From an uncultured beta proteobacterium (GTDB taxonomy: Bacteria > Pseudomonadota > Gammaproteobacteria > Burkholderiales > SG8-41), in contig CADECM010000017.1 in the NCBI GenBank assembly GCA_902825845.1, positions 3,077 to 67,076 of the forward strand: a stretch of 64,000 bases of DNA, written 5' to 3'. The position numbers and the translations under genes were made by a program. The notes below the pieces were generated by a model that saw nothing but the letters and a program-made list of their open reading frames with translations, made no database searches and was not told the DNA's origin. Below are positions 1 through 64,000 of this stretch, one piece after another. The stretch's first letter is position 1. Each line of letters starts with the position of its first letter.

Positions 1-851
1 CGCAACTCGGAATGCGCGTCGCGATCCGTCAATGCGGCCACCAGCGCGTGCGCATCGCGGGTGTAGCAGAACACCGTTTCACCGTGTCTTTCGCAGCGTT
101 CGGCGAGTTGTTTGCCGCCGGCAGTTGCCCATGCTTCGGCGCCGTCACCGTAGACTTCAACCACTTCCGGCTCGATGTGTGCCGCGATCAGCTCGCGCGG
201 CGTGCCGACGGCGATGATGCGGCCATGGTCCATGATCGCGAGCCGGGTGCACAGACGCTCGGCTTCTTCCATGAAGTGCGTGGTGAGCAGCAGGGTCTTG
301 CCGCGCAGCATGAGCTGGCGCAGGCGTTCCCAGATCACGTGCCGCGCCTGCGGGTCGAGGCCGGTAGTGGGTTCGTCGAGGAACAGCAGGTCGGGATCGT
401 TGATCAGCGCACGCGCCAGCGTGAGACGCCGTTTCATGCCGCCCGACAGCGCCTGAATGCGCGAATCGGCGCGCGCGGTGAGGCCGGCATAGTCGAGCAG
501 GCCGGGGATGCGCTCGTCCAGTGCGGCGGGCGACAGACCGAAATACCGTCCGTAGACGCGCAGATTTTCGCGCACCGTGAAATCGGGATCGAGGTTGTCG
601 ATCTGCGGCACCACGCCGGCGCGGGCGCGCGCTTCGCGCGCATGCGTGGCCACGTTGTAATCCAGCAGCGTGATGTGACCGGCGTCGGCCCGCGTGAGGC
701 CCAGCGTGAGCCGCAGCGTGGTGGTCTTGCCCGCGCCATTGGGTCCCAGCAGGCCGAAGCATTCGCCGGGCGCCAGTTCAAAATCCAGCCCTGCGACGAC
801 CTCGCGGCCGTCGTACGACTTGCGCAGGCCCTGCACCGCCAACAACGTCAT
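1..851 (-). CDS. ABC transporter ATP-binding protein (3' end runs off window start)
   Basis: Absent from the ORF track because there is no stop in the window. Reverse translation from ATG 851-849 gives [19 protein letters not shown]...[12 protein letters not shown] (Walker A), LSGGMKRRL (ABC signature) and [12 protein letters not shown] (Walker B). ATGA start/stop overlap with the upstream hydrolase gene. Confidence 0.9.
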
Positions 852-1456
852 GCGCACCAGCGCGCGACAATTTGCGACAGCAGATTCAGGCGTCCGTGAA
901 AAAAGTGATCGCCGCCGGGCAGCACCACCAGCGGCAGGTTCTGCGGCCGTGCCCAGTCAAACACGGCGGTGAGCGGCACCACGTCATCCTGCTCGCCGTG
1001 AATCACCAGTGTGTTTTCCGGCACCGTCTCGGTGGCAAAACGGTTTACCGCCGGGCCCACCAGAATCATGCGCTCGCAGGTGATGCGTTTGGCGACGCGC
1101 GTCTGCACAAAGCTGCCGAAGGAGAATCCGGCCAGCAGCAGCGTGCGGGTGGCAAAGCGCGCCATCGCGTACTCGGCCACCGCGATCAGGTCATCGGTCT
1201 CGCCGATGCCCTTGTCGTGCGCGCCTGCCGTCGCCCCCACGCCGCGAAAATTCGGCCGCAGCGCGACATAACCCAGTCCGGACAAGGTGCGCGCCAACGT
1301 GGTGACAACCTTGTTGTCCTTGGCACCGCCCTGCAGCGGGTTGGGATGCGCGATCAGCGCGACGCCGCGCCGCGTGGCACCGGGATCCTGGATGTCGGTT
1401 TCGATGCCGCCCGCAGGGCCGGGAACAAGTACGGTTTCGACGGGGATGGGGGGCAT
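848..1456 (-). CDS. small alpha/beta-fold hydrolase
   Basis: 202-aa ORF with a nucleophile-elbow-like [15 protein letters not shown] and C-terminal GGDHFFHG, typical of COG2945-type hydrolases. Confidence 0.7.
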
Positions 1457-1469
1457 GGCAAATGACCAT

Positions 1470-1541
1470 GTGAAGGCGTGAAGGTGTAAAAGCGTGAAGG
1501 GAGTACCCCATTCACGCCTTCACTCGTTCACGCCTTCACGG
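1470..1541. repeat. octamer-array palindrome (4x GTGAAGGN / centre AGTACCCC / 4x NTTCACNC)
   Basis: Read directly: GTGAAGGC GTGAAGGT GTAAAAGC GTGAAGGG AGTACCCC ATTCACGC CTTCACTC GTTCACGC CTTCACGG. The arms are imperfect reverse complements. It lies in the gap between the ferredoxin-like and hydrolase genes. Confidence 0.85.
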
Positions 1542-1544
1542 TCG

Positions 1545-1853
1545 TCAAATCTTGAGTCGCTCCACCACCCGACCGTTCAACAGGTGTTCCTGCACGATCT
1601 CATCCACGTCTTCCTGGTCGACGTAGGTGTACCAGGTTTCCTCCGGGTACACCACCATCACCGGGCCTTCGTCGCAACGATCGAGGCAGCCTGCCATGTT
1701 GACGCGCACCTTGCCCTTGCCGCTGAGCTTGAGTTCCTTCACCTTGTCCTTGGCGTAGTCGCGTATCTTGCTCGCACCGTGGTCGTTGCAGCAGTTCTTG
1801 CCGTTGTCGCGCTGATTGCAGCAGAAGAATACGTGGCGTTCGTAGTAGCTCAC
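1545..1853 (-). CDS. thioredoxin-like [2Fe-2S] ferredoxin family protein
   Basis: ORF 1545..1916. Cys pattern FFCCNQRDNGKNCC...MAGCLDRCDEGPVMVVYP. Probable GTG start at 1853 (VSYYERHVFFCC); the upstream 21 aa look non-native. Confidence 0.7.
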   Translation of the reverse strand: MSYYERHVFFCCNQRDNGKNCCNDHGASKIRDYAKDKVKELKLSGKGKVRVNMAGCLDRCDEGPVMVVYPEETWYTYVDQEDVDEIVQEHLLNGRVVERLKI

Positions 1854-1925
1854 GGGGGACCTCGTCTGATGAAGGGTGGGCCGATCATTATAAAGCGTAA
1901 GCCCGGCGCAGGACACGCCGCGCGT

Positions 1926-3056
1926 TCACCATCGGCGCTGTCGCCACCATGCGGTGGTCAGGTAGCTGATTGCCAGCAGCGGCCATAATTCGGACAGTGC
2001 GCGAAATATCGAGGAGAAACTCAGGAAATGGCTGGTTCTGCCGTTGGTCAGCTGCGGCGGCAGGCTGAAGTAGGGATTGTCGGGCGCCAGATTGATCGCC
2101 GCCAGCGCGATCATGATGCACACCAGCGCCGCGATCAGCCGTGTGCGGTGGCCGAGCGCGAGTGCAACGCTCAACAGGACGGCGCCCAGTATCAAGCCCA
2201 CCACGGCGCCCGGCGTCAACCACGCCCATGCCCCTTGCGGCTTGCCCAGCACCGCTGAAATCAGCATTTTCAGCGCCAGTGCAGCGGCGATCACCAGGCC
2301 GATGACAATGCCGCGGCGGATTTCCGTGCGCAGCAGTGTCGACAGCAGCAGGCCGATGCCCAGCAGGTTAAGGAATACCACCGTGGCCTCGGCCGACAGC
2401 ACGCGGCTGGGCGTGTGCATGAACATCACCGGCAGGTCGAAGGTTTCGCGCAGATGTCCGGTGCCGAATACCTGAGTCCACGGATTCAGGTGGGTGGCGA
2501 TCCACAGGCCCGCCACGACAATACCCACATCGGTGAGCATGCCCGGTACGCACAAGCGGTCGCGCAGCGCGCCGATGCGCGCGCCCAGTGCGTGCGAGGG
2601 CAGAAACAGCGGCGCCGCCAGCGCGCCGATCAGGCTGCCGGCGCCGTTGGTGAGCACATCGACATTGCTGGCGATGCGCGCGGGCAGAAACATCTGCACC
2701 CCTTCCATGGCGATGCTGATGCCCACGGAGAGCAGCGTGCCCGCGATTACCGCGGCGAACGGGCGCAACCACTGGCGCAAGCCCAGCGCCAGCATGAAAC
2801 CGAGCGGCACATACGCACAGATGTTGATCAGCACATCGCTGAACGTGATATAGCGCGGCCACGGCGCGCCGAGAAAGCCGTACACATCCGCGGCGGGCAG
2901 TCGCCAATTGCGAAACGGCTGCAGGCTGGCGTAGACGATGGTGAGCAGGTAAGCTAGTGCCAGCACCAGCGACAACACATACACATGCTTGGAACCGGCG
3001 GCCGGGGCCTGTGCCGCGGTTGCCATGCCGGCCCGCGATTTAGAGTCAGACACCAT
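1926..3056 (-). CDS. VanZ-like family membrane protein
   Basis: 376-aa polytopic ORF. N-terminal LQPFRNWR...FSDVLINICAYVPLGF resembles a VanZ domain and is followed by many TM helices. The start is uncertain (M1 at 3056 or M11 at 3026). Confidence 0.6.
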   Translation of the reverse strand: MVSDSKSRAGMATAAQAPAAGSKHVYVLSLVLALAYLLTIVYASLQPFRNWRLPAADVYGFLGAPWPRYITFSDVLINICAYVPLGFMLALGLRQWLRPFAAVIAGTLLSVGISIAMEGVQMFLPARIASNVDVLTNGAGSLIGALAAPLFLPSHALGARIGALRDRLCVPGMLTDVGIVVAGLWIATHLNPWTQVFGTGHLRETFDLPVMFMHTPSRVLSAEATVVFLNLLGIGLLLSTLLRTEIRRGIVIGLVIAAALALKMLISAVLGKPQGAWAWLTPGAVVGLILGAVLLSVALALGHRTRLIAALVCIMIALAAINLAPDNPYFSLPPQLTNGRTSHFLSFSSIFRALSELWPLLAISYLTTAWWRQRRW

Positions 3057-4012
3057 TGCGCAAATACTACGACATTTTCAACGGCGATGCCGACGGCCTG
3101 TGCGCGCTGCACCAGTTGCGGCTGGAGACGCCGCGAGATGCCGCGCTGATCACCGGCGTCAAGCGCGATATCCGGCTGCTGGAGCGCGTCGACGCCGGCG
3201 CCGGTGACGCAATCACCGTGCTGGATATCTCGCTGAAATCGAATGCCGCGGCATTGGCAAAGCTGCTGGGGCGCGGGGTCAAGTGCGACTATTTCGATCA
3301 TCACGCGGCGGGCATGATCCCGCATCATGCGGGACTGACGGCGCACATCGATACCTCGTCCGAGATGTGCACCAGCCTCATCGTCGACCGCCATCTGTCG
3401 GGCCGGCACCGGCTGTGGGCGGTGGTGGCGGCGTTCGGCGACAATCTGGTCGCCGCGGCAGTTCGCGCGGCGCAACCGCTCAAGCTTGATCACACCGATC
3501 TGGCGCGCCTGCACGAACTGGGCGATTGTCTGAACTACAACGCCTATGGCGATACGCTTGATGACCTGCATTATCCGCCGGCGGATTTGTATCAGGCCAT
3601 CAAACCGTATCGTGATCCGCGCGAATTCATGATCGACGAGCCGGTGTTCGAGGTGCTGAAAAACGCGTTCCGCGAAGATCTGTTCCGCGCGGAGGAAATC
3701 AAGCCCGAGTTCGCCGGTGACAGTGCGGCGCTGTATGTGCTGCCCGAAGCGGCGTGGAGCCGCCGCGTCAATGGCCTGTTCGGCAACCGCCTTGCGCAGG
3801 CGCATCCGCGGCGCGCGCATGCGGTGCTGGTGCGCAAGGCGGATGGCTATACGGTGAGCGTGCGTGCGCCGCTGTCCGATTTGCGTGGCGCGGATGAACT
3901 GTGCGCGCAGTTTGAAAGTGGCGGTGGGCGCAAGGGCGCTGCCGGCATCAACCAGCTGCCGCAGGCACAACTGGCGGCCTTTGCCGACGCTTTTCGTCGA
4001 GCGTACTCATGA
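3056..4012 (+). CDS. DHH-family phosphoesterase-like protein
   Basis: 318 aa with N-terminal FNGDADGLCALHQL, DHH-like YFDHHAAG and DHHA1-like SGGGRKGAAG. TTG start per the ORF track. Confidence 0.6.
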   Translation: MRKYYDIFNGDADGLCALHQLRLETPRDAALITGVKRDIRLLERVDAGAGDAITVLDISLKSNAAALAKLLGRGVKCDYFDHHAAGMIPHHAGLTAHIDTSSEMCTSLIVDRHLSGRHRLWAVVAAFGDNLVAAAVRAAQPLKLDHTDLARLHELGDCLNYNAYGDTLDDLHYPPADLYQAIKPYRDPREFMIDEPVFEVLKNAFREDLFRAEEIKPEFAGDSAALYVLPEAAWSRRVNGLFGNRLAQAHPRRAHAVLVRKADGYTVSVRAPLSDLRGADELCAQFESGGGRKGAAGINQLPQAQLAAFADAFRRAYS

Positions 4013-4540
4013 TTGTAAGTTATTGTTTTTAAACAAATTTTTTTCATGGTGCAGCAGCCCCAGCTCCAGCAGCGCAAACGCGCAGAGCCACAGCGCGGCG
4101 TCCCACGCGTCCATCCAGTCGCCGCGTGCCAGCCACACCAGTGCCAGCGCGCCGAGTCCCGTGTAGAGCAGTGCTGCAGCACGTGCAAATGCCCGCGCAT
4201 GTACGGCTGCGCGCGCCGGCAGCCGCAGCTGAATCTCCAGCACTACCACCACGCCGATCCACAGCAGCAGATTGGCGGCGTCAAGCCATTCCTTTTCCTG
4301 CACATACAGCACCGCCGTGGCGGCGATGGCAAAGGTCGCCAGCGCGCGTACGGCATGCACCAGCGTCAGTGTGCCAGGCCGCCACCGGCCGCGCGTGCCC
4401 TCGAGGGCAAACAGGATCAATAGGGCATACCACGCAAGTGACTCCAGCGCCACGCTGAAGCGCCCGGCGGCCACGTAGTACACAGTGTTGCAGGCAAGCA
4501 GTCCGAGGATGATCGGGCCCGTCAGCCGCCCGCGCGCCAT
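4007..4540 (-). CDS. hypothetical integral membrane protein
   Basis: 177 aa with 5-6 hydrophobic helices. One-nt TGATG overlap with the upstream symporter suggests co-translation. The C-terminal EKNLFKNNNLQS is encoded by AT-rich motif copy S1. Confidence 0.5.
   Translation of the reverse strand: MARGRLTGPIILGLLACNTVYYVAAGRFSVALESLAWYALLILFALEGTRGRWRPGTLTLVHAVRALATFAIAATAVLYVQEKEWLDAANLLLWIGVVVVLEIQLRLPARAAVHARAFARAAALLYTGLGALALVWLARGDWMDAWDAALWLCAFALLELGLLHHEKNLFKNNNLQS
4015..4044 (-). repeat. AT-rich A-tract/IHF-core motif copy S1
   Basis: GTAAGTTATTGTTTTTAAACAAATTTTTTT. Its reverse complement AAAAAAATTTGTTTAAAAACAATAACTTAC has the core AAACAATAACTTA, one mismatch from WATCAANNNNTTR. It sits at convergent gene ends. 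Confidence 0.6.
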
Positions 4541-6060
4541 CAGCGTTCGGGAGGCCTGGCGCCGGGGTGGTGATGTCCGGTCGCCGGCACATGATGGGTG
4601 AGGCTGGAGGCATGCGCATGCGGCGCATGTGTTTCAGGATGCAGGGGCGTGGGACGGCCCACCACCTGCGGCGACAGCGATCCGGCGATCATGCCGGCGC
4701 CGGCGGCGGCGAAACCCAATAGTTGCGGCAGCCACACCTCGTTGTTGGTGCCGAAAAATTCCAGCAAGATCCAGGTGAAAAATCCCGCCGCTATGCCGGT
4801 GAGCGCGCCCTGCGTAGTGGCGCGCTTCCAATACAGGCCGAGGAACAGCGGGAAAAATGCCGACACCAGCGTGATCTTGTAGGCGTTCTCCACCATCTTG
4901 AAAATACTCGCGCTGGTGTTGAGCGCAAATAGCAGCACAATAAGGGTAAAACACACCAGCACCACGCGCATGGTGCGCAGGAACGCGCGGTCGGACATGC
5001 CGGGCCGGATATTGCGGATGATGTTCTCGGAGAATGCCACTGATGGCGCGAGCAGGGTGGCGCTAGAACAGCTCATGATGGCCGATAGCAGCGCGCCAAA
5101 GAACACCACCTGCGCCAGCAGCGGCGTGTGCTGCAGGATCAGCGTCGGCAGCACCAGCTGCGAATCCTTGTCGATCAACGCGGTAAATACCTTCGGATCC
5201 ACCAGCGTGGCGGCGTAGGCGAGAAACATCGGCACGAACGCAAAAAAGAAATAGATCGACCCGCCCAGCACGGAGCCGCGCACCGCGGTTTTCTCGTCCT
5301 TGGCCGAGGTAATGCGCTGAAACACGTCCTGCTGTGGAATCGACCCCAGCATCATGGTGATCCAGGCGCCGATGAAGGGTATCCAGGCGACCGCTTTGGC
5401 CTCCGGGAAAAAGTCCAGCTTGCCGCTGTCGGCCGCGTGCGCCACCACCACGCCCACGCCGCCGGTCATGCCGGCGATCACGTAGCCGATGTAGAGCATG
5501 CCCGCCATGACCACGGTCATCTGGATAAAGTCGAGTATGGCGATCGAAAACATGCCGCCAAAGGTGGTATAGGTGAGCACGATTGCCGCGCCCAGCACCA
5601 TGCCCAGCGGCTGGCTGACCGCGCCGCCGCTCACCACGAAAAACACCAGCCCCAGCGCCTTGATCTGCGCCGACACCCAGCCGAGGTATGACGCCACGAT
5701 CGCCAGCGAACACAGGACTTCCACGGTGCGGTTATAGCGCAGGCGGTAGTAGTCGCCGATGGTGAGCAGGTTCATGCGATACAGCTTGCGGGCAAAAAAC
5801 AACCCGGCAAGGATCAGGCACAAACTGGAACCAAACGGATCGGCGACCACGCCACGCAGCCCCTCTTTGACGAAGGTGGCCGAGATGCCGAGCACCGTTT
5901 CCGCGCCAAACCAGGTGGCGAATACCGTCGCCATCACGATCGGCAGCGGCAAGTGACGGCCGGCAACCGCAAAATCCTTGGCGTTATGTACGCGGGTGGC
6001 GGCGATCAGCCCGATGGCGAGGGAGATCAGCAGATAGGTGACGACAAACCAGATCAGCAT
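4540..6060 (-). CDS. sodium:solute symporter (SSF) family transporter
   Basis: ORF 4540..6117. Likely start at M20 (MLIWFVVTYLL). AVAGRHLPLPIVMATVFATWFGAETVLG is typical of SSF proteins; 13-14 TM helices; His-rich C-terminal tail. Confidence 0.85.
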   Translation of the reverse strand: MLIWFVVTYLLISLAIGLIAATRVHNAKDFAVAGRHLPLPIVMATVFATWFGAETVLGISATFVKEGLRGVVADPFGSSLCLILAGLFFARKLYRMNLLTIGDYYRLRYNRTVEVLCSLAIVASYLGWVSAQIKALGLVFFVVSGGAVSQPLGMVLGAAIVLTYTTFGGMFSIAILDFIQMTVVMAGMLYIGYVIAGMTGGVGVVVAHAADSGKLDFFPEAKAVAWIPFIGAWITMMLGSIPQQDVFQRITSAKDEKTAVRGSVLGGSIYFFFAFVPMFLAYAATLVDPKVFTALIDKDSQLVLPTLILQHTPLLAQVVFFGALLSAIMSCSSATLLAPSVAFSENIIRNIRPGMSDRAFLRTMRVVLVCFTLIVLLFALNTSASIFKMVENAYKITLVSAFFPLFLGLYWKRATTQGALTGIAAGFFTWILLEFFGTNNEVWLPQLLGFAAAGAGMIAGSLSPQVVGRPTPLHPETHAPHAHASSLTHHVPATGHHHPGARPPER

Positions 6061-6191
6061 GGCATGGCAGTGGGAAGAATCGGGTGAAACGTTAAACGGG
6101 TAAGGACGGAAGTGCAACGTCGCGCAGCCGTTGCGGAAGCCCGCGCGAGCGCGGCGATTTCAGGGAATTCTGGCGTTCCAGAGACCAAGGC

Positions 6192-7043
6192 TCAAAAGTC
6201 CTCGCGCACGCGCCAGTAGCTCGCGAAACGCGGCACACCGTTCTTGGTGAGGCCGCGATAGGTGTAGGTGACCTGTGCCCCGATCGGCGGCGGGGTGGCA
6301 CGCACGGCATCGGTAAAACCCGTGCCGATTTGAAATTGCTTGCCATCCGGGGTTTCAACCCGCAGTGCGCCGAGCTTGCCGGCGTATTTGCCCTTGCCTG
6401 CCACGTGGGCGATGACTTTGGCCTCCGCGTCCTCGTGCGGTTTCAGCTTGAGCAGCGCGTCGCTGCGCCCGGTAACATAGGGCGCATCGGTCCGGTGCAG
6501 CATCAGTCCTTCGCCGCCCGCCCGCACAATCTCGGCAAGCTTGCGCCGCAACGCGGCATTGTCGGCGACGTGGAACTGCTCCACGGCCACCAGGTGGGCC
6601 AGATTCGCCTGCGCCACAATGCGTTGAATCTGCTGGTGGCGTTGCGCAAACGTGCCCGGCGTATCGGGCAATTCAAACACCATATATTTGACCTGCCGCC
6701 AGTTGTCGTCCTGTGGCACAGACTTGCGCACGATACCCGACAGTTTTTCGAATTGACCGCGCGCAATCCACAACTCGCCATCCAGCGCCTGTTTCGGCAG
6801 CCCGGCGGTGAACCACCGGGGCGCGGCAATGACATTGCCGGCCCGCGTGCGCAACGTCTGGCCGTCCCACAACCCGCGCACGCCGTCGTATTTTTCACTG
6901 ATCAGGTAGGGCTTCGGATCAATGTCGGCATGGGCAACCTGGGCGAGCAGGGCGTCCGCCGCGGCAGGCGTTCGCGCGTGCGGCTGCGTCAAAAAGGCCA
7001 TGCACAGCGCGAGCGCCAGCAAGCACTCGATTACCTTGGTCAT
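6192..7043 (-). CDS. ATP-dependent DNA ligase, minimal Lig E type with signal peptide
   Basis: Adenylation motif SEKYDGVRG (KxDG), LMLHRTDAPY and LLKLKP, with an OB-fold C-terminus. The N-terminus MTKVIECLLALALCMAFLTQPHA is signal-peptide-like. The track ORF extends to 7349, but that extension overlaps ubiB and is Ala/Gly-rich shadow. Confidence 0.85.
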   Translation of the reverse strand: MTKVIECLLALALCMAFLTQPHARTPAAADALLAQVAHADIDPKPYLISEKYDGVRGLWDGQTLRTRAGNVIAAPRWFTAGLPKQALDGELWIARGQFEKLSGIVRKSVPQDDNWRQVKYMVFELPDTPGTFAQRHQQIQRIVAQANLAHLVAVEQFHVADNAALRRKLAEIVRAGGEGLMLHRTDAPYVTGRSDALLKLKPHEDAEAKVIAHVAGKGKYAGKLGALRVETPDGKQFQIGTGFTDAVRATPPPIGAQVTYTYRGLTKNGVPRFASYWRVREDF

Positions 7044-7063
7044 TGGATGTCTCCTGATTGCCG

Positions 7064-8590
7064 CTACCCCAGCCAGACCAGCATGGCCACCAGCGCCGTG
7101 CTCAGTGCGAACAACACTGCCAGCAAACCCAGCGACCGCTGCAACCGTTGTTGTTCGCCCTGCAAAAACGCCACTTGTTTTTGCAGCGGCGCCACGCGGT
7201 CCTCGCTCAGCGCACGATGGATCAACCGCGGCAGTTGCGGCAGTGTGCTGCCCCAGAACGGCGCTTCTTCCTGCACCTGCCGCAGCAGCGCGCGCCAGCC
7301 CACCTGTTCCGACATCCAGCGTTCGAGGTATGGTTTTGCGGTGGCCCACAAATCGAGGTCAGGATCAAGGTCGCGCCCAAGGCCCTCGATGTTGAGCAGG
7401 GTTTTTTGCAGCATCACCAGCTGCGGCTGCACCGCCATGTTGAAGCGGCGCGAGGTCTGAAACAGGCGCAGCAACAGCTTGCCGAACGAAATTTCCTTCA
7501 GCGGCTTGTCGAAAATCGGTTCGCACACGGCGCGGATGGCGGCTTCGAAATCCTCGACACGGGTGTCGGCGGGGATCCAGCCCGATTCGATGTGCGCCAA
7601 CGCCACGCGCCGGTAATCGCGGCGGAAAAACGCCAGGAAATTGCGCGCGAGATAGCTCTTGTCGCTGGGTGTCAGCGTGCCCATGATGCCGAAGTCCAGC
7701 GCGACGTACTGCCCGGCGGGCGTGACCAGGATGTTGCCCGGATGCATGTCAGCGTGGAAAAAGCCGTCGCGGAACACCTGCGCAAAGAAGATTTCCACAC
7801 CGGCGCGCGCGAGTTTCGGGATGTCGACACCCTGTGCGCGCAGCTCATCCACCTGCGATACCGGCGTGCCGCGCATACGCTGCATGACCATCACTTCGGT
7901 GGAGCAGTATTCCCAGAAAATCTCCGGCACCGCCAGCAGCGGCGATCCCGCGAAGTTGCGCCGCAACTGGCTGGCGTTGGCTGCTTCGCGCATCAGATCG
8001 AGTTCGTCATCGAGGTGGCGCGCGAATTCGGCCACGACCTCATGCGGTTTGAGGCGTTTCCCGTCGGACCATAGCCACTCCATGAGTGACGCCCCGGCGT
8101 CCAGCAACTGCAGGTCGCTGCGGATAACCTGCGCGATGTCGGGCCGCAGAATCTTGACCGCGGCTTCGCGACCGTCATGCAATTCCGCCACATGCACCTG
8201 GGCCACCGAGGCGCTGGCAAGCGCGTTGCGGTCAAAGCTGCGAAAAATCGCCGTCAGCGGTTTGCCCTGTTCGCGTTCGATGATCGTGGCCGCCTGATCC
8301 CCCGAAAATGGCGGCACCTGATCCTGCAGCCGGGCAAGCTCGTCGGCGATGTCTTCCGGCAGCAGGTCGCGACGCGTCGACAGGATTTGTCCGAATTTGA
8401 CGAAGATCGGCCCCAGCGCTTCCAGCGCATGGCGCAGGCGAACGGCGCGCGGCGCCGACAGGTCGCGCCAGAACAGCAGGACGCGCAATACGCGATGCAG
8501 GCCGCCTGCACGCCCGTGGCCGAGCAGGAATCCGTCGAGGCCGAAACGCAGCGCGACGGCGATGATTTTGATCAGGCGGAGCAGGCGCAT
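7064..8590 (-). CDS. ubiB: ubiquinone biosynthesis regulatory protein kinase UbiB
   Basis: 508 aa with [41 protein letters not shown], the ABC1/UbiB kinase-like core and C-terminal TM helices. Confidence 0.95.
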
Positions 8591-8599
8591 GCGGTTGAC

Positions 8600-8670
8600 G
8601 TGCGGCGCGAGGCGTGAGGCGTGAGGCGAAAACCAGTTACGCCTTGTGCCTCACGTCTCACCTCTCACGC
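8600..8670. repeat. heptamer-array palindrome (GTGAGGC units)
   Basis: GTGCGGC GCGAGGC GTGAGGC GTGAGGC gaaaaccagttac GCCTTGT GCCTCAC GTCTCAC CTCTCAC. It lies between ubiJ and ubiB, and the right arm supplies the last ubiJ codons (ELRER*). Confidence 0.8.
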
Positions 8671-9227
8671 AGTTCAATCCTTTTCTCCAGTCGCGCCAGA
8701 TCGTCGCGCAGCGCGTCGACCTCACGCACGAACTGCTCGATTTCGCCGCGGCTGGCGATCAGGGGACGCTCCTCCGTCCAGTACTCGGCAAAGGAGCGCG
8801 CCAGGTTGTCCGCGCCCTGCCGGCTCCACGTGCCGATCTTGCGCCCCGTTTCGACCATGCGGTGTGCCGCGACGTCGCCGACCATGCGGCTCAAGTCCTC
8901 CTCAATGTCCCATCGTGCGTGGCGCGCAATATGGCTGATCGCCGCCGCAAACTCCGGGTTGCCTTCGACCGGCACCTCATGCCACACCGAAGCATCGCCT
9001 GCCATCAGACGCAACATAAGCCCCGCCGAAAGGCGTACCACGACATCGGGCACGACGTCGGCAGCGGCATCGGCAATGGCGCCATCCGCGGTCACCATCA
9101 TCATCACCGAGAACGGCGCATTATCGATGCGCGCCACGCGGCCCGCATGCGGCAGCAGCCGTTCGCGCGCCCATGAATTGGCGCGCAGCAGGTGGTTGAC
9201 CGGACCGGCGAGGATCGGAATGCGCAT
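8658..9227 (-). CDS. ubiJ: ubiquinone biosynthesis accessory factor UbiJ (SCP2 domain)
   Basis: 189 aa with an SCP2-like N-terminal half and a coiled C-terminus. It sits immediately upstream of ubiB, as in the canonical ubiE-ubiJ-ubiB clusters. Confidence 0.75.
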   Translation of the reverse strand: MRIPILAGPVNHLLRANSWARERLLPHAGRVARIDNAPFSVMMMVTADGAIADAAADVVPDVVVRLSAGLMLRLMAGDASVWHEVPVEGNPEFAAAISHIARHARWDIEEDLSRMVGDVAAHRMVETGRKIGTWSRQGADNLARSFAEYWTEERPLIASRGEIEQFVREVDALRDDLARLEKRIELRER

Positions 9228-9262
9228 GATCCGATTGTATCGCGGCCGCTTCCTGCCGCGGT

Positions 9263-11479
9263 TCAGACGGCGGCCACGTCCAGATGTACGGGCGCCAGAC
9301 CGGCGTCGAAACGCCGCTGCATTTCGGTGTAGGCGACTTCAATGTGGCGCGTGCTCAGCGCGGTGTCGAACAACGGCGAGGTGGCGCGATTTGCCGCCAG
9401 TTTGTGCCGCAGTGCCGCCAGCGCGCCGGGGTCACGCGCGAGGGTCAGCGCCAGCGCCTGATAAGCGTCAAAGTCCCGTGTAACCAGCTCCTCAAGTCCC
9501 AGCGTTTGCAGCAGGCTTGCGGCCACGCGTCCCGCAAAGGTGTCGCCGAGGCAGGTCAGCACCGGCGCACCGCCCCACAAGGCGTCGCTGGTGGTGGTGT
9601 GGCCGTTAAACGGCAAGGTGTCGAGCGCCAGATCGGCCAGGGCGTAGCGGGCAAGGTGCTGTGCGTACGGCAGTGCGCCGGCGAATACCAGACGTTCCGG
9701 CGGCACGCCCCGCTTGGCGGCGGCGGCGCGCAGGTTGCGCATCCGCACCTCGTTGCCACCTGCCAGCCACAGCACGCTCCGTGGCGCGGCCGCGAGGAGT
9801 TTCATCCACACCGTGAACAGCGCGGCATTTATCTTGTGCGCGCCGTTGAAACAGCAAAACACAAAAGCGTCGTCGGGCAATCCGCAGACGGCTCTTGTCG
9901 GCGCGTTGGCAATGGAGCGCCGCGCGTCATTGACCTGAAAGCAATGCGGCAGCCACACCAGTTTTTCACTGTAGCCGCGCGTGGCGGTCTCCGGTACCAC
10001 AGTGCGGTCCGCAATAAGGTAGTCGATGAACGGCGCGCCCATGGTGCCGGGAAAGCCCAGGTAATTGACCTGGATCGGCGCCGCGCGGCGCGCGAAAATG
10101 CCAGTACGCGCGCCCTCTGTATGGCCCGCGAGGTCGACGGCGATATCCAGGCGCAGGCGTTGCGCAAGCGCGGCGACGTGCTGGTCGGACAAGTCCTGCA
10201 CGTCGTGAAAATACTCGAACGCCGACCTCACCCGCGCGTGCAGGGGGTCATCCCCGGCAACGCAGAACGAGAACGCGTGCGTCTCAAAGCGCTCGCGGTC
10301 GTGGCATTCGTAGAGGCCCGCCGTCAGAAACGACAACGGATGCGTGCGGAAATCCGGCGAGAAATAGCCCACTTTGATGCGGTTGCCGCGCGCGCGCCCG
10401 GCGGTGCGTACGACGGCAACACCTGCGGGATTGCGGTCCCGGGTGTAGATTTCCGCGCACTGCCGTTGCAGGTCTGGTGTCGCGGGAATGGCGAGCATTT
10501 CAAAGGGCGTCGCCACCCGTTGCCCGCGTTCGATTCCGGCATGCAGTGCAGCGAATGCGGTTTCGATGTCCGGCGTTGCGTCACCATCGTCGCCGGCGGA
10601 CCAGTGGCAGGTCAGCATGCGCGCGAACAGCGCGTTGCCCTGTACGTAGGGCAGTTGCGCATTCAGTGCGAGTGCTTTCGCGTAGTAGGCGAGCGCCCGC
10701 TCCGGGTATTTCAGTTCCACCAGCACGCCCGCGCCGCGCACCCAGGCTTCGGCAAACTGCGGATCGAGGGCAAGCGCCTTGTCCTGGCTCGCCAGCGCCG
10801 CCGGATAGCGTTTGAGCGCGGCAAGCGTGACGCCGTGGTTGGACCAGGCCTGCGCAGCGCGCGGATTCGCCGCGATGTCCCGTTCGTGGCTGGCCAGCGC
10901 CTCGTCGTAGCGCCCCAGGTCGTTGAGGGTGGCGCCGCGATTGCGCCAGGCCGGGCTGAATGCGGGATCGAGCGCCAGCGCCTTGTCGTAGCACTGCAGC
11001 GCCTCGTCAAAGCGACGCAGCGCGTCGAGCGCCACGCCCTTGTTGAACCACGGTTGAGCGAGGCCGGGCTGCAGGGCGATGGCCTGGTCGTAGGCGCGCA
11101 CGGCGGCTTCGGCTTTGCCGCAGCCGCTCAGTGCCACGCCCAGATCGTGCAGGCCTTCGAAAAAGTTGCCGTTGCGGCGCAACGCCTGCTGGCAGGCGGC
11201 CGCGGCGTCTTCGAACAATGCGCGTTCAAGAAAGTGCTTGCCCAGGTAGTAGAAGGCCTCGCCCGATGCTTCGGGCGCCGCGGTCGCGGTTTTCAGCAGC
11301 GCAAACGACTCATCCATGTCGCCGCGGTTTCCCGCGATGTAAGCCAGAAGTTCGTTGGCCTTGGCATTGGCCGGTGCGCGCGCGAGGGCTTCGCGCAGCA
11401 AGGGTTCGGCAACGCCGTGGTTGCCGTTGCGGAAATGTTTTTCGGCCAGCGCGAGCTGGCGCGGGAGAGTGGTGGCCAC
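9263..11479 (-). CDS. TPR-repeat protein fused to GT41 (O-GlcNAc transferase/SPINDLY-like) glycosyltransferase
   Basis: 738 aa. The N-terminal ~330 aa are tandem TPRs (AW.N.G......Y.EAL..Y..AL periodicity). The C-terminus has IKVGYFSPDFRTHP, VNYLGFPGTMGAPFIDYLIADR, FVFCCFNGAHKI and DTLPFNGHTTTSDALWGGAPVLT, hallmarks of Glyco_transf_41. Confidence 0.85.
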   Translation of the reverse strand: MATTLPRQLALAEKHFRNGNHGVAEPLLREALARAPANAKANELLAYIAGNRGDMDESFALLKTATAAPEASGEAFYYLGKHFLERALFEDAAAACQQALRRNGNFFEGLHDLGVALSGCGKAEAAVRAYDQAIALQPGLAQPWFNKGVALDALRRFDEALQCYDKALALDPAFSPAWRNRGATLNDLGRYDEALASHERDIAANPRAAQAWSNHGVTLAALKRYPAALASQDKALALDPQFAEAWVRGAGVLVELKYPERALAYYAKALALNAQLPYVQGNALFARMLTCHWSAGDDGDATPDIETAFAALHAGIERGQRVATPFEMLAIPATPDLQRQCAEIYTRDRNPAGVAVVRTAGRARGNRIKVGYFSPDFRTHPLSFLTAGLYECHDRERFETHAFSFCVAGDDPLHARVRSAFEYFHDVQDLSDQHVAALAQRLRLDIAVDLAGHTEGARTGIFARRAAPIQVNYLGFPGTMGAPFIDYLIADRTVVPETATRGYSEKLVWLPHCFQVNDARRSIANAPTRAVCGLPDDAFVFCCFNGAHKINAALFTVWMKLLAAAPRSVLWLAGGNEVRMRNLRAAAAKRGVPPERLVFAGALPYAQHLARYALADLALDTLPFNGHTTTSDALWGGAPVLTCLGDTFAGRVAASLLQTLGLEELVTRDFDAYQALALTLARDPGALAALRHKLAANRATSPLFDTALSTRHIEVAYTEMQRRFDAGLAPVHLDVAAV

Positions 11480-11523
11480 GACTGACTATACCGCCGCGCG
11501 CGCAGGGTTGGGCACGCGCCCAT

Positions 11524-11554
11524 AAAAAACGCCCGGACCGGGGGTCCGGGCGTT
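11524..11554 (-). terminator. rho-independent terminator after the Tim44-like gene
   Basis: The minus strand reads AACGCCCGGACCcccGGTCCGGGCGTT followed by TTTTTAT. Confidence 0.75.
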
Positions 11555-11571
11555 GCATGAAGCGTACGTTG

Positions 11572-12471
11572 TTACGAAGCTTGCTGTATGCCCGCCACGC
11601 GCCAGCCGCTGCTGCCGTCCACCGGCTTCTCGAGGTGCCAGATTTCATTGACGTTGGCCGGGGTGCCGTTTTCGCGGATCTCGCCGCCGAAGCGCACGCT
11701 GACCACATACAGGCTGCCCTCGGTAACCACGTCAACCACCTGCGCCCGGACATCGACCACCTCGGTCTTTTGGTGCGCGCCCCAGGCGGACTTCATTTCG
11801 CTTTCGAGTTCACGGAACAGTTCCGGCGTGAGGAAGTCGCGCAGCGTGGCGGCATCGCCGGCATCGTTGGCGGCTTGCACGCGCTCGAAGTTGAGCAATG
11901 CCTGACGCTCGAATTCGGCCGCGTCAAAATCCGCGGGCCAGCGGCTGGCCTCGGCCGTAGTCGCTGCGCCGCCCAGCGTGGCGGCGAGCGAACCCGGAGC
12001 GGCATTGCCGGAAAACGGCGCCGGTGCTGGAGTCGGTTCGACGCGCGGCGTGGCATTGCCGGCACCCGCATACTGCAACGGTGAGCGCGGCGATGTTTTA
12101 CCACGGGTGAGCAGGCGGTAGATGAGATAGGCCGCTCCTGCGAGCAGCGCGATCATCAGTACGCCGCTGATCAGGCTCGCCAGCGCGCCGCCCAGCCCCA
12201 AGTGCTGCAACAACGCGGCAATGCCAAAACCCGCAGCCAGTCCGGCCAACGGACCAAGCCAACGGCTCATGCCGGATTTCTGCGGCGTGGCGGGTGTCGG
12301 CGCGGCCTTTTGTGCGGGCGCTGCGCGTTGCGCAGGCGCCGCCTGATTGGGAGTGACATTGCTTTGGCGGCCTGCACTGCGTCCACCGCCGAAACGTGCG
12401 GCGTCGGCGAAGTCAACTGCAACCATCGTGAATCCGAACATCACTGCAATAATACTCAGCAACTTGGTCAT
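11572..12471 (-). CDS. Tim44-like domain protein
   Basis: ORF 11572..12537; likely start MTKLLSIIAV at 12471. It has a signal/TM segment, a Pro/Ala-rich linker, a second TM and a C-terminal Tim44-like domain (FDAAEFERQALLNFERVQAANDAGD...WHLEKP). This family is commonly found next to ubiE in betaproteobacteria. Confidence 0.75.
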   Translation of the reverse strand: MTKLLSIIAVMFGFTMVAVDFADAARFGGGRSAGRQSNVTPNQAAPAQRAAPAQKAAPTPATPQKSGMSRWLGPLAGLAAGFGIAALLQHLGLGGALASLISGVLMIALLAGAAYLIYRLLTRGKTSPRSPLQYAGAGNATPRVEPTPAPAPFSGNAAPGSLAATLGGAATTAEASRWPADFDAAEFERQALLNFERVQAANDAGDAATLRDFLTPELFRELESEMKSAWGAHQKTEVVDVRAQVVDVVTEGSLYVVSVRFGGEIRENGTPANVNEIWHLEKPVDGSSGWRVAGIQQAS

Positions 12472-12538
12472 GCGTGTCTCCATCCTGTAGGTGAGTGCGG
12501 CGCTATTATATAGAGTTTGAAAAGGGGTCAACGGCAAA

Positions 12539-12570
12539 TTAAAAAACTATTTAAAATCATATACTTACAT
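12539..12570 (+). repeat. AT-rich A-tract/IHF-core motif copy S2
   Basis: TTAAAAAACTATTTAAAATCATATACTTACAT, in the gap between ubiE and the Tim44-like gene. One mismatch from the IHF core. Confidence 0.6.
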
Positions 12571-12582
12571 AACTTTCGTGGG

Positions 12583-13320
12583 TTAAAGTTTGTAACCTCT
12601 GTGCAGTGCCACCACGCCGGCCGCAAGGTTGAAGAATTCGACCCGCTCAAGGCCGGCCTGTTCCATTAAGTGTTTTAATGATTCCTGATCAGGATGCATG
12701 CGGATCGACTCCGCCAGGTAGCGGTAGCTGGCCGCGTCGCGCGTAATGGCTTCACCCAGTTTCGGCAGCACATTGAACGAGTAGGCATCGTACGCCGGCT
12801 GCAGTGGCTTCCACACGCGGCTGAATTCGAGCACCAGCAGGCGTCCGCCCGGACGCAGCACGCGGAACATTTCGCCCAACGCGGCGTCCTTGTGCGTCAT
12901 GTTGCGCAGGCCGAAGGCGACACTTACACAATCGAAATAATCGGCTGCAAACGGCAGCTTTTCCGCATCGCACTGGACCGCGGGCATGAACGCGCCGTCG
13001 TCAAGCAGCCGGTCGCGGCCAATGCCGAGCATGGCGGCATTGATGTCGGTGAGAACCACGTTGCCCGCGGGACCCACTTTTTTGGCAAATGCGCGCGCAA
13101 GATCGGCGGTGCCGCCGGCCACGTCCAGCACGCGCTGGCCGGGGCGCAGCAGACTCTGCTCGACGGCGAACCGTTTCCACAGCCGGTGCAGTCCCGCCGA
13201 CATCAGGTCGTTCATCAGGTCGTAGCGCCGCGCCACCGAGGTGAACACGCCCTCGACCTTGCGCGCCTTGTCCGACTCGGGGACTTCCTGGTAGCCGAAG
13301 TGGGTGGTTTTGTCGGTCAT
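12583..13320 (-). CDS. ubiE: demethylmenaquinone/ubiquinone C-methyltransferase UbiE
   Basis: [13 protein letters not shown]..., SAM motif [12 protein letters not shown] and C-terminal [10 protein letters not shown]. The track ORF extends to 13416, but that N-terminus ([20 protein letters not shown]) is translation of the octamer repeat. Confidence 0.95.
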
Positions 13321-13330
13321 GGCGTTAGGC

Positions 13331-13466
13331 GTGAACGGGTGAACGGGTGAACGGGTGAACGGGTGAAGGGGTGAAGGGGTGAAGGGGTGAAGGGGTGAAG
13401 GGGGTACCCCTTTCACGCCTTCACTCCTTCACGCTTTCACGCTCTCACGCCCTCACCCCTTCACTT
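13331..13466. repeat. octamer-array palindrome (9 direct + 7 inverted units around GGTACC)
   Basis: 4x GTGAACGG, 5x GTGAAGGG, centre GGTACCCC, then TTTCACGC CTTCACTC CTTCACGC TTTCACGC TCTCACGC CCTCACCC CTTCACTT. It lies in the gap between the DUF971 gene and ubiE. Confidence 0.9.
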
Positions 13467-13487
13467 TTCTGCGTCGTTACACACCCT

Positions 13488-13859
13488 TCACTCCCTCGAA
13501 GCACCCGCCTGTTCGAGGCGCTGCAGGTACTGCGCCCACAACGTGTCGCGGCGCATACCGTAATCGTAGAGAATTTCCCACGAATAGATTCCGGTGTTGT
13601 GGCCGTCCGAAAAGTTCAGCTGCACGGCGTAGTTGCCTACGGGCTCCACGGCCTTGATTTCGACGTTTTTCTTGCCGGTTTGCAGGGTTTCCTGCCCCGG
13701 ACCATGGCCGCGCACCTCGGCCGAGGGCGAGTACACGCGTAGAAACTCGCAAGGCAATTGAAAGGTCTTGCCGTCGTCGAAACTGATTTCGAGCAGGCGC
13801 GACACTTGATGCAGCTTGATTTCGGTGGGTAGCGGGGAGTTCTTGCTGGTTCCGGCCAT
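13488..13859 (-). CDS. DUF971 (gamma-butyrobetaine hydroxylase-like N-terminal) family protein
   Basis: Likely start MAGTSKNSPLPTEIKLH at 13859. LEISFDDGKTFQLPCEFLRVYSPSAEVRGHG...NYAVQLNFSDGHNTGIYSW matches the DUF971 pattern. Confidence 0.75.
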   Translation of the reverse strand: MAGTSKNSPLPTEIKLHQVSRLLEISFDDGKTFQLPCEFLRVYSPSAEVRGHGPGQETLQTGKKNVEIKAVEPVGNYAVQLNFSDGHNTGIYSWEILYDYGMRRDTLWAQYLQRLEQAGASRE

Positions 13860-13932
13860 GTGGGCGGCGCGTCCGTGTACTGGGGTGGAACGGGAGTCGC
13901 ATGATAACCGAAAGCGTTGCCGCCGCGCGCGG

Positions 13933-15528
13933 CTATTCGATGGCGCAGCGGTCGTAGTCGGCGCCGCGTTCAATCAGCCGAACGAGCTTGGCGGTGCGTT
14001 TATCGTTACCCTGCAATTCCAGCAGGCGTCCGCTTTGGAACCAGCCTGCGGGCAGGATCAGCGTGGCGGCTACGGCGGGCATCGCCACCGCCGGCGTCAT
14101 GAAGGCCGCTTCGTACTCCTGACCCTTGATGTCGTTGGGGGTCACGGGACGCACTTTGACCGGTTGAGGCGTACCGGGAAACAGCCGCACGCCGCACGTG
14201 GTTTCATTGTGGCTGTTGATGCGTATCCATTGCACAGTACCCAGGCGCGGGCTATCGGTGCGCCGCACGCCCAGCAACTGATTGTGGGTCATGCGCAGAA
14301 CGCCGCCGGGATCACGCAACATATACATGAAGCCTGACGCGCTTTGATCGAGGATTTGCCACGATTCCGATTTCTTGATCGCGGCCTGGCGCGCGGTGTT
14401 CGACAGGCGCATCGAAAACCCGAGATTGTCGAGTTCCCACTTGTCGCGCGCATTGAGTTCCTGCGTGTTCGCTGCCTTGTCTACCCACCCCAGAAGTTTG
14501 TGCACATCGGCAATGCCGAAACTCACGTCCACCGGATCGGGTGTGGCGCTGCGTTCTTCCTTGCGCAAGGTGCCGGCGCGGCACCATTGCAAGTACAGCA
14601 ACAGGATCAGGTGCTCGCAGCTCGGCTGGCGGGCCTCTTCGCCCAGTCCCAGCTGCGCGGGCGGCTGGCCCTGCTTGAGCTGCGCCATCGTATGCAGCAA
14701 CGTCTTCGACAACTGCTCCAGTTCAAGGTGGCGGGTGGACGCCGAGTGGGTGATGGCCGAGGCCAGAGCGGGCACGGCCTCTCCCGCAAAGTCCACCGCA
14801 AGCGCGGGAATTTGTCCTTTCGGCAACGGCTGGCTGGACAGATTGACCAGTGCCGCCCATTTCTCCAGCCAGCGCCACAGGAAAGTCATCTGCCGCGCCG
14901 ACAGTGCGTGGGGATTGGCAAGATGGACCAGTAAGCCCTGCACATAGGCGTCCGTGCAGGTGGCGTCGGGATCCCGTTTCGCGAATACATCCTGCACGCG
15001 CACGCGCGACAGCCCTTGCTCTTCTGCATACCTGAACAACTCATGAAATGTGCGCCATGCCGCCGCTTCCGGCTCGCGGTAGATCAGGAAATGCTCGAAC
15101 ATTTCGCATGCGGTGGCGCGCAGGCAGCGCAGCGTCAGCAACGCCGCATGCGGCGCCACGGCCGGGTCGACGTTGCGGCTGGCGTCGAGGCATTGCCGGT
15201 AGTTTTGTCCCAGTATCCACCAAAGATTGACGACATCCCGCCACGTGTCGGCATCGCCCTGATCGAGCGGCAGCGGCTTGCCGCCATAACGCTTGGCCAG
15301 TTCGGTTTGCGCGTAAATCACGCGTTCCCTCATGGCTTCCAGTATTTTCAGGCGCTCCAGCGGCGCAAGCTGGACGGCCGACAACGCCACCACTTGCTCC
15401 GACAACATGTGTTGCGACAATTGCGGATTGGTTACCGGCAGCGTGGCGAGCCAGCGTACGCAGCCGGCGCTGTCCCTGAACTGCAGCGCCGCCGCGGGCG
15501 TCGCCGGTGACTGTGTCGGGATACTCAT
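13933..15528 (-). CDS. conserved hypothetical protein with a possible degenerate PilZ-like C-terminus
   Basis: Start MSIPTQ at 15528 preceded by AGGAGAA. 531 aa. The C-terminal WQILDQSASGFMYML contains a DxSxxG-like element; no other motif was recognised. Confidence 0.55.
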   Translation of the reverse strand: MSIPTQSPATPAAALQFRDSAGCVRWLATLPVTNPQLSQHMLSEQVVALSAVQLAPLERLKILEAMRERVIYAQTELAKRYGGKPLPLDQGDADTWRDVVNLWWILGQNYRQCLDASRNVDPAVAPHAALLTLRCLRATACEMFEHFLIYREPEAAAWRTFHELFRYAEEQGLSRVRVQDVFAKRDPDATCTDAYVQGLLVHLANPHALSARQMTFLWRWLEKWAALVNLSSQPLPKGQIPALAVDFAGEAVPALASAITHSASTRHLELEQLSKTLLHTMAQLKQGQPPAQLGLGEEARQPSCEHLILLLYLQWCRAGTLRKEERSATPDPVDVSFGIADVHKLLGWVDKAANTQELNARDKWELDNLGFSMRLSNTARQAAIKKSESWQILDQSASGFMYMLRDPGGVLRMTHNQLLGVRRTDSPRLGTVQWIRINSHNETTCGVRLFPGTPQPVKVRPVTPNDIKGQEYEAAFMTPAVAMPAVAATLILPAGWFQSGRLLELQGNDKRTAKLVRLIERGADYDRCAIE

Positions 15529-15715
15529 GGACCTTCTCCTTGCCGATGACCGGAATACGTTACCGCTTGCTACCGCAGCCACAAGCCGGCGCGCCAGACG
15601 TTAATACAGCTGCGCGCGCGCCCGGTGTGACGCGCGTCACACTTCACACCGGGTATCCGTGGGTATACCGCCTTAGTGTACAAGTTATCGACGAATTTGG
15701 CTAAAAATCAGCGGT

Positions 15716-16132
15716 TTAGGGTCCCATCTGGTGCACCAGACCCTGCCGCAGCTGTTGCAGCAATGCGACGCCCCGCGCCCGCGGCGCAGCAGATGCCTGC
15801 TGGCGCGTTCCCCAGATCGCCTGCGGGAAATGCGCGTCGTCGCGAAAGCGTGCAATCACGTGCCAGTGCAGATGCGGCACAAAATTGCCGAGACTCGCGA
15901 GATTGATTTTATCGGGCTTGAGCAGTGTCCTGAGCAGCGACTCGGCCGCGTATACCGCGCGCATGCAGTGGGCCCGGTCGGCATCGCCGAGGTCCGTCAT
16001 TTCCGCCACGTGTGCATTCCAGATCACCCGGCAATAACCAATGTAGTCGAGCTCGTCGACATAAACCACGCGCAGGTGATCATCCTGCCACAGCACGGTG
16101 TCAGTGCTTGCTTCGCACAAAACGCATTTCAT
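15716..16132 (-). CDS. HIT family hydrolase
   Basis: 138 aa with the histidine triad HLHWHVIARF. Confidence 0.85.
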   Translation of the reverse strand: MKCVLCEASTDTVLWQDDHLRVVYVDELDYIGYCRVIWNAHVAEMTDLGDADRAHCMRAVYAAESLLRTLLKPDKINLASLGNFVPHLHWHVIARFRDDAHFPQAIWGTRQQASAAPRARGVALLQQLRQGLVHQMGP

Positions 16133-16136
16133 GAAT

Positions 16137-16165
16137 ATTCAATAAAATCAATAAGTTATATAATT
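16137..16165 (+). repeat. AT-rich A-tract/IHF-core motif copy S3
   Basis: ATTCAATAAAATCAATAAGTTATATAATT. AATCAATAAGTTA is an exact WATCAANNNNTTR match. It lies in the gap between the HIT and YqaA-like genes. Confidence 0.65.
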
Positions 16166-16169
16166 ATGA

Positions 16170-16565
16170 TTATACGGCGAAGTCGGCCACCACCCAGTAG
16201 CGCGCAAACTTGCCAAGCGCAATCGACAGTGCCGACCACCAGGGATTCAGGCGCAGCCAGCCGGCGGCGACGCACAGCGGATCTCCCACGATGGGCACCC
16301 ACGCCAACAGCAGCACGGGTGCGCCATAGCGTTGTACTGCAGCCAGACCCTTCAGGGCCTGCCGTTGCGGGATGAGGCGCCCGATGAGGTATGACGACAT
16401 TCCGCCGAGGGTATTGCCCAGTGTTGCCACCGCCAGCGCCGCCCCAAGCTGTCCCGGGTGCAGCTTCAGCACGCCGAACAACACCGCCTCCGATCCCCCC
16501 GGCAGCAGCGTCGCGGCCAGAAAGCTGCTGGCAAAAAGCGCCCACAGACCGGCAGATTCGCTCAT
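16170..16565 (-). CDS. YqaA/DedA-related small membrane protein
   Basis: Likely start MSESAGLWALF at 16565. FLAATLLPGGSEAVL...VPIVGDPLCVAAGWLR is typical of the YqaA family. Confidence 0.65.
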   Translation of the reverse strand: MSESAGLWALFASSFLAATLLPGGSEAVLFGVLKLHPGQLGAALAVATLGNTLGGMSSYLIGRLIPQRQALKGLAAVQRYGAPVLLLAWVPIVGDPLCVAAGWLRLNPWWSALSIALGKFARYWVVADFAV

Positions 16566-16591
16566 GACGCCACACCGCGCACCAGCGCGAA

Positions 16592-17311
16592 TCAGCCCGG
16601 CGCAAGCAGCGACACCGACTCGTGCATCGCGACTTTGCTGTCCGGCCCCTTGAAATGGGCGATGCATACACCTTCGGGCGCCGCGCGCGCTTCCTCGAAC
16701 TCCCAGCGCGAGCGTACCGAGCGGTTATAGATATCAATGTCGAAATGGCGCACCGTGAAGCGTCCCGGCGCTTCCAGTTCGCTTTTCAGCGTCACCTGGT
16801 CGCCGTACCAGCGGTGAAAACGCTTGGGCAGCCGGCGCAGCGCGTTTAACTGCCGCAAAAACACGATCGTCGAACGCACATAGACGAAGGAAAAGATATA
16901 CGGCATCACCTGCGCCGAGTCCTTCTCCGTGAACTCCGGAAATTCCGCCCAGTCGCGTTCGGGAATGCGGTAGGTATCGCGCTCGCCGCGCCGGGTCACG
17001 CCGACCTCGTTCTCGGCCAGCGGCGGCAGATCGAACGCGCGCAACAACAGCATGTCCGCATCCAGAAACAGCGTCGGTTCGCTCACGCTCAGCGCGGCGT
17101 ACGCTTCCAGCCGCGCCACCATGATGTGGCGCGACAGCTTCAGCTTCTTGTGGGTGGTGACGCCGTCGACCATCGGCGTGTCGCGGTCCGACAGTTGATG
17201 CACGTTGAAATCCGCGCCATGGGCCGCGCGGATCGAGCGCACCAGCATCGACGGAATGGTGGTGTCCTGGCCGATCCAGAAAAAGGCGATGTGCTTGAGG
17301 TTTTGATTCAT
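16592..17311 (-). CDS. putative DXD-type nucleotide-sugar glycosyltransferase
   Basis: 239 aa with IAFFWIGQD...LFLDADMLLL (DXD). Fold assignment is by resemblance only. Confidence 0.4.
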   Translation of the reverse strand: MNQNLKHIAFFWIGQDTTIPSMLVRSIRAAHGADFNVHQLSDRDTPMVDGVTTHKKLKLSRHIMVARLEAYAALSVSEPTLFLDADMLLLRAFDLPPLAENEVGVTRRGERDTYRIPERDWAEFPEFTEKDSAQVMPYIFSFVYVRSTIVFLRQLNALRRLPKRFHRWYGDQVTLKSELEAPGRFTVRHFDIDIYNRSVRSRWEFEEARAAPEGVCIAHFKGPDSKVAMHESVSLLAPG

Positions 17312-17321
17312 GAGCCCGGGG

Positions 17322-19226
17322 TCATTCGGTGCTGCGCGCGCGGCCGAACAGCAGGGTGATGTTGATGCGGCGGTTTTCGTAACCCGGCTTGAAATGCAGT
17401 TCGTCGGTCACATGGATCAGACTGGAATCGAACATCACGCAGCGGTTTTCGCGGTACGGCACGCGCTGCGCCCTGGCGTCGTGCACTTTCAGGTAGGCCT
17501 GGAGTTTTTCCGGATTGCTGTTGTAGTCGGCGAAGGTCCAGCTTTTCGGAACCGGGTGATTGTAAATCACCATGCCGCCGGTGGCGGGATCCGCGCAGGA
17601 TGCATCGGGCGTGACCCAGAAATTCACATTGACCCTGGCAAAATCGGCGTGCATGGTGATGCCGCGCATGCGCTGATCGTATTTGAAGCCCCACGCCTGC
17701 AGCAGCGCAAAGTCCTGAATCACCCGCGGCATCTTCTGACGCAGTTGGTCGGCGATCGCCAGCAACACCCGCGGCGCGAAACCTTTCACCAGCAGCGCGC
17801 CGGCATAGCCGCCGGGGTTGTACATCTTCCACACCGTGGCTTCTTCGCTGAAACGGCGCAATTCCGCGAGCGCGTCCGCGCTCAGAAACTGGTCGATTAC
17901 CACCAGTTTCTCCGCGGCGTAGCGTTCCTCGAGCGCGGCGTAATCGTTGTTGCCGAGCGCGGCGCCCGCAAACGGCGTGTCGGGACAATAATGCACGTCG
18001 CACAGTGCCTGGCGCAATGCGCCGGCGGCTGGTTCTTCCGGCGCAAAGGTCTGCGTGGTGTCGCGCGACTGCGCGTAATACGGCTTTAACACCTGCAGCG
18101 CCTGCCGGCCGCCGGTATCCAGCTTGCCGCGCCGTTGCAGCAGTTCGAGCTGCTCGTAGTCATGGCGAATGCGCGGTTCCGGGACGGGCCACGGCAGGTG
18201 GCCATAGGCATCACGGTGTTGCACATTCAGATCGAGGCACTGGCGCAGCCGCCGCGCGGCATCGTCCACCTGGCCGCGCCGCAACTGTTCCAGTCCGCGC
18301 AGCAAAATGCAATCGATGTCGGTTGCCATGGCGGCGGCATGCTGAGCGCAAAAAGCCGCCAGCGCCCCGGCGTCCCCGCCGTCAATATACAGTTTCAGCA
18401 ACGCCCGAATCGCCGCCAGTGGCGGCGGCGTCGCGGCAAGCGCGCGCTGATAGGCCGCCATCGCCTGCGCCGCACAGTCCAGCCCGGCATAAGCCAGGCC
18501 GAGCTCGATGTGCAGCTCATGCGGGACCAGGTCCGCCGCCGTCATTGCATCGAAGGCGGCGATGGCCGCGTAGTGGTCCCCCAGCATGTTCTGGCAGCGC
18601 ATGATCTGCAGGGTGGTCGGCGGCGAGCCTTTGTTGATCTGGTTCGCGCACAGCGCGTTGCCCAGCGACTCGTGATAATTCTTGAAGGTGAAATTCGCGT
18701 TGCTCAGTACCATCAGGGCGCGGTAGTTGGCACCGTCCGTCGCCAGCACGGCGCACGCCAGCTGGTAGGCGCGCATCCAGTCGCCGGCCGCCGCCGACAC
18801 TTCGGCCATCACCACAAGCAGAAAGGACTCGCCCACCGGTGGTAGCGGCTGTCTGCACACATGGGCATACGCTTCGTCGATGTGCCCGTTCGTCTGCAGT
18901 ATCATCAGAAAAAACGCTTCGCCGTCCGGACAGATGGCGGGATCGGCAATCGCCCTGCGTCCCAGGCCCAACGCGTCCTGCGCACGGCCTTCGGCCAGCA
19001 GCTTCACCAATGCCGCGCTGCTATCGCGTGCCCACGGCAATGTCCACGCGCGGCTCTGGCAGACAAACACGGCATTATCGATTTCGCCGGCGACGAACAG
19101 GCACACCACCGCTTCAAACGCGTCTTCATCCGAGAGCGGCGGCTGGGGTTTCAGCAATTCGAGCGCGGCCGCTGTCTGGCCCGAGGAACGCAGGCGGTTG
19201 ATTTCGGAATAAACGGTGGAGAGCAT
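17322..19226 (-). CDS. TPR-like helical repeat protein fused to a 2OG-Fe(II) oxygenase-like domain
   Basis: 634 aa. The C-terminal ~200 aa carry ITMHADFARVNVNFWVTPD (HxD) and DSSLIHVTDE...RRINITLLF (distal His, Arg), consistent with the prolyl-hydroxylase-type double-stranded beta-helix. Confidence 0.6.
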   Translation of the reverse strand: MLSTVYSEINRLRSSGQTAAALELLKPQPPLSDEDAFEAVVCLFVAGEIDNAVFVCQSRAWTLPWARDSSAALVKLLAEGRAQDALGLGRRAIADPAICPDGEAFFLMILQTNGHIDEAYAHVCRQPLPPVGESFLLVVMAEVSAAAGDWMRAYQLACAVLATDGANYRALMVLSNANFTFKNYHESLGNALCANQINKGSPPTTLQIMRCQNMLGDHYAAIAAFDAMTAADLVPHELHIELGLAYAGLDCAAQAMAAYQRALAATPPPLAAIRALLKLYIDGGDAGALAAFCAQHAAAMATDIDCILLRGLEQLRRGQVDDAARRLRQCLDLNVQHRDAYGHLPWPVPEPRIRHDYEQLELLQRRGKLDTGGRQALQVLKPYYAQSRDTTQTFAPEEPAAGALRQALCDVHYCPDTPFAGAALGNNDYAALEERYAAEKLVVIDQFLSADALAELRRFSEEATVWKMYNPGGYAGALLVKGFAPRVLLAIADQLRQKMPRVIQDFALLQAWGFKYDQRMRGITMHADFARVNVNFWVTPDASCADPATGGMVIYNHPVPKSWTFADYNSNPEKLQAYLKVHDARAQRVPYRENRCVMFDSSLIHVTDELHFKPGYENRRINITLLFGRARSTE

Positions 19227-19418
19227 GTGTTAGGGCGTCACGACATGGGCGTTTCAACGCAGGCGTCTATCGCGTCGAATGGGCGAGCGGTGTCGCGTAG
19301 CGCGTTGTTACAAGGAAGCATCGCAATCTGTCATGCGCCGGTTGCGCTGAATCAAGCTGGCCGGCTACGAATTATGATAGGGTACGCAGAAATACTTATT
19401 GCTGATTGATCTTCGGAA

Positions 19419-19452
19419 TTAAAAAATTATTTAAAATCAATAAGTTATGTAC
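19419..19452 (+). repeat. AT-rich A-tract/IHF-core motif copy S4 (best copy)
   Basis: TTAAAAAATTATTTAAAATCAATAAGTTATGTAC: an A6 tract, a ~9-nt spacer and an exact AATCAATAAGTTA. Confidence 0.7.
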
Positions 19453-19697
19453 TTCAGGCCATGACGGTCGGAAATTGGTCTTGACCGTTGCGCCCGTCCA
19501 GGCCGTGTGCAGTGCGGATAGTAGCAGCCGCGGGTGGCAGCGGCACATCGGGCGTTGGCCGCGGCAGGGCAGTGTGAGTGCGGGTGAATGAAACGCGATC
19601 GCCGGCGGATTGTCGCTGGAACGCAACGCAGGCACGGGCGTAAGGCGCAGGCTCGTGCGGGCTGCAGGAATATTGCGCTGGCTTATGGAGAGTCATT

Positions 19698-19832
19698 ATG
19701 AAACGCTTGATCATCAGAACCCTGGCCGCGGCCCTGTTCGCCGTTGCACTGGCAGGCTGCGGCAGCATCAAGCAGGAATCCGCGATGGAATGGCTGGAAA
19801 GCCAGCCGTGGACCAGCGACGACACCGTCTGA
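19698..19832 (+). CDS. small putative lipoprotein (44 aa, below ORF-track cutoff)
   Basis: GGAGAG RBS 6 nt upstream. MKRLIIRTLAAALFAVALAGCGSIKQ... carries the lipobox LAGC. Confidence 0.5.
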   Translation: MKRLIIRTLAAALFAVALAGCGSIKQESAMEWLESQPWTSDDTV

Positions 19833-19863
19833 CGCACGACACCGCCGCCGGCAGCCGCGATTG

Positions 19864-20661
19864 CTACCGGGTGCGCGTCATATTGAAGCGGCCGCTGCCG
19901 TCGGTGGTGAACTGGATGTGCACCGCGTTCTGCGGGTGCTGCGCGACGTAGTCGTCGGCGAAGATTGCCGTGATCCCGTAGCCGAGATGGCGCAGGAAGG
20001 CGAACAGTTTTTCCTTCTCCGCCGTGTACCAATCCGCGTTCCAGGCTTCGAACAATAGCGGCGGGAAATGGCCGGCCTCCAGCAGGTTGACCCCGCCTTG
20101 CAGCACCTTCAGGTCGTAGCCCTCGACATCGATCTTCCACAGACAGGGTGGTTTGGGAAACGGGATGCTGTCGAGCCGGGCCAGCGGCGTTTCCAGCGGC
20201 GGCTTGTCACTCTGCAGGATCACGCAACCGGTTTTTTCGCGGATGTCCTCGTCCAGTGAAAACCCGCCGACGTTGCTGCTCTTGCTGAAATCCAGCGCGG
20301 GTATGCCGATCGTTCCGTCGCTATCGCCGAGTGCCATGCAGTGAGCGAACACATTGTCCACGCTGTTCAGGAAAATATTGCCGCATAGCTGATAGTAGAC
20401 AATGCGCTGTGGCTCGTAGGCGTAGATGGTTCCCTTCACGCCGTCGAGCGCGCGTGCCAACGGCACGGCGTATGCGCCCAGGTTGGCGCCGATATCGAGA
20501 ATCAGCGGTTCCGCGATGCCGTGAACGAACATGCGACTGATGGCCACCAGATGCGGCTCCCAGGTGCCGCGGCGACGCAGATGCAGGCCAATCGCGTCAT
20601 CCGTTGACAGCAACAGGTAGTCGGCATCCTGGCATCGCACCAGATCAATTTTTGGCAGCAC
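19864..20661 (-). CDS. FkbM-family SAM-dependent methyltransferase
   Basis: 265 aa with ILDIGANLGAYAVPLA...IYAYEPQ...LWKIDVEGYDLKVLQG, typical of Methyltransf_21/FkbM. Confidence 0.8.
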   Translation of the reverse strand: MLPKIDLVRCQDADYLLLSTDDAIGLHLRRRGTWEPHLVAISRMFVHGIAEPLILDIGANLGAYAVPLARALDGVKGTIYAYEPQRIVYYQLCGNIFLNSVDNVFAHCMALGDSDGTIGIPALDFSKSSNVGGFSLDEDIREKTGCVILQSDKPPLETPLARLDSIPFPKPPCLWKIDVEGYDLKVLQGGVNLLEAGHFPPLLFEAWNADWYTAEKEKLFAFLRHLGYGITAIFADDYVAQHPQNAVHIQFTTDGSGRFNMTRTR

Positions 20662-20804
20662 GCCCGCATCTCCGTACGAAAAAGCGACGGCGCCGATTAT
20701 AAGAGCGAACCCGTCTGCGCAGATTGACCATGGCGCGTGGAATCCCGGATAATCCCACGTTTCGTCCGCTGCATTCCGGCTCGCGAGCAGCGCCTCCCCA
20801 TCCC

Positions 20805-20832
20805 ATAAAGTAAAGTAAAATCAATGACTTAC
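20805..20832 (+). repeat. AT-rich A-tract/IHF-core motif copy S5
   Basis: ATAAAGTAAAGTAAAATCAATGACTTAC with an exact core AATCAATGACTTA. The ATG inside it is the FAH-family start codon (20824). Confidence 0.55.
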
Positions 20833-21513
20833 GCCATAGACTTTCCAGGTATCACGACCCTGCCGGTCGCCGAAAGCCATCAGGCTTTTCCGGTCGGACG
20901 CATTTATTGCGTGGGTCGCAACTATGCCGAGCATGCGCGCGAAATGGGCCACGACCCGGATCGCGAGCCGCCATTTTTCTTCATGAAGCCGCCCGATGCG
21001 ATCGTGATGAGCGGCGCCACCCTGCCGTATCCCACCATCACCCAGGATCTGCATCACGAGATCGAAATGATTGTCGCGATCGGCAAGGGCGGCAGGGATA
21101 TTCCCGTTGAAAAAGCACTGGACCACGTGTTCGGTTACGGCGTCGGACTCGACATGACGCGCCGCGACGTGCAGGGCGAAGCCAAGAAAATGGGCCGGCC
21201 GTGGGAAATGGGCAAGGCGTTCGATGAATCCGCGCCTTGCACCGCGCTCAAGACCGTCGCCATGGTCGGCCATCCCGCCAAGGGCGCGATCACGCTCAAG
21301 GTCAACGGCGTGGTGAAGCAAAAAGGCGATTTGTCCGAAATGATCTGGAACGTGCCGGAAACCATCGCCTATCTGTCGAAGATGATCACGCTGCGTCCCG
21401 GCGACCTCATCATGTCGGGCACGCCGTCCGGCGTCGGTCCGGTGCAGCGCGGCGACAAACTCGAAGGGCACGTGGACGGCGTCGGCGATCTGACCATCAG
21501 CTACGCCCGATAA
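20824..21513 (+). CDS. fumarylacetoacetate hydrolase (FAH) family protein
   Basis: 229 aa with IYCVGRNYAEHAREMG...FFFMKP...HHEIEMIVAIGK...PWEMGKAFD...GTPSGVG. Confidence 0.9.
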   Translation: MTYAIDFPGITTLPVAESHQAFPVGRIYCVGRNYAEHAREMGHDPDREPPFFFMKPPDAIVMSGATLPYPTITQDLHHEIEMIVAIGKGGRDIPVEKALDHVFGYGVGLDMTRRDVQGEAKKMGRPWEMGKAFDESAPCTALKTVAMVGHPAKGAITLKVNGVVKQKGDLSEMIWNVPETIAYLSKMITLRPGDLIMSGTPSGVGPVQRGDKLEGHVDGVGDLTISYAR

Positions 21514-21530
21514 GCGAAAGCCGCACGCGC

Positions 21531-22745
21531 GTGAGGGACGCCGCGCCGCTGCGCGCGTTGGCCGCCGCCAAGCTGGCCGAGGGCCGGGTGGCAGCCGCGA
21601 TCCGCCACGCGCGTGACTACCTGCACGCCACGGGCGCGCCGGCGCCGGTGGTGGCGTATGCCTTGCGCCAGCCGGCGCAGGCTGCCGACGGCAAAGGGGT
21701 GCGCGAGATTCGCGTGCTGGAGGACGCGGCCATTGCCTCCACCGCGCGCCTGACCAACGGACTGCAGCAACACGTGCATTGGTCCGAACCCTGGCGGCCG
21801 CCGGCGTTGCGTGTGCTGGCACTGAGCGATGCAGCGGCGCTGGCGCCGAACCTGATCCTCGACGCGGGCGGGGTGCTGCTCGACGACAACATCGGCTTCA
21901 ATAACAGCGAATTGTGCGATCACCTGCCGCCGGACTACAACGGTATTGTGGCCGCCGGTGGCCGCCTGCTGCTGGCGGTGCGCCATCGCACGGTCGCGCG
22001 CGTGGCCGAGCCGGCGCTGTATCTGCCCGCGCCGGGCAACTATGCGGCGTGGCTGTTTGGCAGCCTGCCGCGGCTGGCGGCGTACGCCTCCTGCGCGGGC
22101 TTCGGGCAACTGCCGATCGTGGTGCATGGCGACGTGGCGAACCACCACCTCGACGCGTTGCGCGCGATGGGCATAGCCCACGAACGTCTGCGCATTCACG
22201 GCGCGCGGGTGCGCCTCGAATGCAAGGAACTCTACTACTGCACCACCAGCTATTTTCATCATGCGCCCAGCGCTTCCGGCGTGCGCCATGTGCGCGAGCG
22301 CGTGTTGGCCGCTGTTGGCGCGGGCGCGGATGAGCCAGCGGCACCGCGCGTGTATCTCGCGCGCCGCCATGCAAAGGACCGGCCGCTGCTGAATGAACCC
22401 GAGGTCGTGGCGCTGTTCGAGCGCCACGGCTTCGTCGCCATCGATCCCGAGCAGCACAGCTTCGAGGCGCAAGTCCGATTCGTCACCGGCGCGCGGGTGC
22501 TGGCCGGCCCCTATGGCGCCAATCTGGCCAACATGGTGTTTGCGCGGCAGGCCGACAAGTTATTGATTCTGGCGACCAAGCACCAGCCGGAATTCGCGCG
22601 GCTGGCGAGCGCCTTGGGCATCGCCTGCTGGCACACCGTGCCGCAGGGCATTGAATTGCGTGAAGGGCGCACGCTGAGCGAGTCCTTCGGCTACCGCGCG
22701 AATCTGGATGAACTGGAACGGGTGTTGCAGGCTTGCCTCGCATGA
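21531..22745 (+). CDS. GT61/DUF563-family glycosyltransferase
   Basis: In frame with track ORF 21237..22745, whose 5' part overlaps the FAH gene. Putative GTG start at 21531. RVYLARRHAKDRPLLNEPEVVALFERHGFVAIDPEQHSFEAQVRFVTGARVLAGPYGANLANMVF matches the conserved GT61 C-terminal block. Confidence 0.6.
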   Translation: MRDAAPLRALAAAKLAEGRVAAAIRHARDYLHATGAPAPVVAYALRQPAQAADGKGVREIRVLEDAAIASTARLTNGLQQHVHWSEPWRPPALRVLALSDAAALAPNLILDAGGVLLDDNIGFNNSELCDHLPPDYNGIVAAGGRLLLAVRHRTVARVAEPALYLPAPGNYAAWLFGSLPRLAAYASCAGFGQLPIVVHGDVANHHLDALRAMGIAHERLRIHGARVRLECKELYYCTTSYFHHAPSASGVRHVRERVLAAVGAGADEPAAPRVYLARRHAKDRPLLNEPEVVALFERHGFVAIDPEQHSFEAQVRFVTGARVLAGPYGANLANMVFARQADKLLILATKHQPEFARLASALGIACWHTVPQGIELREGRTLSESFGYRANLDELERVLQACLA

Positions 22746-22750
22746 GGATG

Positions 22751-22776
22751 GGGGGCGCAATCCCATTGCGCCGCGG
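22751..22776. repeat. REP hairpin upstream of the RAYT gene
   Basis: GGGGGCGCAATCCCATTGCGCCGCGG (stem GGCGCAAT / ATTGCGCC). Confidence 0.75.
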
Positions 22777-22789
22777 CCAAACGTAAACC

Positions 22790-23323
22790 ATGCCCAACTA
22801 CCGTCGAGCAAAAGTAGCCGGCGCAACTTATTTCTTTACGGTGAACCTGCTGGATCGGCGCGCGCGATTGTTGGCCGCGCATATCGATGCATGGCACGAA
22901 GCTGTCGAGTGGGTGCGCATTCAACATCCTGTACACATCGACGCGTGGGTGGTCATGCCGGAGCATTTGCATGCCGTGTGGACGTTGCCGCCAGGCGACA
23001 GCAACTACGCGCTACGCCGGTCTTCCATCAAACGCCGATTCTCCCGGGCACTGCCAGTTACTGAAGCGCGCAGCGCGGTGCGTGTGGCAAGGGGTGAGCG
23101 CGGCATTTGGCAGCGCCGATACTGGGAGCACTTAATACGCGACGACGACGACTACGCCCGGCACATCGATTACCTTCATTACAATCCCGTCAAGCATGGC
23201 TACGCCGGGCGAGTAGCCGACTGGCCGCATTCATCGTTTGCGCAGTATGTCGATGCGGGAATTTATCCTGCGGATTGGGGCGGCTGTTCGGCGGCGAAGT
23301 TTGCCGCCGGCGAGCGGGAATGA
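22790..23323 (+). mobile_element. REP-associated tyrosine transposase (RAYT, IS200/IS605 Y1 family)
   Basis: 177 aa with YFFTVNLLDRR, the HUH-like motif MPEHLHAVW, GIWQRRYWEHLIRDDDDY..HIDYLHYNPVKHG and WPHSSF. Confidence 0.85.
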
Positions 23324-23329
23324 TTGCAT

Positions 23330-23401
23330 GCGGCGCAATGGGATTGCGCCCTACGGCCGGCGACTTTTGCACACTGTAGGGCGCAATCCCATTTCGCCGC
23401 C
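23330..23401. repeat. inverted REP pair downstream of the RAYT gene
   Basis: GCGGCGCAATGGGATTGCGCCCTAC (23330-23354) and GTAGGGCGCAATCCCATTTCGCCGCC (23376-23401) share the 22751 unit in opposite orientations. Confidence 0.8.
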
Positions 23402-23409
23402 AAAGCGTG

Positions 23410-25098
23410 CTACAGCGCGAACCGGTCGCGCAATGCCGCGGCAACGCGGCGAATCACATCGGACCATTCGGCAATGGCGGTCTGCCGGAACAGTCGCGCA
23501 CTCGGGTACCACAGACAGTCATCGCGATCCGCCATCCAGCGCCAATCGGGATTGAAGGGCAGCATCACCCACAGCGGTTTGCCCATGGCGCCGGCCAGAT
23601 GCGCGACGCTGGTGTCGATGGAGATGACCAGGTCCACGGCCTCCGTCAGCGCGGCGGTGTCGGCGAAATCGTGTAACGCGTCGCCGAAGTGGCGAACATC
23701 CGGGCGCGACGCGAGCAGCGGCGCGTCGGTCTCGCGCACTTCCTTTTGCAGGCTGATGAGTTCGATGCCGTCGCTTGCCAGCGCCAGCGCCTCGGCCAGT
23801 GCCATGCTGCGGTTCGGGTCCGGCAGCAGGTTGCCGCTCCAGGCGATGCCCACGCGCGGGCGGGTTTTCCCGCCCAGCCGCTGCTGCCATTGTGTACTGC
23901 GCACGGCATCGGCGGCGAGATACGGCACGTCGCGCGGCAGGGTGTCGGCGTTGGCGTGAAAGGCCAGCGGCAGGCTGGTGACCGGGCAATGGATGTCGAA
24001 GGGCGGGAGCGCGGCGCCCTGCGCGATGACTTGCGTCACGCCGCCGAGAGTGGACAACAGGGATTGCAACGCGGGCGGCGCTTCCAGAATCACCGTCGCG
24101 CCCAGCGCCGCAACGCGGCTCGCGTAGCGGCAAAACTGCAGCATGTCGCCCAGCCCCTGCTCGGCATACAACAGGATGGTCCTGCCGGCGAGAGATTGCT
24201 CGCCGCGCCACAGCGGTTGCGGGTAATCGCGCCGGAAGCGCGCAACCTGATCCTGCTTCCAGCGCCACTCGTAGCCCGCCCAGCCGCGCTCGAAATCGCC
24301 CAGCAACAGGCGGCACAGGGCGAGGTTCCACTGTGCATCGGCATGTTCCGCGTCAATGGCGATCGCCTGCTCGTAGGCGGCGATGGCTTCGCCGTAGCGC
24401 CGCAGATCGGCGAGCGCTGCGCCAAGATTGCTGTAGGCATCGGCGAACTGTGGCTCCAGCGCGATCGCGTGCCGGTAGCACGCGATGGCTTCCTCGTGCG
24501 CGTTGCGCTCGGCCAGCGCCACGCCCAGATTGCACAGCGCATCCACAAAATTGCCGTCGAGGGCAAGCGCGCGGCGATAGCTGGCAATGGCTGCGTCGTG
24601 GCGGCGCAATGCGGCCTGCGAATTGCCGAGGTTGTACCAGGCCTCGGCGTAGCCGGCGTTCGCCGCGATGGCGCGTTCGAAGCTGACGATGGCTTCCTCG
24701 TGCCGCTGCAGGTCGGCCAGCGTGCCGCCGCGATTGTTGTGGGTTATCGCGTGACCGGGCCGTAATGCAATGGCGCGGTCAAAGCATTGCAGCGCTTCGT
24801 CGTGGCGCCTCAGGTTGCGCAGGGTAATGCCCAAATGGCCGTGCACCGCGGGGTCGCCAGGTGCCGTGCGCAGCGCACGTGTGAACAAATCCACCGCCTG
24901 TTGCGGACGGCCGGACTGTGCCGCGGCCAGTCCCAGCAGCGCGAGGGTGTCCGGATGATCCGGCAACTGCTGCAATACCCGCTGTCCCAGCCGCTCGCAT
25001 TCGGCAAAGTTGCCGGACTGATACGCAGCAAACGCCTGCTGCAGGATAGCGACGGGTTGGGGCACGCGCGTGAGTGTTTCGACGTAGGTTAACCGCAA
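23410..25098 (-). CDS. TPR-repeat protein fused to a GT9-like (heptosyltransferase-fold) domain
   Basis: 562 aa with ~8 N-terminal TPRs. The C-terminus has ILLYAEQGLGDMLQFCRY, RVGIAWSGN and DTAALTEAVDLVISIDTSVAHLAGAMGKPLWVMLPFNPDWRWM...WYPSARLFRQ. Confidence 0.8.
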   Translation of the reverse strand: MRLTYVETLTRVPQPVAILQQAFAAYQSGNFAECERLGQRVLQQLPDHPDTLALLGLAAAQSGRPQQAVDLFTRALRTAPGDPAVHGHLGITLRNLRRHDEALQCFDRAIALRPGHAITHNNRGGTLADLQRHEEAIVSFERAIAANAGYAEAWYNLGNSQAALRRHDAAIASYRRALALDGNFVDALCNLGVALAERNAHEEAIACYRHAIALEPQFADAYSNLGAALADLRRYGEAIAAYEQAIAIDAEHADAQWNLALCRLLLGDFERGWAGYEWRWKQDQVARFRRDYPQPLWRGEQSLAGRTILLYAEQGLGDMLQFCRYASRVAALGATVILEAPPALQSLLSTLGGVTQVIAQGAALPPFDIHCPVTSLPLAFHANADTLPRDVPYLAADAVRSTQWQQRLGGKTRPRVGIAWSGNLLPDPNRSMALAEALALASDGIELISLQKEVRETDAPLLASRPDVRHFGDALHDFADTAALTEAVDLVISIDTSVAHLAGAMGKPLWVMLPFNPDWRWMADRDDCLWYPSARLFRQTAIAEWSDVIRRVAAALRDRFAL

Positions 25099-25176
25099 GT
25101 GAGCGCGTCATTTTAAGCCAGAGCCGCGCCGGGGATACAATGCTCGGTTCAAACCGCAAACGAGGAGAAGGAAATC

Positions 25177-26166
25177 ATGCGCAAAATCAAACTCGGCAGC
25201 AACGGCCCGCAAGCGTCTGCCATGGGACTGGGCTGCATGGGCATGTCCATTTCCTATGGCAAGCCCAATGACGAGGAATCCGTCGCGACCATTCATCGCG
25301 CGCTGGACCTCGGTGTCAATCTGATCGTCACCTCAGATGCCTATGGCGCCGGCGTCAACGAAGCACTGGTGGGCCGCGCGCTCAAGGGACGCCGCGGCGA
25401 AGCGCTGATCGCCACCAAGTTCGGCAACCTCGCGCTGGGCGGTGGCGGCGCCAACGCGCTCACCGGCGGACATCCCGACTACGTGCCGCAGGCCTGCGAA
25501 AAAAGTCTGAAGATGCTGGGCGTGGATGTGATCGACATCTACGGCCTGCACCGCGTCGATGCCACGGTGCCGATCGAGGATACGGTGGGCGCAATGAAGC
25601 GGCTGGTGGAACAGGGCAAGGTGCGCTACCTGCAATTGTCCGAAGCGGGTCCGGACACCCTGCGCCGCGCGTGCAAGGTGCATCCCATTGCCGCTCTGGA
25701 AACCGAGTATTCACTGTGGAGCCGCGATGTCGAACACGATATCCTGCCCGCGTGCCGCGAACTGGGTATTGCCTTCATGGCGTATGCGCCGCTGGGGCGT
25801 GGCTTTCTCACCGCCACCATGAAAACGCTGGACGCTCTGCTGCCCACCGACCGGCGCCGTGACCACCCGCGCTTTGGTGTAGAAAATATCAATAAAAACA
25901 AAGACTTAATTGCGCCGATTGAGGCGATAGCTGCCGCCAAAGGATGTGCGCCGGCGCAGGTCGCACTGGCGTGGCTGCTGGCGCAGGGCAAGGACGTGGT
26001 GCCGATTCCAGGCACCAAGCAGCGCAAGTGGCTGGAGCAGAATTGCGCGGCGCTGGAAGTGCAGCTCGACGCAGCGGACCTGGCGAAGTTGAATGCCGCG
26101 TTCCCGCTAAACGCGGCGGCCGGCACGCGCTATCCCGAAAAGCAGTTGAAGGCGCTGGGCATTTGA
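25177..26166 (+). CDS. aldo/keto reductase
   Basis: 329 aa with LGCMGMS, DTSDAYG-like TSDAYGAG, IDIYGLHRVD and LAWLLAQGKDVVPIPGTKQRKWLEQN. Confidence 0.9.
   Translation: MRKIKLGSNGPQASAMGLGCMGMSISYGKPNDEESVATIHRALDLGVNLIVTSDAYGAGVNEALVGRALKGRRGEALIATKFGNLALGGGGANALTGGHPDYVPQACEKSLKMLGVDVIDIYGLHRVDATVPIEDTVGAMKRLVEQGKVRYLQLSEAGPDTLRRACKVHPIAALETEYSLWSRDVEHDILPACRELGIAFMAYAPLGRGFLTATMKTLDALLPTDRRRDHPRFGVENINKNKDLIAPIEAIAAAKGCAPAQVALAWLLAQGKDVVPIPGTKQRKWLEQNCAALEVQLDAADLAKLNAAFPLNAAAGTRYPEKQLKALGI
25881..25911 (+). repeat. AT-rich motif copy S6 embedded in-frame in the aldo/keto reductase CDS
   Basis: AGAAAATATCAATAAAAACAAAGACTTAATT encodes ENINKNKDLI with A/T-ending codons. Confidence 0.5.
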
Positions 26167-26170
26167 GGCT

Positions 26171-26776
26171 ATGGACGGTGACCGACACATGAAGCTCAAT
26201 CTGGGTTGCGGCGACAAGATTCTCGAGGGCTACGTCAACGTGGACGTTGCCGAAAGCCGCGCCGGCAAGCGGCCGGATGTGTTGTGCGATCTGCACCAGT
26301 TGAAGCCGTTCGATGCCAATGTGGCGGACGAGATTCTGTCGGTGCATGTGGTCGAACACTTCTGGCGCTGGGAAGTGGTGGCGGTGCTCAAGGAATGGGT
26401 GCGGGTGCTGAAACCGGGCGGGCGCATGATTCTGGAATGCCCGAATCTCAAGTCGGCGTGCGAAGCCTTTTTGGCCAACCCGGAATTGCACGCCGGTCCC
26501 GGTCAGGAAGGGCAGCGCACCATGTGGGTTTTCTACGGCGATCCGTCGTGGACCGATCCGCTAATGGTGCACCGCTGGGGCTATACGCCGCAGAGCCTGG
26601 CGGCGATCATGCGGGAAGCCGGACTCACGGCCATTCGCCAGGAGCCCGCGCAGTTCAAATTGCGCGAGCCGCGCGACATGCGCATCGTGGGCACCAAACC
26701 CGATGCCGCGCAGCCCGCACAGGGTACGGCGCAAACGCGCATCGGTGTGTCGTGGAGCACGTCCTACAAGCTGTAA
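26171..26776 (+). CDS. class I SAM-dependent methyltransferase
   Basis: MKLNLGCGDKILEGYVNVD...SVHVVEHF...VLKPGGRMILECP. The start may be 26189. Confidence 0.75.
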   Translation: MDGDRHMKLNLGCGDKILEGYVNVDVAESRAGKRPDVLCDLHQLKPFDANVADEILSVHVVEHFWRWEVVAVLKEWVRVLKPGGRMILECPNLKSACEAFLANPELHAGPGQEGQRTMWVFYGDPSWTDPLMVHRWGYTPQSLAAIMREAGLTAIRQEPAQFKLREPRDMRIVGTKPDAAQPAQGTAQTRIGVSWSTSYKL

Positions 26777-26791
26777 TGCGTTGAGGCGCAC

Positions 26792-27856
26792 ATGACAATC
26801 GCAGGGAATCCTGTTCGTGCGGACATCCTGTGGCTGGTGACGCCGGTGGTAACACCCTACCTGCACGCGGCACGGGTGGAGCAGGCGTTGCTGTCTTGCG
26901 ACCTTGCCAGCGCGCGCCTGCGCATGGGGGTTGCCGCCAGCGCCTGGCGCGCGGCGGGAGGAACGAACCGCTTTATCGAAGCGACGCAGCACCAGCAGGC
27001 TGGTGATTTATCAGCCGCGGGCATCTGCGTGGTTCCCAAATTCGCCGGCGATCTGCCGTTGGCGCCGTGGCTGGACGCCGTGCAGGCGGTGAAGCGGGCG
27101 GGTGCGCGGCTGGTGATCGATATCTGCGACTACCCGTTTCGCACCGACAAGGGCGCTGTGCCCGCGTTTTATCGCGAAGCGCTCAAGCTCGCCGATGCCG
27201 TCGTGGTCAACGCACAGCGCATGGCTGAACAGATGACGCCACATTGCCGCCAGCCGGTGACGGTGATCGAAGATGCCGTGCTGGATGAAGCCGCCACGCC
27301 GCGCTTCGCGCCCGCGGGCCGGCTGAATCTGCTGTGGTTCGGGCATCCGTCAAACCTGCGATTCCTCGAACCGTGGATTAACGTACTGATCGAACAAGGG
27401 CCGAAGCCGTGCCGTCTCACCGTGGTGAGCGAGGATGGATTCGGCGTGAAAGAGGCGGCTGCCAGCCTTAACGCACAACTGGCGCCATCGTTCGAAATGG
27501 CATTCGTGGATTGGTCGCTCGCAGCCACCCGGCGCGAACTGGAACGCTGCGACATTGCCATTCTGCCCAGCGATCCGGCGGACGCGCGCAAAAGCGGCGC
27601 TTCCGCCAATCGCCTGGCGGAAGTGTTGCAGGCCGGGCGCTTTGCGGTGGCGAGTCCGCTGCACAGCTACCTCGTATTCTCGGAGATGGCGTGGGTCGGC
27701 GAGAATCTGCTGCAGGGTCTGCAGTGGTCGCTGGCGAATCCCGAGGGGGTCATCGCACGCATCCACAAGGGGCAGGCGCTGGTGCGCGAGCACTATGCGA
27801 TGGATGCGATCGGACGGCAGTGGCGGGCATTTTTCGCCGCGCTGCCAGCGGGCTGA
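26792..27856 (+). CDS. putative glycosyltransferase (GT-B-like)
   Basis: 354 aa. Called from context and weak resemblance (C-terminal ILPSDP...SANRLAEVLQAGRFAVASP like the GT1/GT4 nucleotide-sugar-binding half). Confidence 0.4.
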   Translation: MTIAGNPVRADILWLVTPVVTPYLHAARVEQALLSCDLASARLRMGVAASAWRAAGGTNRFIEATQHQQAGDLSAAGICVVPKFAGDLPLAPWLDAVQAVKRAGARLVIDICDYPFRTDKGAVPAFYREALKLADAVVVNAQRMAEQMTPHCRQPVTVIEDAVLDEAATPRFAPAGRLNLLWFGHPSNLRFLEPWINVLIEQGPKPCRLTVVSEDGFGVKEAAASLNAQLAPSFEMAFVDWSLAATRRELERCDIAILPSDPADARKSGASANRLAEVLQAGRFAVASPLHSYLVFSEMAWVGENLLQGLQWSLANPEGVIARIHKGQALVREHYAMDAIGRQWRAFFAALPAG

Positions 27857-27859
27857 CGC

Positions 27860-29851
27860 TTACGGCTTGGCACCGTCAGCGTCAGACAAGTCGTGCGCCA
27901 GTACCGCCAGCGCCTCGCGCCAGTCGCCATCGCTTGACTGACGGTACACCGGAAACCCCGGGAACCACGGTGAAAACCGCCCTGCGGCCATCCAGCGCCA
28001 TTCTGGGGGCGCGGGCACCAGCACGCGCGCGGTTCTGCCGGCGCACGCGCGCAAATGCGTGTTGGTATTGCTGACGCCCACGTATTCGTCGATCACCTCC
28101 AGCAGCGCCAGCATGCCTTCGAGGTCTTCGTTCAGATCCGACACATCGTGCACGCGCGCGCCGGCGGCCTGTTCCAAGGCGGCGATTTCGCCGGGTAGGG
28201 GCTTGCGCTGCAGGGCGAGCAAGGTGCCGGGAAACCCCTTCAGCGCCGTGCCCAACGGCGTGATGTCGAGCGTCTTGTAGAGCAGCCACGAGCCGGCGCC
28301 CTGTTCGCTGGGCGGCGTGCCGCCGCGCCAGGTTATGCCCAGATACGGCGGCGGACCCAGCGCGGCAAGCCGGGATCGAATGCTAGCTAATTGATTTTCC
28401 AGTGATTTTATTCGAGTGCTCGGCACGGGCAGTGGCGAATACAGCGGCTGTGTCCAGGGGAAGGCCCAGCGCGCGTTGGCGCTTTCCGCGGCGCTCAGTG
28501 ACAGCGGCGCGGCGGTTTCGGTATCGCCGTTGCTTGCCGCCAGTGCATGGGGCAAGTCGCCCACCAGAATGACCGCGTCGCCCGCGGGGGGCGGCGCTTC
28601 CGCGTCGATGACGGCGGCAAGCTCGGGCAGGCGTCGCAGCAGTGACGCGATTTTGTCGCTTGCGCGGTAGGTGATGCGCGCGCCGCGCGCCACCAGTTGC
28701 CGCGCGTAGCGCAGGAAAAACAATTCATCGCCCAGGCCCTGTTCGCGCAGCACACAGATGTGCATGCCCTTGAGGCTGGACGGCAGCGTGCGCGTGAGCG
28801 TGATGCCGGGCAACTTGTTCTGGAATACGGCGAACGCCGGCCGTTGCCGGTACTGCGCCCAACCCTCGGCAAGAAAACCATACTGCAGAAACAGGGTGCC
28901 CATCAGTTGTTGCAGCGCCGGCAGTTGCGGCGTGGCAGCCGCCTGCTGCGCGATGATCCGCAGCGCGTCGTCGAACGCGCCGGTCTCGCACAGCTTGGCG
29001 GCGTAGCTCAGGGCGAATTCGGGTTGGTCGGGCGCCAGCCGTGCCGCCACACCGTAATGCCGCGCGGCCTCGTGCATGCGGCCGCGTGCATTATAGGTAT
29101 CCGCGAGCAGCGCCTGCGCCTGCGGTTCGTCTGGCGCCAGCTCGATGAGTTGTTTGCAGGCCGCTTCGGCGTGGTCGAAACGGCCCTGATCGATCAGCAC
29201 GGAAACGAGATTCATGCGCGCAGCGAGAAACTGCGGCGCCTCGCGTATGCAGTGTTCATAGGCTTGCGCCGCGTCGTCAAAGCGCTGCGCCGCGTGCAGC
29301 GTGCGGCCAAGCCCGTTGCGCGCGTCCAGAAACGCCGGTTCCAGCACCAGCGCCTTGTTGAATGCGTCAATCGCCGGCGTGAACGCGCCGCTTTCGCGCA
29401 GGACGTTGCCGAGGTTGTACCAGGCCAAAGTATGTTGGGGAAAGCGCGCCACCACCCGTTCCAGCAGCGGCCGCGCTTGCGCGAAATTTCCCTGCATCGC
29501 CAGCGCATTGGCGGCGCCCAGCATGAACGCCGGTTGCGCCGGCTCAAGCCGCTGCGCCTGGCGGAACGCGGCGCCCGACTCTTCATAGCGGCCAAGATCG
29601 AACAGCGCTTGCGCCAACGCGCCGGTCAAGCCGGCATTGCGCCGGGACTTTGCCACGGCCTGCTGCAAGTGCGGCAGTGCCTGTGCCGCGTCGCCCCCCT
29701 CCAGCAGCGCGGCGCCCAGCATCGCCAGCAACTGCGGATCAGCGGGCGCGAGTGTCAGGGCTTGCCGGTAAGCATCCGCCGCGGCAGCGAAATCGCCGGC
29801 CTGACGCGCGCGCATGCCCATATCCACGTATCGGTCAAGGATGGAAGCCAT
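27860..29851 (-). CDS. TPR-repeat protein fused to a GT9-like domain (second paralogue type)
   Basis: 663 aa with ~9 TPRs. The C-terminus has CVLREQGLGDELFFLRYA, LGITWRGG and DEYVGVSNTNTHLRACAGRTARVLVPAPPEWRWM...FPVYRQ. Confidence 0.75.
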   Translation of the reverse strand: MASILDRYVDMGMRARQAGDFAAAADAYRQALTLAPADPQLLAMLGAALLEGGDAAQALPHLQQAVAKSRRNAGLTGALAQALFDLGRYEESGAAFRQAQRLEPAQPAFMLGAANALAMQGNFAQARPLLERVVARFPQHTLAWYNLGNVLRESGAFTPAIDAFNKALVLEPAFLDARNGLGRTLHAAQRFDDAAQAYEHCIREAPQFLAARMNLVSVLIDQGRFDHAEAACKQLIELAPDEPQAQALLADTYNARGRMHEAARHYGVAARLAPDQPEFALSYAAKLCETGAFDDALRIIAQQAAATPQLPALQQLMGTLFLQYGFLAEGWAQYRQRPAFAVFQNKLPGITLTRTLPSSLKGMHICVLREQGLGDELFFLRYARQLVARGARITYRASDKIASLLRRLPELAAVIDAEAPPPAGDAVILVGDLPHALAASNGDTETAAPLSLSAAESANARWAFPWTQPLYSPLPVPSTRIKSLENQLASIRSRLAALGPPPYLGITWRGGTPPSEQGAGSWLLYKTLDITPLGTALKGFPGTLLALQRKPLPGEIAALEQAAGARVHDVSDLNEDLEGMLALLEVIDEYVGVSNTNTHLRACAGRTARVLVPAPPEWRWMAAGRFSPWFPGFPVYRQSSDGDWREALAVLAHDLSDADGAKP
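28383..28413 (-). repeat. AT-rich motif copy S7 embedded in the TPR-GT9 CDS
   Basis: CTAGCTAATTGATTTTCCAGTGATTTTATTC; the coding strand reads cga ata aaa tca ctg gaa aat caa tta gct agc = RIKSLENQLAS. Confidence 0.45.
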
Positions 29852-29860
29852 AGATCATAT

Positions 29861-29888
29861 ATAAATATTTGATAATAAGAACTTTTTT
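29861..29888 (-). repeat. AT-rich A-tract/IHF-core motif copy S8
   Basis: ATAAATATTTGATAATAAGAACTTTTTT. Its reverse complement contains an exact TATCAAATATTTA. It lies 10 nt upstream of the TPR-GT9 start codon. Confidence 0.5.
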
Positions 29889-30397
29889 ACTTAACCGCGC
29901 ATGCTGGCAGGGCGTCGGGACAGCGCACGATTGGCGCATGTTAATGGAAATTGTTCTGCATATTAGCAGTCGCATGGCGCGATTCTGCAGGCGCGTCTAC
30001 GCATGGGTGTGCGCGCTCGGGAAGTCTTGGTGCTGTGCCGGCGGAGCGCGACCGCACCAATTTTTCCGCGCGTTGCAGGGATGCGGTGCTGAAAATATGC
30101 GCATTTCATACGCGCGCCGTGTCAGCACAACGTTGAGTCGCGCGCCCTGCGCAAACAGCATCGCCCCTGTGCCAAGGTCCACACCACCACCCTTTGTCCG
30201 GCGAAAACGCCTCCGTGCGCGCGGGGGCGCGTGCCGGCTGGCGGCTGCTGCACAGACCGGCCGGCCGGCACCATTTCACACAACACTTACGAGAATTTAT
30301 GCCTAAGCGTAGTGCGCAAATGGCTGGAGTCGATCTACCGCTGATACGTAGTAACGACTTCGATTTACATCAAGTGAGTGATCGCATGCTAGTTGCT

Positions 30398-30428
30398 TAA
30401 CCTATTGAAAATAAATTAATTTTTAACT
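30398..30428 (-). repeat. AT-rich motif copy S9 (porin-1 upstream, distal)
   Basis: TAACCTATTGAAAATAAATTAATTTTTAACT. Confidence 0.5.
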
Positions 30429-30484
30429 ATTGCCGCTCAATAATTGGCCAGAAATTCGCGTCAAACGGCCACTACGTGATTGGA

Positions 30485-30515
30485 TAAAACTTTATCTTAT
30501 TAATCAACTACTTAC
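30485..30515 (+). repeat. AT-rich motif copy S10 (porin-1 upstream, proximal)
   Basis: TAAAACTTTATCTTATTAATCAACTACTTAC with an exact AATCAACTACTTA. Confidence 0.6.
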
Positions 30516-30634
30516 AAAATAATACGAAATACCATAATACGTAATATGTGTTGCGTATATAACACTAGAATGAAAAATATGTTGTTTTTAAACCACTTTT
30601 TCGCATGAAAATGGGTAAATAATATGAATTAATG

Positions 30635-30759
30635 TTGTTATTTGGATTTCGAAATTTCATACTTGATTCGTCCTTTACGCAAAAGTAAGGCGAAGCGCTC
30701 GCGAGGATGGTCGGGTCGGACCACTCGGGGGCAGACATAAAATGACAGAGGAGTATGAA
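30635..30759 (+). promoter_or_regulatory. predicted sigma70 promoter plus conserved ~90-nt 5'UTR of porin 1
   Basis: TTGTTA (30635-40), a 17-nt spacer and CATACT (30658-63). The leader TTCGTCCTTTACgcaaaaGTAAGGCGAAGCGCTCGCGAGGATGGTCGGGTCGGACCACTCGGGGGCAG...GAGGAG is nearly identical in copy 2. Confidence 0.55.
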
Positions 30760-31974
30760 ATGCAGAAAAAGCTAATTGCAGTGGCCGTCGGCAGTGCGCT
30801 GTCCGCATTCGGTGCCGTCCCGGCGCTGGCGCAAAACGCAACCGTCAACATCTACGGAACGTTCTATGGTGAGTATTCCAGGATTAACAATGGTGCCGCA
30901 TCGGCCACAGAGCCCTATCAGAACTACGACCATTTCCAGAATCCCGGTTCGCGGATTGGTCTACGTGGCGAAGAAAAGCTAGGCGGGGGCCTGTCGGTGT
31001 GGTTCCAGTGCGAAAGTTCCATCGACTATCGCGGCAATAACAACAAGCCCGATGACAATGCTGTGGCCAATAATCACTGGTGCTCGCGTGACAGTGCGCT
31101 GGGCCTGAAGGGTCGTTTCGGTAACGTGTTCTATGGCCAATGGGGCACCCCATGGAAGAATGTCAACAGCAGGGGCAACGTCGGCGCGAACGATACCGGT
31201 GTGTTCGGCACTGCGCATCTTATCGCCGGCAGTTCATCCACTTTCGGCATTTCGGCACCAAACGGCCCTGGCGTCAGCACCACCAACCGCGTTTCGCCGG
31301 GTATTTTCCGCCGCCGCCAAAGCAACCTGTTCAGCTACGAAACGCCGAGCTTCGCCGGCTTCAAGGTCATGGGCGCGGTTACCACCCGCAATCACGCATC
31401 ACGGGCAACCAGTGCGCAACTCAAAACCCGTCTGTGGTCAGTCGGTGCACAGTACGCCAATGGCCCGATCTATGTCGGCGCCGCATACGAGAAGCACAAC
31501 GATTTCTGGAATCTCGGCACAGCTGCAGCGCCGATCGGTGGCGACGATAAAGGGTGGACGGTTGCGGCAAGCTACACCCTGCCCATCCGCCTGAAAATTG
31601 GCGGCAGCATCCAGCAAATGAAAGAGGAACAAGCGCTGGGCCGTGAGACCAAGATCACCACCTACCACATCGGTATTGACTGGATGATTTCAGGTCCGCA
31701 TGGCGTGCGTGCGGCTTATACCCGCGCGGGGGATGTCAAAGGGCCTTCCGGTCAGGCGCACAACGCGCGCCCCGCTGCGAATCCGGATAGCAAAGCGGAC
31801 ATGTGGCAGATTCGTTACGTGTATGCGTTGTCCAAGCGCACCGAGTTCACGGCGGGCTACTCACGAACCAACAACCGGGCCAATGCCACGTACGAAACCG
31901 GCGGCTCTGATTCGACGCAGTTTAGGGGATCGGATTCCAGCGCATTTGCTATTGCCATACGGCATAGCTTCTAG
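30760..31974 (+). CDS. Gram-negative trimeric-type porin, paralogue 1
   Basis: MQKKLIAVAVGSALSAFGAVPALA/QNATVNIYGTFYGEY (signal peptide plus the typical betaproteobacterial porin N-terminus), alternating beta-strand pattern and a C-terminal ...AIAIRHSF (terminal Phe). The ATG at 30760 has GAGGAG 7 nt upstream. Confidence 0.9.
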   Translation: MQKKLIAVAVGSALSAFGAVPALAQNATVNIYGTFYGEYSRINNGAASATEPYQNYDHFQNPGSRIGLRGEEKLGGGLSVWFQCESSIDYRGNNNKPDDNAVANNHWCSRDSALGLKGRFGNVFYGQWGTPWKNVNSRGNVGANDTGVFGTAHLIAGSSSTFGISAPNGPGVSTTNRVSPGIFRRRQSNLFSYETPSFAGFKVMGAVTTRNHASRATSAQLKTRLWSVGAQYANGPIYVGAAYEKHNDFWNLGTAAAPIGGDDKGWTVAASYTLPIRLKIGGSIQQMKEEQALGRETKITTYHIGIDWMISGPHGVRAAYTRAGDVKGPSGQAHNARPAANPDSKADMWQIRYVYALSKRTEFTAGYSRTNNRANATYETGGSDSTQFRGSDSSAFAIAIRHSF

Positions 31975-32149
31975 AGCCCGTTATGAACTTCCGTGAAATC
32001 GAAAATCGTCTCCCTCATCCCAACTCTTGTCCCGAAGGGAGAAGGGCTCTTCACCCCTCGCCCTCCGGGAGATGGGCAGGGGTGAGGGAAAACGAATCGC
32101 CATAAACGGTTGATGTTGAATAATATTTCTGAAGTTCATTACAGGCTCT
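31973..32149. mobile_element. MITE-like 177-bp insertion with 19-bp terminal inverted repeats
   Basis: AGAGCCCGTTATGAACTTC (31973-91) versus the reverse complement of GAAGTTCATTACAGGCTCT (32131-49), 17/19 matches. It is absent from the equivalent position after porins 2 and 3, and its interior holds REP-like GC hairpins (TCACCCCTCGCCCTCCGGGAGATGGGCAGGGGTGA). Confidence 0.65.
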
Positions 32150-32540
32150 CGTAACAGCGCCATCACAGCGTGTTTGAACGGGCGCTCCGGTGCCCGCTCT
32201 TCGCGCGAATTTCCGGGCGGCTGGAAATCGGTGCCCCGGCGGAAGCCTGGGTTTGAACGAAATTGCCAAGGCCAATCTCGATCGCGTCCCGCGAAAAGAG
32301 CATTGCGGCTATGCCAGGAGTGCAAACCACCGCTCTGTGTTTGGTGCAAACGTGACCGCGCAGGCAGGGTCAAGCGCCGGCTGGCAGTGGCCGCGCAGTG
32401 CGGGCGTCAGGTGCAGCTTCACGAATTACTTACGAGGACTTGTGCTTAAGCATAGTGCGCAAATCACTGGAGTCGTTTCTCTGTCGATACGTAGTAACGC
32501 CCCCGTTTTGCGTCAGGCCGCTGATCGCACGTTATTTTTA

Positions 32541-32571
32541 TAAGATATTGAATAACATGAAGTTTTTATAG
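32541..32571 (-). repeat. AT-rich motif copy S11 (porin-2 upstream, distal)
   Basis: TAAGATATTGAATAACATGAAGTTTTTATAG. Confidence 0.45.
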
Positions 32572-32626
32572 AAATTCCCTCAACGCTGAGAGCGATATTC
32601 GCGTCGAATGGCCACTACGTTATCGA

Positions 32627-32657
32627 CTAAAATTTTTACCTATAAATCAATTACTTA
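32627..32657 (+). repeat. AT-rich motif copy S12 (porin-2 upstream, proximal)
   Basis: CTAAAATTTTTACCTATAAATCAATTACTTA with an exact AATCAATTACTTA. Confidence 0.6.
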
Positions 32658-32777
32658 AAAATTTATACGATAAACCACAATACGTAATATATGTTGCGTA
32701 TATAATACAAACTACTAAAATATGTTGTGTTTTTACAACTTAACCTCATAAAAATTGGCTAAAAATATGAATTAAAG

Positions 32778-32900
32778 TTGTTATTAGGCGGTGGCGCTTT
32801 CATACTCAATTCGTCCTTTACGTAAGTAAGGCGAAGCGCTCGCGAGGATGGTCGGGTCGGACCACTCGGGGGCAGACATAAAATGACAGAGGAGTATGAA
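32778..32900 (+). promoter_or_regulatory. predicted sigma70 promoter plus conserved 5'UTR of porin 2
   Basis: TTGTTA (32778-83), a 17-nt spacer and CATACT (32801-06). The leader is almost identical to copy 1. Confidence 0.55.
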
Positions 32901-34112
32901 ATGCAGAAAAAGCTAATTGCAGTGGCCGTTGGTAGTGCGCTGTCCGCATTCGGTGCCACCCCGGCGCTGGCGCAAAATGCAACCGTCAACATTTACGGGA
33001 CGTTCTATGGTGAGTATTCCCGCATTAACAATGGTGCCAAATCGGCCACCGAGCCCTATCAGAACTATGACCATTTCCAGGCACCCGGCTCGTCCATCGG
33101 CTTCCGCGGCGAAGAAAAGCTGGGCGGCGGCCTGTCGGCGTGGTTCCAGTGCGAAAGTTCGACGGATTACCGCGGCGCCAACAACTCGTCGACCAACAGT
33201 CAGACCGGCAGCTACTGGTGCTCGCGCAATAGCGCGCTGGGCCTGAAGGGCGGTTTTGGTAACGTCTACTACGGCAACTGGCAGACGCCGTTTACCCGTA
33301 TTAACTCTGCGGCTAACACCGGTTCGAACGACACTGGCGTGTTCGGTAACGCCCATCTGATGACAGGCACGTCATCCACCTTCAGCGTAGGTGCCCCCAC
33401 CACCGGCAACGTCGCCACGGCCCAACGCGTGTCGCCCGGCGTATTCCGCCGCCGCCAGAGCAACTCATTCAACTATGAGACGCCGAGCTTTGGCGGTTTC
33501 AAGGTGATGGCCGCAGTCACCACCCGCAACTACGCATCGTCGGCAACCAGTGCGCAACAAAAGGCCCGCCTGTGGTCCATCGGCGCGCAGTATGCCAATG
33601 GTCCGATCTTCGTCGGTGCGGCGTATGAGAAGCACGACAACTTCTGGAACATCGGCACCGCTGCGGCGCCGATCGATGGCGATGACAAAGGGTGGACGGT
33701 AGCAGCAACCTACACCCTGCCCATCCGCCTGAAAATCGGTGGCAGCCTCCAGCAAATGAAAGAGACTCAAGCGCTGGGCCGCGAGACCAAGATCACCACC
33801 TATCACATCGGCATAGACTGGATGATTGCAGGTCCGCACGGGGTGCGTGCGGCGTATACCCGTGCGGGGGATGTCAAAGGGCCTTCCGGTCAGGCGCACA
33901 ACGCGCGCCCTGCCGCCAATCCGAATACCAAAGCGGACATGTGGCAGATTCGCTATGTTTACGCGCTGTCCAAGCGTACTGAAGTCACGGCGGGCTACTC
34001 GCGCACCAACAACCGCGCCAATGCGACGTACGAAACCGGCGGCTCCAACTCGACGCAGTTTGCAGGGGCGGATTCCAGCGCATTCGCGGTGGCGTTCCGT
34101 CACAGATTCTAA
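32901..34112 (+). CDS. Gram-negative trimeric-type porin, paralogue 2
   Basis: Same signal peptide and N-terminus as paralogue 1, ending AVAFRHRF. Differences cluster in predicted loops (e.g. ANNSSTNSQTGSYW versus NNNKPDDNAVANNHW). Confidence 0.9.
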   Translation: MQKKLIAVAVGSALSAFGATPALAQNATVNIYGTFYGEYSRINNGAKSATEPYQNYDHFQAPGSSIGFRGEEKLGGGLSAWFQCESSTDYRGANNSSTNSQTGSYWCSRNSALGLKGGFGNVYYGNWQTPFTRINSAANTGSNDTGVFGNAHLMTGTSSTFSVGAPTTGNVATAQRVSPGVFRRRQSNSFNYETPSFGGFKVMAAVTTRNYASSATSAQQKARLWSIGAQYANGPIFVGAAYEKHDNFWNIGTAAAPIDGDDKGWTVAATYTLPIRLKIGGSLQQMKETQALGRETKITTYHIGIDWMIAGPHGVRAAYTRAGDVKGPSGQAHNARPAANPNTKADMWQIRYVYALSKRTEVTAGYSRTNNRANATYETGGSNSTQFAGADSSAFAVAFRHRF

Positions 34113-34137
34113 TAAAACAGTAATCCCGCAGCATATT

Positions 34138-34167
34138 CAAACGGGCGCTTCGGCGCCCGTTTTTTTG
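34138..34167 (+). terminator. rho-independent terminator of porin 2
   Basis: AAACGGGCGCttcgGCGCCCGTTTTTTT. Confidence 0.85.
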
Positions 34168-34610
34168 TGCGCGAATTTCCGGCACCCGGAAATCGGCAAC
34201 CGGCCGACAGCCAGGTTGTGATCGAATTCGCCCAGGTCAATCACAACCGCATCCGACGCAAACGTGTGTGCGCGACGCAAGCCTGGCATCTCGCGCTGTC
34301 AATCCTCACGACGTAGTTTCGTCCAGGCGTTGTGCCGCGCGGGTCGCATGTGATCCACCATAGCCTATGCCGCCTTGACCATCCATGTCGTATCCTCGCC
34401 TGGCTCACGACTGCGCTTGCAGGACCGGCGGCGCGTGTATGAGGCCGCTGTTTTCCGCCAATACCGCGCCCGCCATACGAGTCGCTGCGAGCTTGGATGC
34501 CAACGCACGGGCTTGTCCGTATGTCTTTTCCGCCACCTCGGAAGCATCTGGCGCGCTGAAATGTAGTCCTTGGTTCACCTGATGACTGGGCCAGAGCGCA
34601 CAATTCATTA

Positions 34611-34640
34611 TAACCTATTGATTTTAAATATATTTTAAGA
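34611..34640 (-). repeat. AT-rich motif copy S13 (porin-3 upstream, distal)
   Basis: TAACCTATTGATTTTAAATATATTTTAAGA. Its reverse complement has an exact AATCAATAGGTTA. Confidence 0.6.
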
Positions 34641-34672
34641 AAACCAGGTCGTGATGCCTGTATTCGCACTAC

Positions 34673-34706
34673 TATTTTTTAATTCTTTTTATATCAATAA
34701 CTTACG
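34673..34706 (+). repeat. AT-rich motif copy S14 (porin-3 upstream, proximal)
   Basis: TATTTTTTAATTCTTTTTATATCAATAACTTACG with an exact TATCAATAACTTA. Confidence 0.6.
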
Positions 34707-34818
34707 ATAATAATAAGTCGAAATACGTACATAGTGTTGCGTATCTCCAACGAAATGGCCTTTTTGTTGCTTTTTGGCAACACGTATCTTTCTCTACGAT
34801 GTTTCTCGCACCTAAACA

Positions 34819-34944
34819 TTGAGCTTGGTTTTTCGCGCTTGCATACTGCATTCGTCCTTTACCAATGAGTAAGGCGAACCGCTCGCGAGGAGAAGTCAGG
34901 CTGGACTACTTGGGGGCAAAGTTGAACACACAAAGGAGAATTAC
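34819..34944 (+). promoter_or_regulatory. predicted sigma70 promoter plus conserved 5'UTR of porin 3
   Basis: TTGAGC (34819-24), a 17-nt spacer and CATACT (34842-47). The leader keeps TTCGTCCTTTAC..GTAAGGCGAA.CGCTCGCGAGGA and a hairpin with a compensatory change (AGTC..GACT versus GGTC..GACC). Confidence 0.5.
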
Positions 34945-36150
34945 ATGCAGAAGAAGCTAATTGCAGTGGCCGTCGGCGGTGCGCTCGCCGCGATCGGCGC
35001 CGCTCCGGCGCTGGCGCAGAACGCGACCGTGAACGTGTACGGAACATTCTACGGCGAGTACTCTCGCCTTAATAATGGCGCCCAGACGGGTACTGGCAGT
35101 CAGTATCAGACCTACGACCACTTCCAGAACCCCGGTTCGGAAATCGGTTTCCGCGGCGAAGAAAAACTGGGTGGCGGATTGTCGGCGTGGTTCCAGTGCG
35201 CAAGCTCGCTCGACTATCGCGGTGGCGGTAACACCTCGTCCACCAACAATCAGGCTGGCAGCTACTGGTGCTCGCGTAACAGCGCGCTGGGTCTGAAGGG
35301 CGGCTTCGGTAATGTCTTCTACGGCAACTGGCAGACCCCGTGGACCCGTATTAATTCCGCGGGCAATGTCGGCTCCAACGACACCGGTGTGTTTGGTAAC
35401 GCCCACCTGATTGCCGGCACGTCGTCGACCTTCGGCATCGCGGCACCGGGACAGAACATCAATACGCTGTCTCCCGCCGTATATCGCCGCCGTCAGAATA
35501 ACCTGTTCACCTACGAGACGCCCACCTTCGGCGGCTTCAAGGCGATGGGTGCGGTCACCACGCGCAACTACGCTTCCGCGGCGACCAGCGCGCAACTCAA
35601 GGCCCGCCTGTGGTCCATCGGCGCGCAGTTTGCCAATGGCCCGATCTTCGTCGGCGCAGCTTATGAGAAGCACGACAACTTCTACAACCGCGGCACCGCC
35701 GCCCTGCCGAATGCCGGCGACGACAAATCGTGGACCGTGGCAGCCGCCTATACTCTGCCTATCCGGCTGAAACTCGGCGGCAGTGTGCAGCAGATCAAAT
35801 CGGACGCCGTGCTGAATGCGCAGACCAAGGTAACGACGTTCCACTTTGGTATTGACTGGATGATTGCGGGTCCGCATGGCGTGCGTGCAGGCTATTCGCG
35901 TGCCGGCGATGTCAAGGGTCCGGTGGGTACTGCGATGAACGCCCGTCCGGCCGCCAACGCCAACACCAAGGCGGACATGTGGCAGATTCGCTATGTTTAC
36001 GCGCTGTCCAAGCGTACCGAAGTCACGGCGGGTTACTCGCGCACCAACAACCGCGCCAACGCGACGTACGAAACCGGTGGATCCAACTCGACGCAGTTCC
36101 CGGGCACGGATTCCAGCGCCATCGCTGTTGCTCTAAGGCATTCGTTCTAA
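34945..36150 (+). CDS. Gram-negative trimeric-type porin, paralogue 3
   Basis: MQKKLIAVAVGGALAAIGAAPALA/QNATVNVYGTFYGEY..., ending AVALRHSF. Confidence 0.9.
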   Translation: MQKKLIAVAVGGALAAIGAAPALAQNATVNVYGTFYGEYSRLNNGAQTGTGSQYQTYDHFQNPGSEIGFRGEEKLGGGLSAWFQCASSLDYRGGGNTSSTNNQAGSYWCSRNSALGLKGGFGNVFYGNWQTPWTRINSAGNVGSNDTGVFGNAHLIAGTSSTFGIAAPGQNINTLSPAVYRRRQNNLFTYETPTFGGFKAMGAVTTRNYASAATSAQLKARLWSIGAQFANGPIFVGAAYEKHDNFYNRGTAALPNAGDDKSWTVAAAYTLPIRLKLGGSVQQIKSDAVLNAQTKVTTFHFGIDWMIAGPHGVRAGYSRAGDVKGPVGTAMNARPAANANTKADMWQIRYVYALSKRTEVTAGYSRTNNRANATYETGGSNSTQFPGTDSSAIAVALRHSF

Positions 36151-36176
36151 GAAGACTGCCAAATCGTTGTACCTTC

Positions 36177-36204
36177 AAACGGGCGCTTCGGCGCCCGTTT
36201 TTTA
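36177..36204 (+). terminator. rho-independent terminator of porin 3
   Basis: AAACGGGCGCttcgGCGCCCGTTTTTT, identical to the porin-2 terminator. Confidence 0.85.
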
Positions 36205-36242
36205 TGGGGGTGTCACGGGGCGGCGCTACGCCCGCCTGTCCG

Positions 36243-38699
36243 CTACTCGCCCAGCATTTCCCGGTACAAGGCCTCCAGGTTACGCGCAAACGCGGGGGTG
36301 TCAAACAGCGGCGCGCTGTCGCGGGCCAGTGCGAGGCGGTCACGGAAGGCCTGCAGCACCGCGGGTTCGAGCGCAAGCCGCAGCGCCAGCGCTTCATAGT
36401 CGTGCAGGTTGGTGGTGATCAGGTCCGCGAGATTGGCGGCGGTCAGCACGCTGCCGCTCACGCGCGCGGCGAAGGTGTCGGCGCACAGTCCCACCGCAAG
36501 GCAGCCGCACCACAGGCCGTCGCTCAGCGTGGTGTGCGAGGTATACGGCCAGGTGTCGAGCGCCAGATCGGCCACGCGGTAACGCGCGAGGTGCAGCGCG
36601 TACGGCATGCGTGGTGCAAATACCAGCCGCTCCGCCGCGATGCCTTGCGCGCGCGCGGCTGCGGCGAGGTTCTGTTTCGCCGGTGCGTTGCTTTCCACCA
36701 GCCACAGCACGCTGCCCGGCACCTTGTCGAGCAGGCGCATCCAGACTTCGAACACATCCGGCGTGATCTTGTAGGTCTGGTTAAAGCAGCAAAAAACGAA
36801 TCCCTGCGCCGGCAAGCCGTAAGCCTCGCGCGACAGCGGCTCCGCGATCTCGCGCTTGCGGTCATTGGGCTGATAACAGTGCGGCATGCGTAACACGCGT
36901 TCGGCACAACTGCTTTCTTCGCCGTCGCGGATGATATAGGGATCGGCGATCAGGTAATCCACGAAGGGCGCGCCGGTGGTGCCGGGATAACCGAGCCAGG
37001 TCACCTGTATGTCGCACGGCCGATGCGCCATGATGGTCAGCCGGTCGCCCACGGTGTACCCCTTGATCTCGATCAATATGTCGATTCCGTCGCGCCGAAT
37101 GCGTTCGGCGGCGATGTCGTCCGGATCCCACGCGATGTCGACGAAGTGCTCCACCGCGCGCATGATGCGCAGCCGCATGGGGCTTGCGTCCTGCGGCCCA
37201 TAGGAATACGCGAATATCTCGTATTGCCCGCGGTCGTGCTGTTCCAGCAGATCCGCCACCAGGTACGCCGCCGCGTGTTCCTGAAAATCGGCTGATAGAT
37301 AGCCGATGCGCAGGCGCCGGCCGGCGTATTGGGCTGAACCGGCACCGTGCCTGCGGGGCGGGGTTGCGATCGCCCCATAGCGGGCCGCGGCCCAGCGCGT
37401 GGTGTACTGCAATTGCTGCCGCGGCGTGATGGGTTCGCACAACAGCCAGAACGGACTGCCCAGCATGGCGTCGCTGTCGAGCAAGGGCGTCATGCGGGCC
37501 CACGCCTCGCGCCAGCGCGGCCAATCGCAAATCTGGCGGTACTGGTTCGTCAACTGGCCCAGTATTTCGCCGTCACGCGTGCGCTCATAGCTGCGTTCGA
37601 GCAGGGAAATCGCCTCATCGAATCGCTGGCGGTAGAGCAGGAGGTTGGCGATCAGCGTGCAGGCGGCGGTCGAATCGGGCGCGCGCTCGATCCAGCGCTG
37701 TCCAACCGTTTGTGCTTCGTCCAGCTGCCCGACTTCGAACAGGGCGTTGGCCAACGCCTGCAGCGCCGCGACGTTGTCCGGTTCCGCGTCCGCGACAAAG
37801 CGCATATGCGGCAACGCTTCACTGGTGCGGCCCAGCGCGAGACAGCTCAGGTAGAGGCCCTCGCGCGTGCCCACATCGTCCGGCGCCGCGCGCAGCGCCG
37901 CAAGAAACTGCTCGCGCGCCTCGCTGTGCCGGCCGAGCACGGACAGGGACCTGCCGGCGCCGCAGGCGGCCGCCGGCATGCCGGGCGCGGCGGCAAGGGC
38001 ACGGTGGTGGCACGCCAATGCCGCTTCGAAATTCTGCTCCCGCTCGCGCACCACGCCCAGGTTCACCCAGGCTTCGGCATGCTGCGGCTGCGCGCGCGCG
38101 GCGCGTTCAAACCAGGCAGCCGCGGCGGCCAGATCGCCCTGTTCAAGGTCGATGACGCCGAGGTTAAACAGGGCATCGGGGTGATTTGAAAATTGCTGGA
38201 CGATCAGCTCGAACTCCGCGCGCGCGCCGGCGGTGTCGCCGGCGCGGTAGCGTGCCTGGCCAAGGTTGACCCGGATATCCGGTTCCCGCGGCGCCAACTG
38301 TGTCGCGCGCTGCAACTCGGCAACCGCTTCCGGCACGCTGCCCAGATTCAGCAACGCCATGCCGAGGCGCATGAACACGATGGCGGGCGCGCGCGGTATC
38401 GCCGCGGCACGGCGCAGTACGCCGGCGGCGTCGGCGAAACGTCCCAGCATCAGATAGGCAAGCCCGAGTCCGTCCAGCACCATGCCGTTGCGCGGATCGG
38501 GGAGCAGCGCGCGCTCGAGCGGTTCAACCGCCGTTGCCGCATCGCCGGCGGCCATGTGCGCCATACCTTTGATCCACAGCGCCTGCGGATGTGCGGGTGT
38601 GCGGCGCAGTATGGATTCGACAATGGCGAGGGCGCCATCAATGTCGCCATTCTGCAAACAGGCCTGCGCTTTATCGAACTGTGCGTCCTGCCGGGGCAT
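36243..38699 (-). CDS. TPR-repeat protein fused to GT41 (O-GlcNAc transferase-like), second paralogue
   Basis: 818 aa with ~11 TPRs. The C-terminus has LRIGYLSADFQEHA, VTWLGYPGTTGAPFVDYLIADP, FVFCCFNQTYKI and DTWPYTSHTTLSDGLWCG. Confidence 0.85.
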   Translation of the reverse strand: MPRQDAQFDKAQACLQNGDIDGALAIVESILRRTPAHPQALWIKGMAHMAAGDAATAVEPLERALLPDPRNGMVLDGLGLAYLMLGRFADAAGVLRRAAAIPRAPAIVFMRLGMALLNLGSVPEAVAELQRATQLAPREPDIRVNLGQARYRAGDTAGARAEFELIVQQFSNHPDALFNLGVIDLEQGDLAAAAAWFERAARAQPQHAEAWVNLGVVREREQNFEAALACHHRALAAAPGMPAAACGAGRSLSVLGRHSEAREQFLAALRAAPDDVGTREGLYLSCLALGRTSEALPHMRFVADAEPDNVAALQALANALFEVGQLDEAQTVGQRWIERAPDSTAACTLIANLLLYRQRFDEAISLLERSYERTRDGEILGQLTNQYRQICDWPRWREAWARMTPLLDSDAMLGSPFWLLCEPITPRQQLQYTTRWAAARYGAIATPPRRHGAGSAQYAGRRLRIGYLSADFQEHAAAYLVADLLEQHDRGQYEIFAYSYGPQDASPMRLRIMRAVEHFVDIAWDPDDIAAERIRRDGIDILIEIKGYTVGDRLTIMAHRPCDIQVTWLGYPGTTGAPFVDYLIADPYIIRDGEESSCAERVLRMPHCYQPNDRKREIAEPLSREAYGLPAQGFVFCCFNQTYKITPDVFEVWMRLLDKVPGSVLWLVESNAPAKQNLAAAARAQGIAAERLVFAPRMPYALHLARYRVADLALDTWPYTSHTTLSDGLWCGCLAVGLCADTFAARVSGSVLTAANLADLITTNLHDYEALALRLALEPAVLQAFRDRLALARDSAPLFDTPAFARNLEALYREMLGE

Positions 38700-38797
38700 G
38701 CATGGCCTGCGTGGGATTCGTGTGCATTACGCCGCTATTATAAGTCCGACCGAAACGGCGATGTGGTACAGTTGCCGCAGCGATTTATTTTTCCGAC

Positions 38798-39688
38798 TTG
38801 ATTGCAGCCACTTCCTCCATGCGCATCGCCGTGGTGACGGCATCCAACGATGCCTACTTTGACAGCCTTGATTTGCTGCTTCAATCGCTTGCGGGGTTTG
38901 AGCGCTACGGCGACATTGGGACGCATGTGCTGGATGTCGGCTTGAACGAAACACAGGTGCGCACGCTGCAGGCCGCGGGGCATGTCATCGTGCGTCCCGG
39001 CTGGGATGTCGATGTGTCGCCCTGGAAAGGCGTGCCGGCGTGGTTCAGGGCAATGACCGCGCGCCCTTTTCTGCCCAAACATATTGCCGGCGCCGATTTG
39101 TTGTTGTGGCTCGATGCGGACATCTGGGTGCAGGACCAGGACATGTTGTATGACTACGTGCGTGTGGCGCAGGGGGGCAGTCTGGCCGTGTGCCTGGAAA
39201 TGGACCGCAGTTACGACAATGTGTTCATGCGCAATGCGAGCAGGGAAATCTACCACGACAATCTGCTGAAGTATTATGGCCAGGAGGCGGCCAACCGGCT
39301 GATCCACCTGCCCATGATGAACTGCGGCGCATTCGCCATGCGGCGCGATCATCCCTTGTGGACCTTGTGGCAGACCACCATGCAGGGCGCGGTGAAGAAG
39401 CACTGCTCCAACTTCCTGGAGCAGACTGCGCTCAATATGGCGGTGTTCAGCGGTAACATTGCGCCGCATTTTCTGCCGGCGCGCCATAACTGGATGGCCT
39501 GTCACGCGGTGCCGATGCTGGATGAGGTCAGCGGCCAGTTTGTGGAACCCGCCGTGCCGCACGACAGGCTGGGGCTGGTGCATCTGGCGTGCGGTCTGTG
39601 GAAACGCGATGATGTCGATTTCCGCAGCACCGCCGGCAAGCTGTTAAAGGGACCGCTGCGTACACGCGCAGCGGCAAAGGCGGGCTAA
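38798..39688 (+). CDS. GT8-like glycosyltransferase
   Basis: RIAVVTASNDAYFDSL, LLWLDADIWVQD (DXD) and LEQTALNMAVF. The start may be the ATG at 38819. Confidence 0.55.
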   Translation: MIAATSSMRIAVVTASNDAYFDSLDLLLQSLAGFERYGDIGTHVLDVGLNETQVRTLQAAGHVIVRPGWDVDVSPWKGVPAWFRAMTARPFLPKHIAGADLLLWLDADIWVQDQDMLYDYVRVAQGGSLAVCLEMDRSYDNVFMRNASREIYHDNLLKYYGQEAANRLIHLPMMNCGAFAMRRDHPLWTLWQTTMQGAVKKHCSNFLEQTALNMAVFSGNIAPHFLPARHNWMACHAVPMLDEVSGQFVEPAVPHDRLGLVHLACGLWKRDDVDFRSTAGKLLKGPLRTRAAAKAG

Positions 39689-39726
39689 GTGCGCCTTGCG
39701 CTCACGGTTTCCGGCGGGCGGACGCC

Positions 39727-40410
39727 ATGATTAACATCTGTATCGGCTACGACCCGCGCGAGGCGGTGGCCTTCAGCGTGCTCGCGTACAGTATCCATGC
39801 CCGCGCCACGCAGCCGGTGTCCATCGCGCCGCTGATGCTGTCGCAACTGGGCGGAGTGTTGACGCGCGAGCGCCATCCCCTGCAAAGCACGGATTTTTCC
39901 TTTTCGCGGTTTCTCACGCCGTATCTGTCGGGCTTTGCGGGTTGGTCCCTGTTCATGGATTGCGACATGCTGGTGCAGGAGGACGTTGCAAAGCTGTGGG
40001 CATTGCGCGACGACAGGTTTGCCGTGATGGTGGTCAAGCACGAGCACGTTCCGAGGGAGACCACCAAGTTCCTCGGCGAGCCGCAGACGAAATACGAAAA
40101 GAAAAACTGGTCCAGCGTGATACTGTTCAATAACGCGAAATGCCGGGCACTCACGCCGGGCTATGTGAACACGGCATCGGGACTCGATCTGCACCAGTTC
40201 AAGTGGCTGAACGACGACGCGCTGATCGGCGAGCTGCCCGACCGCTGGAATCATCTGGTGGGGTACAACCCGCCGCGCGCCGATGCGGCGTTGGTGCATT
40301 ACACGCTGGGCGGACCGTATTTCGCGGAGTACGCCGGCTGCGAATACAGCGCGCAGTGGCGCCGCGAACGCGACGCCATGCTGAGCATCAGCGCCGCCAA
40401 AAAAACTTAG
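39727..40410 (+). CDS. GT8-like/DXD glycosyltransferase
   Basis: 227 aa with INICIGYDPREAVAFSVLAYSI, SLFMDCDMLV (DXD) and HYTLGGPYF. Confidence 0.5.
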   Translation: MINICIGYDPREAVAFSVLAYSIHARATQPVSIAPLMLSQLGGVLTRERHPLQSTDFSFSRFLTPYLSGFAGWSLFMDCDMLVQEDVAKLWALRDDRFAVMVVKHEHVPRETTKFLGEPQTKYEKKNWSSVILFNNAKCRALTPGYVNTASGLDLHQFKWLNDDALIGELPDRWNHLVGYNPPRADAALVHYTLGGPYFAEYAGCEYSAQWRRERDAMLSISAAKKT

Positions 40411-40481
40411 ACAGCGCAGGCCGTAAACCCTAGAATCGGCCACGCCATGCACGCCGGGCGCAGCCCCGCGCGAGGGCGTGC

Positions 40482-41957
40482 GTGCATCAATCCGCCATGG
40501 ACCCGGCCCGCCATTCCGTTACCGCCAGCACCGACGTGCACGACGCGCTTGAACGCGCCTCGGAATTGTTGCGCGTCCACGATGATCTGCTCGCGCGCGC
40601 CGCGCTGGCCGCGGAACAGCCGGATGCCGATCCGGCGGAGGTCGAGCAGGACATTCGGCGGCAGGTCGAGAACCTCGAACAGATAAGGGCCCTGCTCGAT
40701 CCGCTGCATCCGGCGGACGTGGCTTATATCCTCGAAGCGCTGCCGCTCACGCAGCGGCTGGTGGTGTGGGATCTGGTCAAGGCCGATCGCGACGGCGACA
40801 TACTGCTGGAGGTGTCCGACGCGGTTCGCGTCACCCTGATCGAATATATGGACGATCAGGAGCTGGTCGCCGCCACCGGCCAGCTCGATACCGACGAAAT
40901 CGCCGACCTTGCGCCCGATCTTCCGCGCGAGGTTATCGAGGATGTGTTCAAGCTGCTGCCGCCCGAAGAGCGCGAGCAATTGCGCTCGGCGATGTCGTAT
41001 CCGGAAGATACCGCGGGCGCCTTGATGGACTTTGACATGGTGCAGATCCGCGAAGACGTCACGCTGGAGGTTGTGCTGCGCTATCTGCGCCGTCTTGATG
41101 AACTGCCCGATCATACCGATCAGTTGTTCGTGGTGGATCGCGCGGGGCAGCTGAAGGGGCTGGTGCCGGTGAATCTGCTGCTGGTGACGGACGTGGAGGT
41201 GGTGGTCGGCGATGTCATGAAGAAGGAATTTTCGCGCTTCAACGGCAATGACGATGCGGGCGAGGTGGCGGCCGCATTCGAGCGCTACGACCTGATCTCC
41301 GCGCCGGTGGTGGACGACGGTGGCAGACTGATGGGGCGGGTTTCGGTCGACGCCGTGGTGGACTACATGCACGCAAAGACCGACAGCGAGAAGCTGAGCG
41401 CCGGCGGTCTGCGCGAGGACGAGGATATTTTTGCCTCAGTGTGGAAAAGCGTGCAAAACCGCTGGACCTGGCTGGCGCTGAATTTGATCACGGCGTTCAT
41501 TGCCTCGCGGGTGATCGGCCTGTTCGAAGGGTCCATCGGTAAACTGGTGGCGCTGGCGGCATTGATGCCGATCATCGCGGGTATCGGCGGCAATTCCGGC
41601 AACCAGACCATTACCATGATCGTACGTGCGCTGGCACTGGGACAGATTACGCGGCAGAATGCGCGCAAGTTGTTCGCCAAGGAACTCTCCGTCAGCGCCC
41701 TGAATGGCCTGATCTGGGGCGGCCTGGTGGGGCTTTTCGCGTTTTTGATCTACCATAATTGGCAATTGGGGCTGGTCATGATGCTGGCGATGGTGCTGAA
41801 TCTGCTGCTGGCCGCGTTCATGGGCGTATTGATTCCCATGGCCATGGACAAGCTGGGGCGGGACCCCGCGGTAGGTTCCAGCGTGATGATTACCGCCATT
41901 ACCGACAGCGGCGGGTTTTTCATTTTCCTCGGGCTGGCGACCTTGTTCCTCCTATGA
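40482..41957 (+). CDS. mgtE: magnesium transporter MgtE
   Basis: An N-domain, two CBS-like segments and a C-terminal TM domain with PIIAGIGGNSGNQT and VMITAITDSGGFFIFLGLA. The exact start is uncertain. Confidence 0.9.
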   Translation: MHQSAMDPARHSVTASTDVHDALERASELLRVHDDLLARAALAAEQPDADPAEVEQDIRRQVENLEQIRALLDPLHPADVAYILEALPLTQRLVVWDLVKADRDGDILLEVSDAVRVTLIEYMDDQELVAATGQLDTDEIADLAPDLPREVIEDVFKLLPPEEREQLRSAMSYPEDTAGALMDFDMVQIREDVTLEVVLRYLRRLDELPDHTDQLFVVDRAGQLKGLVPVNLLLVTDVEVVVGDVMKKEFSRFNGNDDAGEVAAAFERYDLISAPVVDDGGRLMGRVSVDAVVDYMHAKTDSEKLSAGGLREDEDIFASVWKSVQNRWTWLALNLITAFIASRVIGLFEGSIGKLVALAALMPIIAGIGGNSGNQTITMIVRALALGQITRQNARKLFAKELSVSALNGLIWGGLVGLFAFLIYHNWQLGLVMMLAMVLNLLLAAFMGVLIPMAMDKLGRDPAVGSSVMITAITDSGGFFIFLGLATLFLL

Positions 41958-42110
41958 CGCCTGCAATGGATCGGAATAATTGGCTTCAGTCACTGTTAGC
42001 CGGCGTGAAGCATTGCAATTCCGCGGGTTTCGGCGCCACGATGACGGGGCGGCGGACGCGGGCACAATGTTCGTTGACATTCCTGACCCGGCACGGCCTG
42101 CCCGGATTCC

Positions 42111-42632
42111 ATGCGCGCTGACTTGGACGAATTCGGTGCACATGCCGCGAGCGTTATTCCGCGTTTAAGGCGCTATGCGCGGGCGTTGACCGGCGACACC
42201 CTGCTGGCCGACGATCTGGTTCAGGATACGCTGGAACGCGCGCTTATCAAGCGTCACCTGTGGCGTGAGGGCAGCGATCTGCGCGCCTGGATGTTTACCA
42301 TCATGCACAACGTTTACGTCAATCAATTGCGATCCCGCCCGGCCGAGGCGCCGGTTACCCTGGATGCGGAGGCGTACAACGTCGCTTCGCGTGCCAGTCC
42401 CGTCGACATGCTCGAGGTGGGCGACATCGACGCGGCAATACGGCGCTTGCCGGCAGAGCAGCGCGAGGTGTTGCTGCTGGTGGCGCTGGAGCAGCTGAGT
42501 TATGCCGAGACCGCGCAGGCCTTGGGTATTCCGCTGGGTACGGTGATGTCCCGGCTGTACCGCGCGCGCGAGCGTGTGCGGGGATTGCTCGACGGCAGTG
42601 CGCCGCAGGGCATCCTGAAGGTGGTGAAATGA
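42111..42632 (+). CDS. ECF-type RNA polymerase sigma factor
   Basis: Region 2 DLVQDTLERA...WMFTIMHNVYVNQLR and region 4 LSYAETAQALGIPLGTVMSRLYRARERV. Confidence 0.9.
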   Translation: MRADLDEFGAHAASVIPRLRRYARALTGDTLLADDLVQDTLERALIKRHLWREGSDLRAWMFTIMHNVYVNQLRSRPAEAPVTLDAEAYNVASRASPVDMLEVGDIDAAIRRLPAEQREVLLLVALEQLSYAETAQALGIPLGTVMSRLYRARERVRGLLDGSAPQGILKVVK

Positions 42633-43414
42633 GCAAACGCGAGATCACCGAAGCGGACCTGCAAGCGTGGGTGGATGGGCGCCTGCCCGGAGACGAACGC
42701 GCGCAGGTGGAGGCATGGCTTGCCGATCATCCGAAGGACGCCGAACGCCTCGAACAGTACCGCCGTCTGAACGAGGCTTTGCATGGGGCCTATGACTCAG
42801 TGCTCGACGAACCCGTTCCAGGCCACTTCAGCGCACTGGTGCGGCGAACGCACCGTCCGCGGGCGATGCGCCATGCGGCGGTCGTGGCGTGGTGCGCGCT
42901 CGCCGGCGTATTGGGTGCCGTCGGCGGCTGGCAATCGCGCGACTGGTATGCGCGCAGGGATGTCATGCCCTCGGCTCAAATGTTCGCGCGCCAGGCCGCG
43001 GTGGCACATGCGGTATACAGCCGGGAAGTGCGCCATCCGGTCGAGGTCGGTGCCGATCAGGAAAAGCACCTGGTGTCGTGGTTGTCCAAACGCATCGGTT
43101 CGCAATTGCGCGTGCCGCATCTGGGCGAACAGGGCTATGGCCTCGTTGGCGGACGCCTGTTGCCGGGAACGCCCGATGAGCGATCGCCGATTGCGCTGTT
43201 CATGTATCAGGACAGCAAGGGCCAGCGCCTGACGCTGTATGTGCGTACCGACGCCGCGGAATCAAGTGAGACGGCGTTTCGCTTTGCGCAGGAGAAATCC
43301 GTCGGCGTGTTTTACTGGGTGGATCAGAAACTTGGTTATGCCTTGTCCGGCGAAGTCGAAAAAGACGAACTGCTGCGCATCGCCAACGCGGTCTACAAGC
43401 AGTTGAATCCCTGA
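42629..43414 (+). CDS. anti-sigma factor (single-pass membrane)
   Basis: ATGA overlap with the sigma gene, an N-terminal anti-sigma helix pattern (LQAWVDGRL...VEAWLADHP) and the TM segment AAVVAWCALAGVLGAVGGW. Confidence 0.75.
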   Translation: MSKREITEADLQAWVDGRLPGDERAQVEAWLADHPKDAERLEQYRRLNEALHGAYDSVLDEPVPGHFSALVRRTHRPRAMRHAAVVAWCALAGVLGAVGGWQSRDWYARRDVMPSAQMFARQAAVAHAVYSREVRHPVEVGADQEKHLVSWLSKRIGSQLRVPHLGEQGYGLVGGRLLPGTPDERSPIALFMYQDSKGQRLTLYVRTDAAESSETAFRFAQEKSVGVFYWVDQKLGYALSGEVEKDELLRIANAVYKQLNP

Positions 43415-43480
43415 TTCGCCACACGCGGCACTCGCTGTCAGGCGCCGTATGGCGATGCGGCGCTGCGTTATTACTTTATT

Positions 43481-43511
43481 GTAAGTATATGTTTTTATTT
43501 AGTTTTTATAG
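43481..43511 (-). repeat. AT-rich motif copy S15
   Basis: GTAAGTATATGTTTTTATTTAGTTTTTATAG. Confidence 0.55.
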
Positions 43512-43594
43512 ATGGCTTGGGCGGCCAACGAGGCAAGTTCAGCCGCTCGCCACCCGTGCGGCGGTGAACAAGGCACTAAACCGGACCGCCGTAC

Positions 43595-43629
43595 ATAAAA
43601 CAACGGAGACCAAACTTCGGTCTCCGTTG
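43595..43629 (-). terminator. rho-independent terminator of the micro-ORF
   Basis: The minus strand reads CAACGGAGACCgaagtttGGTCTCCGTTG followed by TTTTAT. Confidence 0.75.
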
Positions 43630-43646
43630 AGCTAAAGCGACTGCTA

Positions 43647-43709
43647 TTACTTCTTAGCTGCTTTTTTCTTAGCTACTTTTTTCTTTGCTGCTTTTTTCTT
43701 CGCTGCCAT
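43647..43709 (-). CDS. 20-aa Lys/Ala-rich basic micro-peptide (below ORF-track cutoff)
   Basis: Minus strand: AAAGGAGAC RBS, 5 nt, then atg gca gcg aag aaa aaa gca gca aag aaa aaa gta gct aag aaa aaa gca gct aag aag taa = MAAKKKAAKKKVAKKKAAKK. A terminator lies 18 nt downstream. Confidence 0.55.
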   Translation of the reverse strand: MAAKKKAAKKKVAKKKAAKK

Positions 43710-43907
43710 TTGAGTCTCCTTTAAAGTTAACTTTGGCATCGTTTGCTACGGATATTTTTCCGCAGCCCCATTCATAATTCGAAGAACTCTGCGCAAGTTG
43801 CCGCATCATTCTGCCGGCTGCCGCGCACTTCACACGAACTACTTTGCATGAAGCGCGCGATTCACCAGCGAAACCATGCATGGTGCGGCAATTCTATTCC
43901 ACCGCAT

Positions 43908-43941
43908 AAAAAAAAAGCAACACTTTTGTTGACTTTTTTTT
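43908..43941. terminator. possible weak bidirectional terminator
   Basis: AAAAAAAAAGCAACActttTGTTGACTTTTTTTT. The stem is short (5-6 bp), so this is a low-confidence call. Confidence 0.3.
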
Positions 43942-44052
43942 CGGATGGTGCTGGCGTTTGTACCATTCGTACAACACGAATGCACAGTTCGTTCACGCGC
44001 GATGCAATGATAGTGTTGCATGCGTACAACGTTACTGCGCGTGCATGGCGCA

Positions 44053-45315
44053 TCATGCCGGTATCGTTTCATTCGCAAACAGCTCGGCAACATGTTCGCG
44101 TTTGCGAATGACATGCACGTTGGCGCCGTCGATCATCACCTCGGCGGCGCGTGGGCGGGTGTTGTAGTTTGAACTCATGCTCATGCCGTATGCGCCGGCG
44201 GAACGTATCGCCAACACATCACCTTCCTGCAGCGCCAGACGGCGATCGCGCCCGATGAAATCGCCGCTTTCGCAGACCGGGCCGACGATCTCCCAGGATT
44301 CCAGCGTGCCCGCATGCTCGTGCAGCGGAACGATGTCGTGCCAGGCGTCGTAGAGCGCGGGACGCATGAGGTCGTTCATCGCGGCGTCCACCACGGCAAA
44401 GTTGCGCTCGCCGCCGCGCTTCAGGTACTCCACGCGCGTCAGCAGCACGCCGGCGTTGCCGGTGAGGTAACGCCCGGGTTCAAACAAGAACGTTTCGCGG
44501 CGGTTCGCGCTGCCGTTCAGAATGGCAGCGGCGTACTCCGCGATGCCGTCGGCGCGTTCTTCGGCGCGATAGGGAATGCCGAGACCGCCTCCGACATCGA
44601 TGTGCGACAAGGTAATGCCTTCCGCGTTGAGCGCTTCCACCAAGGCAATCACCCGCTCCACTGCCGCTGCAAACGGCGCCACGTCGGTCAGTTGCGAACC
44701 GATATGGCAGTCGATGCCCTCGATCCTGAGGTTTTTCAGTTCGCGCGCACGCCGGTACCAGGCGAGCGCATCGCCATAAGCGACACCGAATTTGTTGTCC
44801 TTGAGTCCAGTGGCGATATACGGATGCGTTTTGGCGTCCACATCGGGATTCACGCGCAGGCTGACCGGCGCGATCCGGCCCAGTTCACCCGCGATGCGGT
44901 CTATGCGCAGCAGTTCGGCGACGGATTCGACGTTAAAACACAGGATTTCAGCCGTCAGGGCCTCGCGAATTTCCGCAACGGTCTTGCCCACGCCCGAAAA
45001 CACCACCTTGCGGGGATCGCCGCCCGCGGCAATCACGCGCGCGAGTTCGCCGCCGGAGACGATGTCGAAGCCGGCGCCCAGACGCGCGAATACGTTGAGA
45101 ATCGCCAGATTGGGGTTGGCCTTGACGGCGTAACAGATTAAATGGCGGCGCGACGCAAACGCGGCTGCAAAGCCGCGGTAGGCGGCTGTCAGTGCCGCCT
45201 TCGAGTACACATAACAGGGCGTGCCGCAGCGCGCGGCGACGCTGGCCAGCGCCACATCTTCGGCGTGCAGCGCGCCGTCGCGATACGCGAATCCCGTGCC
45301 TGCGCCGGCGCTCAT
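44053..45315 (-). CDS. lysA: diaminopimelate decarboxylase
   Basis: Start MSAGAGTGFAYRDGALHAEDV at 45315. YAVKANPNLAILN (PLP Lys), GGGLGIPY, CESGDF and SAGAYGMSMSSNYN. Confidence 0.95.
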   Translation of the reverse strand: MSAGAGTGFAYRDGALHAEDVALASVAARCGTPCYVYSKAALTAAYRGFAAAFASRRHLICYAVKANPNLAILNVFARLGAGFDIVSGGELARVIAAGGDPRKVVFSGVGKTVAEIREALTAEILCFNVESVAELLRIDRIAGELGRIAPVSLRVNPDVDAKTHPYIATGLKDNKFGVAYGDALAWYRRARELKNLRIEGIDCHIGSQLTDVAPFAAAVERVIALVEALNAEGITLSHIDVGGGLGIPYRAEERADGIAEYAAAILNGSANRRETFLFEPGRYLTGNAGVLLTRVEYLKRGGERNFAVVDAAMNDLMRPALYDAWHDIVPLHEHAGTLESWEIVGPVCESGDFIGRDRRLALQEGDVLAIRSAGAYGMSMSSNYNTRPRAAEVMIDGANVHVIRKREHVAELFANETIPA

Positions 45316-45449
45316 GGCTTGTTGTCCGGGACGGTCGCGGGTGCTGTCGCGGGCGGCTTGCCCTGCGGTTTGGGCAGGGTGAGCGGCGTGCGATAGCCGC
45401 ACGCGGCGAGCAGTGCAGAAACAATCAATAACGCAAGCAAAGCGCGCAT
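45312..45449 (-). CDS. small lipoprotein, LptM/YifL-like (45 aa, below ORF-track cutoff)
   Basis: MRALLALLIVSALLAACGYRTPLTLPKPQGKPPATAPATVPDNKP with the lipobox LAAC. ATGA overlap with the lysA start; a small lipoprotein upstream of lysA is a common arrangement. Confidence 0.6.
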   Translation of the reverse strand: MRALLALLIVSALLAACGYRTPLTLPKPQGKPPATAPATVPDNKP

Positions 45450-45513
45450 AAATGCGGGGGCCGGCAATGAAAAAGGGGCGCAAAGTCTACCATGCGCCCA
45501 TGCACGGCCGCGA

Positions 45514-46287
45514 TCAATCCACGAGGTAGCGGTGCGACTCGCGGCGGATTTCGCGGCGCCGCGCCGCGTAGTCGGGAATGACGCCGCCGACCACGGCCCA
45601 GAATCGCGGCGAGTGATTCATTTCGCGCAGATGCGCCAGCTCATGCACCAGCACGTAATCGATCAGATGCTGCGGCATGTGGATCAGCCGCCAGTTCAGC
45701 GAGATGCGTCCGCTGGCGTGGCAGCTGCCCCAGCGCGACCGCGCATTGGATAGTCTGATGGCAATCGGATCCAGCGTTACGCGCGTGCGAAATTGTTCAA
45801 TCCGCTGGTGAAAGTGATCCAGCGCCTGGCCGCGCAACCAGTGTACCGCCAGCGCCGCGACGGCGGGCGCCGACGTGTCCGGCGCGCGGACGCGCAACTG
45901 GCCCGGCGTGCGGTCGACGCTCCTGGGGCCGCGCGCGACGTCCAGCGTCAGCGGCAACCCCAGATAGGTCAGCGTTTCGCCGCTCTCCCAACGCCGCGCG
46001 GGCGCGCGCCGTTCGCGCCAGTCGGCCAGTTTGCGGATTACCCAGCGCGCGTGATCGTGCAGCACCGATTCGATTTCGCGCAGTGACGCGCGCAACGGCG
46101 CCCCCACGCGCAGTCCGCGCTCGTCGACCGACAGCGAGATGCGGCGGCGGCCATGGCTGCGGTGCAGCAGGTAATCGACCGGCTGACCGTCGAGTACGGC
46201 GCGCGTGGTTACCACCGGGTTCGCCGTCAGCGGCGCGAAGGGCAGTTCGAGTTGCGCGCCGATCGGCGGATTATGCGGGATCGGCAT
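45514..46287 (-). CDS. M48-family/YgjP-like (DUF45) metallopeptidase
   Basis: HEXXH in VLVHELAHLREMNHS. Confidence 0.8.
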   Translation of the reverse strand: MPIPHNPPIGAQLELPFAPLTANPVVTTRAVLDGQPVDYLLHRSHGRRRISLSVDERGLRVGAPLRASLREIESVLHDHARWVIRKLADWRERRAPARRWESGETLTYLGLPLTLDVARGPRSVDRTPGQLRVRAPDTSAPAVAALAVHWLRGQALDHFHQRIEQFRTRVTLDPIAIRLSNARSRWGSCHASGRISLNWRLIHMPQHLIDYVLVHELAHLREMNHSPRFWAVVGGVIPDYAARRREIRRESHRYLVD

Positions 46288-46999
46288 GGGCCGTGAGATT
46301 GGGCATTTCGGACTCGATCCAGTCTTCCACTCGTTTGTTCAATTCCGCCGCCGACAACCCGGCCGGTGAAATCGGCTTGCCGATACTCACCGTGATCAGT
46401 CCCGGCCGCTTGATGAAACCGTTCTTGCGCCAGCACTCGCCTGCGTTATGCGCCACCGGCAGCGCCAGCGCGCCGGTCTTGGCGGCGAGCCATGCGCCTC
46501 CCGGATGGTACGTGCCCCGCTGTCCCGGCGCAACGCGCGTGCCTTCCGGGAAGATGACAATATAAAAGCCCGCGTCGAGGCGCTCGCGGCCCTGTTCCGC
46601 CATCTGGCGAAGCGCCTTGCCGCCGGACCCGCGGTTGATCGCGATCGGCGACAGCATCGCCAGGCCCCAGCCGAAAAACGGGATCCACAGCAACTCGCGT
46701 TTCATCACCCATACCTGCGGCGGAAAAATGGTCTGCCAGGCCAGCGTTTCCCATGCCGACTGATGCTTGGATAGAATGACGCAGGGCCGGCGCGGGATGT
46801 TCTCCGCGCCGATGACGCGGTAACGCACGCCGCATATGGCGGCTGCCGCGCCGGTGATCAGCCGCGACCAGGTGGTGATGATGCTATAGCGCCTGTGCCG
46901 CGATAACGGGAAGGAGAACAGCGCGGCCGCAGTGAAAAAAGGCGTAATGACGATCTGGATCAGGGCCAGCAGACAGGAACGAAATAAAGCCTGCGCCAT
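46271..46999 (-). CDS. plsC: 1-acyl-sn-glycerol-3-phosphate acyltransferase
   Basis: ILSKHQSAWETL (HX4D/E block) and VIFPEGTR. Confidence 0.85.
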   Translation of the reverse strand: MAQALFRSCLLALIQIVITPFFTAAALFSFPLSRHRRYSIITTWSRLITGAAAAICGVRYRVIGAENIPRRPCVILSKHQSAWETLAWQTIFPPQVWVMKRELLWIPFFGWGLAMLSPIAINRGSGGKALRQMAEQGRERLDAGFYIVIFPEGTRVAPGQRGTYHPGGAWLAAKTGALALPVAHNAGECWRKNGFIKRPGLITVSIGKPISPAGLSAAELNKRVEDWIESEMPNLTAHADPA

Positions 47000-47011
47000 C
47001 GGATCGCTGGT

Positions 47012-47545
47012 TCACTCGGCCAGCGCGTCCACTGCCGCGGCAAGATCGGCAAACACACGGGTCCCCGGCGGCAGGCCGCCATCACGCTGTGTCTTCTTGC
47101 CGTTGCCGGTCAACACCAGCACGGGCTGCGCGCCCACGGCGGCGGCCGCCTGTAAATCGCGCAGACCGTCGCCCACCACCGGCACTGCCGCCATCGGAGT
47201 ATTCAGGCGGTGCGCGATGTCTTCCAGCATGCCGGGTTTGGGCTTGCGGCAGTGGCAATTGTCGGCCGCCGCGTGCGGACAAAAATAGACGGCATCAATA
47301 CGCCCGCCCGCCTGTGCCAGCGCCTTGTGCATCTTGTCGTGGATGGCGTTGAGCGTGGTCATGTCGAAAAAACCGCGGCCAATGCCGGATTGATTGGTGG
47401 CCACAATGACATGAAAGCCCGCCTGATTGAGCCGCGCGATCGCGTTCAGACTGCCGGTGATCGGCCGCCATTCAGCGGGACTCTTGATAAAGGCGTCGCT
47501 GTCATGGTTGATCACGCCATCGCGGTCGAGCACGATCAGTTTCAT
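47012..47545 (-). CDS. gmhB: D-glycero-beta-D-manno-heptose-1,7-bisphosphate 7-phosphatase
   Basis: [18 protein letters not shown], the Zn-site [19 protein letters not shown] and VGDGLRD. Confidence 0.9.
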
Positions 47546-50500
47546 GTGGCGAGTTTCGAGATGTTGACCACCTGATGGGTGAGACTGCCCACTTCATGCA
47601 GCAGTGCAAAACGATTTTCGCGAAGGGCCTGGTCTTCGACGTTGACCATCACTTTGTCGAAGAACTGCGTGACCGGCTGATGCAGTTGCGCGGTACGCAG
47701 CAGGGCCTCGCTGAACTGGCCCTGCGGCAACAGCGCATCGACTTCGGCACGCAGTGCGCGGGCTACGTTAAGTAATTGTTTTTCTTCGATTTCCATGAGG
47801 CGTGCCGTATCGGCCCTGACCACTGTGGCCGCGGTACCCGCCGCGCCGGATTTACTCAGGATATTGCGGATGCGCTTGTCAGCTTCGGCCAGACCTGCCG
47901 ACTCCGGCAGCGCCAGAAATTTGCGCGCGGCGTCGAGACGGCTGACGTACTCAAGTGGCCTGGGTGAAAGATCAAGCACCGACTCCACTTCCAGCGCGGT
48001 GTAGCCCAGCTCGCGCAAATAGCTGCGCGCGCGCTCAGTGACAAACGCTCCGGCTTCAACGGCGTTGGGCACCGCAATACCCTTGCGGTCGTGGCTGTCG
48101 AGCACCGTGCCTTTGGGGAAGGTCCCGTGGGCGAGCTCGAGCAGTTCGCCAAAATGCAGCGGCAATTGGCGTTCCGCCAGTATGCGTATCACCCCCAGCG
48201 CGTGCCGCCGCAATGCAAACGGATCCTTGTCGCCGGTGGGTATGGCGCCGGTGCCGAATATGCCGATGATCGTGTCGAGTTTGTCGGCCAGCGCCACGCA
48301 GCAGGCTTCCTGGCTCTGCGGCAGGCGGTCGCCGGCGAAGCGCGGCAGATAGTGTTCCGCGATGGCATCGGCCACCACTTCCGGCTCGCCATCGTGCCGC
48401 GCGTAGTAGCGGCCCATGATGCCCTGCAGTTCGGGGAACTCGCCGACCATGCCGGTTTGCAAATCGGCTTTGGCGAGCCACGCCGCGCGCTGCGTGTGTT
48501 CAACCCGCAGCGGCTCGGCGCCGATCCGCCGCGCGATCCTGCCGGCAAGCAACTGGATGCGCTCGACGCGCTCCAACTGGCTGCCGAGCTTGTTGTGATA
48601 GACGACTTTGCTCAGGGCCGGCACGCGCGTCTCCAGCCGCGCCTTGCGGTCCTGATCGTAAAAAAACCGCGCATCGGCCAGCCGCGGCCGCACCACGCGC
48701 TGATTGCCTTCGATGATGTTCCTGGGATCGGCCACCTGCATATTGCTGACCACCAGAAACTTTTCCGTGAGCTTGCCGCCGCTGTCAAACAGCGGGAAAT
48801 ACTTCTGGTTGGTGCGCATGGTGAGGATCAGGCACTCCTGCGGCACCGACAGGAATTCCTTTTCGAATCCGGCGGCATAGACCACCGGCCATTCCACCAG
48901 GGCGGTGACTTCGTCGAGCAGGGCCTCGTATTCACCAAGCGTGCAGCCCAGCGCAGAGGCCTTTTCCTTTAGCTGCGCTTCAATTACCGCGCGGCGAGTT
49001 CCAAAGTTGGCGATGACCTTGCCGTCGTCCTTCAGACGCGTCTCGTATTCGCCCGCGTCTTTCAATTCGATATCGCGCGCGCCGAGGAAGCGATGGCCGT
49101 GCGTCCCGCGTCCCGCGGCAAGTCCCAATGCCTGTACGTCGACCACGTCTGCGCCATGCAACGCGACCAGGCCATGCGCGGGGCGCACGAACTTGACCGT
49201 CTCGACGCTGCCGGGCAATTGGTAGCTCATGACTTTGGGTATCGGCAGTCGCGCGATGGCTTTTTCCAGCGCGGCAGACAACGCCGCCTGCAAGGACAGC
49301 CCTGCGGCAAGCTGCGGCAGGAACAACATCACCAGTTTGCCGTCGCTGGCTTTTTTGATCGAGGCTAGCGCCGATTCATCGCGGCCCAGCGCGGCGAGTT
49401 TTTTCAACAACGCCGCGGTCGGTTTGCCCGCGGCGTCGAGGCCGACTTTTTCCGGCAGCAGCCGTTCGTCAATTTGGCGGTCCGGCGCTCTGCCCGGCAC
49501 GCTCGAAAAACGCGCTGCCAGGCGCCGTGGTGTGGCAAACACCTCCAGCCCGCAATCCGCTGCCAGCAAGCCGCTCGCGGTCAGTTCGTCGCGTAAGCCG
49601 TGCGCAAAGGCTTCACCCAGACGCTGCAGCGCCTTGGGCGGCAGTTCTTCGGTAAACAATTCGACCAACAGCGGGGCAACGGTGTCGACGCCTGCCGGCG
49701 CTGCGGCGGCCTCTGGTGTGGGCGCTGGCTTGGCTGCGAGCGCGCGCGGCAGACCTTTGCGTGCCGCCAGTACTTCGTCAATTTCTTCTTTTGAAACAAA
49801 GGCTTGTATTGCCTCCTCTGAGGCGCGCTCAAAGCCGCGCTGCTTGCGAGACTGGTAGTACGACTGCGCCGCCGCGCGCGCCAGCGCCCGCACGCGGCCG
49901 ATGTAGGCAGCGCGCTCGGTTACCGAAATCGCGCCGCGTGCATCCAGCAGATTGAAGCTGTGCGAGCATTTCATCACCATCTCGTAACCGGGCAATGCGA
50001 GGCCGGCTTCAAACAATCGCTTTGCTTCGCCTTCAAACTGGCCGAACTGCAGCAGCAGCATGTCGACGTTGGCCTGCTCGAAGTTGTACGTCGATTGCTC
50101 AACCTCATTCTGGTGATACACATCGCGGTAGGTGACGCCCGGCGCCCACACCAGATCGAAAATGCTTTCCTTTTGCTGCAGGTACATGGCCAGGCGCTCG
50201 ATGCCGTAGGTGATCTCGCCCATCACCGGCCTGCACGGGATGCCGCCGACCTCCTGAAAATAAGTGAACTGCGTGACCTCCATGCCGTTCAACCACACTT
50301 CCCAGCCCAGGCCCCACGCGCCGAGCGTGGGCGATTCCCAGTCGTCCTCGACAAAGCGGATGTCGTGTTCGAGCGGATCGATGCCGATTTCCTTGAGCGA
50401 GCCCAGATACAAATCCAGAATGTTCGCGGGGGAGGGCTTCAGTACCACCTGATACTGGTAATAGTGCTGCAGACGATTCGGATTTTCACCATAGCGGCCG

Positions 50501-50691
50501 TCTTTGGGGCGGCGCGACGGCTGCACGTACGCGGCATTCCACGGCTCCGGGCCGATCGCGCGCAGGAAGGTGGCGGTGTGGAAGGTGCCCGCGCCGACCT
50601 CCATGTCGTATGGCTGCAGCAACGCACAGTGATTGCGGTCCCAATAGTGATTGAGCGCGAGGATCAGTTGCTGAAAGGTTTGCATTGACAA
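47542..50691 (-). CDS. glyQS: glycine--tRNA ligase, alpha and beta subunits fused in one 1049-aa ORF
   Basis: Residues 1-~295 are GlyQ ([39 protein letters not shown]...). A ~50-aa Ala/Pro/Glu linker follows, then the GlyS N-terminus [15 protein letters not shown] through to the end. There is no stop or frameshift between them. ATGA overlap with gmhB. Confidence 0.9.
47768..47794 (-). repeat. AT-rich motif copy S16 embedded in glyS coding sequence
   Basis: TTAAGTAATTGTTTTTCTTCGATTTCC; the coding strand reads gaa atc gaa gaa aaa caa tta ctt aac = EIEEKQLLN. Confidence 0.45.
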
Positions 50692-50758
50692 TTCGCGAAT
50701 AAACCACGAATTTTACAGGCAATTTCCCGACGCCGGGCATATCGCCGCGGTTAAAAAC

Positions 50759-51745
50759 TCAGGGCTGACGCGCCTTGGTGCTGGCGAGCTCGCGCTCCAG
50801 TTGCTCGATGCGCCGCTGCATGACCGACAAGCGCGTATTCAGCGCACCGACGTTGAAGAAGGTTTCGTTGTTCGCGGGCGCGTTGAGCACGGCGGCATAA
50901 CCCAGCCACGAGGGCTCGTATACCTTGACGTTTTTGAAGCCGAGCTTCGACAGTACCACGGCCGTTTCCGAGGCGCGCGTGCCGCTCTGGCAATACACGA
51001 TGGTTTCTTTTTCGGGGTCGAGCGCGGCGTAAAGTTTTTTCAGTTCCTGTCCGGATTTCAATGACATGCCGCTGTTGTCCGCCACCTGTTTGCGCGCGAG
51101 CTTCAACGCGGTGTCGGGGTCCGCCCAGTTCTGCTCATAAGGAATGTTGATTGCACCGGGAATGTGCCCGCCGCGAATGGCGCGGATGTCGTTGCCGCTG
51201 AATTCCGCCACGGTGCGCGCGTCGATGATCTGCACGCCCCGTTTTTGTGCGGCGAGCATTTGCGAGGTATCGATGCCGAGCGACGGATCGGGTGTCAGTT
51301 TCAGCGTCACCGGCGGCAGTCTGGGCGCGTTGGTACTGATGGTCAGCCCGGCACCACGCCAGCCGTCGATGCCGTCGTGATACACATGGCCCTGCGTGCC
51401 GCCGAAATAGCGCAGGCTGTAGAGGCCGAGGTAGGCGCTGGCGTCGCCGCGTGTCGAATACACGATGATTTCTTTCGACGGATCAATGCCCGCCGCGCCC
51501 AGTGCTTTTTCAATCTGCGCAGTCGGCAGGAAGTCTTCAGTGTTCGGATTGCGCAGTGCCCGCGCGATGGCTCCCACACTGACGGCGCCGGGAATGTGGC
51601 CTTTCTGGTAGGCCTCGGCGGCACGCACGTCCCAGATGATCACGCCGCGTTTTTGCGCTTCCAGCACGAACGCGGTATCGACGATGTTGCCCATCGCCCA
51701 TACGGGTAGGCATAAAAAATTTAATAAAAACAGATAGTTACGCAT
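50759..51745 (-). CDS. secreted tandem-rhodanese sulfurtransferase
   Basis: Start MRNYLFLLNFLCLPVWA at 51745 (the track ORF extends to 51847). Two rhodanese domains, active-site loop VYCQSGTRAS and a C-terminal coiled tail. Confidence 0.8.
   Translation of the reverse strand: MRNYLFLLNFLCLPVWAMGNIVDTAFVLEAQKRGVIIWDVRAAEAYQKGHIPGAVSVGAIARALRNPNTEDFLPTAQIEKALGAAGIDPSKEIIVYSTRGDASAYLGLYSLRYFGGTQGHVYHDGIDGWRGAGLTISTNAPRLPPVTLKLTPDPSLGIDTSQMLAAQKRGVQIIDARTVAEFSGNDIRAIRGGHIPGAINIPYEQNWADPDTALKLARKQVADNSGMSLKSGQELKKLYAALDPEKETIVYCQSGTRASETAVVLSKLGFKNVKVYEPSWLGYAAVLNAPANNETFFNVGALNTRLSVMQRRIEQLERELASTKARQP
51713..51741 (+). repeat. AT-rich motif copy S17 overlapping the rhodanese start/signal peptide
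   Basis: TAAAAAATTTAATAAAAACAGATAGTTAC; the coding strand reads cgt aac tat ctg ttt tta tta aat ttt tta. Confidence 0.55.
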
Positions 51746-51767
51746 ATTTCTCCCATTGGGGTTCCTG

Positions 51768-53249
51768 TCAGCGGCGGCGTCGCGAGAGCGCCAACGCCAG
51801 CATTGCCGCAACAATCGCCAGCACCGCGTGGTTGCCCCAGCGCACATACGGCGTGATGCCCTGATAGCCGGGCACGTTGTGCTCTACCGAGGCGGTGGTG
51901 AATTGCGGCGCGGCCTTCACCACGCGTCCACGCTGATCGATCACGGCCGTCATGCCGGTGTTGGTGGCGCGCAGCATGTAGCGGCCGGTCTCGAGCGCGC
52001 GTGCCTGCGAAATTTGCAGATGCTGTTCCGGCGCGATGGAGCGGCCGAACCACGCGACATTGCTGATATTCACCAGTAATGTCGCCTGTGGCAACTGGCG
52101 GATGATTTCCTCGCCGAACACGTCTTCGTAGCAGATATTCACCGCCACGCGCTGCCCGGCAATGTCGAGCGGCTGCTGGCCGGGGGCGCCGCGCGAAAAA
52201 TCCTGCATGGGTATGGCGAGAATGTTGACGATCCACGCCAGCACGGGACGCAGCGGGATGAACTCGCCAAACGGCACCAGATGTGATTTGCGGTAGCGTT
52301 GCGACGGCGAACTGCCAAGGGAAATCGCCGCGTTGTAATAACTGCCGTCGGGTTCACGCTCGACCACGCCAAACAGCAAATCGCCCGTGCGGCTGCGGGC
52401 GTGCCCGGCCAGCAAATCCAGATAATCGGGCGGCACCTGATGCAAAAACATCGGTAATGCGGTTTCCGGCAGCACGATCAGTTGTGCGTTGCTTGCGCGC
52501 GCGAGATCGGCATACGACTTGAGCGTGGCGATCATTTGATCTTCGCGCCATTTCATGTCTTGCGACACATTGCCCTGCAGCAGGCTCACCGTCGTCGATG
52601 TGCCGCTGGGGGCGGTCCATTCCATCTGCTTTAACGCAAATCCGCCGGCGGCATAGCAAAGCAAGCTTGCGGATGCTGCCGTAAGTGCGGCCCTGGTTCT
52701 TTGCCGCCGCGCGGCAGCAGCGATGCAGCCGGCGATCAACGTCACGGCCAGACTCACACCGTAAATGCCAAACAGCGGGGCAAATCCGGCCAGGGGACTT
52801 GAGGGAATTTGCGAGTAACCGACGCTGTTCCACGGGAACCCGGTAAAAATCCAGTTGCGCACCCACTCGGCCAGCACCCAACAGGCAGGTGCAATCACCA
52901 TGGATTTCACGACGGGCGCGCGCCCGCTACGTGCCACCGCATAACCCGCCGCCGCCGGAAACAGGGCGAGAAACGCACAGAACAGCAGCGTGGCGGCGGC
53001 CGCCAGCGGCAGCGGCATGGCGCCGAAGGTGTGCAGGCTGACGTAAATCCACGATACGCCGGCGAGAAAAAAGCCCACCCCGAACGCCCATCCGGTCTTG
53101 AAGGCGTGCCCAGGCGTGGCGGCATGCGCCCATTGCCAGAACAACAATGCCAGCGTGAAAAACGGCAGGGGTGCGGCATGGAACGGCGCGAACCCTGCAA
53201 CCGTCAACACGCCTGCAAGAAACGCAATCAGGAAAAACCTGTCGCGCAT
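51768..53249 (-). CDS. lnt: apolipoprotein N-acyltransferase
   Basis: 493 aa with an N-terminal polytopic domain and a CN-hydrolase domain (LIVLPETA, ICYEDVFG, NISNVAWFG). Confidence 0.95.
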   Translation of the reverse strand: MRDRFFLIAFLAGVLTVAGFAPFHAAPLPFFTLALLFWQWAHAATPGHAFKTGWAFGVGFFLAGVSWIYVSLHTFGAMPLPLAAAATLLFCAFLALFPAAAGYAVARSGRAPVVKSMVIAPACWVLAEWVRNWIFTGFPWNSVGYSQIPSSPLAGFAPLFGIYGVSLAVTLIAGCIAAAARRQRTRAALTAASASLLCYAAGGFALKQMEWTAPSGTSTTVSLLQGNVSQDMKWREDQMIATLKSYADLARASNAQLIVLPETALPMFLHQVPPDYLDLLAGHARSRTGDLLFGVVEREPDGSYYNAAISLGSSPSQRYRKSHLVPFGEFIPLRPVLAWIVNILAIPMQDFSRGAPGQQPLDIAGQRVAVNICYEDVFGEEIIRQLPQATLLVNISNVAWFGRSIAPEQHLQISQARALETGRYMLRATNTGMTAVIDQRGRVVKAAPQFTTASVEHNVPGYQGITPYVRWGNHAVLAIVAAMLALALSRRRR

Positions 53250-53294
53250 GTTTCAAGCCGCCTTGTGTCTATTCGGAAGGAGAAAACGTTATTG

Positions 53295-53427
53295 GCCACA
53301 GATAAACACGGATAAACACAGATGCAAACCGCGGCTGCGGATGAACGCAAAATATCCCGGGGCCAATCTGCGTCGACGGTTTCGACGTTCAGGATCTGAT
53401 CTGTGTTTATCCGTGTGCATCTGTGGC
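53295..53427. repeat. 133-bp element bounded by 29-bp inverted repeats
   Basis: GCCACAGATAAACACGGATAAACACAGAT (53295-53323) versus the reverse complement of ATCTGTGTTTATCCGTGTGCATCTGTGGC (53399-53427), 27/29 matches. The arms contain GATAAACAC direct sub-repeats. It lies in the lnt-corC gap. Confidence 0.8.
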
Positions 53428-53467
53428 TGAATATTCTTGGTTCTTGGGTGTAACCCGGCCTGATTGG

Positions 53468-54298
53468 TCAGGCCGTCTTTTTCCTGACCACTTGCAGCAA
53501 ATGCATGCGCCGGCTGTCGGCGCGCAGCACCTTGAACGACAGGTTGTCGAAGCTGATCTGCTCGCCGCGCTTGGGAATGCGGCCAAAGCGCTTGAGCACC
53601 AGGCCGCCGATGGTGTCGAATTCGGCGTCGTCGTAGTTTGTTCCAAAAAATTCATTAAAATCAGATACTTCCGTGAGGGCCTTGACGCGGTACTGGCCGC
53701 CGCGTTCTTCGACGATTTTTTCGTCGATGTCATCGGTGTCGTGCTCATCCTCGATGTCGCCGACGATTTGTTCGAGCACGTCCTCGATCGTCACCAGTCC
53801 GGCCACGCCGCCGTATTCGTCGACCACGATGGCGATGTGATTGCGGTTGACGCGAAATTCCTTGAGCAACACATTCAGCGGTTTGGATTCGGGAATGAAC
53901 ACCGCGGGCCGCAGCATCTCGCGCACATTGAATTCTTCCTCGCCCGCGTAGTAACGCAGCAGATCCTTGGCGAGCAGGATGCCGATCACGTTGTCCTTGT
54001 TGTCGCCGATCACCGGAAAGCGCGAGTGCGCGGTCTGGATCACCCACGGGATAAACTGTGTCGGTGATTCGCCGATGTCGATCACGTCCATTTGCGAGCG
54101 CGGGATCATGATGTCGCGCGCCTGCATTTCCGATACCTGCAGCACGCCTTCGATCATCGCCAGCGCGTCCGCATCGAGCAGGCTGCGCTCGTACGCCGAG
54201 TGCAGCAGCTGCAGCAACTGCTCCCGGTCCTCCGGCTCGCGCATGAGAAATGCGGAGATGCGGTCAAGTACCGAGGGCTTATCGTTGGCGGTGGACAT
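53468..54298 (-). CDS. corC: CBS-pair/CorC_HlyC domain magnesium-cobalt efflux protein
   Basis: 276 aa with a CBS pair (ARDIMIPRSQM...) and a C-terminal transporter-associated domain (FDTIGGLVLKRFGRIPKRGE). Confidence 0.9.
   Translation of the reverse strand: MSTANDKPSVLDRISAFLMREPEDREQLLQLLHSAYERSLLDADALAMIEGVLQVSEMQARDIMIPRSQMDVIDIGESPTQFIPWVIQTAHSRFPVIGDNKDNVIGILLAKDLLRYYAGEEEFNVREMLRPAVFIPESKPLNVLLKEFRVNRNHIAIVVDEYGGVAGLVTIEDVLEQIVGDIEDEHDTDDIDEKIVEERGGQYRVKALTEVSDFNEFFGTNYDDAEFDTIGGLVLKRFGRIPKRGEQISFDNLSFKVLRADSRRMHLLQVVRKKTA
53645..53672 (+). repeat. AT-rich motif copy S18 embedded in-frame in corC
   Basis: AAAAAATTCATTAAAATCAGATACTTCC; the coding strand reads gaa gta tct gat ttt aat gaa ttt ttt gga = EVSDFNEFFG. 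Confidence 0.6.
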
Positions 54299-54333
54299 AG
54301 GGTTTGACGCGCAGGGCGGCAGCCGAAAGCAGC

Positions 54334-54807
54334 TTACCGGCCGGGCCGGTTGCCGGCCCCCCGTCCTGCAACATAGGGATCAGCATACCCCATTTTCGCC
54401 AGAATCTGCGTTTCGCGCTGCTCCATGACTTTCGCGTCCGCGCGCAATTCGTGGTCGTAACCCTGCAAATGCAAAGTGCCATGCACCGTCAGGTGCGCGT
54501 AGTGCGCCGCGAGCGTTTTGTGCCGCGCGCGTGCTTCGCGCGCAACGACCGGTGCGCACAAGGCAAGATCGCCTTCGAACGGCGCCTGCCCGCTGAATAC
54601 AAACGTCAGCACGTTGGTGGCGTAATCCTTTTGGCGATAAGTGCGGTTCAGCACGCGCCCCTCACCGAGGCCAACGAGACGTATCGTGACCGCTGCATCG
54701 TGTTCCAGCGCCGCGCGCACCCATTTCCTGAATTGTGCCCGCGATGGCAAGCCGCGGGCCGACACGGCATACTGTACCGCGAGGCTCAGCCGGACCGCGG
54801 CCGTCAT
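54334..54807 (-). CDS. ybeY: rRNA maturation endoribonuclease YbeY
   Basis: HGTLHLQGYDH zinc motif. Confidence 0.95.
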   Translation of the reverse strand: MTAAVRLSLAVQYAVSARGLPSRAQFRKWVRAALEHDAAVTIRLVGLGEGRVLNRTYRQKDYATNVLTFVFSGQAPFEGDLALCAPVVAREARARHKTLAAHYAHLTVHGTLHLQGYDHELRADAKVMEQRETQILAKMGYADPYVAGRGAGNRPGR

Positions 54808-55796
54808 TGCCGCGGTTCATGTTCTGGTGTCGTGGCTTCGGCGCTTTTGCGCGGCTTGCGGCCTTCATAGGCGTTGACAATGCGCTGCACCAGCGGATGG
54901 CGCACCACGTCTTCAGCGCCAAAGTAGGTGAATGCGATGCCGCGCACGGTTTTCAGAATCTCGTGCGCGTCGATGAGCCCGCTTTTTTGCCCGCGTGCGA
55001 GATCGATCTGCGTCACGTCGCCGGTCACCACCACGCGGCTGCCGAAGCCGATGCGCGTCAAAAACATTTTCATCTGTTCGGGCGTGGTGTTCTGCGCTTC
55101 ATCGAGGATCACAAACGCATGGTTCAGCGTGCGCCCGCGCATGAAGGCCAGCGGCGCGACCTCGATCGCGCCGCGCTCGAACATTTTGGCAACGCGGTCG
55201 TAGCCCATCAGATCGTACAGCGCGTCGTACAGCGGGCGCAGGTACGGATCGACCTTTTGCGCCATATCGCCCGGCAAAAAGCCCAGGCGTTCGCCGGCTT
55301 CCACTGCCGGCCGCACCAGCACCAGACGCTTCACTGCATCGCGCTCGAAAGCGTCCACGGCGCAGGCCACCGCGAGATACGTCTTGCCGGTGCCGGCGGG
55401 TCCGATGCCGAAGGTGATGTCGTGGGTCTGGATTTTCTTCAGGTACTCGACCTGATGCGGCGTGCGGCCCTGCAGATCGGCGCGGCGCGTGATCAGCACC
55501 GGTTCGCCGGTTGCGCTGTGCGTGCCGGGCATGTGCGCCGCCTGCACCAGACCCAGCTGCAGGTCCTCGGGATTGAGCGCGTGCGTCGCCTTGCCGTAAA
55601 ACGATTCCAGCACACGCGCGGCGACCCTGGTTTTGTCGGCCGCGCCGGTCACCGTGAAATGTTCGCCGCGGCGCGTGATCGCGACTTCGCAGGCGCTTTC
55701 GATCTGGCGCAGATTCTGGTCGAGTGCGCCGCACAGATTGGCCAGCCGCTGATTGTTGACTGGCGTAAAGCTTATATCCACATTATTGTTTTTCAA
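54804..55796 (-). CDS. phoH: PhoH-family ATPase (YbeZ)
   Basis: Walker [13 protein letters not shown] and [11 protein letters not shown]. It overlaps ybeY by 4 nt. Confidence 0.9.
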
Positions 55797-55802
55797 GTAT
55801 TT

Positions 55803-57152
55803 TCAGCCAACAGCCTGGTTGCTCCCGGTGAGTACACCGCGCAATGAATAGTGCAGCGCTTCGGTAATTGTAACCTCGGTGAAGCGATTGATCAGCGATT
55901 CGTGCCCGTCAAAATTGACCACGCGGTTGTTGTCGGTGCGGCCGGCGAGTTGCTTGTTGCCGTTGCCGGCCCGCCGCGCATGGCCCGTCACCAGCACGCG
56001 TTGACGCGTGCCGACCATCGCGCGGCTGTACCCCTGCGATTGCCCGTCGATGGTGGCCTGCAGGCGCTGCAAGCGCGCGGATTTCTCTGCCTGAGGCAGG
56101 TCATCGGGCAGATTGGCCGCCGGCGTGCCCGGGCGGCGGCTGTAGATAAAACTGAACGCGCCATCGAATTTGATGTCCTCGATCAGGCGCATTGTCGCCT
56201 CGAAATCGTCGGCGGTTTCGCCCGGAAAGCCGACAATGAAGTCGGACGAGATCGAAATTTGCGGGCGCACCGCGCGCAAACGGCGCACGATGGATTTGAA
56301 CTCCAGCGCGGTGTAGCCCCGTTTCATCGCCGCCAGCACGCGATCCGACCCCGCCTGCACCGGCAGATGCACTTGATCGACCAGCGATGGAATTTTGGCG
56401 TAGGCGTCGATCAGCCGCTGTGTGAATTCCTTCGGATGCGAGGTGGTGTAGCGGATGCGTTCGATCCCCGGAATTTCCGCGACATACTCCAGCAGCAGCG
56501 CGAAATCCGCGTCGTCCCCGTCTTCCGTCCGCGCACGGTAGGCGTTGACGTTTTGTCCCAGTAGCGTGATCTCCTGGACGCCCTGCAACGCGAGTTCGGC
56601 CACTTCACCGAGCACGCTGTCGAACGAACGCGACACCTCCTCGCCGCGCGTGTACGGCACCACGCAGAACGCGCAGTATTTGCTGCAACCCTCCATGATC
56701 GACACGAACGCGGCCGCGCCTTCGACACGCGCGGGCGGCAGGTGGTCGAATTTCTCAACTTCCGGAAACGCGATGTCCACCTGCGGCTTGCCGCTCGCGC
56801 GCCGCGCCTCGATCAACTGCGGCAGGCGGTGCAGGGTTTGCGGACCGAAAACCATGTCCACGTACGGCGCGCGCGCGATGATCGCCGCGCCTTCCTGGCT
56901 CGCGACACAGCCGCCGACGCCGATCAGTACATGAGGATTGTCGCGTTTGAATTGGCGCACGCGCCCCAGATCATGAAACACCTTTTCCTGGGCTTTTTCG
57001 CGCACCGAGCAGGTGTTAAACAGAATGACCGCGGCGTCAGCAGGGTTCCCGGTCGGCTCCAGCCCGTGCGCTGCGCGCAGCACGTCCGCCATCTTGTCCG
57101 AGTCATACTCGTTCATCTGGCAGCCGAAGGTCTTGATATAGACTTTCGCCAA
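55803..57152 (-). CDS. miaB: tRNA-i6A37 methylthiotransferase MiaB
   Basis: [16 protein letters not shown], the radical-SAM motif [11 protein letters not shown] and a TRAM C-terminus. The track ORF runs to 57263, but it would overlap the upstream gene; TTG at 57152 ([11 protein letters not shown]) is the probable start. Confidence 0.9.
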
Positions 57153-57186
57153 GCAACCGCTCTTAGTTTGCCGGGGTTGACACGAG

Positions 57187-57531
57187 TCAGTACTTGCCCT
57201 GATCGAGGCGCGTTTGTTCTTCCGGTCGCAGGACGTAAATGCGCTGTACTTCGCCGCCGGCATTCAACTGGTACCAAATATCGGCACCCGCCGGAAGGCT
57301 GCCATGGAGAATGGTCCGGTTGTTGGCGTCGAAAATCAGCCCGCCGGGCGCAAGTCGCAGGGTTTCGCGATTGATGGTGATCAGTGGCAGCGGCTGATTC
57401 GCGCCCGTGGTGCCGCGTTTGCCGGCGGCCGGCAGGAAGCGAATCTGCTGCGCGCCGGCGGGTTGCGACGGCAGCAAGGTCGCGCCTGCGCCGAAAATGG
57501 ATAAGGTGAGCAAAAGCAATAGTTTAGACAT
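57187..57531 (-). CDS. hypothetical secreted protein
   Basis: 114 aa with the signal peptide [27 protein letters not shown]. No family was recognised. Confidence 0.5.
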
Positions 57532-57676
57532 GCTTCACCATAGCATAGACCGGATCGAAGGCGCAAACCGCGGTGCGGTTGCCGCCAAGGCACCAGGCCC
57601 GGAAAATAGCTACGTACGATTACCTAAAATCGCGCAATATTGTGTCGCCACGCTGGGGCTGTGGGACAATTTCCGT

Positions 57677-59305
57677 ATGGAAAAGGCGATTTCACGGTTC
57701 GAGGTGCCGAAGGCCACGGTCGCGCTCGCCGACTCCAAGCGCATGATCGTAGCAGTCGTATTCTGTGCCCTTTACGTTGCGCTGGATTGGTTGACCTACG
57801 TATTTCCAGCGCGATTCGGTGTTACACCGTTCAACCCGGAGTCGGCCGTTGCCATCGCCGTGTTGATGTTTTGTGGCATCCGTTTTGTGCCGCTGGTGTT
57901 CCTGGCCGTGGTGATCGGTGAGTATGCGTTGCCGGCGACGACACGGCCGCCGCTGCTGATTGTGATCAACAGCGGTGTGGTTACCCTGGGCTACGTGGCC
58001 GTCGCGCAGATCCTGTCGCGCTATTTCCGCATGCGCGTCGAGTTTGAAAATCGTCAAGATGTGTTGCAGCTGATGGGTGTCACGCTTGCGTGCATGCTGG
58101 TTTGCGGCATTATCTATGTCGGCGTGCTGATTGCCTTCGGTATCGGGCCGGCGGACCGCTACTATCAGGGCGCGCGCCGCTTTTTCATCGGCTACAGCGC
58201 CAGCACGCTGGTGGCGGCGCCGTTGCTGTTCATGCTGTTTTCGCAGAAGCGGCGCGTGCAGTTCGCCGACTATCTGCGCTCGCCCGAGGCATGGATGCAG
58301 GTCGCGACGGTGGCTGCCTGCATCTGGTGGGTTTATTGGCAGGAACAGCGTGACCATGTGCGCTATTTCTACGTGCAGTTTTTGCCGCTGATCTGGGCGG
58401 CAACGCGCTTTGGCATGGTGGGCGCGACGAGCGTGCTGGCGTTGATCCAGACCGGCATGTTTCTCGTGCTGTTCTTCGGCGGCTACAAGCCGTTGTCGGT
58501 ATTCGAACTGCAGTTGTTGTTGATCGCGCTGGCGATAACCGGCCTGCTGCTCGGCGTATCGGTTGACGAACAACGGCGCTCGGCGTCGGAATTACGCGAG
58601 ACGCTGAAGCTCGCGGCCGCCGGAGAAATGGCCGCCGCCATAACCCATGAAATCAACCAGCCGCTGACCGCGCTGAGCGGCTACGCCACGGCGGGTCTGT
58701 TGATCGCGGCTTCGCCCAGTCCCGACCACGGCCAGCTGAGCGACACCATGCGCAAGCTGATCGAGGAGTCCAAGCGCGCCTCGGCGGTGGTGCGCCGGCT
58801 GCGCGATTTCTTTACGTCGGGGGTGACGCAACTGGAGCGAATCGACCTGAAAGCGCGCGTGTCGCAGGTGATGGACGGGCTGCGCGCGAAGGCCGATGCG
58901 GCGAATGTCACGCTGGCATTGCGCGCTTTCGGTGACGCGCCGGTGCTCGCCGACGTGCTGCAGATTGAAGTGGTGTTGCGCAACCTGCTGATGAATGCCA
59001 TTGAAAGCGCGGCCAGCGGCAGGAGCAGCGGCGGCTGCGTGACGGTGGAAATCGAGACCAATGCGGCCGGCGAAGTGGTGTTGGCCGTGCGTGACAACGG
59101 CGCCGGAATAGGCGAGGCGGATCTGCATCGCGTGTTCGATTCGTTCGTGACGACCAAGTCCACCGGCATGGGGATGGGGCTTGCCATCAGCCGGGCCATA
59201 GTCGATGCGCATGGCGGGCGCATCTGGGCGGTGCCCGGCACATCGGGGTTATTTTGTTTTGCGCTGCCGCTCGAACCGCCATCGGGCGCGGCACGTTTGG
59301 ACTAA
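57677..59305 (+). CDS. sensor histidine kinase with MASE1-like membrane domain
   Basis: Start MEKAISRF. Membrane domain YVALDWLTYVFPARFGVTPFNPESAVAIA, H-box ITHEINQPLTAL, N-box LLMNAIES and G-boxes DNGAGI, GMGMGLAIS. Confidence 0.85.
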   Translation: MEKAISRFEVPKATVALADSKRMIVAVVFCALYVALDWLTYVFPARFGVTPFNPESAVAIAVLMFCGIRFVPLVFLAVVIGEYALPATTRPPLLIVINSGVVTLGYVAVAQILSRYFRMRVEFENRQDVLQLMGVTLACMLVCGIIYVGVLIAFGIGPADRYYQGARRFFIGYSASTLVAAPLLFMLFSQKRRVQFADYLRSPEAWMQVATVAACIWWVYWQEQRDHVRYFYVQFLPLIWAATRFGMVGATSVLALIQTGMFLVLFFGGYKPLSVFELQLLLIALAITGLLLGVSVDEQRRSASELRETLKLAAAGEMAAAITHEINQPLTALSGYATAGLLIAASPSPDHGQLSDTMRKLIEESKRASAVVRRLRDFFTSGVTQLERIDLKARVSQVMDGLRAKADAANVTLALRAFGDAPVLADVLQIEVVLRNLLMNAIESAASGRSSGGCVTVEIETNAAGEVVLAVRDNGAGIGEADLHRVFDSFVTTKSTGMGMGLAISRAIVDAHGGRIWAVPGTSGLFCFALPLEPPSGAARLD

Positions 59306-59318
59306 CGAGGAGGAAATC

Positions 59319-59948
59319 ATGCAAAATTACAAGGAAAATCAGCGTGCGCAACTGACGGTGTACGTGGTCGATGACGATCCGGCGATACGCGATTCGCTAT
59401 CGCTGGCGTTAAGTTTGCGCGGTTATCACATCGCGCAGTTTGCCAGCGCGGAGGATTTCCTCAACGCCTATGATGCGGCGTGGGCCGGCTGCGTGGTCGC
59501 GGACATACGCATGCCGGGCATGAGCGGACTGCAGATGCAGGCCGCGCTCTCCGACCTGGGATCGAAGTTGCCGGTGGTCATTATCACCGGCCATGGTGAT
59601 GTGGGCTCCGCGCGCGCCGCGTTTCGCGGGCGCGCGATCGACTTTCTTGAAAAACCGTTTGATGATGAGAGTCTGGTCAGCGCCATCGAAACCGCGTTCG
59701 AACATGAACTCGGGCGCATTAATGACCAAGCCGGCATGGCGCGCCAGGAGGCCATGCTGTCGTCGCTATCGCCGCGCGAGCGCGAAGTGATGAAATTTCT
59801 GCTTCGCGGGATGCACGCGCGGGAGATCGGCGAAGCGCTGGGCATCAGCCACCGTACGGTGGAGGTGCATAAGGCGCATATCATGGAGAAAATGGGCGTG
59901 CGCAGTGTGGTGGAGATCGTGCGCCTGACCGCCGGCATGCCGCAATAG
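59319..59948 (+). CDS. FixJ/NarL (LuxR-type HTH) response regulator
   Basis: GAGGAGG RBS. VYVVDDDPAIRDSL...VADIRMPGMSG and C-terminal LSPREREVMKFLLRGMHAREIGEALGISHRTVEVHKAHIMEKMG. Confidence 0.9.
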   Translation: MQNYKENQRAQLTVYVVDDDPAIRDSLSLALSLRGYHIAQFASAEDFLNAYDAAWAGCVVADIRMPGMSGLQMQAALSDLGSKLPVVIITGHGDVGSARAAFRGRAIDFLEKPFDDESLVSAIETAFEHELGRINDQAGMARQEAMLSSLSPREREVMKFLLRGMHAREIGEALGISHRTVEVHKAHIMEKMGVRSVVEIVRLTAGMPQ

Positions 59949-59993
59949 CCGCCGGCTGCGGACGCGTCGTCGCTGAACCATGCCGGCAGCGAC

Positions 59994-60359
59994 GTGTTGC
60001 GGACCATGGGCCGCGCGGCGGCGGCGCTACGCCTGGAATCGCTGCCACCCACCATGTTGCAGACTGCGCGCCAGCGCATGCGCATTACGCAAGACGAGGA
60101 TTACGAGGCGCAATATCTTGCGCGCAATCTCGCGCGCGTGACCGTAGAACTGCGCAACGGCACTGCCTGCAGCCGCGAAGTCGGCCTCAGCGGGATCAGG
60201 CGCCATCTGACACCGTCGGACGCCGATATCGAACCAAGATTCCGCATGATCGCCACGCCGGTGCCGGGGCGGACAAAGACCGAAGCGGCGACCGCTTTGG
60301 CGTGGCGTTTGGAAACGTTGCGCGATTTGAGCGAGCTGCTGCAGGGGCTGCAGCCGTGA
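59994..60359 (+). pseudogene. possible remnant: C-terminal fragment of an MmgE/PrpD-family protein
   Basis: 121-aa ORF. VTVELRNGTACSREVGLSGIRRHLTPSDADIEPRFRMIATPVPGRTKTEAATALAWRLETLRDLSELL resembles the last ~90 aa of ~450-aa PrpD-family proteins. No N-terminal part is present upstream. Confidence 0.35.
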
Positions 60360-60390
60360 GGTTGCCGCGCTAGGTCCCCGCGGAGGTTGT

Positions 60391-60422
60391 GTAATTTATT
60401 GATTTTAAACAATTGTTTTATG
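60391..60422 (-). repeat. AT-rich motif copy S19
   Basis: GTAATTTATTGATTTTAAACAATTGTTTTATG. Its reverse complement has an exact AATCAATAAATTA. It lies ~60 nt upstream of the tRNA. Confidence 0.65.
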
Positions 60423-60481
60423 ATGGCGCCGTTTCCCCAATTGACAAGCTACCGCCAAATCCGGACAATCCCGCGCTCTTC

Positions 60482-60558
60482 GGTGATATAGCTCAGGTGG
60501 TTAGAGCGCAGCACTCATAACGCTGAGGTCGGTGGTTCAAATCCACCTATCACCACCA
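60482..60558 (+). tRNA. tRNA-Met (anticodon CAT); tRNA-Ile2(k2C) not excluded
   Basis: Manual cloverleaf: GGTGATA/TATCACC acceptor, GCTC/GAGC D stem, CAGCA-CTCATAA-CGCTG anticodon arm (one A.C mismatch), GGTGG-TTCAAAT-CCACC T arm and an encoded CCA. It is not an initiator (G1-C72, no GGG/CCC stem). Confidence 0.9.
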
Positions 60559-60580
60559 CTTAATTTTCTGGCAGAAACTG

Positions 60581-60608
60581 AAAAACCAGCGCATGCTGGT
60601 TTTTTTTC
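60581..60608 (+). terminator. rho-independent terminator after the tRNA
   Basis: AAAAACCAGCgcatGCTGGTTTTTTTT. Confidence 0.85.
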
Positions 60609-60626
60609 GTGAAGCATCGCCCACCG

Positions 60627-61793
60627 ATGATGGAATCGTGCGACGTCGTAATTGCCGGTGCGGGCCTGGTCGGCGCAACCCTCGCGCTGGCGCTGGGCGA
60701 TGCCGGACTCAGTGTCACGCTGATCGAGCCGCGCGCGCCAGCGGTGTATGACGACCGCTGGGATCGCCGCATCTACGCTGTCAGCCCGGGTTCGGCGGCG
60801 TTGCTGGCGCAAGTGGGTGCGTGGCAGGGCATGGCCGCAGAGCGTGTGGCGCGGGTGGAAACCATGCGCATTTTCGGCGACGCGCCCGGCGCGAGCCTGG
60901 CATTCAGCGCCTATGACGCAGGTCTGGGCGAACTCGCGTTTATTGCGGAAAGCGGCCGCATGCAGGCCGCGCTGTGGCAGTGCCTCGCGCGCGCGCCGCA
61001 TGTGCGGATACTGTGTCCGGCGCAATGCGTGGCGTTGCGTCTGCACGAGGCTTGCGCGGAAATGGAGTTCGACAGCGGCACGATACTGCGCGCGCAACTG
61101 GTGGTGGGCGCTGACGGCGCACAGTCCTGGGTGCGCGAGCAGGCCGGCATTCGCGTGGCCGAGTATGACTACGGGCAGTGCGGCGTGGTGGCGAATTTTT
61201 CGTGCGCGCTGCCGCATCGGGATACCGCGCATCAGTGGTTCCGCGCCGATGGCGTGCTGGCGCTCCTGCCGCTGCCCGGCAATCGTGTTTCGATGGTGTG
61301 GTCGACCGCCGAGGCGCATGCGCGGGAATTGCTTGCCCTCGATGCCGCCGCGCTGGCGTCGCGCGTCGGCGACGCCGGCAATGGCGTGGTGGGCGCACTG
61401 CAGGTGATTACGCCGCCTGCATCGTTCCCGCTGAAAATGCAGCGGGTTGCGCAATTTGTCGCGCCGCGCCTTGCGCTGGTGGGCGACGCTGCACATAATG
61501 TGCACCCGCTTGCGGGGCAGGGCGTCAATCTGGGCTTCCGCGATGCGCGCGAATTGGCGGCGGTATTGCGCCGGCGCGGTGCGCAGCATGATTGCGGCGA
61601 TTTGGCCCTGTTGCGGCGTTACGAGCGGGCGCGCAGGGAAGATGTATTGAGCATGCAGCTGGCGACTGACGGATTGCAGAAACTATTCGCTTCGCGTGCG
61701 GTCTGGTTGTCACAGGCGCGCAATCTGGGGATGCGAATTATACAAAGCCGCCACAGGCTCAAAAATTTGCTGGTGAAACACGCGGTGGCCTGA
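60627..61793 (+). CDS. UbiH/UbiF/VisC-family FAD-dependent ubiquinone hydroxylase
   Basis: MMESCDVVIAGAGLVGATLALAL (GxGxxG), LVVGADGAQSWVR and LVGDAAHNVHPLAGQGVNLGFRD. The track start at 60609 sits inside the terminator T-tract, so ATG 60627 is preferred. Confidence 0.85.
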   Translation: MMESCDVVIAGAGLVGATLALALGDAGLSVTLIEPRAPAVYDDRWDRRIYAVSPGSAALLAQVGAWQGMAAERVARVETMRIFGDAPGASLAFSAYDAGLGELAFIAESGRMQAALWQCLARAPHVRILCPAQCVALRLHEACAEMEFDSGTILRAQLVVGADGAQSWVREQAGIRVAEYDYGQCGVVANFSCALPHRDTAHQWFRADGVLALLPLPGNRVSMVWSTAEAHARELLALDAAALASRVGDAGNGVVGALQVITPPASFPLKMQRVAQFVAPRLALVGDAAHNVHPLAGQGVNLGFRDARELAAVLRRRGAQHDCGDLALLRRYERARREDVLSMQLATDGLQKLFASRAVWLSQARNLGMRIIQSRHRLKNLLVKHAVA

Positions 61794-61853
61794 TGCTCGC
61801 AACGTGTGCCGTGCCGCGATGACGCGAACGGACTACTGTTTAAGGGAATGTTT

Positions 61854-62570
61854 ATGATCAAGCGATGGGTTCTGGTGCTGGCGGCCATGCTGGCGCTGGT
61901 TTCAAGCGGCGCGCGCGCGCAGGGTGCGGAAGACGCCCAGTTGCGCAAGGTGCTGCAGGGCAAATTCCCGCAGATGACGGTGGATTCGATCACCCGCATG
62001 CCATTCGGCGGGTTGTTCGAAGTGATTCTCAGCGGCGAAATCGTTTATACCGATGCCAAGGCGGAATATCTGCTGGGCGGCACCCTCTACGATTTGCGCG
62101 CGGAGCAGCCGCGCAACGTGACGCAGGAGACACAACAAAAGATTGCGGCCAGGACGCTCACCTCGTCACACGAGAATGCCATCAAGATGGTTCGCGGCAA
62201 TGGCAAGCGCGTGCTCTACACGTTTGAGGATCCGAACTGCGGCTATTGCCGCAAGCTCTACCAGGAGCTGGCCAAGATGAACAACATTACGGTCTATACC
62301 TATCTGGTTCCGATTCTCTCGCCGGATTCCGCGGACAAATCGCGCGCGATCTGGTGCGCGAAGGACCGTGCCAAGGCGTGGGATCAGATGATGGTCAAGG
62401 GTGCGGTGGCGGAAAAATCCAAGCCCTGCGATGCCCCTCTGGAAAAAAACGCATTGGCGGCGAAACGGCTGAACATCACCGGCACGCCGGCCGTCTATCT
62501 CGCCAACGGCCAGCAGTTGGGCGGCTATCTGCCGGCGGACAAGATCGAACAGGCGTTTGCCAGGAAATAG
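61854..62570 (+). CDS. periplasmic thiol:disulfide interchange protein (DsbC/DsbG family)
   Basis: Signal peptide MIKRWVLVLAAMLALVSSGARA, active site FEDPNCGYCRKL and NITGTPAVYL. Confidence 0.85.
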   Translation: MIKRWVLVLAAMLALVSSGARAQGAEDAQLRKVLQGKFPQMTVDSITRMPFGGLFEVILSGEIVYTDAKAEYLLGGTLYDLRAEQPRNVTQETQQKIAARTLTSSHENAIKMVRGNGKRVLYTFEDPNCGYCRKLYQELAKMNNITVYTYLVPILSPDSADKSRAIWCAKDRAKAWDQMMVKGAVAEKSKPCDAPLEKNALAAKRLNITGTPAVYLANGQQLGGYLPADKIEQAFARK

Positions 62571-62591
62571 CCGTCACGGTGTGAGACGCGC

Positions 62592-63233
62592 GTGCTCGAT
62601 AGCGCACAACGAAGGCTGTTGCCGGCGCTAACGGCTTCGGCGTTGCTGCATGTCTGGCTGGTGCAGACTGGTGACAGCGGCGCCGCGCGGCGCGTAACCC
62701 CCGCGGTCAGCGCGACGATGTCCGCCACGCTGCGTGTGGCGCATTCCGATTTTGGAGAGGCGCATGCGCAAGCGCGGCCCCACGAAGGTCCGCACGAAGC
62801 GCCACAGCCGCGGGAAATAACCGGCGGCGTTGCGGTCGCCGCGCATAGCGCCGCGGTCCGCGCGCGGTTACCGGGGCTTGCGCCTGCGCCGGTGGCAAAA
62901 AGTGCGACCGCCGAGAGCAGTGCCATGCCGGCCGCAGTCAGCGACCCCACCTACTATCCCGCGCTCAGCCTGGATGTGTACCCTCGCGCCCTCACGGCGC
63001 TGGATTTGGGCAGCCGGGCGCAAGCGGGCACGGTGCGCGCAACCGTGCTCATCGACGAAGCCGGCACGGTAAACGATGTGCGGGCGATCGAGGCGGGCGC
63101 CACCGAGGTCGAGAATGCAGCGCGCGAATTGCTGCTGCGCGCGCGCTTTACACCGGCCGCCAAGGATGGCCGCGCGGTCAAGGCACAGTTGCTGGTCAGT
63201 CTGGAGTATCGCGCAGGCGGCGGGCAGAACTAA
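62592..63233 (+). CDS. TonB C-terminal-domain protein
   Basis: GTG start and an N-terminal TM segment. The C-terminus YPRALTALDLGSRAQAGTVRATVLIDEAGTVNDVRAIE...ARFTPAAKDGRAVKAQLLVSLEY has a TonB_C-like fold pattern. Confidence 0.6.
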   Translation: MLDSAQRRLLPALTASALLHVWLVQTGDSGAARRVTPAVSATMSATLRVAHSDFGEAHAQARPHEGPHEAPQPREITGGVAVAAHSAAVRARLPGLAPAPVAKSATAESSAMPAAVSDPTYYPALSLDVYPRALTALDLGSRAQAGTVRATVLIDEAGTVNDVRAIEAGATEVENAARELLLRARFTPAAKDGRAVKAQLLVSLEYRAGGGQN

Positions 63234-63235
63234 TT

Positions 63236-63264
63236 TAAGTATCTGTTTTTAAACAACTTTTTAT
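63236..63264 (-). repeat. AT-rich motif copy S20
   Basis: TAAGTATCTGTTTTTAAACAACTTTTTAT, between the convergent TonB-like and mltA ends. The mltA stop codon lies inside it. Confidence 0.6.
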
Positions 63265-64000
63265 GGGTGGGCCGTTGGCGGCGCCATGCTGCCGGGCAAC
63301 AGTACCCACATCTGCAGCGCCTGCTGCATGCGCCCGGCTTCGCGCGCCGCCGATTCGCCCGCGCCCCAGAAAAAATCCGCGCGCACGGTACCGCGGATGG
63401 CGCCGCCGATATCCTGTGCCAACATCAGCCGTTGCAGCGGCTTGTCGGTATTCGGCCAGGTGGTGGCAATGTGTACCGGTACCCCCAGCGGCACGTAACG
63501 TGGATCGACGGCGATACTGCGCCGTGGCGTCAGCGGCACACCCAGCGCGCCGGGCGGCGCGTTGTCCGGCCCCGTCAATTCGCGAAAAAACACATAGCGC
63601 GGATTCTGGTTGAGCAGTTCGGTCAGCTTGTCCGGATTGGCCTGCGCCCACGCCTTGATTCCCGGCATCGACGCGCGATCCCGGCTCAGGTCGCCGCGTT
63701 CGATCAACACGCGGCCGATCGAACGGTACGGCAGGCCGTTGTGTCCGGCAAAGCCGATGCGCATGACGCCGCCTTCCTCGAGCGCGATGCGGCCGGAGCC
63801 CTGCACTTGCAGAAAGAACAGATCCAGTTGATTGTCCACCCACGCGATTTCCCTGCCGCGCAGCGGCGTGTCGCTGCCTTCGATGGTCGCGCGGGCATGG
63901 TACGGCACCACGCGCCTGCCATCGACGCGCACGCGCAAGGCGGACGAATTCACCTCCGGCACAACGTCGCCCAGATCCAGCGTGAGCAAATCGTCGGGCA
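63261..64000 (-). CDS. mltA: membrane-bound lytic murein transglycosylase A (5' end off window)
   Basis: LFFLQVQGSGRI, GHNGLPYRSIGR, SIAVDPRYVPLGVPV and DIGGAIRG...DFFWG (MltA plus 3D domain). The reading frame is open to the window end. Confidence 0.9.
   Translation of the reverse strand, partial: PDDLLTLDLGDVVPEVNSSALRVRVDGRRVVPYHARATIEGSDTPLRGREIAWVDNQLDLFFLQVQGSGRIALEEGGVMRIGFAGHNGLPYRSIGRVLIERGDLSRDRASMPGIKAWAQANPDKLTELLNQNPRYVFFRELTGPDNAPPGALGVPLTPRRSIAVDPRYVPLGVPVHIATTWPNTDKPLQRLMLAQDIGGAIRGTVRADFFWGAGESAAREAGRMQQALQMWVLLPGSMAPPTAHP

Follow-up and report, generated by a model that had tools for sequence, protein, structure and literature searches.

The 64,000-nucleotide stretch of DNA from an uncultured beta proteobacterium analysed here (GCA_902825845.1, CADECM010000017.1:3077-67076; the window) contains three tandem porin genes, each preceded by an inverted pair of similar A/T-rich motifs. 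Do these pairs belong to a regulatory module common to the porins, or are they a by-product of gene duplication? An earlier description made without database searches (the sequence-only reading) had interpreted them as IHF-type sites which, together with an operator-like box, could form a looped or wrapped upstream architecture.

Porin Genes and Predicted Promoters

The three genes encode proteins of the Porin_4 family with an identity of 76–82% among the copies (Table 1). An A/T-rich island of about 330 bp is located 5' of each gene, with a GC content of 29–40% compared with about 63% across the window. Upstream of copies 1 and 2, the DNA shares 75% identity over 622 bp, so these two copies do not represent independent evidence. 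Copy 3 can be aligned with them in this part only over the motif islands, the promoter and the leader. A sigma-70-type promoter (TTGTTA or TTGAGC, N17, CATACT) was predicted for each copy. It matches 8 of the 12 consensus positions and was not called by a simple promoter scan; its hexamers are almost invariant among orthologues. All positions relative to +1 assume that transcription starts 7 nt after CATACT.

Table 1. Genes and predicted regulatory elements of the porin locus (window coordinates).
Feature	Position	Strand	Remarks
Divergent TPR-repeat gene, 663 aa	27860–29851	-	Pfam TPR families
IHF-consensus site TATCAAATATTTA	29862–29874	-	exact; 10 bp from TPR start codon; positional equivalent of ancestral distal site
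Copy 1 distal IHF-like core TTTCAATAGGTTA	30398–30410	-	1 mismatch; centre about -266
Copy 1 proximal IHF core AATCAACTACTTA	30502–30514	+	exact; centre about -162
Copy 1 upstream box TGTTGCGTATATAACACT	30549–30566		left arm intact, right degenerate; centre about -112.5; core of the box noted earlier
Copy 1 promoter-proximal degenerate box TGTTGTTTTTAAACCACT	30580–30597		centre about -81.5; positional equivalent of orthologue operator
Copy 1 predicted promoter TTGTTA-N17-CATACT	30635–30663	+	sigma-70 type; from sequence and conservation
Copy 1 conserved leader	30670–30759	+	about 90 nt; 5' hairpin
Porin paralogue 1 (Porin_4)	30760–31974	+	
Copy 2 distal IHF-like core ATTCAATATCTTA	32541–32553	-	1 mismatch
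Copy 2 proximal IHF core AATCAATTACTTA	32645–32657	+	exact
Copy 2 upstream box TGTTGCGTATATAATACA	32692–32709		centre about -112.5
Copy 2 promoter-proximal box TGTTGTGTTTTTACAACT	32723–32740		centre about -81.5
Copy 2 predicted promoter TTGTTA-N17-CATACT	32778–32806	+	
Porin paralogue 2 (Porin_4)	32901–34112	+	
Copy 3 distal IHF core AATCAATAGGTTA	34611–34623	-	exact; centre about -237
Copy 3 proximal IHF core TATCAATAACTTA	34692–34704	+	exact; centre about -156
Copy 3 upstream box TGTTGCGTATCTCCAACG	34735–34752		2 palindrome mismatches; sequence homologue of orthologue box; centre about -110.5
Copy 3 perfect palindrome TGTTGCTTTTTGGCAACA	34765–34782		centre about -80.5
Copy 3 predicted promoter TTGAGC-N17-CATACT	34819–34847	+	hexamers identical to all orthologues
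Porin paralogue 3 (Porin_4)	34945–36150	+	copy nearest to orthologues; conserved terminator hairpin after gene
Intergenic palindrome-like site TGTTGCATGCGTACAACG	44014–44031		same two arms as orthologue box

Paired IHF-Type Sites

The 13-bp sequence WATCAANNNNTTR was used as the IHF core consensus. The inverted pair described for each of the three porins was found in all of them: four of the six sites match the consensus exactly, and the other two, namely the distal sites of copies 1 and 2, have one mismatch, which is identical in both. The two sites of each pair are convergent and their A/T-rich 5' flanks point inward. The offsets of 87, 86 and 62 bp given in the sequence-only reading had been taken from the A/T flank at the plus-strand sites; measured from core start to core start, the distances are 104, 104 and 81 bp (copies 1, 2 and 3, respectively). 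Its distances from the proximal site to the -35 hexamer (120, 121 and 113 bp) were reproduced to within 1 bp (120, 120 and 114 bp from the core end).

An A/T-rich 5' flank is present at all six porin-upstream sites. Over 23 sites, the 22 bp located 5' of the core contain on average 79% AT, those located 3' of it 62%, and the core is usually bordered by TTTAA. The IHF-type assignment is consistent with the 13-bp core, this 5' element and the conserved flanking TTTAA; the features of IHF sites that were found also include an excess over chance and purifying selection. The same extended motif recurs at further intergenic positions of the window and in orthologous loci. Neither ihfA nor ihfB lies within the window, which is uninformative for the assignment.

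Ten exact consensus matches were observed in the window, while 0.65 were expected. Each upstream region contains one or two, compared with an expectation of 0.02–0.04 from local dinucleotide shuffles. A convergent pair with at most one mismatch per site and a distance of 75–110 bp arose in 0.25–3% of the shuffles per region.

Putative Operator Palindrome

The sequence-only reading had also placed a conserved box between the proximal site and the promoter. The sequence ATACGTAMATRTGTTGCGTAT was indeed found there (positions 30,537–30,558, 32,680–32,701 and 34,723–34,744), but it covers only part of what appears to be the operator unit, an 18-bp palindrome TGTTGC-N6-GCAACA. Of the 21-mer ATACGTA...TGTTGCGTAT, only TGTTGCGTA, corresponding to the left part of the palindrome, is conserved in orthologues, and the ATACGTA arm is specific to the lineage of the window. 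In addition, one box per copy had been reported, whereas each copy contains two, near -81 and -111. The overlooked box is the one nearer to the promoter and is a perfect palindrome in copy 3; both boxes are degenerate in copies 1 and 2. The related sequence noted at 44,010–44,027 is present as well. The palindrome-like site there is a possible extra operator that is statistically indistinguishable from chance, since matches with two mismatches are expected.

With the start assumed above, the palindrome is centred at -81.5 in eight orthologous promoters; in the window copies, its centre lies at -80.5 to -81.5. Operators of Class I activators are two-fold symmetric and are centred near -61.5, -71.5, -82.5 or -92.5. 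A literature search by text strings gave no match, and no regulator could be assigned to the palindrome.

The palindrome is also widespread among distant betaproteobacterial porins: 22 of the 28 loci have it, with at most two mismatches, 150–330 bp 5' of the start codon, compared with 0.02 expected per such interval, and 16 of the 24 sites are located 167–184 bp from the start codon. Additional perfect palindromes occur upstream of extra tandem porin paralogues.

Conservation in Relatives

Six syntenic loci with a single porin copy (L035, L036, L037, L040, L041 and L043), whose porins are 66–70% identical, were available for comparison. It was revealed that all six, as well as the second tandem copy of L033 (L033b), keep both sites in convergent orientation with core starts 83–85 bp apart, as the sequence-only reading had suggested checking in relatives. 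The orthologue cores are exact or have one mismatch. Mean pairwise identity is 0.80 for both cores, 0.35 for the spacer, 0.98 for the box and 0.83 for the promoter; within the cores, TAA....TTGAT is invariant, while the neighbouring A/T-rich DNA is variable. The box is centred at -81.5 in all these loci, including L033b. The proximal site is located 79–82 bp from the -35 element in relatives vs. 114–120 bp in the window, so the fixed distance upstream of the promoter holds within the window and differs from the ancestral layout. Losses were also observed: L034 keeps the distal site and has no proximal site, and in the paralogue L033a both sites are lost while the promoter and leader are retained.

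Present in excess over chance and conserved in single-copy orthologues and independent tandem copies, the motifs and their geometry support the view that the site pair with its promoter-side boxes forms a regulatory module which the porins have in common and which selection maintains. It is not a leftover of duplication, because single-porin relatives carry it too.

Interpretation and Alternative Explanations

We regard the porin control region as a genuine regulatory module, though one of a fairly conventional kind. Our preferred reading, to which we assign a probability of about 0.6, is that each porin gene carries an ancestral control module in which an IHF-shaped upstream region would act together with a dimeric regulator. 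At the end away from the gene, the ancestral module would have a minus-strand distal IHF-type site. An unconstrained spacer of about 84 bp (104 bp in copies 1 and 2) would separate it from the plus-strand proximal IHF-type site, which would be followed by the TGTTGC-N6-GCAACA operator (one ancestrally, two in the window), the sub-consensus sigma-70-type promoter (TTGAGC/TTGTTA-N17-CATACT) and a structured, roughly 90-nt leader. A putative dimeric helix-turn-helix regulator on the palindrome near -81.5, a class-I-like position, would tune a promoter that, judged by its consensus match, is intrinsically weak, whether by activation or by repression. IHF, or its orthologue in this lineage, would introduce bends near -123 and near -206; the equivalent bends in the window would lie at about -160 and at -240 to -266. 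Such bending may compact the upstream region and allow upstream DNA or proteins to approach the operator and RNA polymerase. The looped or wrapped architecture proposed earlier is plausible in these terms. Both IHF-type sites lie upstream of the operators and none lies between operator and promoter, which is not the classical geometry of IHF-assisted looping.

The most serious alternative concerns the distal site, which could belong to the divergent TPR gene, either as a part of its promoter or leader or as a boundary between divergent promoters. Control of the porin would in that case be left to the proximal site and the palindrome, and the distal copies ahead of paralogues 1–3 would have been carried along by duplication of a unit beginning at the TPR start. 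A counterpart of this gene flanks the porin in all syntenic orthologues (L035, L036, L037, L040, L041 and L045). The end of the distal core and the TPR start codon are about 10 bp apart in L036, L037, L040 and L041 and in the window (site at 29,862); in L045 the gap is 20 bp. Furthermore, the distal site outlasts the proximal one in L045 (50% porin identity), as it does in L034; a related motif lies beside the start of the divergent gene at a porin identity of 41–44%, and the distal sites of copies 1–3 have bases similar to the TPR start region (GATCGCAT) on their flanks. Nevertheless, the distal site is kept without an adjacent TPR gene in window copies 2 and 3 and in L033b. In copy 3 and L033b it is exact and its distance to the partner is conserved, despite divergence of the surrounding DNA beyond BLAST detection. 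A distal-like motif also occurs in tandem copies of L012 and L013 with no TPR gene adjacent, and no conserved promoter for the TPR gene was found in the spacer between the two sites. We consider this explanation unlikely, although the distal site may serve the TPR gene besides the porin, as its main target, or instead of the porin, because in single-copy genomes it usually lies some 10 bp away from the start codon of that gene.

Somewhat less probable still is that the motifs are not IHF sites and reflect intrinsic curvature, UP-element contacts with the alpha subunit of RNA polymerase, an H-NS/MvaT-like silencer or another protein sharing the ATCAA...TTA pattern. An island of 330 bp with 29–40% GC, in a genome of 63% GC, is what silencer or UP-type DNA typically looks like, the sites were assigned to IHF by consensus only, and alpha-subunit contacts with A/T-rich DNA flank the IHF sites of nadA and Pu (PMC2791445). 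However, the conservation is base-specific, with TAA....TTGAT invariant next to varying A/T-rich DNA; the core and its 5' A/T element together reproduce the full architecture of an IHF site, and the occurrence of the extended motif at other intergenic positions is as expected for a global nucleoid protein. Two further explanations are very improbable. One is that the similarity is a mere by-product of recent tandem duplication, which the 75% identity over 622 bp upstream of copies 1 and 2 would suit, or a chance match in A/T-rich DNA; this is contradicted by the six single-copy orthologues, which have the sites but a non-conserved spacer, by copy 3, alignable to the other copies only at the motif islands, promoter and leader, and by the shuffles, with 0.02–0.04 exact matches expected per region. 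The other is a sigma-54 promoter at which IHF would assist enhancer looping. It could be seen in copy 3, where TGGCCTTTTTGTTGCT at 34,756 has the GG-N10-GC invariants, only two mismatches to the sigma-54 consensus and IHF-type sites upstream. This element arises from the TTGC of a palindrome arm, copies 1 and 2 have at least four mismatches, the conserved TTGAGC-N17-CATACT lies about 60 bp downstream of it, and no conserved -24 GG/-12 GC element was found across the window copies and the orthologue alignment.

Comparison with Known Systems

IHF sites in the ompF, ompC and ompB (ompR-envZ) regulatory regions of E. coli were reportedly described by the Freundlich laboratory in about 1988–1992. 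IHF is believed to organise the DNA upstream of these genes, with the distal OmpR F4 loop at ompF as one example. The locus analysed here is similar to ompF/ompC in combining a general porin gene, a long A/T-rich upstream region and regulator sites with IHF sites, the latter assigned here by consensus. The differences are the protein family (Porin_1 there, Porin_4 here), the operator (tandem direct OmpR repeats there, an 18-bp inverted repeat here) and the convergent predicted IHF pair upstream of the operators in Betaproteobacteria. OmpR-type direct-repeat boxes upstream of the -35 element were considered and rejected: the orthologue alignment contains no conserved direct-repeat array and the box is an inverted repeat.

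A precedent for IHF and operators at a betaproteobacterial outer-membrane protein promoter is nadA of Neisseria meningitidis, where IHF was footprinted at -103 to -65, operators of the dimeric repressor NadR are present, distal and proximal A/T-rich alpha-subunit contacts flank the IHF site and a looping model was proposed (PMC2791445). There, a single IHF site lies between two operators, whereas here two IHF-type sites are both distal to the operators. In addition, nadA is phase-variable via a TAAA tract and its MarR-family operator is unrelated in sequence to the palindrome. At the E. coli narG promoter, with NarL at about -195 and -89, IHF and FNR, bending by IHF is thought to act with the upstream-bound NarL (PMC4549865). 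Like narG, which is of the sigma-70 type with a regulator site near -89, the porin promoters are predicted to be of this type with a regulator site upstream, but at narG IHF lies between two regulator sites, and no operator was seen upstream of the IHF pair in the window. A loop of the narG/nadA type between two operators was thus rejected for the window, where both boxes (about -81 and -111) are downstream of both IHF-type sites. Closer to narG are the more distant relatives L015 and L046, which, like L002, have two palindromes 88–89 bp apart flanking an A/T-rich stretch; in L015 and L046 this stretch contains an IHF-like sequence. [quoted passage not shown] Upstream IHF sites, predicted in the case of the porins, with A/T-rich DNA are common to both systems; unlike the porin promoters, which have no conserved -24/-12 element, Pu is sigma-54 dependent and uses an enhancer-binding protein.

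A broader proposal, which we advance tentatively and with more doubt than confidence, is that TGTTGC-N6-GCAACA could be the operator of a major general porin regulator across Betaproteobacteria, placed at an almost constant distance of about 170–185 bp from the start codon and joined in one uncultured clade by phased convergent IHF bends that would wrap the upstream DNA. If so, this Betaproteobacteria-wide operator and the IHF pair would represent a logic of porin control distinct from the enterobacterial EnvZ-OmpR paradigm.

Organization of the Porin Locus

The contig of the window has a GC content of about 63%, and an island of about 330 bp with 29–40% GC is located before each of the three tandem porin genes, whose proteins share 76–82% identity. 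The best porin matches in a scan of genome contigs did not exceed 45% identity; close orthologues were obtained from metagenome assemblies via a protein search. The coordinates of the locus and of related loci of other genomes (designated L001–L046) are collected in the table.

Features of the porin locus in the window and in related loci
Feature	Position (bp)	Strand or remark
Porin_4 genes, copies 1–3	30760–31974, 32901–34112, 34945–36150	tandem
TPR gene flanking the porins	27860–29851	minus
TPR/GT41 gene on the other flank	36243–38699	minus
Porin leaders	30670–30759, 32813–32900, 34854–34944	also in L033–L043
IHF-type core WATCAANNNNTTR, exact	30502 (+), 32645 (+), 34611 (-), 34692 (+)	
IHF-type core WATCAANNNNTTR, one mismatch	30398 (-), 32541 (-)	
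Upstream box ATACGTAMATRTGTTGCGTAT	30537–30558, 32680–32701, 34723–34744	
Palindrome TGTTGC-N6-GCAACA, most porin loci of L001–L032 and L044–L046	about 170–185 bp upstream of porin starts	
Gaps bearing toxin–antitoxin genes	L036 7969–8563, L037 5679–8466, L040 5311–5922, L041 4051–4669, L045 5467–6884, L046 3690–4384	
Repeated G+C-rich spacers	30141–30390 and 32283–32530; 34129–34262 and 32166–32297	72–75% identity
G+C-rich inverted repeat	32013–32087	between copies 1 and 2
Terminator hairpin AAACGGGCGCTTCGGCGCCCGTTT with T run	34139–34162, 36174–36203, L035 9338–9363	
Exact IHF-consensus sites with TTTAA/A-tract flank at gene boundaries, window	16146, 19435, 20819, 29862, 60392	
Further exact IHF-consensus sites at gene boundaries, relatives	L035 24 and 12840, L036 11997, L043 5435	

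Differing toxin–antitoxin cassettes (BrnT/BrnA, HigB, ParE/Phd, PIN/VapC, MazE, FitA) occupy the gap between the porin and TPR/GT41 genes in relatives, and this position resembles an insertion hotspot. In the window, the additional porin copies sit between the same two TPR genes. The G+C-rich spacers located upstream of the A/T islands are repeated between the copies. A tblastn search of the three spacers with both flanking TPR proteins revealed no TPR coding remnant, so the spacers are not obvious gene fragments, and the ORFs inside them had no Pfam match. The long imperfect inverted repeat located between the first two copies resembles a REP-type extragenic palindrome; its match to mir-188 was below the threshold and due to chance. 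A similar-looking element was seen upstream of the porin in L006. Terminator hairpins followed by a T run were found 3' of copies 2 and 3 and of the porin of the orthologous locus L035. After copy 1, only a degenerate terminator lacking the T run was seen (about 32180–32210), so that transcription may continue from copy 1 into copy 2.

Paired IHF-Type Sites

Facing pairs of IHF-type sites, as proposed in the sequence-only reading, were found before all three porins, with cores that match the consensus exactly or with one mismatch. In each convergent pair, the minus-strand (distal) site is located upstream and the plus-strand (proximal) site downstream, with the A/T-rich 5' flanks facing inward. 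In the start-to-start offsets reported earlier (87, 86 and 62 bp), the A/T flank was counted as part of the plus-strand site; the core-to-core distances are 104, 104 and 81 bp for copies 1, 2 and 3, respectively. Between the proximal core and the -35 hexamer lie 120, 120 and 114 bp, versus 120, 121 and 113 bp in the sequence-only reading. The excess of 20 bp in copies 1 and 2 over the orthologues (104 vs. 84 bp) corresponds to about two helical turns; no absolute helical phasing is claimed, since the bend centre within a site is uncertain and copy 3 is off by 3 bp.

Chance does not readily account for these sites: ten exact IHF matches were observed in the window versus 0.65 expected. Dinucleotide shuffles gave 0.02–0.04 expected exact matches per A/T-rich upstream region, and a convergent pair arose in just 0.25–3% of them. 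The other explanation, namely that the likeness is a mere by-product of recent duplication, fits the regions upstream of copies 1 and 2, which are 75% identical across 622 bp. With copy 3, BLAST aligned only the promoter and leader of these regions, and in the multiple alignment the islands that copy 3 has in common with the others are both IHF cores, the box, TGTTG, the -35 and -10 elements and the leader. Syntenic loci in which the same two TPR genes flank a single porin, collected by protein search and contig look-ups, were then decisive: L035, L036, L037 (region identical in L038 and L039), L040, L041 (the same as L042) and L043 all keep a minus- and a plus-strand IHF core with no more than one mismatch, 83–85 bp apart. 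Mean pairwise identity was 0.80 for both cores, 0.35 for the spacer between them, 0.98 for the box and 0.83 for the promoter, and the specified positions of the IHF core are nearly invariant among orthologues. Upstream of the second tandem porin of L033 (L033b), the pair is exact, with a distance of 84 bp; the proximal site is lost in L034, and both sites are lost in the other copy, L033a. Conservation in single-porin species was the test set by the sequence-only reading itself, and its outcome argues against a duplication by-product. The predicted porin control module is real and old, and was duplicated intact together with the porins.

Other exact IHF-consensus sites are located at gene boundaries in the window and in relatives. 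Window site 20819 and L035 site 24 both read AATCAATGACTTA, and L035, L036 and L043 have a site at a matching gene junction. Some of these sites look positionally conserved across genomes, and their recurrence suggests a nucleoid-protein motif used widely in the lineage.

Putative Palindromic Operator

The box described earlier is present before all three porins, but only TGTTGCGTA of its 21-mer is kept in the orthologues, where the block at this position reads TGTTGCGTACTCRCAACG. Its left-arm palindrome ATACGYAA-N6-TTGCGTAT does occur in all three copies of the window but in no orthologue; the ATACGTA arm was seen in the window alone and is treated as specific to this lineage. In porin loci with 25–45% identity, the box is an 18-bp palindrome, TGTTGC-N6-GCAACA, which is perfect in L001, L003, L012, L013 and L015 (twice in L015). 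Among 28 distant loci, 22 have it, with up to two mismatches, at 150–330 bp before the start codon, versus 0.02 expected per interval of this kind, and 16 of 24 sites lie at 167–184 bp. Further perfect palindromes precede extra tandem porin paralogues in L005, L008, L010 and L013. The candidate operator sequences are TGTTGCAAATGTGCAACA and a clade-specific form, TGTTGCGTACTCACAACG. The putative porin operator differs from the one initially proposed and applies more generally.

If transcription is assumed to begin 7 nt past the invariant hexamer CATACT, the centre of the palindrome falls at -81.5 in all close orthologues. Whereas these have a single box, there are two before each porin of the window. 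The promoter-near box (centre -80.5 to -81.5) is a perfect palindrome in copy 3 (34765–34782), whereas copies 1 and 2 have a degenerate form of it; the box described earlier is the upstream one, about 30 bp farther out (centre -110.5 to -112.5). The extra box has pushed the IHF pair outward, so that the proximal site is centred at -156 to -162 in the window versus -121 to -124 ancestrally.

To our knowledge, no regulator of this palindrome has been named. No description of the palindrome or of betaproteobacterial porin operators was found in the searchable literature, which is absence of evidence only. A metagenome scan with TTGTTGCNNNNNNGCAACAA returned mostly chance matches in unrelated organisms, with 3 of 120 preceding a porin (at 182–186 bp), so the scan does not inform the regulon.

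The arms of a site TGTTGCATGCGTACAACG at 44014–44031 are exactly those of the orthologue box. About five palindrome matches with two mismatches would occur in the window by chance alone, and the contigs of the orthologues do not reach the equivalent position; the site is a possible extra operator. It is located upstream of a tiny Lys/Ala-rich ORF, MAAKKKAAKKKVAKKKAAKK (about 43640–43709, minus strand), at about 300 bp from the start codon. This ORF resembles a histone H1-like tail and is provided with a good ribosome-binding site; a hairpin (about 43605–43630) is located just 3' of its stop codon.

Predicted Promoter and Leader

The conserved element TTGAGC-N17-CATACT matches 8 of 12 consensus positions. 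It was not called by a simple promoter scan and is a predicted promoter on conservation grounds only. A sigma-54 promoter was rejected, since its -24/-12 element is not conserved.

The strongly conserved porin leader (about 90–120 nt) combines a 5'-proximal hairpin (CUUUAC...GUARGG) with a GCGCUCGCGAGGAG block that is invariant and with a second stem. In some lineages, the loop of this second stem has variable-length insertions; covariation in the leader is scant. An Rfam scan of 29800–36400 gave only sub-threshold chance matches (mir-188, Leu leader, Atu_C3), and the leader matched no family. It may be an ompA-like mRNA-stabilising element or an sRNA target.

Proposed Control Module and Its Significance

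The reading with the best support is that of a porin control module of ancestral origin, made up of three parts. Transcription would start from a sub-consensus sigma-70-type promoter, the palindrome would be bound by a dimeric regulator at a class-I-like position, and two IHF-type bends farther upstream would compact the region. The motifs, their geometry, enrichment and conservation are observed, whereas IHF binding, bending or looping of the DNA, the position of the transcription start and whether regulation is positive or negative are inferred. The regulatory interpretation of the sequence-only reading finds partial support, with a different operator.

The distal site could instead belong purely to the divergent TPR gene. 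In single-copy genomes, about 10 bp separate the end of its core from the start codon of the TPR gene, the window retains such a TPR-adjacent site at 29862, and in L045 (50% identity) the distal site outlasts the proximal one, which is gone. However, the distal site and its distance to the partner are kept without an adjacent TPR gene in window copies 2 and 3 and in L033b, and a distal-like motif is also kept in the tandem copies of L012 and L013. This argues against a purely TPR-linked role; the proximity to the TPR start and the survival in L045 suggest that the distal site of the porin module may also serve the divergent gene.

The permeability of the outer membrane is set by porins, which rank among the most abundant transcripts and proteins of Gram-negative cells; their regulation is understood chiefly in Enterobacteria. 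In Accumulibacter, no gene is transcribed more highly than a tandem porin operon (PMC4796919). The architecture described here is a conserved promoter arrangement in an uncultured betaproteobacterial clade, read from sequence alone, and the tandem duplication brought the whole control region along. The divergence of the operators after duplication hints that the paralogues may be regulated differently. The part most worth pursuing is the widely conserved palindromic porin operator, which is common to most betaproteobacterial porin loci examined and offers a concrete bait for the regulator.

Comparison with Known Systems

The principle is not new, as IHF sites near promoters of porins and other outer-membrane proteins are already known; in E. 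coli, they occur in the control regions of ompF, ompC and ompB. OmpR binds direct repeats at the E. coli porins, whereas no conserved direct-repeat array was found here. At the nadA promoter of the betaproteobacterium N. meningitidis, IHF is located between NadR operators, flanked by alpha-subunit contacts (PMC2791445), and at narG, IHF works with NarL bound at -195 and -89 (PMC4549865). Unlike the classical layout with IHF between two operators, both IHF sites in the window are located upstream of the operators. The classical layout is approached in the more distant relatives L015 and L046, where two palindromes 88–89 bp apart flank an IHF-like A/T-rich segment.

Follow-up and report, generated by a model that had tools for sequence, protein, structure and literature searches.

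A copy of a recurrent 27-bp AT-rich motif with IHF-like layout inside the corC coding sequence of an uncultured Burkholderiales clade

The corC locus and the codons of residues 210-220

The gene corC is located on the minus strand (53468-54298) of a 64,000-nt stretch of DNA from an uncultured beta proteobacterium, which is referred to as the window throughout. It is part of the gene order miaB-phoH-ybeY-corC-lnt, which is the usual arrangement, and consists of a 276-aa ORF with the Pfam domains NMB0537_N, two CBS domains and CorC_HlyC. The gene lnt, which encodes apolipoprotein N-acyltransferase, is found downstream of corC on the same strand (51768-53249). CorC_HlyC comprises residues 198-272 of CorC, and residues 210-220, which are discussed in the following, lie within this transporter-associated domain.

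The plus strand at 53645-53672 reads AAAAAATTCATTAAAATCAGATACTTCC. On the minus strand, the codons of this region are gaa gta tct gat ttt aat gaa ttt ttt gga, which encode EVSDFNEFFG in the frame of corC. An earlier note on this DNA, which was based on the letters of the sequence and a list of open reading frames, had claimed this in-frame reading, and the peptide can indeed be read directly from the minus strand of the corC ORF. The note had further placed the peptide in the transporter-associated domain, colinear with the conserved DFNE.FG stretch of the family and not as an insertion. The Pfam domain and an ungapped alignment of 178 orthologue loci bear this out: residues 210-220 align without gaps to E(I/V/L)xDFNxxFG in these loci, and the stretch is therefore not an insertion.

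Read on the plus strand, and thus antisense to corC, positions 53645-53671 form a copy of a 27-bp motif with the layout AAAAAA-TTCATTAA-AATCAG-ATAC-TTC. The A-tract A6 (plus strand, 53645-53650) is the reverse complement of the codons of Phe217 and Phe218 (TTT TTT), AATCAG (plus strand, 53659-53664) matches the core element WATCAR, and TTC (plus strand, 53669-53671), which occupies the position of the element TTR, is the reverse complement of the Glu210 codon GAA. The copy is not intergenic, as it lies within the 3' part of corC, 177-203 nt inside the gene. The distance between the copy and the start of lnt is ~400 nt in the window and ~200 nt in relatives in which corC and lnt abut.

The GC3 of corC is 0.80. 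All 10 codons given above end with A or T, as the earlier note had stated, and an eleventh codon, ACA, extends the run to E210-T220 (EVSDFNEFFGT; minus strand, 53639-53671). The neighbouring codons are G/C-ending, again as described, with the sole exception of a GAA codon six codons downstream. With 11 codons, this A/T-ending run is the longest among the ~16,400 codons of the window, the runner-up consisting of 7. Given the peptide and the codon usage of the window, the probability that all 11 codons end with A or T is 2.7e-6, and a run of at least 11 was obtained in one of 2000 synonymous resamplings of all window genes. The local dip in GC3 lies far outside the variance of the window and is not one of its normal fluctuations, an objection which the note had raised against its own reading.

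Several codons of the run are not rare in the window; GAA, TTT, AAT and GAT are used at 58%, 42%, 40% and 39%, respectively. The rare codons of the run are TCT (2.8% of Ser), GTA (7% of Val), GGA (8% of Gly) and ACA. It is conceivable that a cluster of rare codons slows down translation at the start of CorC_HlyC, thereby aiding co-translational folding. The presence of TCT, GTA and GGA and the short distance between residues 210-220 and the domain start at residue 198 fit this idea, and conserved rare-codon clusters are likewise runs of non-preferred synonymous codons at one position in a subclade of a family. However, most codons of the corC run are not rare, and the usage of 39-58% for GAA, TTT, AAT and GAT makes the pausing idea weak. 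In addition, translational pausing would leave unexplained why the nucleotide string matches a motif that is otherwise intergenic, why a sister clade carries a copy of it in an untranslated spacer (see below) and why such a cluster is absent in all other orthologues. Pausing at rare codons is hence considered a very unlikely cause of the codon choice.

The 27-bp motif family in the window

Starting from the 9-mer TTAAAATCA, a family of 27-mers was identified, the consensus of which is AAAAAATTATTTAAAATCAATAAGTTA. A position weight matrix (PWM) was trained on 10 copies of this family, with the corC copy left out. The corC copy scores 38.2 bits with this matrix, compared with 36.1-49.0 bits for the training copies, and is the top untrained site in the window; the next sites reach 33.3 and 28.4 bits. 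None of 100,000 shuffles of the corC 27-mer reached 38.2 bits, the shuffle maximum being 31.5. Among 3072 synonymous encodings, that of corC ranks second for the match to the motif, with a weighted probability of 1.6e-5, and none of 2000 coding sets in which all genes were resampled synonymously reached 38.1 bits. Five hits of at least 25 bits are present in coding or ORF space, compared with 0.07 expected from synonymous resampling. The copy at 51714, which is counted among these five hits, probably lies just upstream of a start codon.

The best of the 10 training copies (49.0 bits; plus strand, 19421-19447) reads AAAAAATTATTTAAAATCAATAAGTTA and matches all consensus elements of sites for integration host factor (IHF), a heterodimer that bends DNA. 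It is followed by a copy of 46.0 bits (minus strand, 4016-4042), which fills a 33-nt spacer between two plus-strand genes, a copy of 44.8 bits (plus strand, 12541-12567) in a 45-nt spacer that separates ubiE from a Tim44-like gene, and a copy of 43.4 bits (minus strand, 60392-60418), which is again found between two plus-strand genes. The gap between the convergent stop codons of a TonB-like gene and an MltA gene is filled by a copy of 42.4 bits (minus strand, 63236-63262), and a further copy between convergent genes scores 41.7 bits (minus strand, 43482-43508). The copy at 51714-51740 (plus strand, 42.3 bits) is located in the gap that separates the lnt stop codon from a rhodanese gene, whose ATG is abutted by the T-tract of the copy. 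The remaining training copies are found upstream of a porin gene (minus strand, 34611-34637, 40.8 bits), abutting the start of a HIT gene (plus strand, 16132-16158, 38.0 bits) and in a divergent intergenic region (plus strand, 20805-20831, 36.1 bits).

Besides the corC copy, an intragenic copy of 33.3 bits is located in an aldo/keto reductase gene (plus strand, 25882-25908), where it coincides with the peptide ENINKNKDL. A weaker intragenic copy of 26.2 bits (minus strand, 47769-47795) is found in glyQS, where GAA GAA AAA CAA TTA CTT encodes EEKQLL; it lies ~250 nt before the end of the gene (glyS), and, relative to the host gene, it points in the other direction than the corC copy does. A weak copy of 21.1 bits at the miaB/phoH junction (minus strand, 55779-55805) overlaps the N-terminus of PhoH (TTG AAA AAC AAT AAT). 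Relatives, whose loci carry L numbers here, contain some of these copies as well. L162 (43.9 bits) and L082 (34.6 bits) share the position of the copy after lnt, which lies at 51714 in the window. L167 and L170-L175 retain the glyQS copy where it is found in the window (25.9-33.8 bits), and the copy at the miaB/phoH junction has a stronger counterpart in the same place in relatives, with 24-35 bits.

The family has ~11 strong copies in 64 kb, which corresponds to ~1 per 5 kb, and most of them are intergenic. A motif that is over-represented, present in coding as well as non-coding DNA and conserved among relatives could be a DNA uptake signal sequence for natural transformation. The DUS of Neisseria and the USS of the Pasteurellaceae are likewise over-represented words, which are fitted into reading frames through the choice of codons and amino acids. 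DUS and USS possess a GC-containing core, reach a very high density (~1 per kb) and frequently occur in coding regions. In contrast, the density of the window motif is about five times lower, its copies are purely AT-rich with no GC-containing core, mostly lie between genes and show an orientation bias relative to these genes. A function of the motif in DNA uptake is thus extremely improbable.

Retention, erosion and the corC-lnt boundary

The orthologue set consisted of 160 loci from genome and metagenome contigs and 18 loci of the close clade, which were obtained via protein look-ups. L082 (85.8% amino-acid identity) and more distant GC-rich orthologues use G/C-ending codons in the stretch and have, at comparable GC3, PWM scores from below 0 to ~12 bits. 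Orthologues of low GC content (GC3 <0.4) reach at most 20 bits at the corC position. The motif is therefore neither a property of the whole family nor a by-product of AT-rich coding. The same AT-rich codons in orthologues would have spoken against the reading of the earlier note. Outside one clade, the GC-rich orthologues use G/C-ending codons here, and even those of low GC content stay at or below 20 bits.

Within this clade, which is defined by an amino-acid identity of at least 86.5%, 10 lineages keep the site. These are the window with 38.2 bits and nine further lineages with 27-36 bits, namely L161 (35.9 bits), L165 (35.6 bits), L177/178 (35.5 bits), L167-170 (34.2 bits), L001 (34.2 bits), L171 (31.2 bits), L175 (29.7 bits), L174 (29.0 bits) and L176 (27.4 bits). 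AAAAA, TCATTAAAATCA, R and TTC are invariant in the motif-bearing lineages, and variation is seen only in N4 and in the two bases that follow the A-tract. ATCAR, in the form of ATCAG or ATCAA, is kept in every motif-bearing relative. In the variants in which Ser212 is changed to Val or Ala, the codons are GTT, GTT and GCT, all of which are rare; the T in the third position is retained, thereby preserving ATCAR. The codon of Glu210 is GAA in 13 of 13 clade sequences. Averaged over 14 clade sequences, the frequency of A/T-ending codons is 0.83 for nine codons at the motif, compared with a gene median of 0.24.

Retention at this codon position, which the earlier note had suggested to follow across strains, thus holds for most lineages with at least 86.5% amino-acid identity, but not for four of them. 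The site is partly eroded in L166 (25.3 bits) and eroded in L162-164 (20.0 bits), L172/173 (11.8 bits) and L081 (7.9 bits). The two closest relatives, L081 (95.6% identity) and L162 (93.8%), are both among the eroded lineages, and a neighbour-joining tree from which the motif region was excluded groups the window with these two. The allele of L081 reads GAAGAATTCGTTGAAATCGGCTATTTC at the position of the motif. In a comparison with L081, whose nucleotide identity is 90.3%, the motif region is the most divergent 33-nt segment of the gene, with 11 mismatches versus a median of 3. The loss in four lineages indicates that the corC site is dispensable. The A/T-ending codons of the window persist in relatives with a frequency of 0.74 in the motif and 0.52 elsewhere, Glu codons being excluded (Mann-Whitney p = 0.017; random-set p = 0.07). 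Codon persistence supports constraint on the stretch, modestly and not overwhelmingly.

A neutral relic could produce a similar picture. In this case, an AT-rich patch would have arisen once at the base of the clade, either by a cluster of mutations or by recombination, and would be decaying to GC, the likeness to the motif being fortuitous. Erosion in four lineages, the two closest relatives among them, the modest persistence advantage of A/T-ending codons and the strong divergence of the motif region from L081 are all in line with such a decay. However, the 38-bit match to an independent PWM was never reached by shuffles or resampling, and it is the consensus positions that are conserved and the N4 positions that vary. 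Furthermore, the same motif is present in the adjacent spacer of the sister clade, and no sampled orthologue, even with a GC3 <0.4, carries a donor-like sequence. Neutral decay is therefore regarded as a quite unlikely explanation, though less so than translational pausing. Import of the patch from a low-GC corC allele was also judged unlikely, since no sampled orthologue of this kind exceeds 20 bits and the flanking codons resemble those of L081 and not those of a distant donor.

In corC, the recurrent 27-bp motif is present as a genuine copy, with non-random codon choice and retention at the level of the clade. Codon statistics, motif match and clade retention together support the proposal of the earlier note that selection on the DNA is layered on top of protein coding. 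We infer this selection rather than regard it as proven, because the site is eroded in four lineages and the persistence of its codons is only modest.

In a sister clade with 77-78% identity (L106, L111, L003, L012 and L095), the same motif is found 11-14 nt past the corC stop codon and in the same orientation as the corC copy. The sister-clade copies score 28-39 bits, fill the 45-55-nt spacer between corC and lnt and are located 10-30 nt upstream of the start of lnt. In the clade of the window, the two genes frequently adjoin or overlap each other (L001, L162, L165, L172, L175 and L177), so that a site at this boundary would have to sit in coding DNA. No sigma-70-like promoter was detected in 53100-54400, which leaves a role of the corC site in lnt transcription without direct support. 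Two terminator-like hairpins in the same region correspond to the chance level, and a terminator at the site was rejected; sigma-54, sigma-E, sigma-32 and extended -10 patterns gave no fit on manual reading. An overlapping gene was rejected as well: the ATG in the motif opens an off-frame ORF, which comprises 82 aa in the window and 20 aa in most relatives. A search with Rfam covariance models revealed nothing that overlaps the motif and two sub-threshold matches elsewhere in 53200-54300.

IHF-like architecture and possible roles of the site

The layout of the family, which consists of an A-tract (A4-6), 8 bp, (A/T)A(T/A)CA(A/G), 4 bp and TTA, is the canonical layout of IHF sites. The lambda site H' reads AAAAAA-GCATTGCT-TATCAA-TTTG-TTG, and its spacing is identical to that of the motif family. 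In the IHF consensus, conservation is strongest for two elements, WATCAA/WATCAR and a TTR at a distance of four bp (PMC1874591; bioRxiv 10.1101/382655), and some sites additionally contain an A-tract of 4-6 A in the 5' half (PMC1874591). The A6 tract of the corC copy sits 8 bp before AATCAG, which matches WATCAR. In the terminal TTC, TT is present and the purine is replaced by C, the only consensus base which is not matched; all 10 intergenic training copies have TTA at this position. The mismatch is explained by the protein, since the triplet pairs with the invariant GAA codon of Glu210 and a purine in its place would require Gln or a stop codon. The pattern WATCARNNNNTTR occurs 11 times in the window compared with 1.5 expected occurrences, and the A-tract-extended IHF pattern is found five times with 0 expected.

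Canonical IHF sites, e.g., lambda attP H' and the sites from E. coli ChIP-seq, thus have the same order and spacing of elements. The corC copy differs from them by ending with TTC in place of TTR, and half of the strong copies of the family are AAACAR, not AATCAR. Compared with the loose IHF consensus of E. coli, the copies of the window are more alike than required, as seen in their TTTAAAA spacer, and their orientation is biased relative to genes. The 64-kb window contains no ihfA or ihfB gene, a result that is uninformative for the DNA outside of it. According to ChIP-seq data from E. coli, less than 10% of IHF motif occurrences are located upstream of operons; intragenic IHF motifs are common there and therefore a known phenomenon (PMC3333857).

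We lean towards the explanation that the corC copy is a selected DNA-level site near the corC-lnt boundary, to which IHF would probably bind and where it would bend the DNA sharply. In this reading, the motif was written into corC via synonymous codons and a few tolerated amino-acid changes and then maintained among these uncultured Burkholderiales; such a site can be encoded by the peptide DFNE-(F/I/V)-F. The corC site may be one in a set of architectural or regulatory sites, which occur every few kb. Binding could affect the transcription of lnt or of the operon, or alternatively the architecture of the nucleoid. Both the identity of the binder as IHF and any such consequence of its binding, for the expression of lnt or the operon or for the structure of the nucleoid, are inferred.

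In eight of the eight strong copies for which the direction of transcription is unambiguous, the corC copy included, the T-rich strand is the sense strand. Four of these eight copies adjoin start codons, with the T-tract 0-4 nt away and no visible Shine-Dalgarno sequence; examples are TTTTTTATG at 51709-51717 and TTTTTTTcATG at 4038-4048. IHF binding alone predicts neither the orientation bias nor the proximity to start codons, and an RNA-level or translation-linked role is therefore the main rival explanation. The motif could be a strand-specific signal, either at the level of the transcript or for an unknown factor that is tied to transcription or translation. Candidates are an AU- or U-rich leader that initiates translation independently of a Shine-Dalgarno sequence, a site bound by Hfq or ribosomal protein S1, and a site of RNase E. 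In corC, such a signal would represent an internal element of the RNA, for instance a site at which the mRNA is processed between its corC and lnt portions. The location of the sister-clade spacer copies shortly upstream of the lnt start is also in favour of such a signal.

However, the corC copy itself is located ~200-400 nt from the start of lnt, the off-frame ORF that begins in the motif is not conserved, and two copies are flanked by convergent stop codons and have no start codon downstream. The opposite orientation is seen for three weaker copies with conserved positions, which are those of glyQS, of the miaB/phoH junction and of the aldo/keto reductase gene. A uniform orientation rule for all copies was rejected on these grounds, as it holds for the eight unambiguous strong copies and fails for the weaker conserved intragenic ones. 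Moreover, the geometry of A-tract, WATCAR and TTR would be unexpected for a generic AU-rich leader, and there is no match to an Rfam family. Taken together, a strand-specific signal of this kind is judged unlikely, but less so than neutral decay. In a wider version of this idea, the 27-bp element would be a lineage-specific, transcription-oriented signal and not an IHF site. It might function at the RNA level, as a processing module or a module for translation initiation without a Shine-Dalgarno sequence, or as the target of an uncharacterised protein, and would have replaced intercistronic spacers and been copied into at least one conserved coding segment under dual constraint. We regard this version, too, as a tentative possibility which falls well short of the putative IHF site.

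As a putative IHF site, the corC copy resembles the conserved intragenic sites for sigma-54, FliA and CRP, which are likewise protein-binding motifs in coding sequences and are kept across species (PMC4591121, PMC6397444). In genomes of balanced composition, many intragenic sites have been attributed to chance (PMC6397444), whereas chance is negligible for the corC site given its GC-rich background. An AT-rich protein-binding site stands out in a GC-rich genome, and the corC locus would therefore be an unusually clean example of a DNA signal on a protein segment. The near-optimal choice of codons, the pattern of retention and loss within the clade and the site of the sister clade just outside of the gene are all visible at this locus. 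As a DNA signal that overlies protein coding, the case is clear but not unprecedented, and the system is not of a new kind. In concrete terms, the locus can serve as a test bed for the constraint that sites of nucleoid proteins place on synonymous positions and for the way in which sites move between spacers and coding DNA as operons compact.

IHF-type sites which are repeated in intergenic DNA, often at the ends of genes, are also a feature of the RIP/BIME-type REP elements of E. coli; the copies of the window differ from these in that they are not flanked by palindromic REP units. A link between the corC motif and a REP-like palindrome was considered and rejected, because the palindrome is not associated with the other motif copies. 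This REP-like palindrome occupies 53297-53415 in the corC-lnt spacer, the only place where it was found, and is separate from the motif copies.

Strong motif copies in spacers and at gene ends

Four strong copies of the 27-bp AT-rich motif, a candidate IHF site on the basis of its sequence, make up nearly the entire intercistronic spacer in which they lie (4016-4042, 12541-12567, 16132-16158 and 51714-51740). The T-tract of each ends 0-4 nt from the following start codon, which in all four cases lacks a visible Shine-Dalgarno sequence. All strong copies for which the direction of transcription is unambiguous (8/8) have a single orientation relative to transcription. Another copy (63234-63262) takes up all of the 27 nt that separate the stop codons of two convergent genes, one with a TonB_C domain (62592-63233, plus strand) and the other MltA (63261-63989, minus strand); the A-tract end of the motif overlaps the TAA stop codon of MltA.

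Motif copies within coding sequence

A second codon-encoded copy, in addition to the one within corC, is found around 250 nt ahead of the glyS end (47769-47795), where GAA GAA AAA CAA TTA CTT encodes EEKQLL using the rare leucine codons TTA and CTT. Its orientation is opposite to that of the corC copy, and its position is kept across the clade of relatives with at least 86.5% CorC amino-acid identity (L167 at 10454, L171 at 10379, L174 at 10186 and L175 at 10191). In the window, glyQ and glyS form one ORF of 1049 amino acids on the minus strand (47542-50691) with the domains tRNA-synt_2e (6-282), tRNA_synt_2f (341-906) and DALR (937-1038); in close relatives, glyQ (314 amino acids) and glyS (704-708 amino acids) are separate genes with a 4-nt overlap. 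The single ORF could be a genuine fusion or an assembly frameshift.

A motif-like sequence extending across the junction of the miaB stop and the phoH start (55779-55805) encodes the N-terminus of PhoH (TTG AAA AAC AAT AAY, MKNNN) and contains CTTGAAA. It is kept across the clade at scores of 24-35 bits (L167 at 3554, L166 at 3475 and L177 at 3503).

The corC-lnt spacer

In the sister clade (77-78% identity; L106 at 1759, L003, L012, L095 and L111), a motif copy lies 11-14 nt past the corC stop codon in the orientation of the intragenic corC copy of the window, and the spacer of 45-55 nt consists of roughly this one copy and little else. corC and lnt directly adjoin in several close relatives (e.g., L001, L082, L162), and the spacer measures 45-170 nt in others. 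That of the window reaches 218 nt, lengthened by a REP-like inverted repeat (53297-53415) with the arms CACGGATAAACACAGAT and an additional tandem copy, CACAGATAAACACGGAT. This repeat occurs at a single location within the window, and its sole match in Rfam was a hairpin at chance level.

A low-GC island

The region around 30000-35000 is a low-GC island, with a GC content of 0.49-0.53 in places versus about 0.63 elsewhere. Its three ORFs of about 400-410 amino acids (30742-31974, 32883-34112 and 34945-36150), the last of which matches Porin_4, are separated by AT-rich spacers containing several motif-like sites.
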